Assembly (NCBI GenBank): GCA_964016885.1
Contig: OZ024743.1
Location: forward strand, 236,282,001-236,346,000
Reading direction: 5' to 3'
DNA: 64,000 nucleotides
DNA from: Eledone cirrhosa
Lineage: Eukaryota
In this document: positions 1 to 64,000 of the stretch, piece by piece
Layout: every line of letters starts with the position of its first letter
How positions within the stretch are numbered: position 1 is the stretch's first letter
The notes under the pieces: generated by a model
Told to the model about the DNA's origin: nothing
Database searches by the model: none
What the model saw: only the letters and a program-made list of their open reading frames with translations
Translations under genes and position numbers: made by a program

Positions 1-3000
1 AGTTGATAGCTACTACTTTATAACAATATATTTACATCTGCTGGACAGTTGATAGCCACTACTTTATAACAATATATTTCCATATGCTGGACAGTTGATA
101 GCTACTACTTTATAACAATATATTTCCATCTGCTGGACAGTTGATAGCCACTAATTTATAACAATATATTTACATGTGCTGTACAGTTGATAGCCACTAC
201 TTTATAACAATATATTTCCATATGCTGGACAGTTGATAGCTACTACTTTATAACAATATATTTCCATCTGCTGGACAGTTGATAGCCACTACTTTATAAC
301 AATATATTTACATCTGCTGGACAGTTGATAGCTACTACTTTATAACAATATATTTACATCTGCTGGACAGTTGATAGCTACTACTTTATAACAATATATT
401 TCCATCTGCTGGACAGTTGATAACTACTACTTTATAACAATATATTTACATCTGCTGGACAGTTGATAGCTACTACTTCATAACAATATATTTACATCTG
501 CTGGACAGTTGATAGCTACTACTTTATAACAATATATTTTCATCTACTGGACAGTTGATAGCTACTACTTTATAACAATATATTTACATCTGCTGGACAG
601 TTGATAGCTACTAATTTATAACAATATATTTACATGTGCTGTACAGTTGATAGCCACACTTTATAACAATATATTTCCATATGCTGGACAGTTGATAGCT
701 ACTACTTTATAACAATATATTTCCATCTGCTGGACAGTTGATAGCCACTACTTTATAACAATATATTTACATCTGCTGGACAGTTGATAGCCACTACTTT
801 ATAACAATATATTTACATCTGCTGGACAGTTGATAGCTACTACTTTATAACAATATATTTCCATCTGCTGGACAGTTGATAACTACTACTTTATAACAAT
901 ATATTTACCTCTGCTGGACAGTTGATAGCTACTACTTTATAACAATATATTTCCATCTGCTGGACAGTTGATAGCTACTACTTTATAACAATATATTTCC
1001 ATCTGCTGGACAGTTGATAGCCACTACTTTAAAACAATATATTTCCATCTGCTGGACAGTTGATAACTCCTACTTTATAACAATATATTTACATCTGCTG
1101 GACAGTTGATAGCCACTACTTTATAACGATATATTTCCATCTGCTGGACAGTTGATAGCTACTCCTTTATAACAATACATTTCCATCTGCTGGACAGTTG
1201 ATAGCCATTACTTTATAACAATATATTTCCATCTGCTGGACAGTTGATAGCCACTACTTTAAAACAATATATTTCCATCTGCTGGACAGTTGATAGCCAC
1301 TACTTTAAAACAATATATTTCCATCTGCTGGACAGTTGATAGCTCCTACTTTATAACAATATATTTACATCTGCTGGACAGTTGATAGCTACTACTTTAT
1401 AACAATATATTTCCATCTGCTGGATAGTTGATAGCTACTACTTTATAACAATATATTTACATCTGCTGGACAGTTGATAGCTCCTACTTTATAACAATAT
1501 ATTTACATCTGCTGGACAGTTGATAGCTACTACTTTATAACAATATATTTCCATCTGCTGGACAGTTGATAGCTACTACTTCATAACAATATATTTACAT
1601 CTGCTGGACAGTTGATAGCTACTACTTTATAACAATATATTTACATCTACTGGACAGTTGATAGCTACTACTTTATAACAATATATTTACATCTGCTGGA
1701 CAGTTGATAGCTACTAATTTATAACAATATATTTACATGTGCTGTACAGTTGATAGCCACTACTTTATAACAATATATTTCCATATGCTGGACAGTTGAT
1801 AGCTACTACTTTATAACAATATATTTCCATCTGCTGGACAGTTGATAACTACTACTTTATAACAATATATTTACATCTGCTGGACAGTTGATAGCTACTA
1901 CTTTATAACAATATATTTCCATCTGCTGGACAGTTGATAGCTACTAATTTATAACAATATATTTACATCTGCTGGACAGTTGATAGCTACTACTTTATAA
2001 CAATATATTTACATCTGCTGGACAGTTGATAGCTACTACTTTATAACAATATATTTACATCTGCTGGACAGTTGATAGCCACTACTTTATAACAATATAT
2101 TTCCATCTGCTGGACAGTTGATAGCTACCCCTTTATAACAATATATTTCCATCTGCTGGACAGTTGATAGCCACTACTTTATAACAATATATTTCCATCT
2201 GCTGGACAGTTGATAGCCACTACTTTAAAACAATATATTTCCATCTGCTGGACAGTTGATAGCCACTACTTTAAAACAATATATTTCCATCTGCTGGACA
2301 GTTGATAGCTCCTACTTTATAACAATATATTTACATCTGCTGGACAGTTGATAGCCACTACTTTATAACAATATATTTCCATCTGCTGGACAGTTGATAG
2401 CTACTACGTTATAACAATATATTTCCATCTGCTGGACAGTTGATAGCCACTACTTTATAACAATATATTTCCATCTGCTGGACAGTTGATAGCCACTACT
2501 TTAAAACAATATATTTCCATCTGCTGGACAGTTGATAGCTCCTACTTTATAACAATATATTTACATCTGCTGGACAGTTGATAGCCACTACTTTATAACA
2601 ATATATTTCCATCTGCTGGACAGTTGATAGCTACTCCTTTATAACAATATATTTCCATCTGCTGGACAGTTGATAGCCATTACTTTATAACAATATATTT
2701 CCATCTGCTGGACAGTTGATAGCCACTACTTTAAAACAATATATTTCCATCTGCTGGACAGTTGATAGCCACTACTTTAAAACAATATATTTCCATCTGC
2801 TGGACAGTTGATAGCTCCTACTTTATAACAATATATTTACATCTGCTGGACAGTTGATAGCTACTACTTTATAACAATATATTTCCATCTGCTGGACAGT
2901 TGATAGCTACTACTTTATAACAATATATTTACATCTGCTGGACAGTTGATAGCTCCTACTTTATAACAATATATTTACATCTGCTGGACAGTTGATAGCT

Positions 3001-6000
3001 ACTACTTTATAACAATATATTTACATCTGCTGGACAGTTGATAGCTACTACTTCATAACAATATATTTACATCTACTGGACAGTTGATAGCTACTACTTT
3101 ATAACAATATATTTACATCTGCTGGACAGTTGATAGCTACTAATTTATAACAATATATTTACATGTGCTGTACAGTTGATAGCCACTACTTTATAACAAT
3201 ATATTTCCATATGCTGGACAGTTGATAGCTACTACTTTATAACAATATATTTCCATCTGCTGGACAGTTGATAGCCACTACTTTATAACAATATATTTAC
3301 ATCTGCTGGACAGTTGATAGCTACTACTTTATAACAATATATTTAAATCTGCTGGACAGTTGATAGCTACTACTTTATAACAATATATTTCCATCTGCTG
3401 GACAGTTGATAACTACTACTTTATAACAATATATTTACATCTGCTGGACAGTTGATAGCTACTACTTCATAACAATATATTTACATCTGCTGGACAGTTG
3501 ATAGCTACTACTTTATAACAATATATTTTCATCTACTGGACAGTTGATAGCTACTACTTTATAACAATATATTTACATCTGCTGGACAGTTGATAGCTAC
3601 TAATTTATAACAATATATTTACATGTGCTGTACAGTTGATAGCCACACTTTATAACAATATATTTCCATATGCTGGACAGTTGATAGCTACTACTTTATA
3701 ACAATATATTTCCATCTGCTGGACAGTTGATAGCCACTACTTTATAACAATATATTTACATCTGCTGGACAGTTGATAGCCACTACTTTATAACAATATA
3801 TTTACATCTGCTGGACAGTTGATAGCTACTACTTTATACCAATATATTTCCATCTGCTGGACAGTTGATAACTACTACTTTATAACAATATATTTACCTC
3901 TGCTGGACAGTTGATAGCTACTACTTTATAACAATATATTTCCATCTGCTGGACAGTTGATAGCTACTACTTTATAACAATATATTTCCATCTGCTGGAC
4001 AGTTGATAGCCACTACTTTAAAACAATATATTTCCATCTGCTGGACAGTTGATAACTCCTACTTTATAACAATATATTTACATCTGCTGGTCAGTTGATA
4101 GCCACTACTTTATAACAATATATTTCCATCTGCTGGACAGTTGATAGCTACTCCTTTATAACAATACATTTCCATCTGCTGGACAGTTGATAGCCATTAC
4201 TTTATAACAATATATTTCCATCTGCTGGACAGTTGATAGCCACTACTTTAAAACAATATATTTCCATCTGCTGGACAGTTGATAGCCACTACTTTAAAAC
4301 AATATATTTCCATCTGCTGGACAGTTGATAGCTCCTACTTTATAACAATATATTTACATCTGCTGGACAGTTGATAGCTACTACTTTATAACAATATATT
4401 TCCATCTGCTGGATAGTTGATAGCTACTACTTTATAACAATATATTTACATCTGCTGGACAGTTGATAGCTCCTACTTTATAACAATATATTTACATCTG
4501 CTGGACAGTTGATAGCTACTACTTTATAACAATATATTTCCATCTGCTGGACAGTTGATAGCTACTACTTCATAACAATATATTTACATCTGCTGGACAG
4601 TTGATAGCTACTACTTTATAACAATATATTTACATCTACTGGACAGTTGATAGCTACTATATATAACAATATATTTACATCTGCTGGACAGTTGATAGCT
4701 ACTAATTTATAACAATATATTTACATGTGCTGTACAGTTGATAGCCACTACTTTATAACAATATATTTCCATATGCTGGACAGTTGATAGCTACTACTTT
4801 ATAACAATATATTTCCATCTGCTGGACAGTTGATAGCCACTACTTTATAACAATATATTTACATCTGCTGGACAGTTGATAGCCACTACTTTATAACAAT
4901 ATATTTCCATCTGCTGGACAGTTTATAGCTACTACTTTATAACAATATATTTCCATCTGCTGGACAGTTGATAACTACTACTTTATAACAATATATTTAC
5001 ATCTGCTGGACAGTTGATAGCTACTACTTTATAACAATATATTTCCATCTGCTGGACAGTTGATAGCTACTACTTTATAACAATATATTTCCATCTGCTG
5101 GACAGTTGATAGCTACTACTTTATAACAATATATTTCCATCTGCTGGACAGTTGATAGCTACTACTTTATAACAATATATTTCCATCTGCTGGACAGTTG
5201 ATAGCTACTACTTTATAACAATATATTTACATATGCTGGACAGTTGATAGCTACTACTTTATAACAATATATTTACATCTGCTGGACAGTTGATAGCTAC
5301 TACTTTATAACAATATATTTACATCTGCTGGACAGTTGATAGCCACTACTTTATAACAATATATTTTCATCTGCTGGACAGTTGATAGCTACTACTTTAT
5401 AACAATATATTTACATCTGCTGGACAGTTGATAGCTACTATTTTATAACAATATATTTCCATCTGCTGGACAGTTGATAGCTACTACTTTATAACAATAT
5501 ATTTACCTCTGCTGGACAGTTGATAGCTACTACTTTATAACAATATATTTACATCTGCTGGACAGTTGATAGCTACTACTTTAAAGCAATATATCTACAT
5601 CTGCTGGACAGTTGATAGCCACTACTTTATAACAATATATTTCCATCTGCTGGATAGTTGATAGCCACTACTTTATAACAATATATTTACATCTGCTGGA
5701 CAGTTGATAGCCACTACTTTATAACAATATATTTACATCTGCTGGACAGTTGATAGCTACTACTTTATAACAATATATTTCCATCTGCTGGACAGTTGAT
5801 AGCTCCTACTTTATAACAATATATTTCCATCTGCTGGACAGTTGATAGCTACTACTTTATAACAATATATTTCCATCTGCTGGACAGTTGATAGCTACTA
5901 CTTTATAACAATATATTTCCATCTGCTGGACAGTTGATAGCTACTACTTTATAACAATATATTTACATCTGCTGGACAGTTGATAGCTACTACTTTATAA

Positions 6001-7419
6001 CAATATATTTCCATCTGCTGGACAGTTGATAGCTACTACTTCATAACAATATATTTCCATCTGCTGGACAGTTGATAGCTACTACTTTATAACAATATAT
6101 TTACATCTGCTGGACAGTTGATAGCTACTACTTTATAACAATATATTTACATCTGCTGGACAGTTGATAGCCACTACTTTATAACAATATATTTCCATCT
6201 GCTGGACAGTTGATAGCTACTACTTTATAACAATATATTTCCATCTGCTGGACAGTTGATAGCCACTACTTTATAACAATATATTTACATCTGCTGGACA
6301 GTTGATAGCTACTACTTTATAACAATATATTTACATCTGCTGGACAGTTGATAGCCACTACATTATAACAATATATTTACATCTGCTGGACAGTTGATAG
6401 CCACTACTTTATAACAATATATTTACATCTGCTGGACAGTTGATAGCTACTACTTTATAACAATATATTTACATTTGCTGGACAGTTGATAGCTACTACT
6501 TTATAACAATATATTTCCATCTGCTGGACAGTTGATAGCTACTACTTTATAACAATATATTTACATCTGCTGGACAGTTGATAGCTACTACTTTATAACA
6601 ATATATTTATTTCTGCTGGGCAGTTGATAGCTACTACTTTATAACAATATATTTACATCTGCTGGACAGTTGATAGCCACTACTTTATAACAATATATTT
6701 CCATCTGCTGGACAGTTGATAGCTACTACTTTATAACAATATATTTCCATCTGCTGGACAGTTGATAGCCACTACTTTATAACAATATATTTACATCTGC
6801 TGGACAGTTGATAGCGACTACTTTATAACAATATATTTACATCTGCTGGACAGTTGATAGCTACTACTTTATAACAATATATTTACATCTGCTGGACAGT
6901 TGATAGCCACTACTTTATAACAATATATTTCCATCTGCTGGACAGTTGATAGCTACTACTTTATAACAATATATTTCCATCTGCTGGAAGTTGATAGCCA
7001 CTACTTTAAAACAATATATTTCCATCTGCTGGACAGTTGATAGCCACTACTTTATAACAATATATTTACATCTGCTGGACAGTTGATAGCTACTACTTTA
7101 AAACAATATATTTCCATCTGCTGGACAGTTGATAGCCACTACTTTATAACAATATATTTACATCTGCTGGACAGTTGATAGCTACTACTTTATAACAATA
7201 TATTTACATCTGCTGGACAGTTGATAGCTACTACTTTATAACAATATATTTCCATCTGCTGGACAGTTGATAGCCACTACTTTAAAACAATATATTTCCA
7301 TCTGCTGGACAGTTGATAGCCACTACTTTATAACAATATATTTACATCTGCTGGACAGTTGATAGCTACTACTTTATAATAATATATTTACATCTGCTGG
7401 ACAGTTGATAGCCACTACT
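1..7419. repeat. 46-bp tandem satellite, about 161 monomers, open at the left edge
   Basis: Unit agttgatagc(t/c)actactttataacaatatattt(a/c)catctgctggac repeats with period 46 (position 1, 47, ...). Near-identical copies, non-coding. Confidence 0.98.
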
Positions 7420-7525
7420 GTTTCTGCCCTTTCTTTCCTCTGTCTAATCTTATGTCTTATCTTATGTTTGCAGTTTATTGAGGTTTTCAATGGAAAATTC
7501 CGCCAGCGCTCTTTCATATTAAGCG

Positions 7526-8012
<487 letters not shown>

Positions 8013-8096
8013 GTAGTGTTATTTGAAGGCTACAACAATGCAAAATGGACGGTAGAAATTGGAATAAATGGATATATCTTCGTTCTTCATGTCATA

Positions 8097-8143
<47 letters not shown>

Positions 8144-8149
8144 ACGCGC

Positions 8150-8189
<40 letters not shown>

Positions 8190-8191
<2 letters not shown>

Positions 8192-8547
8192 CGTGTGGTA
8201 AGGAACCAGGTGGACCATAACGCACCAGAGTACTCGATACTTTGGGTAGTAGAGTGGGTAATAGGAACAGTTGCAGGACCCCGACGGCAGAGCTCAAGCC
8301 GTTTCGACGTCTATTTCTGGACTAAATTACATTTTTAGCGTGGTAATGATATAGCCGAACTTTTCAAGGGGTAATTCCATATATGGGCATGTGATAATTA
8401 TACATTTCTGAAGGTTGTAGTTGTCAAAAGGATTGGTCGAAGTTTCTTGTAAACACAGTTAAATCTTTCATGGCGGTGGGTCTGCTGAGGATCTGCTGAG
8501 GTGAAACAATTGTTCTTGGTATGGTGAACTAACTGTTGTGTAACCAC

Positions 8548-8548
<1 letters not shown>
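8190..8548 (-). mobile_element. Penelope-like non-autonomous fragment (family shared with 7725 and 10317)
   Basis: Aligns with 10317-10510. Minus strand has an HHR-like layout: ccccTTGAAAAg-stem-cGAAACggctt. Flanked by (TA)n. Confidence 0.55.
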
Positions 8549-8646
<98 letters not shown>

Positions 8647-8752
8647 CCTTATCGAGCTCTCTTTGGATTTTAGTCTTCGCATTTATTATTATTACTATAT
8701 ATATATATATATATATACACACACATTCATATATATATCGACAGTCCATCAA

Positions 8753-8840
8753 CTTTCGTCAAATCGGACCGAAGAAACAATGTTTCCAATGGTCTTACCA
8801 ATTGCTAATACTATCTATCGCAACTCCAGGTAGAAGGACC
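8753..8840 (+). mobile_element. Short dispersed repeat, probably a LINE 3' coding remnant
   Basis: Reverse-complement copies at about 13695-13790 and 51770-51935 (twice). Translation [20 protein letters not shown] loosely resembles CR1/L2-group ORF2 C-termini. Confidence 0.4.
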
Positions 8841-9023
8841 AACGTAAAATAAAGTGTATTCCTCCTTTAAAGACACACCCCTTCAAATCCCATCACCCAC
8901 GGCACCAGTCACCCTCCATAGCCAACTCCACCCTCAATATTCACCTCTACCCATTAACTATATACATTTCAAAATACCCACAATGCTAATTGCCCACCTG
9001 TTATCTTTTTGTTTTATCTCTTT

Positions 9024-9650
9024 ATTTCATCTCACCTCACCTTATTACACTGTCACCTCCTTTCATCTCATCCCACCTCACTACCATGTCACCTCCTTTC
9101 CTTTCACCTCACCCCACCTTATTACACTGTCACCTCCTTTCCCTTTCACCTCACCCCACCTTATTACACTGTCACCTCCTTTCATCTCATCCCACCTTAC
9201 TACAATGTCACCTCCTTTCCTTTCACCTCATCCCACCTTACTACAATGTCACCTCCTTTCCTTTCACCTCACCCCACCTTATTACACTGTCACCTCCTTT
9301 CCTTTCACCTCACCCCACCTTACTACAATGTCACCTCCTTTCCTTTCACCTCACCCCACCTTATTACACTGTCACCTCCTTTCATCTCATCCCACCTTAC
9401 TACAATGTCACCTCCTTTCCTTTCACCTCACCCCACCTTATTACACTGTCACCTCCTTTCCTTTCACCTCACCCCATCTTATTACACTGTCACCTCCTTT
9501 CCTTTCACCTCACCCCACCTTATTACACTGTCACCTTCTTTCCTTTCACCTCACCCCACCTTATTACACTGTCACCTCCTTTCCTTTCACCTCATCCAAC
9601 CTTATTACACTGTCACCTCCTTTCATCTCATCTCACCTTACTACCATGTC
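9024..9650. repeat. Pyrimidine-rich minisatellite (units of about 36-41 bp)
   Basis: tcacctcaccccaccttattacactgtcacctcctttcctt repeated; produces the spurious 269-295 aa ORFs. Confidence 0.95.
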
Positions 9651-9903
9651 CAGTTACTTATGACCTCACTGAACACTTCCTATCTTTACTTTCAACTCTA
9701 CCTGTATCTTTATTATTGTTATTACTTTTATTTTTATTCCTATCTTTATCTTATTGTCTTTTCATCCCACATGTTATTGTTGTTATTATTACTATGTTTC
9801 CATGCCATTATCCCAACATCCTCCTCACTATACTTTCCGTCTTCTTAATATTCTTGTTATTTTTCATGGAACTATAAATACTAACACACTGAATCACCAA
9901 ATT

Positions 9904-10010
9904 AGTATTTTGAGAATTTAGGTGTCAACTGTAATTAAAATCGAGTGCCGCGGCATGCGGCGGATAGCGGTCTTTAGACACACCGGACTGATGAAACATA
10001 TGTTAATACT
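9904..10010 (+). ncRNA. Degenerate type-I hammerhead ribozyme
   Basis: Stem I AGTATT/AATACT; GAA followed by palindromic stem III ACATATGT; GUU cleavage triplet (10004). Core reads TTGAGAA rather than CTGANGA. Confidence 0.5.
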
Positions 10011-10093
10011 TGGAATAAACACTACTGTATAGCCGATCCGTGTTATTCTCCACTCATTTATATATAGCTTGCAACCTTATGGTGTGGAAATAG

Positions 10094-10174
10094 GCTGTCT
10101 GAAGATTCATTTCTTTCCATTGGTAATTCTCTGGATTTCCAATCTTTTGGAATGATGAAACCGTCGGTAACAGC
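10094..10174 (+). ncRNA. Type-I hammerhead ribozyme with intact core
   Basis: Stem I GCTGT/ACAGC; CTGAAGA at 10099; stem II base TCATT/AATGA; GAA-ACCGTCGGT (palindromic stem III); GUA cleavage after 10169. Confidence 0.85.
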
Positions 10175-10258
10175 AACAGAACAGGTGATTATTTAAATCG
10201 TTTTTTAATTTATTTAGAGAATTGTTTGATAACCGCTTGCTCCGCAACTTTTTATATC

Positions 10259-10307
<49 letters not shown>

Positions 10308-10316
10308 AGAAAGTAT

Positions 10317-10930
10317 GACCCCGACGGCAGAGCTCAAGCCGTTCCGACGGCTATTTCTGGACTAAAGTAAGAGTTTTTTTAGTCTGGTAAATAAATAGCC
10401 GAACTTTTCAAGGGGTACTTTCTTATATGGGAAGATTGTAGTTGTCAAGAGGATTGGTCAAAATTTGTAGCAGACACAGAAAAGTCTATCATGGCAGTGG
10501 GTGCGGGTAGGGGAGGCTGAACTTGCCTGTAGAACAATAGGGGAGTGGGTAGTGCCGGCCAAGCGTTGAAGGTGAAATCTACACGGCAAATTCTAAGGAA
10601 TGTGTATGAAAGTATGCCAGGGGAGGTAGGCGAAAAAAGGTTTCTTTAGAAAATGGAGGAGGGACGTTATAGAAAAGGTAAATCAAATGAGAATTAGGAG
10701 ACAAAGAAAAAATATAATAAAAAAGAATATAATAAAAATTGAGAGACAGATATATCAGAATGTAAGATTGGAAAGTGAGAAGTGAAATAAAACAAAATCT
10801 AAGGAGTCTAAGACAGCTGCTATATTTAGTTGGTGCTGCTTTTTCGGCCAATGCTATAGAATGGGTTGCTAGATGAGAATTATTGAACATTTAGAATTGG
10901 GTATTAAAAATTAATACCACATCTCTCGGG
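10317..10930 (-). mobile_element. Degenerate, internally deleted Penelope-like element
   Basis: Minus-strand remnants MFNNSHLATHSIALAEKAAPT (cf. PLE RT FxFNxxxYxQxxGxAMGxxxAP), FSKETFFRLPPLAYF (cf. IFxxPPxxAYRR) and a Cys-linker-like CHDRLFCVC, followed by a pLTR with a long hairpin. Confidence 0.5.
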
Positions 10931-11194
10931 TCTAACACATCTGCTATGATTAGTTAGTATAGCATAATCGGCGAATGCTATCTGTAAATTACTGGGGTGG
11001 GGGTACTGAGGCTAAAGAGGCCCGATGGGCTGCCTCGGGGTAGGCGAAAGGGGAAAAAAAAACAAGAACAAAAAAAACAAAAAGAAACAGAGGAACGAAC
11101 GAGGAAGAAGTTCGATGGTGGAAAGAAGTGATAGGAGGAGACAAAGGGAAGAACAAAACATATATATATATATGTATGTAAACATATATATATA

Positions 11195-11346
11195 TATATG
11201 TATATAAAAGGTAAACAGAAATAACAACACAATCGATACAGTATATGGAAGGGATATATTAGGTTAACGCTTGATATAGCAGGAAGAGGGTCTTGACGTT
11301 TCGGACGCTAGTCCTTCATCGTTTCCGACGCTAGTCCTTCATAAGG
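11195..11346 (-). mobile_element. HHR-bearing pLTR family A copy, core disrupted by a short tandem duplication
   Basis: Reverse complement reads atgaaggactagcgtcggaaac-gatgaaggactagcgtccgaaacgtcaaga. Homologous to 31552-31670 and 41702-41800. Confidence 0.75.
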
Positions 11347-11396
11347 AAAAATCGATGACCTGTAACTGAATGAATTGATAAATGAGAATCACTGAC

Positions 11397-11803
11397 GGTG
11401 CTGTTGTTGTTGTTGTTGGTGGTGGTAGTGGTGGTAGTGGTGGTGGTAGTGGTGTTGTTGGCGTTGGTGTTGTTGTTTTTGTTGTTGTTGTTGTTGTTGG
11501 TGGTGGTGTTGGTGGTGGTGGTGGTGGTGGTGTTGGTGGTCTTGTTGTTGTTGTTTCTACTGTTGTTGCTATTGCTATTGTTGTTGTTATTGATGTTGTT
11601 GATACTGTTGTTATTGCTGTTGTTGTTGCCATTGTTGCTGTTATTGTTATTGTTGTTGCTGTTATTGTTATTGTTGTTGCTGTTGTTGTTGTTGCTATTG
11701 TTGTTGCTGTTGTTGTTGTTGTTGCTATTGTTGTTGCTGTTGTTGTTGTTGCTATTGTTGTTGCTGTTGTCGTTGTTGCTATTGTTGTTGCTGTTGTTGT
11801 TGT
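11397..11803. repeat. (GTT)n/(GGT)n trinucleotide tract
   Basis: Direct inspection; gives the poly-V/L/T ORFs. Confidence 0.95.
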
Positions 11804-12385
11804 TTCTTCTATAGAAAACTGTCCAAGGCCGCCATGAGACATTTCTTAAGCTATATTGTCCATAAGATATAGAAATAACAATATTATGTAGATTAAGACA
11901 TCAAATTGTAGAAGAATATCAAATTTTATTTCTCTGGAGCCAACTTCACCGCTTCAATCACAAACCCAGGCACCGCCACCATCACCACCACCACCATCAC
12001 CAACACCACCACCACCACCACCATCATCACCAACACCACTACCACGACCATCACCATCACCACACCACCACCACTCTATGTACTAGTATCTATATGACGG
12101 ACGAAATCAAGGAGATGCCTCACCACGACCACAGCCTAATGACTGAAACATAAAAAGATTTAATGAAGTCTAATATCTCATTTAATATCTCTAAATACTT
12201 CTAATCATTCTGTTCTCAGGATATCCAATAAAATAATAATAATAATAAAATCAACTCCATTTTCTATGTGAAGGACGGTGCAGGTTAAATTTATCACACC
12301 AAGACATTTTCAACGATTAATGGATGTTACCGTTAGCGGTTTTAATTCTTTTAAACTCTCCGAAATATTCTTCACGTCAAATCAG

Positions 12386-12706
12386 TTAAAATGCTCCAAA
12401 CAGCAAAGTGCTGGTATTAAATTGCTTAATTCGTTGAATAATTTCAATTAAAATTAGAAAATAAAATAGAAATGCTAAGGACGATATATAGGATATCAAT
12501 ATTATATTGATATTAATGAGACAGAGAATATTTTCCCTGTTGGCAAATTTTGTTTTCAAATAAGTTCTTTGTCTGTTTATGGGTTCTTCTTCACAGTGAA
12601 TCGAAGGTGATTTAAACATTTTAATTTTAATTACAGGAATATTATAATGACCAGAAAAGTCTTCTACATCATCAGACCAGACATATCTGTTTTCCTCATT
12701 AAATAT
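12386..12706 (-). CDS. Candidate terminal coding exon of an unknown host gene (106 aa, C-terminal hydrophobic segment)
   Basis: Acceptor-like ttttcag followed by a phase-0 open frame IFNEENRYVWSDDVEDFSGHYNIPVIKIKMFKSP...FGAF* in non-repetitive AT-rich DNA. No recognisable homology. Confidence 0.25.
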   Translation of the reverse strand: MFNEENRYVWSDDVEDFSGHYNIPVIKIKMFKSPSIHCEEEPINRQRTYLKTKFANRENILCLININIILISYISSLAFLFYFLILIEIIQRIKQFNTSTLLFGAF

Positions 12707-12757
12707 CTGAAAATTGGTTTTCGTTCTTTTTAATAATTTATTTTATTGGCTTCAGTA

Positions 12758-13136
12758 CAGACCTGCCAACCTCTAAAAACCTAAACGGCGAGTACCATGA
12801 AAAAAAGTGCCCCAAAACGGGGAGAAATGAGGCAAAATGGGGTGATTTTACATAATTGTTTCTACTTTTGGCACAGGGCCATCAAATACCCAGTACATTA
12901 CTGGTACTTTATTTTATCGACCTCGTAAGGATGAAAGGCAAAGTCAACCTCGGCGGGATTTGAACTCAGACCGCAAAGGGACGTAACTATGCTGGAAAGC
13001 ATGGCGTCCGACTCTCTACCGATACTGCCAACCCACTGCTGAAAGCTATACTCATTTTCTCAAGAGAAGACAACTCCCACCCACCCCCAAATGGGTGGGA
13101 GATCTCCCTGTCGGACGGGGAGAGTTGACTGGTCTG
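12758..13136. mobile_element. MITE (TIR cagacctgccaac) carrying a nested Nin-domain SINE
   Basis: Termini cagacctgccaac / gttgactggtctg. SINE at about 12855-13040 (minus). An inverted second copy lies at 52280-52651. Confidence 0.7.
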
Positions 13137-13580
13137 TCATTAGATGAAAGGGGGCTTTCCCATTGGTTTTGTAGATCCAGCAGGACCATCACCACGGGTA
13201 ATATTTCTCTTGAATAGCTGCAAATATACCATGAACATTCTTGATTCCGTTCTGTGCTGTATTTCACATCAGTTCTTGGACAGTTTCCGATCAATCTTTA
13301 TATACCTAATATTATTCGACATTCATGAAAGCAGGTGATCTGTGGTTAGGGCGTTCAGTTCACAATCGTAAGCTGAATTTTTCGCAAGCTTAACAATTTT
13401 TTAATGTGAAGAGAGCATGAAATATTAAAACCTAGGTTCGTCAGCTTACCAAACTGTAAGTTAGAATTATATTATTTGGGAGAATGGAACGTACATTGTA
13501 GGGCGCTAAATAATTAGGCACATTCTGGGAAAAGAGGTGCATATTTTAGGGCTAGCATATGATTGGTAGCGTGCTTTTGA

Positions 13581-13697
13581 AGGCGCGTGGCTGAGTGGTA
13601 AGAGAATTGGATTCGCAATCGTGAGGTTGTGATTTCGATTCCTGGAACGAGTGATGCGTTATGTCCTTGAGCAAGACACTTTATTTCACGTTGCTCC
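13581..13697 (+). mobile_element. tRNA-derived CORE-type SINE, 3'-truncated
   Basis: A box (tggctgagtggt), B-box-like ttcgattcc, CORE-like gtccttgagcaagacacttt. Confidence 0.7.
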
Positions 13698-13924
13698 TTC
13701 TACCTGGAGTTGCGACCGATATATAGTATTAGCAATTGGAAAGACCCATGGAAACATTGTTTCCTCGATCCGATTTGACGAAAGTCGATCGATTGACGAT
13801 AGGGTACTAAATACTCAAGCTCATAATAGGGAGAAGTGGACGTACATTGTAGGGCTAGTTTAGTGCACAAAATACCCAGGGATGCCTCTGCATATAATAG
13901 CCCCTTATCTTTCTCTCTCTAAAC

Positions 13925-14082
13925 CAGACCTGGGCAACCTTTTAGTGCAGTGGGCCGCATAGGGTGTGACTCATCATAAAACGGGCCGCACTACTCAACA
14001 ATTCAAGACAGTTTTGAAATTAGGCGTCATTCACAAGCCAAACGGGCCGCATGCGGCACCCGGCGGGCCACAGCTTGCCCAT
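13925..14082. mobile_element. hAT-like MITE remnant
   Basis: cagacctgggcaac ... gcttgccca termini with gggccgca subterminal motifs. Confidence 0.5.
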
Positions 14083-14204
14083 AACTGTTGTAAACTAATA
14101 GTTCTCTCCAGTCAGATCAATGGCTTGTCTTGTAAACTATCAACACTGCAGGCTTATGTTTGATCTAATTGATCTTTGTTAAGTAGGATCAATATTATTG
14201 GACT

Positions 14205-14762
14205 CATCCGATAGGTATAAATGGTATATTCCGGTTTCAGTGGACTCTCCTACTAGCTATAAATAGATTCCCCCTGTAGCTATCAATGGACTATTCTGGT
14301 AGCTATAAATGGATTCTCTCGATAGCAATCAATGGACTCTCCCGGTAGGGTATAAATGAACTCTCCCTGTATCTATAAATAGACACTACCCGTAGGTATA
14401 AATATACTCTCCTAACCGATATAACTAAACTCTAATGGTAGCTATAAATGTATTCACCCGGTCGCTATAAATGGATTTTTCCAGTAGGTGTAAATATACA
14501 CTCCTAACAGATATAAATAGGATCTCCCAGTAGCTATAAATAGACTCTCTCTTTAGCTATAAATAGACTCATCCTGTAGTTATAAATAGACTCTCCCTTT
14601 AGCTATAAATGTACTCTCTCAGTAGTTATAAACGGACTCTCCCTTTAGCTATAAATGTACTCTCCCAGTATTATAAACGGACTCTCCTAGTACATATAAA
14701 TATGCCCTCCCTATAACAATAAATGGACTCTCCCTGTAGCTATGAATGGTTTCTCCCAGTAC
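14205..14762. repeat. Diverged minisatellite of about 23 bp
   Basis: tagctataaatrgactctccc units. Confidence 0.85.
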
Positions 14763-14881
14763 GTAACCTTAGACTTTGTCATTAACTTCTCTTTATTTCT
14801 CGTTTCCTGTTTTATTTCTTGTGTATTCTACATCTAATCGATATATCCTTGTATAATGTACATCTAATCGATATATATGTG

Positions 14882-15208
14882 AAGGTGAGTAGCTTTGTGG
14901 TTAGGGTATTCGGCTCACAAACGTAAGGTCGTGAGTTCGAATCCCGGGCCTGGCGGCGTGTTGTGTCCTTGAGCAACACACTTTATTTCACGTTGTTCCA
15001 GTTTACTCAGTTGGCAAAATGAGTTGTACCTGTAATTTGAAGGACCAGCCATGCCACATTCTGTGTCACGCTGAATCTCCCTGAGAACTACGTTAAGAAC
15101 ACGCGTGTCTGTGGAATGCTCAGTCACTTGTATGTTAATTTCACGAGCAAGCTGTTCTGTTGATCTTATGAACTGGAACACTCATCGTCGTAACCGATGG
15201 AGTACTAG
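14882..15208 (+). mobile_element. tRNA-derived CORE-type SINE, near full length
   Basis: B box gagttcgaatccc, then gtgtccttgagcaacacacttt. Related copies at about 53650-53775 (-), 56400-56605 (+) and 59440-59595 (-). Confidence 0.8.
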
Positions 15209-15547
15209 TTATAATCGATATATGTTATGGATAATTAAACAAAGTAGCAGAAAACCATCCATCGGGATAATTGAACAAAGACTGCGTTACATTGTTTTAT
15301 GTAATCAGTAACGTAATCCATGATACATTAAAAAAAGACGATATTATATATAAACTGCATTAGGAGAAAATTAGTGACGGAAATATATGAATGTTTATTT
15401 AAACGATCGCTAACCGGAAGTGTTGACATTTGAGAATTTTAAAGAAGTGAATCTTAAAATAAGCAACAATATTATTTATATTTAATCAACAGCCACGAAA
15501 TTTACTAGATAAATTATGTAATATTCATTCATTATTTATTCAAAGTA

Positions 15548-15725
15548 GGGCGGTGAATTGGCAGTATCGGTAGAGGGTTGGACGCTAGCATAGTTACGTC
15601 CCTTTACAGTCTGAGTTCAAATCCCGCCGATGTTAACTTTGCCTGTCATCCTTACGGGGTCGATAAAATAAAGTACCAGTAATGTACTGGGTAATTGCTG
15701 GCCTTGTGCCTAAAGTAGAAACAAT
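15548..15725 (+). mobile_element. tRNA-derived Nin/Deu-domain SINE with target-site duplication
   Basis: B box gagttcaaatccc; Nin-like tcatccttacggggtcgataaaataaagtaccag; TSD attatttattcaaagta on both sides. Many more copies (31293, 46555, 51610, 52358, 54400, 55490, 56714, 58965). Confidence 0.85.
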
Positions 15726-16139
15726 TATTTATTCAAAGTAATCCAACTTATTTTACTAACGGGATAACAAATTATATTCTGGATGCAGTCCCGCACTCCT
15801 TTCTTTATTATAGTTAAGATACACACATATATATGTATTATTGTTTTACTTGTTTCAGTCATTAGACTCCAATTATGCTGGGACACCAAAGAGGTGTGAT
15901 CGATCATATCGATCCCGGTACATATTTTGTTCAACTCTGCCACTTATTATATCAGTCTGTTTTATTAAACGACTTAATGTTATGAGGTATAGACTGAGAC
16001 AGAGACACAAACGAGTCTCACAGACGATGCTGACTACTGTTTCTATTCTCAATGGTGTTATACATACAACTTGTTCAAAGTATGAGTGAAGGTGGGATGG
16101 GAAGATGAAATGTGGGACGTCTGAACGAGTATCCTCTAT

Positions 16140-16445
16140 CTCAAACTAACTTGCTCTTCACCTCTTGGTCCCGACTGCCGACAGGATGGAGAATACATTA
16201 CTCCGGCGAACGATAGGGAAAATACGATGGAACAACCACTCTACCTCTCGGAGCTCGCACCTGCGGGCACCCAACTCCGCTCCAATAGCAGTGAGTAAGG
16301 ATGTGTTCCGGTGGTCAAAAACGCCGGAAGTCTCCACTGCTACGGTCTTTACCACAATCGTATCTGAGAGCGGCTGATACTTGGACAGATTACCCTCTTC
16401 GGCCTGGCGGGCAACAGAGCCTGGGCTGGTAGCTGAACGCACAAC
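16140..16445 (-). mobile_element. CRE-clade non-LTR retrotransposon 3' fragment (RLE C-terminus)
   Basis: PGSVARQAEEGNLSKYQPL...AVETSGVF...WLFHRI..RSNVFSIL matches the CRE AE..K..KY / ET.G / QR.S.A..RGNA motifs. Confidence 0.75.
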
Positions 16446-16535
16446 TATTTTCCAAAGTCAAAAACCTACGTTGAAGCAGTTAAATTTAAGCTAACACATT
16501 GACAATTCATAATTCGCTCACGCTTCTGAAAATGT

Positions 16536-17105
16536 ACATACATACATGATGCCCCCCCCCCCCCCCTCGTTATAGAGTATGGCCATTGCACGATATACCA
16601 TTATTAGTAATTATTAATTAATTCCATCGTGCAATACCTGTGCGCAAGGATTTTTTTAAAGTGAAGAATCCCACTCTCTGAGCGACAGTAGTTATAACCC
16701 GAAAAGAAGAAAAGATCAACATCATCGGTAACTTCTGAGCCGCAGGTTTTATGTCGGAATTATCCCAGTTTCCTGAGTTGCTTTCTCCTAGAAGAATGCT
16801 CTGACAAAAGCTAGGGGTCCCTCACTCCTAGTGGTTTAACCGCGCGATTTCTATGTCCTCGCGCATATACATATACATACATATGTACATGTGTATATAC
16901 ATATTTACACATTTTTGGATGGCCGTTGACTCTTATGAGTTCTTCCGCCCTTTGTCAGGATTTGATTTTTGTCCTGCAGGGTGTCCAAAATCACTCTCTT
17001 CACCAAGTAAGCTTGGTGGGGTTGCTAGTTTAGTCGCCGACGACCCGACCATGCGACAGGTTGTACTGGACTACATGTTACCAGTAGTACTCAAGAGTGA
17101 CTCGA
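16536..17105 (-). mobile_element. RTE-derived non-autonomous element (5' UTR plus 3' UTR) with (TGTA)n tail
   Basis: 5' part homologous to 19740-19932; 3' part homologous to 24093-24133; bounded by (CATA)n on both sides. Confidence 0.55.
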
Positions 17106-17202
17106 CATACATACATACAAATATACATACATACATACATACATACATACATACATACATACATACATACATACATACATACATACATACATACATACAT
17201 AC
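17106..17202. repeat. (CATA)n microsatellite at the 5' junction of R4 copy 1
   Basis: Direct inspection. Confidence 0.95.
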
Positions 17203-19384
17203 TCTATAGGCAAGATCTCATACGGCTGTTTACAGAAGCCATTAAAGGCACACAAGAACTGCCCAGATGGTTATCAACTGCCACTACTCTCCTCATTCCC
17301 CAAAATAGCCAAACTACCCCTGCTAAAATTACGCCCAATAGCCTGCCAAAACATCATGTATAAATTATATACTGGGTACCTTAACCTGTTCTTACAGGAT
17401 CACTGTGCTACCAACAACATCATAACACCTGAGCAAGCTGGTGGAAAGAGGGAGGTGTGGGGCTGCATAGATCACCTACTAACTAATAAAATGATTCAAG
17501 AAAAAACAACAAAGAATCGCAGAAACATGACTGTGGTGTGGCTGGACTATCAAAAAGCATTTGATAGTGTACCTCATTGGTGGATTGTTAAGGCTTTACA
17601 GTTAGCCAAAGTCCCACAACCACTGGTAGCTGCTGTTGAACGTCTGACCAAGAACTGGTACACCAATTTGATCCTTAGAGGTGAGAAGGAGCAAGTTAAG
17701 ACTGATAAGATACATTACCAGAAGGGCACAGGGTGATAGCTTGTCAGTGCTACTCTTCGTTCTGTCACTAAATCCACTATCTTACCTACTCAGGAAACAA
17801 CGTGGACAAAGAAATGGGTCCAGAAGTATCTCCCATCTTTTCTTTGTTGATGACCTGAAGTTGTATGGGCCAAATATCAATGACATCAAGAAACAATTGG
17901 ACCTCATTACACAATTTTCAACAGACATCAAAATGAAATTTGGTGAGTCCAAGTGTGCATATTTGGCAGTAAAACTTGGAAGAGCTGTGCCCTCCTCTAG
18001 AAATCTAGAGATGAACGTCCTGATAATACAACCTCTACAGTCAGGTGACAACTACAGATATATTGGACAGGATGAGAATGTCAGATATGATGGACCCATA
18101 AATAAGGAGAGAACCAGAACTGAATACCTCAGAAGAGTAAAGAAAATATGGTCATCAGAACTGTCAGCGTACAACAAATACATTGCCCACAATACTTATG
18201 CTGTGCCAATTCTAACGCCAACATTTGGCCTGCTGAACTGGTCATTGCAAGAACTAAGTGAGATGGATGTTAGAACTCGCAAACTTCTCAGTGTTACTGG
18301 GAACTTTAACACCAATGGTGATGTGGAAAGGCTATACTTCTCACGCAAGGAAGGTGGCCGGGGTCTAAAATCCATATTAACATCATATGAGACCCGGATA
18401 GTAACACTAAATATCATTAGAATAGCCACTGATCTGGAGGAGAGATATGGAATAAAGCCTGATATAAATCTCTCACCCAGAAAAATCGGAAGATGTTCAA
18501 ACAAGATGAAAAAATTGACCAATTTACAGAAAAAGTTGTGCATGAATACTTGAGACGTAAAACACAGACCATAGAGGGGATAAACCACTCAAAAAGCTTG
18601 GCATGGAGTTCCGACAAATTTATGACATCACACCTTGAGGGATATCTCTATGCAATACAGGAACAAGAACTCCCTACCAAATATCTGCTGCACAAAAGGG
18701 GAGGGCCATCAGCTGACAATAAATGTAGGCTATGTAAAACAAAGATTGAGGATGTAAGCCACATTGCTGCCAGCTGCGAAAGAATGTCATCTCGCTACTA
18801 GTCCCCCCCCCCCCATGAGACACGATGGGATAGCTAGAACCATCTGGAACGCACTTCGGAAAACAAAATTAACAACAAACGAGGAAGAATATATTGAGAC
18901 AGATCGCACTAAGGAATACTGGTGGAACCTGAAAATAAAAACTGCCACCAAATTAAAGCACAACCGGCCTGATATTGTTGTTTGGGACCACACATTGAAA
19001 ACGTGTTCTGTTGTGGAGATCAGCTGCCCACTTGATGTAAAGGTTGTCAGAAAATTACAGGAGAGGGAGGACATCTACGGACCATTGATGAGGAGTTTAC
19101 AAATCCAGTATCCAAGATACACCTTTAGCTTCATACCCATCATTATTGGTGCTACGGGTTATATAGCAACCCGCTTGGACCAAAGTATGACTGAACTTGG
19201 ATTTGCGGACAAAGAGCGCAGCTCCCTAATTCATAGTCTACAAATGGCTGCGATAGCTGGCACCTTCAAAATTTGCAAAACATTCTTGCGATTCAAGGGA
19301 TGACAATATCTTTTCTTTTACAACCTTGCCACCAGGAAGGTGGCCGGCCAAAAAAATATACTCGAAATTAAGAGAAAGAGATAA
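17203..19384 (+). mobile_element. 5'-truncated R4/Dong-clade retrotransposon (family 1), frameshifted RT-CCHC-RLE ORF ending at 19303
   Basis: WLDYQKAFDSVPH, QGDSLS, HLFFVDDLKLY, CRLC..E...H....C, RHD, NRPDI, EISCP spread over several frames. Confidence 0.92.
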
Positions 19385-19390
19385 CATACA

Positions 19391-19932
19391 TCATGGCTGA
19401 AACTCACCTTCGAGTAATGCCATCACTTGACACTCAAGCGTGAGCATCACACACGTGACCCTTCAGTCCCGCCAGGTACCTCCCCTTGAGCAGCAATACC
19501 ATGCATCGCAAAAAAATGTCACATATCAAGCGATGCCTGTCCCTGAAACTTTTTAAAGTGAGGAAAGGCTTTGCATGGGGCCAATCCCATTCTCTGAACA
19601 TCGAATACATTTACACAAAAAGAAGAACTGGTTTACATCATTGGATGCAAACGAGGTCGCAGGTTTTATATCAGAGTGACCTTCTCCTAGAGAGATGTCT
19701 TAATGAAGACTAGGAGTCGCTCACTCTACAAAAAAACTTTAGTGGATGGCCGATAACTCTCCTGAGGTCCTCCGCGCTTTGACTGCTTTTGTTTTTCATC
19801 CATCAAGCTGTACACAATCACCCTCCGTACCAAGCAAGCTTGATGGGGGTTCCCGGTTTAGTCGCCGACGACCGGACCATGCACAAGTTGTATTGGGTTA
19901 AATGTTACCAGTAGAGCTGAAGAGCGACCTGA
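19391..19932 (-). mobile_element. RTE-derived non-autonomous element
   Basis: Minus strand ends in LAGLKGHV (RTE C-terminal zinc-finger-like). 5' region homologous to 16910-17105. (CATA)n on both sides. Confidence 0.55.
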
Positions 19933-19957
19933 CATACATACATACATACATACATAC

Positions 19958-22900
19958 CTCAGTCAACGCGATCAGTCGCATATTTTGGCGTAGGAGACTA
20001 TTTATTAAATTTAAGATGAATACTATCTCCGACAGTAAGGCCACAACTACAGCCAGGTTGAATAACTGGTTATCCTTTTAACTATCCCTTCTGAAAACAC
20101 CTTTTATTCGAATTCGTAGAGATATCGACTAAATACATAATTCATTTTACAAGGATTTGCTACAAACAGCATGGCTGAACACAACATCAACAAGAAAATT
20201 AAGGAAGTATCGAAGACAAATAACAAAGAAGGTAATCAAACTTTATTCAGTTGTAGCTACAGAAGAAACCGAAATTATAAATCGCATTTCTCTTGGAGTT
20301 GCGAACTTAATAATGATTTATTTAATTGTTATAAAATGGCAAAAAACAATCCCTCCATTGGCTATATGAATAGAATGAAGCTACACTGGGACGAAATGCA
20401 CCCAGAGCTAAATTATTTCACAGCGAAACAATTACGCCAACAAGCGACGTTTGTTGAACGTAAAAATAAGATAAATATTATTAATTGTAAGACCCCCACA
20501 ACAAACATGGAATCAACAACACGTGCTACAGATCGCCATGCTACTAGACTTCCTAGCAGCCAGGTCGAACAGCGCCTTGAAATAACTATGCCTGTACCAT
20601 CTAAGTCTACCTCGAATGCTGGGGAAAACACTATCGATAATAATAATAATCGAAGAAATAATAATAATAATCGAATAAATGTGACACCACGTATACCATC
20701 CGAGTCTACCTCGACTGTTGTGGAAAATACTATCGATAATGATAATCAAAAGTATAAACAATTGAAAATTTCCATCAACGAAATCTTCCAGAGAGAAATT
20801 AACTCATGTATAAATATCTCTCTGGCTGAACGTGTTAAAATGACAATGGTGAATAAAAAACCAAATAATGAAATACTACGTGTTATTGACGAAATAGGGG
20901 ATGAATATTTACGACGGATAAAAACCCCAACATTTTGGCAAATCAACGCCTGTTTATATGCCTTAGCAATGACAGTGAAGCATTATCTTGGTGATAGCAG
21001 AGATATTAACAAGAACAAAACACCACCAAAAATACCATCATATATAACTAAAATAGAAAAAAAGTGTGCTGACCTACGAAAAAACATAGGACATGTGATA
21101 ATGCTCCTTATATGCAAACAAACACAAAAAAACCTCACTCCTCACCAACAAAGAGGGAAAAATAAAATAGAGACGATGTTTGGTAACAGTAGAACCAGAA
21201 CTCTCCAATATAAGCTGATCACCCTCAAACAAGAATTGAGAGCTGTTAGCGAAAAACGCCGATACCTGAAGAAGGTAGATGAGAGAAAAATGCTTAATAA
21301 AAGATTCAGACGAAACCAAACATCAGTCTATAGAGATATGAAGGACAAAATAATAAGTATCACTGAGGCTCCATCCCAGAAAGACATAGATTCCTTTTGG
21401 AGAAAAATATGGGGTGAAAAGAAGAATTTCAACCAAGATGCAGTGTGGCTAAGAGAAATCCGAAAGAACTATTGCTCCTACACTACAACAAAAACATACG
21501 AAATAAGTGAGGGTACCCTTGAGACTGTGATAGGAAAACTCCAAGATGAGAAAACACCAGGAGGAGACATGATTGTCGGCTACTGGTACAAAAAACTAAT
21601 ATTCTATCGGAGGTATCTTACTGACCTCTACCAACAAGTTCTTAAGGGAGAAACACTTATACCAGAATGGTTGACATTAGCACAAACGTTACTGGTCCCC
21701 AAGAACAAAGACACCCACTTGGCAAAAAACTACCGACCAATTGCATGCCAGAACCTGATGTATAAGATGTATACAGCCTGCCTCAACCTATTCCTCCAAG
21801 ATCACTGTGAAAATAATAACATCATCACAGATGAACAAGCAGCTGGAAAGAAAAGGTTTGGGGATGTGCTGAACAACTCCTAATCAACAAAACTGCGATG
21901 TCGGAGGTGCGACAACTTAGGAGGAATATGACTACAGTCTGGCTGGACGACAAGGAAGCTGTCGATTCTGTTCCCAACTCTTGGATGATAAAGCCCTCCA
22001 ACTTGCTAAAGTCCCAGACATTATTGTCAGAGCCATAGAGAGGCTGTCTTCTTCTTGGGCTACTATCCTAAGGTTAAAGACAGAGAGGGAGGACTCTATT
22101 TTTACTGATAAAATAAAATATCGCAGGGGTATATTTCAGGGAGACAGTCTCTCTGTGATATTGTTCATCTTGTCATTAAACCCCTTGTCCTTTCTGCTCA
22201 AGAAATGTGAGGGATACATCATTGGCTCACAGGAGGACAGAAATACGAACCTAACCCATAATTTCTTTGTGGATGATCTGAAACTCTATGCCAAGAACAT
22301 GGAGGGGATGAAGAAAAATCTTGACCTGATTACAACATTCTCAAAGGATATAGGAATGGAGTTTGGCCAAGATAAATGCTCATATATGACTGTAAAGCGG
22401 GGAAAAACAACAACCCAATCTAGCACCATTGTCATCAATGGCCTAACTGTTTCACCGATATCTGATGAGGAGTGCTACAGATACCTGGAGATAGATAAGA
22501 ACATATCCTATAATGGTATCTGTACTAAGGAACGCGTAACCAGGGAATACTACACCCGATTAAGAAAGATCTGGTCATCGGAACTCTCTGCGCAAAACAA
22601 AACAGTGGCTCACAATGTGTTTGCTGTGCCTGTCCAAACACTAACGTTTGGAATACTCAATTGGACGATAGACGAAATCCGAGCAATTGATGTTAGAACT
22701 CTAAAAATACTGAACAACACCGGAAACTTCCACATCAACAGTGACATAGACCGCCTTTACTTGAAACGTAAGTAGGGAGGCAAGGGGATAACATCAGTTC
22801 AGACAGCATTTGAATGTCGCATCATATCCCTCCGACAACGTCTACGAACCTCGAAGCGAAGGAGGCCGTCTCTCGAGCAAGTCTATCTGCATGAAACAGA

Positions 22901-24075
22901 TAAGATCATGAGAGTTGGGAAGGAACTCCTCGAAAGATATTCCCTGTGTGATAATCAAAATCTCAAATTCAGGGAAGTCACTCAACAGTATCGCAGTGAA
23001 TCCATGGATGAAAAAGTGCATGCTTATCAGCAAAAAATCATGTATGGATATGTTGCCAGGAAGCTCCAGAATGAGAGTAATATAAATAAGGAAAGTAGTC
23101 TATCTTGGTCCAACAACCGCTATATTGGCTCCCACTTTGAAGGATACTCTTTTGCAATTCAAGAACAGGAAATCAACACGAAATACCTGATTCACAGAAG
23201 AGATAGGGATGCAGGCAAAACACCTAGATGTGACAACACGTGCAGGCTCTGCAGAATTAACATTGAAGATGTCACCCATGTCATAAGCAGCTGTCCAAAG
23301 ATGTCATCGCGGTACTATCTACCTATGAGGCATGATATAGTGGCCAAAACACTGTACAATGCAATCCGTAGAAAAAATAGTCCCGATAATTAACACATTA
23401 AAAGCTACAGCAATGTGGAAGACAGAAATATTCATAATATGAAAGAGTACTGGTGGAATGTTCCAGTAAAAACCCTAATAAAATGCAGGCATAACAGACC
23501 AGATATTATGATATGGGACAGAGAAAAGAAGGCATGCACAGTAGTGGAAATTAGCTGCTCAGCAGATGCCAATATAATATCAAAGATTAGTGAAAAGGAG
23601 AATATTTATGCAGAACTGATGAGAAATCTGCAGATACTCCACCCTGATTACACCTTCAGATTTATGCCTGTGATTATTGGGGCACTGGGGTATGTTAGTA
23701 ACTGCCTCAATACAAATCTTGAGAAGCTAGGCTTCATAGGAACAGAAAGAACACAACTAGTTAGGAAATTATAAGTACAATCCATTAATGGGACACTAAA
23801 AATATGTAAAACATTCCAAACATTTTGCATCTAATAACTGCATATACACATGTACAGATACAAAGCATTTACACACGCACACATACAACTCTAAACATAC
23901 ACATCCACACATACAATAACATCCATACCTGCACACACATGCAGAGATGCAGACATGCAGACATAATCTACCTAGTTGATGTTGTGTAAATTCCAATGAG
24001 AGAGTCTTGTGTCTATGTTAGAAACTGACTCTCTCTCTATTGGGAAAAATTTGTGAAATTATAAAACCGGAAGAA
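19958..24075 (+). mobile_element. Full-length R4/Dong-clade non-LTR retrotransposon (family 2, copy A)
   Basis: About 4.1 kb with 5' UTR, single ORF and 3' UTR stem-loop (gagagagtc/gactctctc). Starts and ends in (CATA)n. Confidence 0.93.
20171..23834 (+). pseudogene. Disrupted Myb-like/RT/CCHC/RLE polyprotein of about 1220 aa
   Basis: N-terminal W..E.N..L..CY...GY..RM...W....P; NYRPIAC; GIFQGDSLS; FFVDDLKLY; CRLC/H/C; RHD; NRPDI; EISC. Frameshift near 21855, stops at 22773, 23391 and 23772. Confidence 0.9.
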
Positions 24076-24092
24076 CATACATATACACATAC

Positions 24093-24380
24093 ATGATGGC
24101 TGCCCACTCGTTATCGTGTATGGTCATTGCACGTGAAAAAATATATATATATGTATGTATATTAATAACAACAATAATAATAATAATAACAACAATAATA
24201 ATAACGACAACAACAACAAAGATAATATACATATATATATATACACACACGCACGCACATAAACATATCTATACACACACACGATAGCAATTAACAGCGC
24301 TGCGATCGAATGTGACTTTGTAGCCCAGCCAATGATCTAAAATGTCTTGCACAGAGTCGGCAACCAAAACATTCACTGGG
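24093..24380 (-). mobile_element. RTE 3' remnant (C2H2-like finger plus 3' UTR) interrupted by microsatellite
   Basis: CRLCARHFRSLAGLQSHIRSQRC*; 3' UTR homologous to 16548-16592. Confidence 0.6.
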
Positions 24381-24401
24381 AATACATACATACATACATA
24401 C

Positions 24402-27400
24402 TCCATGAGTCAACGCGATCAGTCGCATATTTTGGCGTGGGAGACTATTTATTAAATTTAAGATGAATACTATCTCCGACAGTAATGCCACAACTACAGC
24501 CAGGTTGAATAACTGGTTATTCTTCTAACTATCCCTTCTGAAGACACCTTTTATTCGAATTCGTAGAGATATCCGACTAAATACATAATTCATTTTACAA
24601 GGATTTGCTACAAACAGCATGGCTGAACACAACATCAACAAGAAAATTAAGGAAGTATCGAAGACAAATAACAAAGAAAGTAATCAAACTTTTTCAGTTG
24701 TAGCTACAGAAGAAACCGAAATTATAAATCGCATTTCTCTTGGAGTTGCGAACTTAATAATGATTTATTTAATTGTTATAAAATGGCAAAAAACAATCCC
24801 TCCATTGGCTATATAAATAGAATGAAGCTACACTGGGACGAAATGCACCCACAGCTAAATTATTTCGCAGCGAAACAATTACGCCAACAAGCGACGTTTG
24901 TTGAACGTAAAAATAAGATAAATATTATTAATTGTAAGTCCCCCACAACAAACATGGAATCAACAACACGTGCTACAGATCGCCATGCTACTAGACTTCC
25001 TAGCAGCCAGGTCGAACAGCGCCTTAAAACAACTATGCCTGTACCATCTAAGTCTACCTCGAATGCTGGGGAAAACACTATCGATAATAATAATAATCGA
25101 AGAAATAATAATAATAATCGAATAAATGTGACACCAAGTATACCATCTGAGTCTACCTCGACTGTTGTGGAAAATACTATCGATAATGATAATCAAAAGT
25201 ATAAACAATTGAAAATTTCCCTCAACGAAATCTTTCAGAGAGAAATTAACTCATGTATAAATATCTCTCTGGCTGAACGTGTTAAAATGACAATGGTGAA
25301 TAAAAAACCAAATAATGAAATACTACGTGTTATTGACGAAATAGGGGATGAATATTTACGACGGATAAAAACCCCAACATTTTGGCAAATCAACGCCTGT
25401 TTATATGCCTTAGCAATGACAGTGAAGCATTATCTTGGTGATAGCAGAGATATTAACAAGAACAAAACACCACCAAAAATACCATCATATATAACTAAAA
25501 TAGAAAAAAAGAGTGCTGACCTACGAAAAAACATAGGACATGTGATAATGCTCCTTACATGCAAACAAACACAAAAAAACCTCACTCCTCACCAACAAAG
25601 AGGGAAAAATAAAATAGAGACGATGTTTGGTAACAGTAGAACCAGAACTCTCCAATATAAGCTGATCACACTCAAACAAGAATTGAGAGCTGTTAGCGAA
25701 AAACGCCGATACCTGAAGAAGGTAGATGAGAGAAAAATGCTTAATAAAAGATTCTGACGAAACCAAACATCAGTCTATAGAGATATGAAGGACAAAATAA
25801 TAAGTGTCACTGAGGCCCCATCCCAGAAAGACATAGATTCCTTTTGGAGAAAAATATGGGGTGAAAAGAAGAATTTCAACCAAGATGCAGTGTGGCTAAG
25901 AGAAATCCGAAAGAACTATTGCTCCTACACTACAACAAAAACATACGAAATAAGTGAGGGTACCCTTGAGACTGTGATAGGAAAACTCCAAGATGAGAAA
26001 ACACCAGGAAGAGACATGATTGTCGGCTACTGGTACAAAAAACTAAAATTCTATCAGAGGTATCTTACTGACCTCTACCAACAAGTTCTTAAGGGAGATA
26101 CACTTATACCAGAATGGTTGACATTAGCACAAACGTTACTGGTCCCCAAGAACAACGACATCCACTTAGCAAAAAACTACCGACCCATTGCATGCCAGAG
26201 CCTAATGTATAAGATGTATACAGCCTGCCTCAACCTATTCCTCCAAGATAACTGTGAAAATAATAACATCATCACAGATGAACAAGCAGCTGGAAAGAAA
26301 AGGGTTTGGGGATGTGCTGAACAACTCCTAATCAACAAAACTGCGATGTCGGAGGTGCGACAACTTAGGAGGAATATGACTACAGTCTAGCTGGACTACA
26401 AGAAAGCTGTCGAATCTGTTCCCCACTCTTGGATGATAGAGGCCCTCCAACTTGCTAAACTCCCAGACATTATTGTCAGAGCCATAGAGAGGCTGTCTTC
26501 TTCTTGGGCTACTATCCTAAGGTTAAAGACAGAGAGGGAGGACTCTATTTTTACTGATAAAATAAAATATTGCAGGGGTATATTTCAGGGGGACAGTCTC
26601 TCTGTGATATTGTTCATCTTGTCATTAAACCCCTTGTCCTTTCTGCTCAAGAAATGTGAGGGATACATCATTGGCTCACAGGAGTACAGAAATACGAACC
26701 TAACCCATAACTTCTTTGTGGACGATCTGAAACTCTATGCCAAGAATATGGATGGGATGAAGAAAAATCTTGACCTGGTTACAACGTTCTCAAAGGATAT
26801 AGGAATGGAGTTTGGCCAAGATAAATGCTCATATATGACTGTAAAGCGGGGAAAAACAACAACCCAATCTAGCAACATTGTCATCAATGGTCTAACTGTT
26901 TCACCGATATCTGATGAGGACTGCTACAGATACCAGGGGATAGATGAGAACATATCCTATAATGGTATCTGTAATAAAGAACGCGTAACCAGGGAATACT
27001 ACACCCGATTAAGAAAGATCTGGTCATCGGAACTCTCTGCGCAAAAAAAAACAGTGGCTCACAATGTGTTTGCTGTGCCTGTCCTAACACCAACGTTTGG
27101 AATACTCAATTGGACGATAGACGAAATCCGAGCAGTTGATGTTGGAACTCTAAAAATACTGAACAACACCGGAAACTTCCACATCAACAGTGACATAGAC
27201 CGCCTTTACTTGAAACGTAGGCAGGGAGGCAGAGGCCTAACATCAGTCCAGACAACATTTGAATGTCGCATCATATCTCTCCGACAACATCTACGAACCT
27301 CTAAGCGAAGGAGCCCGCTTCTCGAGCAAGTCTATCTGCACGAAACAGATAAGATCATGAGAGTTGAGAAGGATCTCCTTGAGAGATATTCCCTGTGTGA

Positions 27401-28479
27401 TAATCAAAAACTCACACCCAGGGATGTCGCTCAGCAGTATCGCAGTGAATCCATGGATGCCTATCAGCAAAAAATCATGCATGGATATGTTGCCAGGAAG
27501 CTCCAGAGTGAGAGTAATATAGATAAGGAAAGTAGTTTATCTTGGACCAACAACCGCTATATTGGCTCCCACTTTGAAGGATACGCTTTTGCAATCCAAG
27601 AACAGGAGATTAGCACGAAATACCTGATTCACAAAAGAGATAGGGATGCAGGCAAAGCACCTAGATGTGATAACAAGTGCAGACTCTGCAGAACTAACAT
27701 CGAGGATATCACCCATGTCATCAGCAGCTGCCCAAAGATGTCATCGCGGTACTATCTACCTATGAGGCATGATGTAGTGGCCAAAACACTGTACAATGCA
27801 GTTCGTAAAAAAGATAGCCCCGATAATAAACACATTAAAAGCTACAACAATGTGGAAGACATCCATGTACATAATATGAAAGAGTACTGGTGGAATGTTC
27901 CAGTAAAATCCCCAATAAAATGCAGGCATAACAGACCAGATATTATGATATGGGACAGGGAGAAGAAAACATGCACAGTAGTGGAAATTAGCTGCCCAGC
28001 AGATGCCAATATAATATCAAAGATTAGTGAAAAGGAGAATATTTATGCAGAACTGATGAGAAATCTGCAGATACTCCACCCTGATTACACCTTCAGATTT
28101 ATGCCTGTGATTATTGGGGCACTGGGATATGTTAGTAACTGCCTCAATACAAATCTTGAGAAGCTAGGCTTCATAGGAACAGAAAGAATACAACTAGTTA
28201 GGAAATTACAAGTACAATCCATTAATGGAACAGTAAAAATATGTAAAACATTCCAAACATTTAGCATCTAATAACTGCATATACACATGTACAGATACAA
28301 AGCATATACACATGCACACATACAATAACATCCATATCTACACATGCATGCATGCAGACATACATACATATCTACCTAGTTGATGTTGTGTTAATTCCAA
28401 TGAGAGAGTCTTGTGTCTATGTTAGAAACCGACTCTCTCTCTATTGGTAAAACTTTGTGAAATTATTTAACCAGAAGAA
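24402..28479 (+). mobile_element. Full-length R4/Dong-clade retrotransposon (family 2, copy B)
   Basis: Co-linear with copy A at an offset of 4447 bp; preceded by (CATA)n. Confidence 0.93.
24619..28271 (+). pseudogene. Disrupted Myb-like/RT/CCHC/RLE polyprotein; C-terminal 612 aa (26433-28271) uninterrupted
   Basis: Frameshift near 24690, stops at 25755 (TGA) and 26388 (TAG); same motifs as copy A. Confidence 0.9.
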
Positions 28480-28485
28480 CATGCA

Positions 28486-28735
28486 TAAAAATATGTAAAA
28501 CATTGCAAAAATTCTGCATCTAATAACTGCATATACACAGATACAAAGGATATGCACATGCACACATACACACCCACACATACAATAACATCCATACCTG
28601 CACACACATGCATGCAGACATACATATTTACCTAGTTGATGTTGTGTAAATTCCAACGAGAGAGTCTTGTGTCTATGTTAGAAACCGACTCTCTCTCTAT
28701 TGGTAAACATTTGTGAAATTATAAAACCAGAAAAA
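28486..28735 (+). mobile_element. Severely 5'-truncated R4 family 2 copy (last codons plus 3' UTR)
   Basis: aaaatatgtaaaacatt...atctaa plus the same 3' UTR; ends in (CATA)n. Confidence 0.85.
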
Positions 28736-29256
28736 CATACATACATACATATATATATATACATACATACCAACATACATAGAAAGATATAGATATATAC
28801 ATATATCAAAGTATATATTGAGTTAGAAACTCAAAATAGTCTCTTACAATTAAATAGCTCGAAGAAAGAAGTTTTTCTGAGCCGGGTAATATAATTGAAT
28901 ATAAAAGAGAGATAAACACAGATATAAACGATGCTATATCTTTTATAGTTTCTAAACTCCATTACATGTTCTCCTATGAATACGATATAATTATTAGTCA
29001 ATATATATTTGTGTCTACACAATATAAATATATCAATAGATGTCAGACCCTCATTAATATTAATAACAACAATAAATATGATTTATTATTGAACATATAT
29101 AAATCAGGATTATACCACCATCTCAATAAATTTCATCTGACATATTGAACTGTATCGTGTCTAATAAATATTAGCTTTCATTCTCTGGAATTCATTATAA
29201 CACCATTTTATCTACGTCACCACTGAAACAGGAATCCGTCTTACTCTTGTTGTCGT

Positions 29257-29323
29257 TCTTCTTCTTCTTCTTCTTCTTCTTCTTCTTCTTCTTCTTCTTC
29301 TTCTTCTTCTTCTTCTTCTTCTT
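29257..29323. repeat. (CTT)n microsatellite
   Basis: Direct inspection. Confidence 0.9.
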
Positions 29324-29529
29324 GAGAGGGTGGTGGGGTCAGTGTCTTCAAACACCCTCTACGACATATAATAATATGAAGGTGTAAATGTTTTGAAGCT
29401 TATATTTTATTTAAATGCTACACTTCGATAATCGAACTCCTGACCATAAACTCGGGAGTCGAACAACCTAACCACTGAACCACATACCTTCACATAGCGA
29501 ATACAGACATATGTTAACGACAGCAACAA

Positions 29530-30160
29530 TTGACTGATAAAATGACAAGTCAGCCAATCATATAGGTGGCCTCCCCATAGCCCCGGCGGGCAGCATGGAG
29601 AAGGCGTTTCCCCGGAGGACGGCAAGGAAGACGCGCTAGAAAAGCCATTCCAACTCGCGAGGCTCACACATACGGCTGGCCAGCTCAGCAGCTATGGTGG
29701 TGAGTAGGGAGGTAGCCCTAGGGCCGAGGACAGAAGTCTCCACTGCTACAAGTAGTCAGCTCTGCACATATGGTAGTGAGTAGGGAGGTAGCCCTAGGGC
29801 CGAGGACACCACAAGTCTCCACTGCCAAAGGTACAACCGCAAATCTGTCAGAGAGCGACCGGTATTTGAAGAGTTTAGCCTCCTCAACCCGACGTGCAGC
29901 AGAACCTGGATTAGTCACAGACTGCACCAAGTTGCGGCTGGAGAAAGTGTCGCTGCAAGTGGCATCCCAGACGAGGGGTCTGCCACCGCGGAACGAGAAG
30001 ATAGTCATACCATCTGACCTTTTGCCGTCCCTCGGTCCAGCCCCACTGGCTCGAGCTGAGAAGGGAAGCCTGCAGCGTCCAAGCCATGCTTTATGACCTC
30101 GTTGAGGGCAGCATGGCGTGGAAGGCGGCCGACACTGAGGCGACAGGAAAGCGGGTGAGG
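29530..30160 (-). mobile_element. CRE-clade retrotransposon 3' fragment with an internal short duplication
   Basis: RHAALN..IK, DGMTIFSFRGGRPLVWDATCSDT, EEAKLFKY, PLAVETCGVLG. Same family as 46955-47212. Confidence 0.85.
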
Positions 30161-30438
30161 CGGAGGAGGGGAGGAAGGGGAGGGGGATATGTATGATTCA
30201 TGGTAGACAGAGTTTTAGAATGTCTTAAATATATAGATTATTGTACATACAACATATGTTCTGTGTTGGTCTAGTTTATTCTTGAACTATATATATATAT
30301 ATACATATATGTGTTTTTAATGGTAGCTATGATGCTTCCATAGGCGGTATGCCAGTTGAGCACTCTATGTTCTACAGAGCAGAGTGTGATATAATATAAA
30401 ACGAAAAATCAGTGATGCATCTGGACTCAGTTTATTGT

Positions 30439-30526
30439 GTGTTACAATTGTTTCGCCGGCAGATAGCTCGAGACACGATCATTGTATGGATCTGGCTGAT
30501 TCTAGATCTGCGGGTTCTTCGTACAC
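30439..30526 (-). ncRNA. Degenerate hammerhead ribozyme
   Basis: Stem I GTGT/ACAC; core ACGAAGA (two changes from CTGAAGA); stem II GCAGAT/ATCTGC; GAA-ACAATTGT palindrome; GUA; AATAAA just downstream. Confidence 0.6.
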
Positions 30527-30598
30527 ATGCAATACTTTCGGAACAAATTTTCTCACTGGGGTGTTAGCTTCAAAAAACATCAATCTTAAAGAATCTTA

Positions 30599-30749
30599 AA
30601 GAATCAATCACGTGACATCGAGGTCAATCAGTGGAAAGTGGTTTGCTAATAAGACAGCGGCCTGCCTGCTACCATAGCAGCAGTCATGGCCAATATTATT
30701 AGCAAACCACTTTCCACTGATTGACCTCGATGTCACGTGATTGATTCTT
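30599..30749. repeat. Perfect inverted repeat of about 54 bp with a spacer of about 43 bp
   Basis: aagaatcaatcacgtgacatcgagg...gctaataa versus its reverse complement. Confidence 0.9.
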
Positions 30750-31020
30750 TTTGAATTTGCCACAGACGCAGAGGCAGTGATTTTCTCAATGGCTAGGAAT
30801 TCAGTCCACGCTTTGCTATTTCCTATCCACTGAATTATTTTTTAATAAGTTTCCAGAGTCCACGCTTTGCCTGGATACTTAGATGAGAATAGTCTTCCCT
30901 GGCGACGGAATGTTTCTCTATGTCTTCTTCGGAAAATATATTTACTCCATTCCAGAAACTAATTTAGTTGGAAGTGATATTTTAGTAAGTAAGTTAATTT
31001 TATAATTTTCTTATTTTACG

Positions 31021-31090
<70 letters not shown>

Positions 31091-31132
31091 CTTCAAAATA
31101 TTAATAAATATAGACATTCATGTGATCAAATA

Positions 31133-31198
31133 TATTTTATTATACATATTTTAGAGATACTGAGCTATTTCAACAGAACGTCCTCATCAGATAAAATA
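31133..31198 (-). ncRNA. Hammerhead ribozyme of the 36.6-kb family with G12 mutated
   Basis: TATTTTAT-CTGATGA...AAAATATGTATA-ATAAAATA; 8-bp stem I; GAAA changed to AAAA. Confidence 0.6.
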
Positions 31199-31551
31199 AG
31201 TTGATGCTTGACATACCTTGACTATGTTGATTGTTATAATTTAGTCATATATATATAAGCAAAAGGGATATTTAATTCAATGATATTAAATAATTGTTTC
31301 TACTTTAGGCACAAGGACAGCAATTACCCAGTGATTTACTGGTACTTTATTTTATCGACCTTTATTTTATCGACCGCGTAAGGATGAAAGGCAAAGTCAA
31401 ATGATATAAATATAGTTTCCATTTATTTAATATCATTGTATATATATTGCAAGAGATGTCGACATGAGTGGACCTGTTATTTTTATCTAAAGACATTTTT
31501 TTTCCAATTACAACCCACCCGCCCCCTCAATCTATCTTATATCTCATTCTT

Positions 31552-31587
31552 TCTTCTGATGAAGGACTAGCGTCCGAAACATTAAGA
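31552..31587 (+). ncRNA. Minimal hammerhead ribozyme (family A)
   Basis: TCTT-CTGATGA-A-GGAC TAGC GTCC-GAAAC ATT-AAGA. The sister copy at 11291 preserves GAAACGTC. Confidence 0.8.
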
Positions 31588-31669
31588 CCCTCTTCCTGCT
31601 AAATCAAGCGTTAACCTAATATATCCATATACTGTACCGGTTGTGTTGTTATTTCTGTTTACCTTTTAC

Positions 31670-31715
<46 letters not shown>

Positions 31716-31739
31716 ATATATATATCTCTATATATAATT

Positions 31740-32640
31740 CTATAGAGGGCTGGTACGCAGCAGGTGCGACGACGCCCTCGGAGAAGCCCTAGACATGGAG
31801 GAGGACGAACTGGCCAGCCTGTTCGGTAGGACATTCAGCCCGGGACCTATAGACAACTTCCAGAAGTCCCTGGCCTGGCAGTGCTACCGAGGGGCTCTTC
31901 CCGTTCGAGAAAAGCTCTACAGACACGGGCGCCCGGGTAGGGACCCCGCCAAAAAGATCTGTCCCAGATGCGTGTGCGACGAGGAAACCGTTGCACCCGC
32001 ATTGGTACACTGCTCGGGCGTAGCCGATCTGTGGGGCTATGTCGAACAACTGCTGTCAAGGGTGGGACCGATCCGGTTGACCACCGAGTCTATTGTAATG
32101 ATCAAGCCGCCTCCCCCCTTCAAAGATGAAGGAGAGGCGGTGTTTCTGTGCGTAATAGCCATGGTGAAAGAAGTTGTATGGTGGACACGTCAGAAAGGAC
32201 TGAGGTCAGGCACCTTTCTCTCTGGCCAACAACTGGTCCGTTTCTTCCGATATCATTTCGGAAGAAGGATCAGGATGGAGAGAGAGGTGCTCCACCCCAG
32301 TCGTTTTTATGAAAGGTGGGTGAAAGTGGCGAGAATGGCTCGTGTAAATGGGCCTTCTCTTTACATAAGCCTGTAGATGGAAAAGAGGAAGGAACGAGGG
32401 AGCACCCCCTCTCTGTGCTCCTGAGGAGAAGGGTTGCACACTTTTTTCGGGGGTGTGTGCGACCCCCCAAGGCGCCTCCTCTCTATTGAGGATTTTGTTA
32501 TAAATTTTATTTTTTGTTATATTTTATTTTATTTTTATATTTTGTTATTGCCTCCTCCTTATTGAGGACGCTTTGTTTTGTAAACTCCCCCCATTGTACT
32601 TGTCCCACTTTTGATGCCCTGGTGGCAAATAAAAGAAACA
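31740..32640 (+). mobile_element. 5'-truncated Tx1/L1-clade LINE 3' end (zf-RVT, ORF ends 32376)
   Basis: SLAWQCYRGALPV...CPRC...EETVAPALVHC; 3' UTR ending AATAAAAGAAA; between (TATC)n and (TC)n(TA)n. Confidence 0.85.
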
Positions 32641-32642
32641 TA

Positions 32643-33220
<578 letters not shown>

Positions 33221-33510
33221 TTTAGTATAGACATGGCTTAGAACTGCAGGAATAGAACTGTTTCATTCGAAGGACATTATCTGGAAGGCCCTGATGAAAC
33301 AGTTTTAGTCATGTAGAAGCTATTTCTATATTAAATTTGATGTTTACACTCTAGTAATGAATCGAGTACTGTACTGTGGTTATCCCCGATTGAACTCTCT
33401 CTCTACACACACACATGCACACATACACATATAAACAAACACACATATATAGAAACAAACATACAAACGCGCACACATATATAAACACACACACACACAC
33501 ACACACACAA

Positions 33511-33551
<41 letters not shown>

Positions 33552-33623
33552 CTTCAGGTTCATATTCAGTGGTGACAGTCAAGTTTGCAATTTTCGTGCA
33601 AACTTGACTGTCACGATTGAATA

Positions 33624-33662
33624 TGAACCTGAAGATTGCGAAAGTATGAAAATACTTGTTCA
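33624..33662 (+). ncRNA. Minimal hammerhead ribozyme
   Basis: TGAAC-CTGAAGA-T-TGC GAAA GTA-T-GAA-AATACT-T-GTTCA; stem III is one change from the palindrome AGTACT. Preceded by an inverted copy of its 5' flank (33549-33637). Confidence 0.7.
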
Positions 33663-33776
33663 ATTAACACTTAAGACTTAATATTCTACCATACTACTTC
33701 ATTATAATATCATTATAAATTTAAAGGATTGTAAATAAAACGAGTAAATCAGACAAAGTTGGAATTCCTTTTATTA

Positions 33777-33840
<64 letters not shown>

Positions 33841-33841
<1 letters not shown>

Positions 33842-33933
33842 ACGAAGGAAATGTGGTAAGGAACCAGGTGGACCATAACGCACCAAAGTACTCAATACTT
33901 GAGGTAGTAGAGTGGTAGTAGAGTGGTAGAGTA

Positions 33934-33935
<2 letters not shown>
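33841..33935 (-). mobile_element. Penelope-like pLTR tail (7725/8190 family) in (TA)n
   Basis: acgaagga.tgtggtaaggaaccaggtggaccataacgcacca shared with 7725 and 8190. Confidence 0.7.
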
Positions 33936-34001
<66 letters not shown>

Positions 34002-34158
34002 ACTCATACACTCACATACATAGCCAATTTAGTGTGAAACCCAATATTAAAACATATTTCTTCCCTTCCACAATTATTTTCTCTCTCCCAAAATATTACG
34101 CCTCTCTCACTGTGTGTGGGTGTGCGCGCGCGAGTGTGTGTGTGTGTGTGTGTTTATA

Positions 34159-34194
<36 letters not shown>

Positions 34195-34430
34195 TATCTG
34201 TATATATATATATAATATATATATACAGATAAACAAGCATATACATACATATATATATACATATATATATACATATATATATACATATATATATATGGAG
34301 GAGGGGAGGTCTGTGTGTGTGTGTGTGTATATATATATATAAAAATATATGGAGGAGAAGGCAATACATTTAAAAACACGATTTACTCCTTACACAGTGT
34401 TTCATCTAAAGTAGAATTACAATACAACAG

Positions 34431-34472
<42 letters not shown>

Positions 34473-34618
34473 ATACTTTGGGAGTGTCATGTTGCCAATA
34501 AGAAACACACGCACCAGTTGCTTTCACTTCAATTTATTATAATAAATTTATAAATTTAAAAATTTATAAATTTCCGGTTGGTTGGTTGGTTCCACAACCA
34601 GATGATTGTTTATATATT

Positions 34619-34661
34619 GTCAAAGTTCTTTCGTCACACATTCTGTGACCTCTTCAGTGAC
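34619..34661 (-). ncRNA. Minimal hammerhead ribozyme
   Basis: Reverse complement GTCA-CTGAAGA-G-GTCACA GAATG TGTGAC-GAA-AGAACT-T-TGAC. Adjoins an inverted repeat of about 80 bp per arm (34656-34820). Confidence 0.8.
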
Positions 34662-34897
34662 TGGGGATTCTTTTCTTTGTTTCTGTGCCTCTCTTTGTCA
34701 AGCGCCATCTCCTACGCCATCTTGTTTTTTGTGTGTGTGCCAACACACACAAAAACAAGATGGCGTAGGACAGAACAAAGGAGAGGCACAAAAAACAAAG
34801 AAAAGAATCCCCAGTCACTTGACCCTCCCAAAGTATAACAATATCGGTTTCAACACACGTTTTCAGATAAAGAATCTTGCTAAACAAATCAGAAACG

Positions 34898-34945
<48 letters not shown>

Positions 34946-35071
34946 ATAAAGCTCATGCACTTAAGACATTTTTGTCTTTAAGGATGTTGCTGGCAGTTCA
35001 ATCAGTACGACAGCAAATCGAAGGTACCCATTAATGGTGTAATTATTCCATATATATATATATACATATAC

Positions 35072-35458
<387 letters not shown>

Positions 35459-35515
35459 TTTAAATTAATAAAGTAATGAATAAACAAAGAAACAGTTCCT
35501 TATATTTAAAAAAAT

Positions 35516-35655
35516 TCATCATTTTACGATCGTTTCTAGGATATATGTGTTAGTGTTGGTATGCATATTCTATAGATCTATGTAAAATATTTATACAAAC
35601 TATCAGAGGGAATATACATACCTACACATATATATGCTGTCTTCAGAAATAATAA
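35516..35655 (-). ncRNA. Hammerhead ribozyme with an extended stem II of about 100 nt
   Basis: 9-bp stem I TTATTATTT/AAATGATGA; CTGAAGA; long hairpin (gtatgtatattc/gaatatgcatac); GAA-ACGATCGT palindrome; GUA. Lies within the inverted repeat 35464-35747. Confidence 0.75.
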
Positions 35656-35885
35656 CATATATATATACCCTAGAAACGATCGTAAAATGATGAATTTTTT
35701 TTAATATAAGGAACTGTTTCTTTGTTTATTCATTACTTTATTAATTTATCTTGACTCTGTTTTCCGTTAATTTTCACCGAAAATAGTTTTTGAATGCATC
35801 TTCTCTTTTCATGATATCCGGATTACATTGAGTTCTTCATACGGATTGCACACTACCGTAAATTTTTGGTAGATTTATCTATCTA

Positions 35886-35961
<76 letters not shown>

Positions 35962-36028
35962 AAAATGAGGGGTTCTTTTTAAATGAAAGAAAAACGAGAT
36001 GTCCTACATCCTACAAGAGTGAAAGTAT

Positions 36029-36400
36029 AAGGAAAAAAGATGAAATCGAAAATGCAACTGGCGTCTTTTTAAGAATATTTATTTGTTTCCTTATATTGTC
36101 ATATTTTCCTCTTTCACGGTGTAGTTTCACCTCCTCATAAAGTGGAGGGTTAGTGGCAGAAGCTTGTCTCTTCCAACACGAGAAAACACCATCAGACCTC
36201 AACTCCTTAAACATGAATAGCTCCCGCGATCCGTTCGAATAGTAGGCCTCACAATCACTGAGAAACTCTCAAAGAGAAAATAACGGCCTTAACATAACTG
36301 ACTCTTCTTCTATGGAGGTGAGAAAAATATGACAATATAAGGAAACAAATAAATATTCTTAAAAAGACTCCAGTTGCATTTTCGATTTCATCTTTTTTCC

Positions 36401-36402
<2 letters not shown>
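36029..36402. repeat. Inverted repeat of about 80 bp with a spacer of about 205 bp, between microsatellites
   Basis: aaggaaaaaagatgaaatcgaaaatgcaactgg... versus its reverse complement at 36320-36402. Confidence 0.85.
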
Positions 36403-36452
<50 letters not shown>

Positions 36453-36586
36453 GTGTGTAAAAGTTCTATTTAAATTGTTGGGATACAACAAGCAAATATT
36501 TTTATAACTGATATAAAGCACTCAATAAATAATTGGAGTAAAAATACGATATTAACAAATGGAAACTATATTTATAAAACCATATT

Positions 36587-36651
36587 TATTTCATTATACA
36601 TATTTCAAGGACACCAAGTTAAATTATGGTGTGCTTTCATCAGATAAAATA
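36587..36651 (-). ncRNA. Hammerhead ribozyme (left arm of a 125-bp inverted repeat)
   Basis: Exact reverse complement of 36751-36815. Confidence 0.8.
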
Positions 36652-36750
36652 TAATATAGATCAGTTTTATATTATCCGGGAGCTTCCAACAGTAATGGTT
36701 GCATTCTTTAAGGGTATGTCAATATTTATTTATAAAACTGATCTATATTA

Positions 36751-36815
36751 TATTTTATCTGATGAAAGCACACCATAATTTAACTTGGTGTCCTTGAAAT
36801 ATGTATAATGAAATA
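36751..36815 (+). ncRNA. Hammerhead ribozyme (right arm of a 125-bp inverted repeat)
   Basis: TATTTTAT-CTGATGA-AAGcACACCA loop TGGTGTcCTT-GAA-ATATGTAT-A-ATGAAATA; 8-bp stem I; AUA cleavage after 36807. Confidence 0.8.
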
Positions 36816-36904
36816 AATATGGTTTTATAAATATAGTTTCCATTTGTTAATATCGTATATATATTGGAAAAAGTGTGAAATCGTTGGTACAGTTAGGTGT
36901 ATTT

Positions 36905-37150
36905 AAAAAAAGGAAAACAATGACTTCACTTGTAGTTCTAAACAGCTTAATTTAATTTTATATTATAATTTTGTAGATCGCCACCAACAAACGCGAGAAA
37001 GTTCTCCAGGAAAGTTAACCAGGAATCTTTAAAAAATCTCCCCACCGAAGTTAACAAAGAACTTACTAGATCTACAAAACCAAACTGTAAAATTATAAAA
37101 TTAAATCAAATTGTTTAGAACTACAAGTGAAGTCATTCTTTTCCTTTTTT
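36905..37150. repeat. Imperfect inverted repeat of about 55 bp
   Basis: aatgacttcacttgtagttctaaaca versus tgtttagaactacaagtgaagtcatt. Confidence 0.8.
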
Positions 37151-37178
37151 TGAATATATATATATATACATATATACA

Positions 37179-37222
<44 letters not shown>

Positions 37223-37743
37223 CAAATGGAAGCCAGTGTCAGTTGGTTGCTGTTGGTGATATTTCTCTGCCAGTAAATTATCAATAACAAAACATATCAA
37301 ATATATCAAATATGTTGTACAATTGCTTAGGGGAGATTAAATTTTATTTCTGATTTTATGATCGGATTGTGTGCTTAAAATAGTAAAGGAATATATTTAT
37401 TGAATAGTGGAAACCTGAGAAAATGTTCCACGCAAGGTAAACATTCCTAATAGGTTAAGTCAACTGTAGAAGATTTTAAATTGATTTTCGTTTACATAAG
37501 AAAAGAAAATATATTTTGGTTATGGGGGATCAGTAGGCGTGACATTTAGAGAGTTAAGACGTTGGATAGAATGATTGGTGATGTTACAGTTCAAATACTG
37601 CCGATATTGATTTTGACTTTAGGGGTCGATAAATAAAGTACCAAGCCAGTAGTCGGTCAATTTTCTCACTTTCTCTCTCTCTCTCTCACTCTATCTCTCT
37701 CTCACACTCACTCTATCTCTCTTTCTCTCACTCACTCTAGCTC

Positions 37744-37856
<113 letters not shown>

Positions 37857-37927
37857 CTATCTATCTACATCTCTCTATCTATCTATCTACTTATCTACCG
37901 ATCTAACTCTCTATCTAACTCTGTCAT

Positions 37928-38050
<123 letters not shown>

Positions 38051-38269
38051 GACGTATTTGGCTGTGATTAGACGTGGAAAGGTTGGACTGTGTCCCTTTG
38101 ATTCCATTAAAAATCTAGAAACCGTTTTTCTTTAAATTATTTAGTCAGGCGGCGAATGGCAAAATCATTAGAACGTCTGATAGAATGATTTGCAGTAGTT
38201 GTTCTGATTATCTGGCCTCTGAGATCAAATTCTATCCAGATCAACTTAGTATTGGACTTGTATTTTATT

Positions 38270-39425
38270 CATTGACCTACTTCTCCGAATTGAGAGATCA
38301 CAGGTTTGATAATATGGGCATGTGGTTAGAATGGGGTTCCTCCGAATTGTCTTTGGAGTAACGTTACTCTATAGAGTGTGTAGCGCGCAGATCAGAGAGT
38401 CACTCCAAGTAGAGCCGTACTTCTCCGAATTGAGAGATCACAGCTCCGATACTATGGACATGTGGTTAGAATATCTCAAGAAAGAATCTTTAGATTGAGA
38501 GATCACAGCTCCGATACGATGGACATGTGGTTAGAATGTCTCAGGAAAGAATCGCTGGACAGATTTGTAGCTCAGAGATCAGAGAGTCACTCCAGGTAGA
38601 GCTGTTACTTCTCCGAATTGAGAGATCACAGCTCTGATACTATGGACATGTGGTTAGAATGTCTCAGGAAAGAATCGCTGGACAGATTTGTAGCTCAGAG
38701 ATCAGAGAGTCACTCCAGGTAGAGCTGCTACTTCTCCGAATTAAGAGATTACAGCTCTGATACTATGGACATGTGGTTAGAATGTCTCAGGAAAGAATCG
38801 CTGGACATATTTGCAGCTCAGAGATCAGAGAGTCACTCCAGGTAGAGCTGTTACTTCTCCGAATTGAGAGATCACAGCTCTAATACTATGGACATGTGGT
38901 TAGAATGTCTCAGGAAAGAATCGCTGGACAGATTTGTAGCTCAGAGATCAGAGAGTCACTCCAGGTAGAGCTGCTACTTCTCCGAATTAAGAGATTACAG
39001 CTCTGATACTATGGACATGTGGTTAGAATGTCTCAGGAAAGAATCGCTGGACAGATTTGTAGCTCAGAGATCAGAGAGTCACTCCAGGTAGAGCTGCTAC
39101 TTCTCCGAATTGAGAGATTACAGCTCTGATACTATGGACATGTGGTTAGAATGTCTCAGGAAAGAATCGCTGGACATATTTGCAGCTCAGAGATCAGAGA
39201 GTCACTCCAGGTAGAGCTGCTACTTCTCCGAATTGAGAGATCACAGCTCTGATACTATGGACATGTGGTTAGAATGTCTCAGGAAAGAATCGCTGGATAG
39301 ATTTTACGGGCAAAACCAAACGGCAGGGGACCGAGGGGCACACGCCGAGCAACATGGTTGGATAAGATCCATGAGCTTGGCTGGTCTTGGAGATCCAGCC
39401 AGATCAGTTGGCGACGGTTGCTTGA
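38270..39425 (+). mobile_element. RTE LINE 3' fragment containing a 123-bp tandem array of about 6.5 units (38495-39303)
   Basis: LLRIERSQL(R/*)YYGHVVRMSQERIAGQI; acttctccgaatt recurs at 38607, 38730, 38853, 38976, 39099 and 39222. Confidence 0.9.
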
Positions 39426-40419
39426 AAAGATTAAAGGCAATGTTGACGTTGGTAGAATTTAAATTCCAAGTGTTTAAATGTAGAATTTAAATTCCAAGCC
39501 GCAAGAAATACCGCCAAGCAATCTATCCGACATTTTAACGACGCAGCCATTTCGCCAGATCTGTTTTTGTCAAGCTATAGTAAAAAGCTAGACGTTATTA
39601 TATAAAATAGCTGATGACCAAACGTAACAAAAAAACTTTACTTATTTATGACAGAGGTTACAGTAATGTAAAACAATATCTCCCTACTGGAAAGGTAGAA
39701 GTTAATCAATATATCAGACAAGAAAAAATTGATGAGAAAGAGAAGCAAATGCTTAAAATAAATAATAAAAATGAAAATAAACTTAAACAGGCAAATACAA
39801 ATGTGAATAAAAGAGGAGAATTTATGCTAATTTAAGCTGTGGTTGTTTTTGACAAAAGACAACAGCTTCTGGATATGTAATCCAATGCTAATTTACAAGT
39901 TGAATGGTTAGGTTTTCTCTGAAGCAACAGCTATTTGATCTGTTGTTTCTATTATTAGCAAAATAACCTTACAGTAAGTTGTATTTCAAAGCCCAATCGA
40001 TTTGTGATGGAAAAATGCTCAAAGAATTCCAATGTTCTCAATTGTTTGGTGGAAAATTCTAGGACATATTTTTGTCTCTCTCTCTCTCTCTATCTATCTT
40101 GCTCCCCCACTCTCTCTCTTCCCTCTCTTTCTTTTTCTCTCTACCTCCCTCTCTCTCTCACTCTTACTCTCTCTCTCCCCTTGCTCTCCCACTCTCTCTC
40201 ATTCACCCCACCTCTCTCTCTCTCACGTGGAATAATTAACTAGTGGAATGAGAGGATGTTATCTGGAAGTTGAGTGTAAGTCTGCTATCATTCTCATCAC
40301 AATGAAAGAATGAAAAGATGAAAGGATGAATGTAGTTGGTAATTTGAGTGGATCGATCAAGAATCATCCACTCAACTAATCATATAGAACGACAGACGGG
40401 CCGATAGATCAATACGCTA

Positions 40420-41586
40420 CATCTATATATCCCTCTCTCTCTATATAAATATATATCCCTCTCTCTCTATATATATATATCCCTCTCTCTCTTTATATAC
40501 ATATATCCCTCTCTCTATATATATATACCCTACTCTCTCTATATATCCCTCTCTCTACATATATATATATCCCTCTCTCTACATATATATCCCTCTCTCT
40601 CTATATATATATCCCTCGCTCTCTATATGTATCCCTCTCTCTATATATATATCCCTCTCTCTATATATATACCTCTCTCCCTATATATATATCCCTCTCT
40701 CCCTATATATATATCCCTCGCTCTATATATATATCCCTCTCTCTATATATATACATCCCTCTCTCTCTATATATATATATATCCCTCTCTCTATATATAT
40801 ATCCCTCTCTCTCTATATATCCCTCTCTCTCTATATATATCCCTCTCTCTACATATATATATATCCCTCTCTCTACATATATATCCCTCTCGCTATATAT
40901 ATATATATCCCTCTCTATATATATATCCCTCTCTCTACATATATATCCCTCTCGCTATATATATATATATCCCTCTCTCTATATATATACCTCTCTCTAT
41001 ATATATATCCCTCGCTCTCTATATATATTCCTCTCTCTCTATATATATATATCCCTCTCTCTATATATACTTCTCTCTCTATATATATATCCCTCTCTCT
41101 CTATATATATATACCTCTCTCTCTATATATATACCCCTCTCTCTCTCTATATATATATACCTCTCTCTCTCTATATATATACCTCTCTCTCTATATATTT
41201 CCCTCTCTCTCTATATATACCCCCTCTCTCTCTATATATATCCCTCTCTCTCTATATATATCCCTCTCTCTCTCTATATATATCCCCCTCTCTCTATATA
41301 TATCCCTCTCTATATATATATATATCCCTCTTTCTATATATATATCCCTCTCTCTATATATATATATCCCTCTCTCTCTATATATATCCCTCTCTCTCTA
41401 TATATATACCCCTCTCTCTATATATATATCCCTCTCTCTATATATATATCCCTCTCTATATATATACATCCCACTCTCTCTATATATATATATCCCTCTC
41501 TCTCTATATATATATATATCCCTCTCTCTATATATATTTATATCCCTCTCTCTATATATATATACCCCTCTCTCTATATATATATT
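40420..41586. repeat. Compound (CT)n(AT)n minisatellite
   Basis: atccctctctctctatatatat units; gives the spurious 325 aa ORF. Confidence 0.95.
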
Positions 41587-41701
41587 TTCCACCAAAATGG
41601 CTGACTAAATACGCAAGTGTGTTTCTTTCTCAAATTCTTTTTCTCGTTCCTTCCTCTTCTCATTCTCTATATTTCTATTTCATCTTTTATTTCTCATTCT
41701 A

Positions 41702-41737
41702 TCTTCTGATGAATGACTAGTGTACGAAACATGAAGA
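41702..41737 (+). ncRNA. Decayed hammerhead ribozyme (family A)
   Basis: TCTT-CTGATGA-ATGAC TAGT GTAC-GAAAC ATG-AAGA; weakened stem II and G at the cleavage position, so probably inactive. Confidence 0.65.
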
Positions 41738-41855
41738 CACCTTTCCTGATATATCAAGTGTTAAATTAATATATTTATTCATTGTATTGTGTTGCTTGCT
41801 TTGTTATATCTGTTTGCTTTTTTGCATACATATTTATATATATATATATACTGTA

Positions 41856-41952
<97 letters not shown>

Positions 41953-42076
41953 GTATGTATGCATATATACATTCCCACGTATCCACACCACACAAAAACA
42001 CACACACCCACGTGCGTATCCTCACATACACCTACTCGGTCTCCGGACTCCGCACGTCCCCTCCCCGACACACACA

Positions 42077-42103
42077 CTGATGAAGGGCTTATGCCTAAAT
42101 GTC
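42077..42103 (+). ncRNA. Hammerhead remnant
   Basis: CTGATGA-A-GGGC TTAT GCCT-AAATGTC (G of GAAA lost), overlapping an 18-bp hairpin at 42097-42139. Confidence 0.45.
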
Positions 42104-42182
42104 CCACCCCATTCTCAATCATGAATGGGGTGGGACATTTGTACTTCACACTTCGTTATTGTTTTTGTTTTTTGTTTTTTAC

Positions 42183-42224
<42 letters not shown>

Positions 42225-42870
42225 GAAAGGTATAGAAAGTATTGTAGCAAGAAGCCAACAGTATTCCACAATATATAAGTGACTATAGCGTCAAAATGGG
42301 AAAATAGTTAACGTAAGATGTGGGAAAAATAATTCAAACTCAATTCAAAAAGAATCAGGATATAGATTTATCCAACAGAATTTAGTGAAATCCAGGGAAA
42401 AACCAATAGAGCCTTAACTCATGATAAAATAAAGTTTAAAATACTCATCCTTCAATTTGGGACAACTACAAATGCTCTGTATAGTCTTGAAAAAGACTAT
42501 TTCACGAAAACTTTCAGTGGAGATGGTCACGGTTGGAATACGATCATCAGCAGAGCTCAACACGATATATATATATATATATATATATATCGTGTATAGG
42601 TATACTTTATTATGTGTGGTTGTTACTCTATATATTTTACTGTGAGGTATACTATACTGTCTGAGGTTGTTACTGTATATATTTCACTGGGGTATACTAT
42701 GTGAAATGGTTGGAAGCCCCATCTTCCGAGTTCCGAGTTCCTAATTCTTTCTACAGAGCTTAGAAAAACTGAAGGACCGCTGCAATAAGAGTGTGAATCT
42801 GAGAGGGGAATATGTTGAATAAAATTATAATTAACTGATCCTCCTGTATTTTCTTTTACCCAAACCCTCG

Positions 42871-42922
<52 letters not shown>

Positions 42923-43124
42923 TATGTACACGTACATACATATATGTATACAGACGTACAGTAGTATGTATATATATATACATACATGTACACACATATA
43001 TATATACGTATGGATTCACCGAACATTTATTATAATGCTCGGTGTGTTTGTAAACAAACATCCCATATTAACCCGTAGTGTCCAGCAACCATCGTTGCTC
43101 GTTTGTTCAACACTGACAAAGGAA

Positions 43125-43165
43125 CGCTGTACTAGTTTCAAGCTTATTAGCTATCGTCAGCAACG
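43125..43165 (-). ncRNA. Minimal hammerhead ribozyme (antisense copy)
   Basis: Exact reverse complement of 43377-43417. Confidence 0.88.
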
Positions 43166-43376
43166 TATACCTTCCTGCCAGATTGTTGAACGTATATACT
43201 CACCTTATGCATATTAACGGCTGAGTAGACCAATTTGCATATCGAGTGGGTTAATCGGCCGGGTGCACCGAAAACGATAAACGGAAAAAATGAAACTCGA
43301 TATGCAAATTGGGCTACTCAGCCGTTAATATGCATAAGGTAAGTATATACGTTCAACAATCTGGCAGGAAGGTATA

Positions 43377-43417
43377 CGTTGCTGACGATAGCTAATAAGC
43401 TTGAAACTAGTACAGCG
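43377..43417 (+). ncRNA. Minimal hammerhead ribozyme
   Basis: CGTTG-CTGACGA-T-AGCT AATA AGCT-T-GAA-ACTAGT-A-CAGCG; palindromic stem III; GUA cleavage after 43412. Confidence 0.9.
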
Positions 43418-43800
43418 TTCCTTTGTCAGTGTTGAACAAACGAGCAACGATGGTTGCTGGACACTACGGCTTAATACGGGATGTTTGTTTACAAACACAC
43501 CGAGCATTATAATAAATGTTCGGTGAATCCATACGTACATATATATATGTGTGTGTGCATGTATGTATATATATATACATACTACTGTACGTCTGTATAC
43601 ATATATGTATGTACGTGTACATACTTATATTTAAGTAACAGCCGTACTAAGAGTGGGAAATGAAATTTCGTTTCATTTTTTCCGTTTATCGTTTTCGGTG
43701 CACCCGGCCGATTAACCCACTCGATATGCAAATTGGGCTACTCAGCCGTTAATATGCATAAGGTAAGTATATACGTTCAACAATCTGGCAGGAAGGTATA

Positions 43801-43841
43801 CGTTGCTGACGATAGCTAATAAGCTTGAAACTAGTACAGCG
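43801..43841 (+). ncRNA. Minimal hammerhead ribozyme (tandem copy)
   Basis: Identical to 43377-43417; cleavage after 43836. Confidence 0.9.
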
Positions 43842-44539
43842 TTCCTTTGTCAGTGTTGAACAAACGAGCAACGATGGTTGCTGGACACTACGGGTTAATA
43901 CGGGATGTTTGTTTACAAATTTTTAGAAAATTAACCAGGGAGAACGATAAATAGTGGACCAATAACGTTTAAGTAAGTAAATCTAGACGGATATAAATTG
44001 TGAAAAAATGTGATAAATCTATGTGGTCTGAGAAAGTGGGTATGTTTTGCAAGATTTTGTGTACCAGTCAAATTTCAGGTTTTAAGTTAGGGGCAACGCA
44101 GCGTACGGACTACCTGTGATAAAGGAAATTAAATAGTGTAGCTACAGTGGTAGGTATATAAGTGTCAGTATGTTTGTTCAGTTCGAACATAACAATAATT
44201 AAGTACTAACCATTGAAAGGATACAGGTAAAAATGGCCGAAAGATCACTGCATGATAAACTGGAACCTTATGGTCATAAACACATTAACTAAACCTCCTT
44301 TAAGGTGACAAATGTTGAAGAAGCATGCGTTTCAGAAACATAGGGTAGCTTATGAAAGTACGCATGTAAAAAAAATCTACCATTTGTTAAAAGCCAAAAA
44401 AGAAGTGTGATCCTAGGTCGGACTTGACCGATATAAATAGGAGTGATTTCGCTCAATGAACAACACTCGAGTTGTCTGATTGATTAGATAATACAAATGA
44501 ATGTGATTAAATCTACTGAACACAACTCACTGATATGTG

Positions 44540-46012
44540 GTTGGCCAGAGGTCGCCATTTCGCACTTAATTGAGGTGCAATTAAACGGGGGAGACAACCG
44601 GGTGCAAAAACTAATCAATCATTCGCACAGTTTAGGCATGAGTGTGAAATAGCACAATCCATATAAAGTAGGCGTTAAAATTTACACCTGGGTTAAATCG
44701 CGCTTTCTTGGTTAGGAGTATGAAATGACGCCAAAGTTCAAGGTAAAAATTTAACTCCCTATTCTGCACTTAATTGTGATGCAATTACATGGGGGAGACA
44801 ACCGGGTGCAAATTAAATTCAATCATCCTAAAGTTAACTAAACAAACTAAAGTTAAGTCAGGGCGATTTAAAAATTCGCTACTCCATTTGTAGGACATGA
44901 GTAACCGATACGTCAACTTTCGTTTAAATTGACTTTTATTTCCAGAAGTTGAAATGCTTTGCTGCGCCCATAATATGAACTTTAAAAGTGGTCCAAAGGG
45001 GCTCACTGCTCTCCCTTGCAAAATTCAAGTGATAACGAATGTGTGATGCTTTATCTTATGGCAGGCAATAACCACTTCGTTTAGTTTTTGTAAGAATCAA
45101 GTATAAAATCCCGAGGTTATGGTGCTTTTTTATTGTGGCAGTTTGAACTTTTATAGGTTAATGAATTGGGCTCATTGTCCCCGAGGGGGTTCTCTTGCTG
45201 AATTGAAATGAAAGTAAATGTGCCTCACTGTATCTGTAGTACATGAATAACAATTATCGAAGCTATAACGCTTAGGCTGCATTACAATAGCCAAATTCAA
45301 TAAATGACTCGCCGGGGCTTACTGCTCCCTAGGGGTCCCCTTATTGTTCCGGGTATAGACAGTGTCTTCAACATCATCTTTAGGCAATGGGTAACCAATG
45401 TGTCCGGTAAAGTTAAAATCGAACGTAAACTTCAAAAGTTATCAGGTACTAATACAGTGTTAATGTGAACTCCAATAGATAAGTTGAAGGGGATTACTTC
45501 CCCCACCCCAGGGGGCTTTTGATAAGTTCAAGTAAAAGTTCATGTGTTCACCTTCCTTTATAAGCCATGGGTAACCAATACGTCTCGCTACATGAAAACC
45601 AAACACCAACTCAAGCAGTTATGACGTTTTGTTGCATTGATGATATCAACTTCAACATTCATCAAGTCGGTTTACTGCCCCCCAAGGGGTCCCCTACCTG
45701 AATTTCTGCGCAAGTGCATGCCTGCATATTTATTTGTAGGCCATAAGAAAACAAAAGATTAATTTTTGTGAAGATTGGAGTCAAACTGCAGGAATTATGG
45801 GGTCTTTATGCAGTAGTACTGCTGACTCCAAGCGAGAGGTTTAAGGGGAATATCTGCCCCTTTTTGGCCCCACAATAGATTATGGAAAAATAAAATAGCC
45901 TACGGCGCGTATAGGACATCAGAAACCTATGTAGGAAATTTAGTGCAAATCGGTTGTAAAATGTAGAAATGCAGGCGGTTACACAAACAGACAGATTGAC
46001 ATCTCCTGTTAT
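44540..46012 (-). mobile_element. Probable non-autonomous Helitron-like element with diverged internal repeats of about 170 bp
   Basis: Right end reads (reverse complement) tatataa...atctgtctgtttgt...ccgatttgcactaaattt, like Helitron-N 5' ends. Recurrent ggggcttactgctcccc/aggggtcccc motifs. Left boundary uncertain. Confidence 0.45.
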
Positions 46013-46242
46013 ATATATATATGCATATATATATATATGTGTGTGTGTGTGCGTATGCGCGTGTGTGTGTGTATATATATGTGTGTGTGTGTATGTATAT
46101 AAATATATATATAATTTTTTTAAAAATATATATAATGATATAATGTTTTGATTAGGTGTATGTCTCGAAAGTATGAGGAGATATAGAGCAGGTGTAGTGA
46201 CTGATAATTGAGTGTTGATATCATAATAGCAGAATATGTTGT

Positions 46243-46358
46243 TGTAATTGACTATGTTATGATTTGTAAGTTATAGTTTTTGTAATTGACTATGTTATGA
46301 TTTGTAAGTTATAGTTTTTGTAATTGACTATGTTATGATTTGTAAGTTATAGTTTTTG
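46243..46358. repeat. 38-bp tandem repeat, three copies
   Basis: gtaattgactatg at 46244, 46282 and 46320. Confidence 0.9.
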
Positions 46359-46954
46359 TTATTTTAGTGGTAACTAATAGAGACATACACTCATGTATGT
46401 GTGGCTATCAATTTCATTTACTAAAAGGTCTTTAATAGATTTTTTTATTTTTCTAATTCTACTTTATTTGTGTGGGTAGAACCATGGTGTTAATAGAACA
46501 GGTGTTAATAGAACCATTACTTGCTTTATTGAATTAATTGGTATATCGTTTATAGAGAGGCGGCGTTAGAAGGTCGGATAGAGTGCCTTGTGGCATTCCT
46601 TTCAGCTCTCTGAGTTCAATCCCGCCGAGGTCAACTTGGCCTATCGAGGTCCAACACCAAAGATACCAGTCTAGTACTGGGGTTGATTCTTCGTTTACAT
46701 ATCTTTCTCGCTTTCATTCTCTCTCACTCTCTATCCTTCTCCGGGAGAGGTTTGCTGTATTCAGATCTGGGGAGGAGACATGCTCCGCCAGGTTTTAAAA
46801 TACCTGAGAGACACCGTATGTCAATGCGGTCTCTACAGCTCCGCTAGGAGTTACGACACCATACATTATTTAAACTAGGAGCCTCGTCCAGGGAGTGAGG
46901 GTGGTGAGTTGCAGTCGGAGTCTGACAATCTATGCCAGAGTTATAGAATGATGG

Positions 46955-47212
46955 ACTTCGGTCGCTCTCCGACAGATTTGCGGTCGTACCCTTGGCAGTG
47001 GAGACTTCTGGTGTCCTCGGCCCTAGGGCTACCTCCCTACTCACCACTATAGGCGCTGAGCTGGCCAGCCGTAGGTATGAGCCTCGCGAGCTGGAATGGC
47101 TTTTCCAGCGCGTCTCCCTTGCCGTCCTCCGGGGAAACGCCTTCTCCATTCTGTCCACCGGGGCTGTGGGGAGGCCACCAATATGATTGACTGACTTGTC
47201 ATTTTATCAGTC
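46955..47212 (+). mobile_element. CRE-clade retrotransposon 3' end
   Basis: PLAVETSGVLGP...WLFQRVSLAVLRGNAFSIL; 3' UTR hairpin tgactgacttgtcattttatcagtca shared with 29530. Confidence 0.85.
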
Positions 47213-47360
47213 AGATGTTTTTAGACATCACCCAGTTAAATACGATGTCTCTTGTTCAATAACACAAACGTTAGATAGTTGTATGAACTCTGTATTGTAA
47301 TAAACTATGATCAGGTGACGATGTTTTTGTTTTCTCTTGTTTCAATTCGTTTCTTAAAGC

Positions 47361-47682
47361 GAGGTATACTTTACTATGTGAGGTTGTTACTCTATATATT
47401 TCACTGTGAGGTATACTGTACTGTCTGAGGTTGTTACTCTATATATTTCACTGTGAGGTATACTGTACTGCCTGAGGTTGTTACTCTATATATTTCACTG
47501 TGAGGTATACTGTACTGTCTGAGGTTGTTACTCTATATATTTCACTGTGAGGTATACTGTACTGCCTGAGGTTGTTACTCTATATATTTCACTGTGAGGT
47601 ATACTGTACTGTCTGAGGTTGTTACTCTACATATTTCACTGTGAGATATACTGTCTGAGGTTGTTACTCTTTATATTTCACT
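47361..47682. repeat. 47-bp tandem repeat, about 6.5 copies
   Basis: gtgaggtatactgtactgtctgaggttgttactctatatatttcact; a related short array lies at 42595-42700. Confidence 0.92.
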
Positions 47683-47815
47683 CCACTGCACCTCATTATA
47701 GTAGTTCTGGGAGTTACTATGGAATATTTGCTTCATCTGCTGATATCTTAGATATGCTAACAGATATATTTCTAATTATAATTGTAAATATGTAGGTTAT
47801 AGTTTCATGTAGTTT

Positions 47816-49708
47816 ATGGAACTGTGTCACTCTTTTGTGGAGGTGTGTCACATTGTTGTAGAACTATGTCACAATGTGGTGGAACTGTGTCACAATGTTG
47901 TGGAGCTGTGTCACACTGTAGTGGAGTTGTGTCACACTGTAGTGGAGTTGTGTCACAATGTTGTGGAGCTGTGTCACGCTGTTGTGGAGCTGTGTCACAA
48001 TTTTGTGGAGCTGTGTCACACTGTTGTGAAGTTGTGTCACACTGTTGTGAAGCTGTGTCACACTGTTGTGGAGCTGTGTCACACTGTTATGGAGTTGTGT
48101 CACAATGTTGTGGAACTGTGTCACACTGTTGTGGAGCTGTAACACACTGTTGTGGAGGTGTGTCACAATCTTGTGGAGCTGTGTCACATTGTTGTGGTGT
48201 TGTGTGACACTGTTGTGGAGCTGTGTCACACTGTTGTGGAACTGTGTCACACTGTTGTGGAGCTGTGTCACACTGTTGTGGAGTTGTGTCACAATGTTGT
48301 GGAGCTGTGTCACACTGTTGTGGAGCTGTGTCACACTGTTGTGGGGCTATAATACTGTAGTGGAGTTGTGACACACTGTACTGGAGCTGTGTCACACTGT
48401 ACTAGAGCTATAACACTGTAGTGGAGCTATAACACTGTAGTGGAACTGTGTCACACTGTAGTGGAGCTATAACACTGTAGTGGAGCTGTGTCACACTGTA
48501 CTAGAGCTATAACACTGTAGTGGAGCTGTGTCATACTGTAGTGGAGCTATAACACTGTAGTGGAGCTGTGTCACACTGTACTAGAGCTATAACACTGTAG
48601 TGGAGCTGTGTCATACTGTAGTGGAGCTATAACACTGTAGTGGAGCTGTGTCATACTGTAGTGGAGCTATAACACTGTAGTGGAGCTGTGTCATACTGTA
48701 GTGGAGCTATAACACTGTAGTGGAGCTGTGTCAAACTGTAGTGGAGCTGTGTCACATTGTAGTGGAGCTATAACACTGTAGTGGAGCTGTGTCACACTGT
48801 AGTGAAGCTATAACACTGTAGTGGAGCTGTGTCACACTGTAGTGGAGCTATAACACTGTAGTGGAGCTGTGTCACATTGTAGTGGAGCTATAACACTGTA
48901 ATGGAGCTGTGTCACACTGTAGTGGAGCTATAACACTGTAGTGGAGCTGTGTCACACTGTAGTGGAGCTATAACACTGTAGTGGAGCTGTGTCACACTGT
49001 AGTGGAGCTGTGTCACATTGTAGTGGAGCTATAACACTGTAGTGGAGCTGTGTCACACTGTAGTGGAGCTATAACACTGTAGTGGAGCTGTGTCACACTG
49101 TAGTGGAGCTGTGTCACACTGTAGTGGAGCTGTGTCACATTGTAGTGGAGCTATAACACTGTAGTGGAGCTGTGTCACATTGTAGTGGAGCTATAACACT
49201 GTAGTGGAGCTGTGTCGCACTGTAGTGGAGCTGTGTCACACTGTAGTGGAGCTGTGTCACATTGTAGTGGAGCTATAACACTGTAGTGGAGCTGTGTCAC
49301 ACTGTAGTGGAGCTATAACACTGTAGTGGAGCTGTGTCACACTGTAGTGGAGCTATAATACTATAGTGGAGCTATAATACTGTAGTGAAGCTATAACACT
49401 GTAGTGGAGCTGTATCACACTGTAGTGGAACTAAGACACACTGTTGTGGAACTATGTCACACTGTAGTGGAACTATAACACTGTTGTGGAGCTGTGACAC
49501 ACTGTTGTGCAGCTTTGTCACACTGTAGTGGAGCTATGACACTGTTGCAGTGGAGCTGTCACACTGTAGTGGAGCTATAAGACTGTTGTGGAGCTGTAAC
49601 ACACTGTTGTGGAGCTATAATACTGTAGTGGAGTTGTGACAGACTGTTGTGGAGCTGTGTTACACTGTACTGGAGCTATGAGACTGTTGCAGTGGAGCTG
49701 TGTCACAC
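47816..49708. repeat. 21-bp/19-bp minisatellite
   Basis: gtggagctgtgtcacactgt(t/a) and gtggagctataacactgta units. Confidence 0.95.
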
Positions 49709-49711
49709 TAA

Positions 49712-50491
49712 TCTATATATATAAAACTGTGGTTGTCTGTCTGTCTATCGATTTTTGGCACACATCTCCTCTTAGAATCTCTCACGGAATTGCACCGAAA
49801 TTGCTATACTTGTACATTGAGCCCTAGCGAAGACATCGGAAAAAAAAATTTCAAATTGACCCACCCTATGTGACGAAATCGAATATAATGTATCGATTTT
49901 TGAGCGTAAGTTATCAGTTATTTCCCTTTGTTCTGTTTACATTGAGCGTCTTACGTAAAAAATTACGCTGGCTTTAACAGTTGTCGAGCCAGCAAAATAT
50001 TGACCTGCAAAATTCATCAGTTCGAACACTAAGCTTCCGTTTTGCTTCATTTCCATTTAAAAGCATTTTAAAACAATATTTTTACTTGAAAACAAGTCTA
50101 TTTAAAGACTACGTAAAACAAGCAAATATTTCAGGCGTGCAGACAGACAGTCGTGCAGAGAGGTGATATAGGCGTGCAGACAGAGATAACTGATAATTTG
50201 GTTACGCTAATGTTTTTCTCTGCGTTGCAGTGTTTACATTTTCGATCTTTGTTAATAAATAACCAGTGCAGTTTTTATCCCCAGCATCCTCTTTTGTTAT
50301 AACATTCGGGTTATCGTTATGTTTTCTTAACTTCATAAGGCATATTGTTGGTTGAGGGAATATTAATCAAAAACACCACATGCAAATCTGCACAGTAGAC
50401 ATTACAGTTTTTAAGCCAAAAAAGAAACTTAACATTGTAACTTTAACACAGCTACTGAGCGACCCCGAGCAACGCCGGGCTTTACTGCTAG
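49712..50491 (+). mobile_element. Non-autonomous Helitron, complete
   Basis: 5' TC (tctatatatataa...gtctgtctgtc), 3' hairpin cccgagcaacgccggg followed by CTAG, inserted between A and T. Confidence 0.85.
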
Positions 50492-51214
50492 TAAATGATA
50501 AAAGTAAAGTGAACTTACCAGTTTTTGTTTGAGTCCACAACACAACATTTACTGTAACAATGGCGGAGTATTTCTGTTAAGAAAGCCTGAAATGTCAGCC
50601 GTTCCTTGAAATATATTCTTATTATTATTTTACTGTCGAACAAAGTAACAAAACGCATAAATTATCTCTATTGAACAGTTGAAACTGAAACAGAGATGTA
50701 ACCCCTTGAGGCGGAACAAAGTGGGTTATTACTTTAATGTAAGAACTAGACAAGTTCCAGCATATCAGCAGATGTATGGTTCGACTCACATATGTGATTA
50801 TTCAAATATTTCCACCTGAAAAGGGTATATTCAATAACGATAGTTAATACATCATGGCAATATGTTCGGTAAGAAAACATACTCACCCTGACATGTCAAT
50901 CTTACTACACACTTCCAAGACATTCTATTTATTTATATAATTAAGAGATGTCATTGCAGAACGTTATTGAGTTAACAAAATGAGTTGCGATGCCAAAAGG
51001 TTGGGAAATTGTAGGTTTTAGAATATTTCTCAAAATAACTATTTGTCATAAATTTGAGAGATATGGGCTTGTCGTTAGAATGTCTCTGGAAAGAATGGCA
51101 GGAGTCACTCCAGGTAGAGCTGAACAATAAAGACAATCATATTTTAATTTGTTAATTATTCTAAAAAAAAAACATCATTCTCAAAAATCAATGTGTCAAT
51201 TAGAAATACTGGAA

Positions 51215-51558
51215 TGGTGTAAGGTTACACGATAGAGTGTGTAGCTCAGAGATGAGAGAGTCACTCCAGGTAGAACTGTTACTTCTCTAAATCGTGAGAT
51301 CACAGCTCCGATACTATGGACATGTGGTTAGAATGTCTCAGGAAAGAATCGCTGGACAGATTTTACGGGCAAAACCAACCAGCAGGAGACCCAGGGGTAG
51401 ATCCTGAGCAAGACGGTTGGATAACATTCGTGAACTTTACTGATCTCATTTGGGGATCCAGCCGAATCAGTTGGAGATGGTTGCTTCAGGAAGAAGAAGA
51501 AGAAGAAGAAGAAGAAGAAGAAGAAGAAGAAGAAGAAGAAGAAGAAGAAGAAGAAGAG
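51215..51558 (+). mobile_element. RTE LINE 3' fragment with (GAA)n tail (38.3-kb family)
   Basis: SQLRYYGHVVRMSQERIAGQILRAKPTSRRPRGR followed by (GAA)n. Confidence 0.85.
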
Positions 51559-52279
51559 TCATTAGGGCTTCAGAAAGAATGATTTGAATGAAGTATTTGT
51601 TTTGGTTCTCAGTGCCCTGAGTTCAAATCCCGCCGAGGTCAGCTTAGCCTTTCATTCTCTTGGGGTTCATAAATAAGTATAAGTCCACTAGCGGAGGATT
51701 GACTGAATTGTATAAGCCCCAGATGTATCTGTTCAAATTCTGCATCCTATCACCGACGAATCGGCTCCTTTCTTCTGTCGGGAGTTGTGTTAGTTAGTAT
51801 TAGCAATGGAAAGACCAATGGAAACATTGTTTTCCTGGTTCGATCTGACAATCAGTTCCTTTCTTCTGTCAGGAGTTGTGTTAGTTAGTATTAGCAATGG
51901 AAAGACCAATGGAAACATTGTTTTCCTGGGTCAATCTGGAAAATGTTTTAGCTTTTTCCTTTCTAAAAGTGACACGTTGATTCCGTTGCTGAAAACCAAA
52001 TATCCGATGATTATCTCCAGCTAATCAGGAAGACTTCTTTCATTTCTATAAAAGAGAAATATATTTAAAAAATGGTAAGACCTTAAGACCTCCGTGGTTA
52101 CAACATTCATCATTCTGTCAACTGAGGCCATGAACCTCTCTTAATAAAAACTAATACCAGTAACAACATAATTACAAACCTAAAAACTGTTGTATTGTTG
52201 TTTTTGAGGTTTAACCCTAGGTAAGCCCTGATCAAGCAGGCCTATGATCATAGTCATTTCAACCATGACAACCCTGTCT

Positions 52280-52651
52280 CAGACCTGTCAACTCTCCCCG
52301 TCCAACAGGGAGATCTCCCAACCACTTTGGGGTGGGTATAGCTTTCATTATATAAAAGGGTGGTGGATTGGCAGTATCAGTAGAGGGTCGGACGCCATGG
52401 TTTGTCGCATAGAGTTACGGCCCTTTATGATCTGAGTTCAAATCCCGCCGAGATTGACTTTGCCTTTCATCCTTACGGGTCGATAAAATAAAGTACCAGT
52501 CACGCACTGGGGTCAATTTCATTGACTTTTCCCTTCCCCCCAAACTACTGGCCTTGTGCCTATATAAGAAACCATTATATAAAATCTCACCATTTTGCCT
52601 CATTTCTCCCTGTTTTCGGAGCCCTTGGGGTTTTAGAGGTTGGCAGGTCTG
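52280..52651. mobile_element. MITE with nested Nin SINE (inverted copy of 12758-13136)
   Basis: TIRs cagacctgtcaac / gttggcaggtctg. Confidence 0.7.
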
Positions 52652-53829
52652 CTGCCTTTTATCGCATGTTAATATCGAGGTTTTCCTTCCTTGTTGATTT
52701 CCTTGTCGTTTAGCCCTAGGTCAGCTCTAACCCAACAGGTCAATGATCAAAAGTGTTCCAACCATGACTAACCCGTATTTTTCCCAGACACAGTAGAGTA
52801 GATCAAATACTGTGTTTTTCTTTTTCTTAAGAACGTAGAATATAATTTATGGGATATTTGGCTACTATTTCTAGCATGTCAAGCGACTATGTAGAAACTA
52901 CATCGTTAAAAAGTACTTTTCCTATAACATTGTAATCACCTAAAGTAATCAATTTGAAAGAATATGCAATAAGTGGAAGCAAGGAAAATAGTGGGGAAAT
53001 AAAACTAATAATTATATCAGCAACATTAGTTCAGTACGTCATTACAATTAAGTTTTACATTGTTGAAAGTTAATGAAATGAGATAGAAACCTGGTGAGGT
53101 TTAAAATATCTTTTCATTGGTTATTTAACCGTAACCTTGGAAGTAATTCCGCAACGATCTTCTCACAGGACTATTTAACAAGCTGGGAAAATTAATTTAA
53201 TTTACATTATTCGTGAATGTAGTAATTTTTGTTTCATTGGACTCCAGAAATATCGGTTGAAAAGGTCGTATGAACTAATTTCTGGAATCCAATAAAATTT
53301 GTCCTTTATATAACTTTAAATGGGTTTTCTTTTAACGTAATTTAAAGAAAAGGAAATAAGAAATTCATTATGCATTAATATTGATTTCTAGATTAAATAT
53401 TTAATATTTAGTAAATATTAAATATTGGATTTGAACTCAGAGAGCAGAGAGCTGGAGTACCACAAAACATTCTATACAACGTACTAACAACTCTGCCAAT
53501 TCACCGCCTGAATGTTGTTGTTGTTGTTGTTGTTGTTACAGCTCCCACCTATGTAGGTTTGGCTGGCCTCCTCCAATGTTGTACCTCATTGGAGGTTTCT
53601 TGAGCAATTTAATGATAGGGACCCCAGTCCTATCATCTCATTTCTACGGCTGAGTAAACTGGAACAACGTGAAATAAAGTGTCTTGCTCAAGGAAACAAC
53701 ACACCACCCGGTCCGAGAATTAAACTCACAACCTTTCGATTGCAAGCCCAATGCTCTAACCACTAAGCCATGTGGCTGAATGGTGATTATAATAGAAGAT
53801 TCCACCACAGTTCTGTTCAAAAACTATAT

Positions 53830-54262
53830 TTCTTCTTCTTCTTCTTCTTCTTCTTCTTCTTCTTCTTCTTCTTCTTCTTCTTCTTCTTCTTCTTCTTCTT
53901 CTTCTTCTTCTTCTTCTTCTTCTTCTTCTTCTTCTTCCTGAGAGGGTCGTAGAGATAGAGCCCTCAGACACGTCTTCCAAAGAGTACCATAAGAAACAAC
54001 CTGTACCAAATCATCCGCTGGATCCCTGAGACCAACCGAGCTCATCAATGTTATCCAACCAATTTTACTCGGGGTCTACCTCCTGGTCTCCTGCTGGTCA
54101 CTTTGCCCGTAAAAATCTTTCCAGCGATTCTTTCCTTACACATGTCAACAGTATCAGAGCTGTGATATCTCAATTCGGAGAATTAACGGCTCTATCTGGA
54201 GCGACCTCCTGAACTCCGAGCTACGCACTCTATCGAGTAACTTTACACCAAAAGCCCTACGG
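53830..54262 (-). mobile_element. RTE LINE 3' fragment with (GAA)n tail
   Basis: Reverse-complement homology to 51215-51490; (TTC)n at 53830-53937. Confidence 0.8.
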
Positions 54263-54522
54263 AGGAACTACATTTCAGCTGCTAATATTTGCGATATTAT
54301 TCTGTCGGTCAATACTGAAGACTCATGACCATAGGTAAGGGTTGGCACGAATACCAAACACCACTTCTTTATTAATTACGACTTTTATATAACTAAAAAA
54401 AGGGGGCAGTGAAACAGCAGAGTTGTTAGAACGTCGGATAGAATACTTTGCGGTATTTGTTCCCTCTTTCTGGTCTCTGATCTGAGGTCGATAAATAAAG
54501 TACCAATTCTGTACTGGAATCG

Positions 54523-54595
<73 letters not shown>

Positions 54596-55397
54596 TTATC
54601 TATCTATCTATTTTTCCCTCTCACACACACACACGCACATACACATGCACACTTTCTGTGGAGGATATCATCTATGTTCCGACCTGGGGAGAGATGGGCT
54701 CCGCCAGGTTGAAATATGTAGGGACGCCGTCATGACATAGGGCGGCGTCCCTAAGGTTCCATCAGAGGTACAAGGCCCCATATAACAATACACGGGTGTG
54801 TACTCCCCACTCTGCCATTTTCTTTCTTCTCTATCTTGTCAAAACTCCTGGACTCGTAACATTGATAAATGCAATTACAATGCAGAAAAGAAAACTAATT
54901 TTGTCCTGATCTCGGCTAGATGTAGTTAAAACAACTGTGAAACTAGCCTTTGTAAACAACTATTTACATTAGAATAAGTGTAGACGTCATACAAAGTATA
55001 TATATATATTATATAACGTAATAAACTGACCTGTAGACCTATTATTCTAACGTCAATATTTGTTTACAAAACCTTTTCACATAGATGTTTTAACTGTATC
55101 TAGACGTTTGCCGGGATTGTGAGAAAATCGTTTTTAAAGAGAAACTTTTCTGGGTTATTTTTAAACATAAAAAGACACAAGGAATTTTCTAAAAATTATT
55201 CACGTGGTTCTCACCAGCCTCGGGTGATAGTGGCAACAGTTAATGTACATTCTAGAATAACATTAGAACTGAAACATGAGCGTAGAAAGAGCTGAAATGT
55301 CCCTTATTGTCTATTATTGTTTTAATTCTGTCAGTGCGGATTATTTTGTTGTATTTTACTCTTTGGTATTTAAAATACGTTCATCTTATGATTTAAA

Positions 55398-56148
55398 TTT
55401 AAACTATAATAAAGTAAGGAGTACGGAACTGCGTCCAGAATATATTTGTTTAATCCCGTTTGTAAAATAAGTTGGATTACTTTGAATAAATAATTGTTTC
55501 TACTTTTGGCACAAGGCCAGCAAATACCCAGTACATTACTGGTACTTTATTTTATCGACCCCGTAAGGATGAAAGGCAAAGTTAACCTCGGCGGGATTTG
55601 AACTCAGACTGTAAAGGGACGTAACTATGCTAGAAAGCATGGCGTCCGACCCTCTACCGATACTGCCAATCCACCGCCCTTACTTTGAATAAATAATTGT
55701 CTCTACTTTAGGCACAAGGCCAACAATTACCCAGTGCATTACTGGTACTTTATTTTATCGACCCCGTAAGGATGAAAGGCAAAGTCAACCTCGGCGGGAT
55801 TTGAACTCAGATCGTAAAGGGACGTAACTATGCTGGAAAGCATGGCGTCCGACCCTCTACCGATACTGCCAATCCACCGCCCTTACTTTGAATAAATAAT
55901 GAATGAATATTACATAATTTCGTTATTCTTGATTAAATATAAATAATATTGTTGCTTATTTTAAGATTCACTTCTTTAAAATTTTCAAATGTCAACACTT
56001 CCGGTTAGCGATCGTTTAAATAAACATTCATATATTTCCATCACTAATTTTCTCCTAATGCAGTATATATATAATATCGTCTTTTTTTAATGTATCATGG
56101 ATTACGTTACTGATTACATTAGACAGTGTAACGCAGTCTTCGTTCAAT
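55398..56148 (-). repeat. Inverted paralogue of 15270-15815, with the SINE plus TSD unit tandemly doubled
   Basis: Same unique flanks and the same TSD (tactttgaataaataat, three times). Confidence 0.9.
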
Positions 56149-57025
56149 TTCTGTGTATATTGTCAATTACGATTTTATTTGATGTATCATATCTACATGT
56201 ATATAGACTTGCGTATAATATCAATATACACACTACACATGCTAGTAGAAAAACCACCTAAAAACAATGGTGGTTTTTCTGCTAGTTAAAATAATAAAAT
56301 ATAGACAAAAATATTAATAAATATTAAATATTGGTTGGAAATTTTTAATTCTTTCTAATGGCCGCACAGAATGGCACAGAAGGCCGCAGGTTCCCATCTC
56401 TGGGTTAGTGAGTGCGAATCACGATCGTAAGATTCGAGTTCGATTCCAGGTAGCACGTTGTGTTCTTGAGCAAGACACTTTATTTCATGTTGCTACACTC
56501 CAAAAACGAGTTGTACCTGTAATTGGAAGGGCGAATCTTGTCACCCTGAATCTCCCTGAGAATTACGTTAAGTGTACACGTGTCTGTGGAATGCTCAGTC
56601 AGTTACAGTTGACAGCTGAAAAGTTCATAGGCTGACTATGAAGGAATGATGCTAGGGCTATGAAATCTTGCATGCATTAATTTCAACTTTTATTATTAAT
56701 AACTGCATTTATGATCTGAGTTCAAATCTCGCCGAGGTTAACTTTGCCTTTCATCCTTACGAGGTCGATAAATAAAGTACCAGTCACGCACTGGGGTCGA
56801 TTTAATCGACTTTCCCCTCCCCCGAAATTACTGGCCTTGTGCCTATATAAGAAACCATTATTAATAACTGCATTATTTCTTTCCGGGACTAAATTGAAAA
56901 ATAAACCCCATTTGGTCATTCCATGAGAGTATCTTGGTCAGTCTATGAACTTTTCAGCGTCTCCTCAGCTAATATGTATTTGTTTATAGAAAAGACCGTC
57001 CTTATCATACACTGTGTTGCGCTGA

Positions 57026-58751
57026 ATGATGATGGTGATGATGGGGCTGCTGCTGCTGTTGCTGCTGGTGGTGGTGGTGCTGCTGGTGCTGGTGCTGGTG
57101 GTGATAGTGGTAGTGGTGGTAGTGGTGATGATGGTGGTGGTGGTGATGATGATGGTGGTGGTGGTGATGATGATGATGGTGGGGGGGGGGTGATGATGAT
57201 GGTGGTGGTGATGATGAGAGTGGTGGTGGTGGTAGTGGTGGTAGTGGTAGTGGTGGTAGTGGTGATGATGGTGGTGGTGGTGATTGTGGTGATGATGATG
57301 GTGGTGGTGGTGATGATAGTGGTGGTGCTGATGGTGGTTGTGATGATGATGGTGGTGGTGATGATGATGATGGTGGTGGTTGTGATAATGATGGTGGTGG
57401 TGGTGGTAGTGGTGGTGGTGGTGATGATGGTGGTGGTGGTGGTAATGATGGTGGTGGTGGTGGTGATGATGGTAGTGGTGGTGGTGGTAATGATGGTGGT
57501 GGTGGTGGTGATGATGGTGGTGGTGGTGGTGATGATGATGATGGTGGTGGTGGTGATGGTGGTGGTGATGGTAATGATGATAATGATGGTGCAGGTGGTG
57601 ATGGCGGTGGTGGTGGTGATGATGATGGTGGTGGTGGTGATGATGATGGTGGTGGTGGTGGTGGTGGTGGTGGTGATGGTGGTGATTATGATGGTGGTGG
57701 TGGTGGTGGTGGTGGTGATGGTGGTGATGATGATGGTGGTGGTGGTGGTGGTGGTGGTGATGATGGTGGTGGAGGTGGTGGTGGTGGTGGTGATGATGGT
57801 GGTGGAGGTGGTGGTGGTGGCGATGGTGGTGGTGGTGGTGGTGGTGATGGTGGTGGTGGTGGTGGTGGTGGTGATGGTGGTGATGATGATGGTGGTGGTG
57901 GTGGTGGTGGTGGTGATGATGGTGGTGGAGGTGGTGGTGGTGGCGATGGTGGTGGTGGTGGTGGTGGTGGTGGCGATGGTGGTGGTGGTGGTGGTGGTGA
58001 TGATGGTGGTGATGGTGATGGTGGTGATGATGATGGTGGTGGTGGTGGTGGTGGTGGTGGTGGTGGTGGTGGTGGTGATGGTGATGGTGGTGATGATGAT
58101 GGTGGTGGTGGTGGTGGTGGTGGTGGTGGAGGTGGTGGTAGTGGTGGTGGTAATGATGATGATAATGATGGTGCAGGTGGTGATGGCGGTGGTGGTGGTG
58201 ATGATGATGATGGTGGTGGTCGTGATAGTGATGTTGATGGTTATGGTGATGGTGGTGGTGATGGTTATAGTGATGGTGATGGTTATAGTGATGGTGATGG
58301 CTATAGTGATGGTGATGGTTATAGGGATGGTGATGGTGATGGTGATGGTTATAGTGATGGTGATGTTGATGATTATAGTGATGGTGATGGTGATGGTTAT
58401 AGTGATGGTGATGTTGATGGTTATAGTGATGGTGATGGTTATAGTGATGGTGAGGTTGATGGCTATAGTGATGGTGATGGTTATAGGGATGGTGATGGTG
58501 ATGGTGATGGTTATAGTGATGGTGATGGTTATAGTGATGGTGATGGTTATAGTGATGGTGATGTTTATAGTGATGGTGGTGGTGATGGTTATAGTGATGG
58601 TGATGGTGATGGTGATGGTGATGGTGGTGGTGATGGTGATGGTGATGGTGATGGTTATAGTGATGGTGATGGTTATAGTGATGGTGATGGTGATGGTGGT
58701 GGTGATGGTGATGGTGATGGTGATGGTGATGGTGATGGTGATGGTGATGGT
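57026..58751. repeat. (GGT/GAT)n trinucleotide-derived array
   Basis: Direct inspection; source of the 629 and 625 aa low-complexity ORFs. Confidence 0.95.
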
Positions 58752-59668
58752 AAGAGTGACAGAAAGGTGGAACAACAAGGCTTTGTGTTCAGCTGTGAAG
58801 GTTAAACGATAAACATTCATTTCAAATTTTGAAAATCCTTTCCCAGTAAATTAGAGCAAAAGACATAAAAGGGGTGCGGGGGGTGGGGGGAACCTCTACC
58901 AATGACCCCTTTTATTTCAATTAATCTTCCCATTGACCTATAATTACTCCTCTTCCAGTAGTAATTGTTTCTAATTTTGGTACAAAGCCAGCAATTGTGG
59001 GAAGGGGAAAGTTGTTTATAACGATCCCAGCATATTACTGGTACTTCATTTTATTGACCCCGTAAGGATGAAAGGCAAAGGTAACCTGGTTGGGATTTGA
59101 ACTCAGAACGTAAAGGGCCGTAGCTATATGCCACAAAGTTATCCACAATCAAAAGAGTGACATGTTTATATTATAGCTGAATAGATAGTGTATATATTAT
59201 GTTATAAATACTTGAAATTGTTATACAATGAGAATAAAATCATGTTTATACCTTGAGAAGAACTGATATTCAATGTTTTAACGCCCACTTCAGTCACCAA
59301 TGACCATGGTTTTGTGCCGAGAAAGCTCCCCGCCGAGGCACAAGTCCGAGTAAAGTGTGTTTGTAGAAGACAGCAGTCAACACATACACACCAGTCTCTC
59401 TTCTCCACGCCATCGATGTTGCCCAATGGCTAATACAGCTTGGCACCAATGACGTCGCAACTCATATATATAGTTGAGTAAACTGGAGCACCATGAATAA
59501 AGTGTCTTGTTCAATGACACAACGCATCGCTCGGTCCGGGAATCGAACTCACAACCACACGATTGCAAGCCCTAACCACTAAGCCATGCGCCTCCCCTGA
59601 TATTCAATAAAAACAATATCAACACAGTATAGATATGCCATAGTGTGTATTATGTTTATAACGCTATA

Positions 59669-59747
59669 CAGGTGTGAGGCATAAAGACATCCTACATTCT
59701 TTTTTATATCGCTTCAAAATGTGGAAGGTCTTTATATCTCACACCTG
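59669..59747. mobile_element. 79-bp Tc1/mariner-type MITE
   Basis: TA|caggtgtgaggcataaagac ... gtctttatatctcacacctg|TA. Confidence 0.7.
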
Positions 59748-59811
59748 TACTGAGAGTTAAAACTTAGCTCTTGGACAATGAGTATTTGATATCTTAGCAT
59801 GATATATTAGA

Positions 59812-61712
59812 TAATAATAATGAAATTATTATGTACAGTGCTCAGGTGCACTACGACTCATCAAAGGTGTATGTATGGTACATAGAATAATATACAAATG
59901 TCAGGAAAGTGAATAGTGTATGAGTAATGATATACATGTGTGCGTGTGTAGGGAGGGGGAACATTAGGTGTAGTGTTGGCGAATCTCAGGAAGCATGGAG
60001 GTTTTAAAGGATACAATGTCTCGACAGCTAACAACTGATGCAGGTAGTTTGTTCCAAGGAGGTTTTAAAGGGTGCAGTGTCTCAACAGATAACAACTGAT
60101 GCAGGTAGTTTGTTCCAATGAGGTTTTAAAGGGTACAGTGTCTCAACAGATAACAACTGATGCAGGTAGTTTGTTCCATGGAGGTTTTAAAGGATGCAGT
60201 GTCTCAACAGCTAACAACTGATGCAGGTAGTTTGTTCCATGGAGGTTTTAAAGGATGCAGTGTCTTGACAGCTAACAACTGATGCATGTAGTGTGTTCCA
60301 TGGAGGTTTTAAAGGATGCAGTGTCTCAACAGCTAACAACTGATGCAGGTAGTTTGTTCCAAGGAGGTTTTAAAGGGTGCAGTGTCTTGACAGCTAACAA
60401 CTGATGCATGTAGTGTGTTCCATGGAGGTTTTAAAGGATGCAGTGTCTCGACAGCTAACAACTGATACAGGTAGTTTGTTTCATGGAGGTTTTAAAGGAT
60501 GCAGTGTCTCGACAGCTAACAACTGATGCAGGTAGTTGTTCCATGGAGGTTTTAAAGGATGCAGTGTCTCAAAACAGCTAACAACTGATGCAGGTAGTTT
60601 GTTCCATGGAGGTTTTAAAGGATGCAGTGTCTCAACAGCTAACAACTGATGCAGGTAGTTTGTTCCATGGAGGTTTTAAAGGATGCAGTGTCTCAAAACA
60701 GCTAACAACTGATGCAGGTAGTTTGTTCCATGGAGGTTTTAAAGGATGCAGTGTCTCGACAGCTAACAACTGATGCAGGTAGTTTGTTCCATGGAGGTTT
60801 TAAAGGATGCAGTGTCTCAACAGCTAACAACTGATGCAGGTAGTTTGTTCCATGGAGGTTTTAAAGGATGCAGTGTCTCGACAGCTAACAACTGATGCAG
60901 GTAGTTTGTTCCATGGAGGTTTTAAAGGATGCAGTGTCTCAAAACAGCTAACAACTGATGCAGGTAGTTTGTTCCATGGAGGTTTTAAAGGATGCAGTGT
61001 CTCAAAACAGCTAACAACTGATGCAGGTAGTTTGTTCCATGGAGGTTTTAAAGGATGCAGTGTCTTGACAGCTAACAACTGATGCATGTAGTGTGTTCTA
61101 TGGAGGTTTTAAAGGATGCAGTGTCTCGACAGCTAACAACTGATACAGGTAGTTTGTTCCATGGAGGTTTTAAAGGATGCAGTGTCTCGACAGCTAACAA
61201 CTGATGCAGGTAGTTTGTTCCATGGAGGTTTTAAAGGATGCAGTGTCTCAAAACAGCTAACAACTGATGCAGGTCGTTTGTTCCATGGAGGTTTTAAAGG
61301 ATGCAGTGTCTCAACAGCTAACAACTGATGCAGGTAGTTTGTTCCATGGAGGTTTTAAAGGATGCAGTGTCTGGACAGCTAACAACTGATGCATGTAGTG
61401 TGTTCCATGGAGGTTTTAAAGGATGCAGTGTCTCGACAGCTCACAACTGATGCAGGTAGTGTGTTCCATGCTTCAACAACTCTGAGCGTGAAAAAATGTT
61501 TCCAAAAGTCAATGGAGCTATGCTGTTTTCTGACTTTGTAGGCATGCCCACGTGTGTTAGACACATGGAAGTCAAAAAGGTGCTCAGGGTTGTTGTTAGC
61601 AAGATGGTTAATAATGTTGTGGGTGTTTACCAAGTCAGTTGCCAGACATCGGAGCTTCAATGTATCCATGCCCATGGAAGTAAGGCGTTCAGAGTATGGT
61701 AGATGCCTGATG
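59812..61712 (-). mobile_element. CR1-group LINE 3' end with (ATT)n tail
   Basis: TRGHAYKVRK...KHFFTLRVVEAWNTLPASVVSC...SFKTSM, then 3' UTR. Confidence 0.88.
59994..61470. repeat. 61-bp tandem array of about 24 units inside the CR1 ORF2 C-terminus
   Basis: catggaggttttaaaggatgcagtgtctcgacagctaacaactgatgcaggtagtttgttc. Confidence 0.95.
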
Positions 61713-62884
61713 GAGGGTATGTATTGATAGAAATAACTCTAAATCTGGTTCTAAATGTCACTTTTGGGGATATAAATATACACCATCTCAATATCTTACA
61801 TTTGATAAAACTTGTATTAAACGTGTTAAAAATAAATAATTTTTCCAGGAAAATAAACCAGGAAAAATGTCTGAGAAAATTGAAGAAATTGAAAAATGAA
61901 GTTTCTGGAAATTGTTATAAAATTGGTGTAAAAATATAACCTCGATCAATGTATAAAAGGTAAATTGAGACAGGTAAGTAAACTGTAATACCTTGTAATG
62001 TCTCCCCCTCCTTCATCCTACTTATCCTCCTCTTCCCCCTCCTCCTCCTCCTCCTCTTAAGTCACTCCTCTGTAATACCTCACAACTTCTTGGTGGATTT
62101 CTATAAACTAAAAATAAGAAAATATCTAAAGTATCGTTTCATGGACCAGGCATTGAAATTTGGGGAAATATGACACATTAATGGAAACTGGAACAAGGGT
62201 AGATGTTGCGAGGTGGGGCTGTGTAATATAGAAATAGTGTAGATGTTGTGAGGTGGGGTTGTATAATGTAGAAAGAGGGTAGCTGTTGCGTTGTGAGGTT
62301 GTTGTGTAATAGATGTTTGAACATCAATGGAAACACTTCCCTTGGTTCCAATCATCTCCTGATCTTTTTGATGTTAAATAAGAGAAAAAGAGAACATGGC
62401 ACCATAGGAAAAATAAACCTGGCAAGAAAAATCTGATTTCATATTTAGATTTCATACGTAAAAATACATTTTAATTCTCATCAAAACAATTTTTCTTGCT
62501 GTATATGTAATAAATGTTTTTAAATGTCTTGATATATTTTATTGAAAGGAGATTATAAAAATGTTTTATAAGCGAAAATATGAGGAATAAAATTTAGTAG
62601 AATCATAACATCGTTAACCCAATAATAGGATGTAATTAAAGGAACATTATGGTTCATTATAATACAAACAGCTCTTCATCTAAATGTCCTTTACCCTGTT
62701 ACTTCATTTCATATTTAGCTCCTTACAAATTTCTCTGTTGAACACAATTTAATTTGAATGGTCATAAGGCTGTTTTCCACCTACAGGCTGATGTAGAGAG
62801 AAGGCCCATTCACACGGATAGACAGGCAGACAGACAGACAGAAAGTCAGATAGATAGATAGATAAATAGATAGATAGATAGATA

Positions 62885-64000
62885 TATTTCTTTATTAGCC
62901 GCAAGGGCGCACAAGAAAAGGGGACAATACAAAGACATGCCGGGGATTTTACATACAGTCGTGTAAAAAATATAAAAACAAACAATTACAACAATCGAAA
63001 TCCCAATAAGGGGGAGGCACCACAAATGGGTTGTTTAATACTCCGTCGATAGAACAACCCTCAACTCCAGGAGCGTGTTGTACAAGTGCTCCTTTCTTCC
63101 CTTTGCTCTCTTCTTCAACCTACAGGCTTATAAACAGAGAAGGCCCAATCACTCGAGCCATTTTCGCTTCATTAACCAACCTTTCAGTAAATTTACTGGG
63201 GTGTAGTGCCTCTCTCTCCACTCTGATTCTCCTTCTAAAATGATACTTACAGAAGGGAATCAATTGTTGTCCGGAGAGAAAGGCATCTGTCCTCAGTCCT
63301 CTCAATCTCGTCCACCATATAACTTCTTTCACTATAGCCACCGTACAGAGGAAAACCGCCTCTCTTTCGTTTTTGAAAGAGGCTGGCGGTTTGATCCTTA
63401 CTATGGACTCGGCAGTCAACTAGATTTGTCCCATACGCGACAGTAGTTGTTCTGCATAGTTCCACAGGTCGGTTACGCCCGGTCAGTGTACGATTGCGTG
63501 CAGGACTGTTTCAACGTCCTGCGCGCATCTTGGACACGTCCTCTTGGAAGGATCACTGCCTGTAGATCTTGTCAAGAACCGGTAGAGATCCTAGGTAGCA
63601 CTGCCAGGCTAGGGACCTCTGGAAGTTGTCCACAGGTCCCGGGCGGAAAGTCCTACCAAACAGACTGGTGAGCTCATCGTCTTCGACGCCCAGAGTCTCT
63701 CCGAGCACGTCGTCGCCCTTGTAACGTACAATCCCTCTATAGAATGTCGAAGTGGAGTCTCCACTAATTGCTGCGCCCGCTTGCCAGAGGACTGTGAGCG
63801 CCTGAGCGCATTCAATGTGCCAGGCGCCCATCGTTTTCGGTCTTTCCTTGACCCAGGACTGCAGCCCGTCAGCGAGACGAGCTGTGGGAAAGCCTGTCTC
63901 ACAAACGGTGCCCACACAGGTTGTGGGTCGGTGAGGAATACCTGGAGATGACGCAGCCTCAGCGCATGTTTGCGCATCATCAGCCACGGCATTCCCAGCC
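62885..64000 (-). mobile_element. Tx1/L1-clade LINE fragment, frameshifted, continues past the right edge
   Basis: GLGMPWLMMRKHALRL-type RT tail, SLAWQCY.G.LPV; homologous to 31740-32640; 3' end abuts (TATC)n. Confidence 0.85.

Follow-up and report, generated by a model that had tools for sequence, protein, structure and literature searches.

Animal non-LTR retrozymes (PMC7229834; mussel repeats of 350-390 bp; Li, Clavereau and Pollet, 2026 preprint) are described as non-coding tandem repeats a few hundred bases long, with a GC content under 45%, one type I hammerhead ribozyme with a short palindromic stem III per unit, a structured monomer, and thousands of dispersed monomers, dimers and arrays. 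They have been proposed to be parasites of Penelope-like elements (PLEs; PMC7229834; 10.64898/2026.07.22.740005), a proposal argued there from co-occurrence and pLTR homology. The former paper calls PLEs a strong candidate for retrozyme mobilisation, and the 2026 preprint (10.64898/2026.07.22.740005) states that the mechanism of mobilisation remains to be elucidated. Insertions of endonuclease-bearing PLEs, as portrayed in PMC3846280, PMC8557442 and PMC11167929, show partial tandems, 5' truncation, a head-to-head inverted copy, a one-sided tail, AT-rich or microsatellite targets and a hammerhead in the terminal repeat. Two direct repeats together with one inverted repeat is a published arrangement (PMC3846280, PMC8557442), and in vitro the tail lies between two internal reverse-transcription start sites (PMC11167929). 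The Chlamys non-autonomous elements, e.g. MRC1, are described as non-autonomous partners of PLEs with multicopy head-to-tail insertions (PMC8557442), while the minimal hammerheads of PLE pLTRs are of type I, with palindromic positions 15.2-16.2, an extra base after A9 and a predicted dimer (PMC4209133).

The locus described here is one ordinary insertion of a non-coding tandem repeat whose 424-nt unit occurs at least 29,345 times in the 3.0-Gb host genome (exact matches to a 22-nt motif neighbouring the ribozyme, against none for the reversed control), and it is surrounded by repeats in the window, by which the whole 64-kb stretch of DNA analysed is meant. The repeat is very probably a hammerhead-bearing non-LTR retrozyme, likely inserted by the reverse transcriptase-endonuclease of a PLE. 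It resembles the animal retrozymes in all the respects listed above and has what identifies such elements from sequence alone, namely a hammerhead in each unit within the ~150-450 bp range, low GC, a non-coding unit and dispersed multimers; LTR structure is absent, the unit being a circularly permuted tandem. The retrozyme-type tandem repeat of the original prediction, with one hammerhead per unit, is thereby upheld. The insertions share with those of endonuclease-bearing PLEs a one-sided tail, 5' truncation, partial tandems, inversion and an AT-rich target, together with two fixed 3' ends; autonomous PLEs with a like footprint are present in the same genome. The ribozyme agrees with the pLTR hammerheads in every feature given above, and the family resembles the Chlamys elements in its apparent dependence and multicopy head-to-tail insertions. 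In contrast to PLEs, the repeat is here the whole element: an ORF with telomerase-like reverse transcriptase (RT) and GIY-YIG, the mark of an autonomous PLE, was absent from the circularised unit (longest Met-ORF 60 aa on the plus strand and 71 aa on the minus strand) and formed part of the element at none of 168 loci. The tail measures 59 nt, whereas those of PLEs are described as 30-40 nt and 40-65 nt in the host's own PLE families. In the Chlamys elements the 3' end is as a rule similar to that of an autonomous family, and the clade that they come from mostly lacks canonical hammerheads (PMC8557442), whereas the present unit has a hammerhead and no matched partner. Unlike in the published retrozymes, no pLTR homologue is seen among six PLE families, and the insertion footprint itself is read directly. 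Mobilisation of retrozymes by PLEs has thus been proposed before; new here are the family and its unusually legible footprints. The literature searched held no account of the 424-nt family, most subscription papers, repeat databases and preprint supplements lying outside the search, and the family may already be named in some repeat library.

From left to right the locus comprises a (TA)n microsatellite, an inverted arm, one complete unit, a partial second unit and unrelated sequence (Table 1). The inverted arm, put at about 330 bp in the original prediction, is in fact 378 nt long, and its 3' end is the short fixed end of the family. Over these 378 nt, six substitutions and a single 4-nt indel separate it from the plus arm. 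Where all three copies overlap (201 nt), four positions vary, none within the ribozyme, in agreement with the few differences first noted. In a read-through transcript about 321 bases of the inverted arm are predicted to pair with the first plus copy. The AT/GT segment varies in length among copies and terminates at the short fixed end (u334-336), and the 59-nt tail that follows would be the stretch between two reverse-transcription start sites. The 8-nt motif, present in 6 of 6 ancient copies shown, resembles the octamer promoter element, and the left flank preceding the (TA)n (42700-42877) is similar in appearance to a Tc1/mariner-type element end.

Table 1. Features of the insertion, in window positions; u1-u424 are positions of the unit.
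Feature	Position	Strand	Basis or remark
(TA)n microsatellite, insertion target on the left side	42878-42918	.	sequence
Inverted 5'-truncated arm, 378 nt; u375-424 followed by u1-334/336	42919-43296	-	3' end at the short fixed end
Antisense hammerhead, H17 at 43130	43124-43166	-	motif scan
Head-to-head inversion junction, overlap 2 nt	43295-43296	.	
First complete unit, 424 nt, sets u1-u424 numbering; 38% GC, non-coding	43295-43718	+	
8-nt motif, again at 43726-43733	43302-43309	+	kept in young, older and 67%-identical subfamilies
Hammerhead 1, type I; predicted cut after 43412	43376-43418	+	motif scan, covariation, fold
Predicted 424-nt monomer between cut sites, candidate circle	43413-43836	+	fold prediction
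AT/GT simple-repeat segment; long hairpin fold predicted	43530-43630	+	
59-nt tail separating the two fixed 3' ends, u337-u395; hairpin inside	43631-43689	+	
Second unit, partial, u1-u201	43719-43919	+	
Hammerhead 2; predicted cut after 43836	43800-43842	+	motif scan
Breakpoint, u201 joined to interior of unrelated young repeat	43919-43920	.	

A motif scan of both strands of the window recovered the three identical hammerheads that had been predicted, with a length of 43 nt rather than 41 nt, the outer A-U pair having been omitted; each has a 6-bp stem I, a 4-bp stem II and a palindromic stem III. H17 lies at 43412 and 43836 on the plus strand and at 43130 on the minus strand, so that both predicted plus-strand cut sites, 424 nt apart, and the antisense copy fall where they were first placed. 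Rfam at gathering thresholds gave no match in the 64-kb window, and the hammerhead call therefore rests on the motif scan and covariation. Copy numbers were taken from exact-pattern counts of the 36-nt ribozyme core and the 22-nt neighbouring motif; with 5,299 genomic matches to the core and none to its reversed version, a chance origin of the ribozyme motif is excluded. Variation was followed in 75 of the first 100 places listed for the 22-nt motif just downstream of the ribozyme, the other 25 being loci already picked by ribozyme, locus edges or places not retrieved. Of these 75 copies, 69 carry the entire ribozyme motif, collinear, and among them position N7, loop II and a single base pair of stem I account for the common variation, that pair being G.U in 35, U.G in 28 and A-U in four. 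Public contigs, taken from four runs of unrecorded kind, display the same variants as the genome copies; runs X5 and X6, which bear other organism codes, yielded 1 and 9 contigs and do not enter this comparison. Compared with an ancient subfamily 67% identical to the young unit (26 copies in 25 of 25 loci, chosen with a fuzzy ribozyme pattern), five of the ten stem I and stem II pairs have changed on both sides and none is lost, and the stem III palindrome has been swapped for a different palindrome with the core kept. The fold thus looks maintained by compensatory change, as judged from few evolutionary events, though of the expected kind. In one respect the motif deviates from the pLTR hammerheads, in which G10.1-C11.1 is reported as highly conserved (PMC4209133), whereas the unit has a U.U mismatch at the base of stem II. 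The older subfamily has an A.A mismatch at this place.

The suggestion that the palindromic stem III allows two tandem copies to fold as a dimer holds as a prediction. For 43360-43860 the predicted energy of the active double hammerhead is -172.3 kcal/mol. The minimum lies at -172.5 kcal/mol, a difference of no more than 0.2, and two single hammerheads come to -155.7 kcal/mol, which leaves the double form lower by about 17 kcal/mol. As the double hammerhead is so near the minimum, the 424-nt monomer would be the expected product on this model. The candidate 424-nt circle is itself predicted to be structured (folding z = -7.9 against 60 shuffles; with the simple-repeat hairpin left out, z = -4.8). 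Cleavage has left no direct mark in the genome, since by inspection only three of the 75 copies start within a few bases of the cut site. A pile-up of 5' ends at that site was considered and found unconvincing, rough arithmetic giving roughly one such copy as expected. Minimal hammerheads are reported often to cut poorly in vitro (PMC4209133), eight of nine Xenopus (frog) hammerhead dimers were inactive according to the preprint (10.64898/2026.07.22.740005), and in a lizard PLE ribozyme cleavage is dispensable in vitro (PMC11167929). A spliceosomal intron, a feature of PLE terminal repeats, was not found in the repeat: the candidate around the ribozyme (donor-like 43339, acceptor-like 43428) was rejected because its donor is not conserved, being missing in the older subfamilies and in about 44% of contig depth, and no joint skipping it occurs among the contigs listed.

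The forms of the repeat were surveyed at the first 100 of the 5,299 core places, which correspond to 59 locus views, nine redundant ones having been dropped; all lie within the first 54 Mb of a single contig, with a bias to the young subfamily. Copies occur as partial monomers, partial tandems, head-to-head inversions and arrays, the last with 2 to about 50 units; at 11 of 56 loci a single arm contains at least two ribozymes in tandem. The locus had been singled out for its triple ribozyme; it is one of thousands, and its layout of at least two direct ribozymes and one antisense copy recurs in 5 of 29 inverted insertions. Besides the ancient subfamily there is an older one with a unit of ~510 nt, 77-85% identical to the young unit, and at the loci retrieved both have the circularly permuted, non-coding layout of the young unit. 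Long arrays are either homogeneous or show dimer or tetramer periodicity with mosaic units. A two-unit period (842 nt) alternates in two arrays, and a four-unit period occurs in part of an array of ~21 kb (loci L022, L109, L110-L112). Such periodicity was discarded as proof of circles, since local unequal crossing-over fits it as well as rolling-circle copying does. Two further candidates were also dropped: a 60-nt stretch common to the flanks of two copies is a piece of another repeat and not a longer variant of the unit, and an accumulation of 5' ends at u83-92, considered as a transcription start, is gone in the downstream-anchored sample and represents a selection effect.

The ends of the arms carry the clearest record of insertion. 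Of 94 arm 3' ends, 35 fall at u330-340 (short ends), 38 at u388-397 (tailed ends) and 21 elsewhere, i.e. 73 of 94 lie inside two windows that total 21 of the 424 positions, with modal ends at u336 and u395, 59 nt apart. (TA)n follows 31 of the 35 short ends, 32 of the 38 tailed ends (63 of the 73 canonical ends taken together) and 8 of the 21 others; the arm ends thus sit in (TA)n, where a target-site duplication is unreadable. Loose ends in (TA)n at 43689 are also present in 59 contigs of run X1 and four of run X4, which add no independent support since the run may be the assembly's own source. The 5' ends are random and 5' inversions occur. Among 29 inverted insertions fully in view, 18 combine one short with one tailed arm, none has two short arms, two have two tailed arms and nine have one non-canonical end, so that short+tailed pairing holds in 18 of the 20 with two canonical ends (binomial P = 2e-4). 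Visual inspection turned up two further insertions of the short+tailed kind whose companion arms are tiny; they stand outside this count. In 47 of 93 cases the arm is more than one unit long, and this, together with the whole collinear ribozymes of 69 of 75 copies, argues that the template was not a cut linear monomer: cDNA synthesis has continued past the ribozyme site, in keeping with a template that was either a ligated circle or an uncut multimer. Because the cited papers leave the mechanism of retrozyme mobilisation open, such a family matters. Its tens of thousands of copies record the reaction (the target, the two start sites, the short+tailed rule and read-through of the ribozyme site), and young PLE families together with one 424-nt RNA render testable the identity of the mover protein, the circle as template, and twin priming versus fold-back.

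A mechanism with steps of unequal strength is proposed. By analogy with a lizard PLE in vitro, a PLE protein would very probably nick the (TA)n and prime cDNA internally on the RNA at either of the two start sites. Tandem transcripts may fold as a double hammerhead and release 424-nt monomers that a host ligase circularises, the circles or uncut multimers then serving as template, a step for which the case is evenly balanced. With a slight preference, we suggest that both target strands would prime, one per start site, and that the two cDNAs would join head to head, giving rise to the antisense copy. The literature searched, most subscription papers lying outside it, held no count of short+tailed pairing and no account of twin priming for PLEs. 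The explanation that competes best with priming on both strands bears solely on the origin of the antisense copy: it might derive from fold-back self-priming of a single cDNA (or from an antisense template), with the tail trimmed on one side by the endonuclease, as put forward for rotifer PLEs in PMC3846280. We consider this the less probable course, and still a serious one. The window locus is compatible with it, and the short arm is contained in the tailed arm in 7 of the 18 short+tailed insertions, the tailed arm being contained in an upstream unit in four more. In the other seven, neither arm is contained in the other (by margins of 178-367 nt in five and 30-35 nt in two), which is impossible from one folded cDNA, whereas two cDNAs primed at two start sites can yield such arms; a post-insertion deletion at the centre of the palindrome could mimic this pattern.

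A GIY-YIG search of the genome gave 10,597 candidates, of which 150 matches were scored, and five tested frames carry RT and GIY-YIG domains, the RT lying below the Pfam cut-off in three. In five PLE families (A, B, D, E and F) two end sites are seen, both in (TA)n and separated by 40-65 nt, as measured on one copy per family. One inverted insertion of family B likewise pairs a short with a long arm, and with its 54-nt tail and the architecture of its ribozyme this family comes nearest to the unit, a lead as to the partner and nothing firmer. One very young PLE family (L181-L210) has dozens of copies that are 94-96% identical, many of them with intact frames of ~900 codons; it bears its own hammerhead and a 44-nt tail, and three of its copies terminate at a third, more distant site. 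A hammerhead with a U3-A8 core variant and a palindromic stem III was seen in the terminal repeat of family A (L061, L062, L066, L069, L072) and at L261; such variants, described in PMC4209133, escape a scan for the canonical core. Between the unit and PLE terminal repeats no similarity was detected in 50 GIY-YIG loci, in the repeats of the five families (z between -0.8 and 0.3) or in that of a sixth (51.5 against 47.7 +/- 6.7), so that no autonomous parent or partner was found among the six families sampled. Matches to five PLE proteins (tblastn) were found at 5 of 168 loci of the repeat, at none of which the unit is a PLE terminal repeat (four judged by position and one by sequence), and among 36 unpaired arms no fusion to a PLE was seen. 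At L261:5254-5345 (contig C1, ~255,368,840) a 5'-truncated PLE ORF on the minus strand and a plus-strand arm of the ancient subfamily, likewise truncated at its 5' end, meet head to head. A chimeric insertion from two RNAs would be expected to have this geometry; the case is old, stands alone and is non-canonical at its far end, so that a deletion may also account for it.

These observations permit a wider reading, offered tentatively, in which the family is an old, self-standing retrozyme lineage that has outlived its parent and rides on successive PLEs in a SINE-like manner by two-strand, two-site priming. A dimer of the PLE protein would then take a ribozyme RNA, circular or multimeric, as template and prime both (TA)n strands on it, each at a different start site, and the use of two different sites would give each inverted insertion one short and one tailed arm. 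If so, the footprints would be direct evidence on what moves animal retrozymes, and twin priming would be favoured over fold-back for PLE inversions generally. The units could instead be orphan pLTRs of an autonomous PLE that was not sampled, left behind as truncated insertions, made tandem by local unequal crossing-over and without a life cycle of their own, a scenario given in the 2026 preprint (10.64898/2026.07.22.740005). Large arrays do carry signs of local expansion and the comparison covered six PLE families, but in each of the three subfamilies what precedes the ribozyme is the tail of the unit before it and not the end of an ORF, the many arms longer than one unit are bounded by fixed ends and inversion junctions, and at none of the few loci matched by PLE proteins does the unit act as a terminal repeat. 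We therefore regard this origin as very unlikely.

In the window copy, the plus arm terminates at u201, which is neither of the two fixed ends of the family, and the PLE signature of this copy is therefore half borrowed from the family. The sequence from 43920 to ~45670 is the interior of a young repeat that is at least 3 kb long at other loci; a search with 280 nt of it gave 40 matches that were scored, at 95-97% identity. Eleven other copies align from 43920 onward and share sequence upstream of 43920, so that the join between u201 and 43920 is internal to both elements, for which a later deletion is the simplest reading. Such a deletion has in all likelihood taken away the tailed end of the plus arm, the lost right end being, by the pairing rule, probably the tailed one.

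The observation that started the analysis is confirmed, whereas its interpretation is partly supported. A locus acting as a functional circRNA/dsRNA switch, the monomer transcript being silenced or edited through the antisense arm, is still less probable than orphan pLTRs. A read-through transcript would on the predicted fold pair ~321 bp between the arms, and the two plus copies could form the double hammerhead; against this, the layout recurs elsewhere as a by-product of insertion, the right end of this copy is damaged, and its surroundings are repeats, with reverse-transcriptase matches in four of the ten long frames scanned in the window and no other type of match. The antisense copy is hence better read as an insertion by-product than as the silencing device first envisaged. 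That the triplication is an assembly artefact is most improbable: tandem and inverted PLE structures trouble short-read assemblies (PMC8557442) and neither junction is bridged among the contigs listed, a gap that proves nothing, but the copies differ at four sites, on the left the insertion stops in (TA)n exactly at a family end, other loci have a matching anatomy, and the contig spans 379 Mb.

Hammerheads of other families are also present in the window, and the genome contains many repeat families that carry them. At 36430-36900 a palindromic mini-insertion with unequal arms bears motifs of a different hammerhead family at 36587-36651 (-) and 36751-36815 (+), a type also seen at other loci, and adjoins the (TA)n end of a PLE fragment. 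Further motifs lie at 31556 (+), 34657 (-), 11297-11342 (-) and ~42077 (+), two of the four being complete-looking, one internally duplicated and one degenerate. A tandem non-LTR retrotransposon with RT matches occupies 17100-28490 in two units of ~4.4 kb that are 95% identical; its C-terminus resembles that of the restriction-like endonuclease type. Satellite and simple-repeat arrays extend over 1-7419, 47817-49709, 57026-58751 and 59994-61470, with periods of 46, 21/40, 12-45 and 61 nt.
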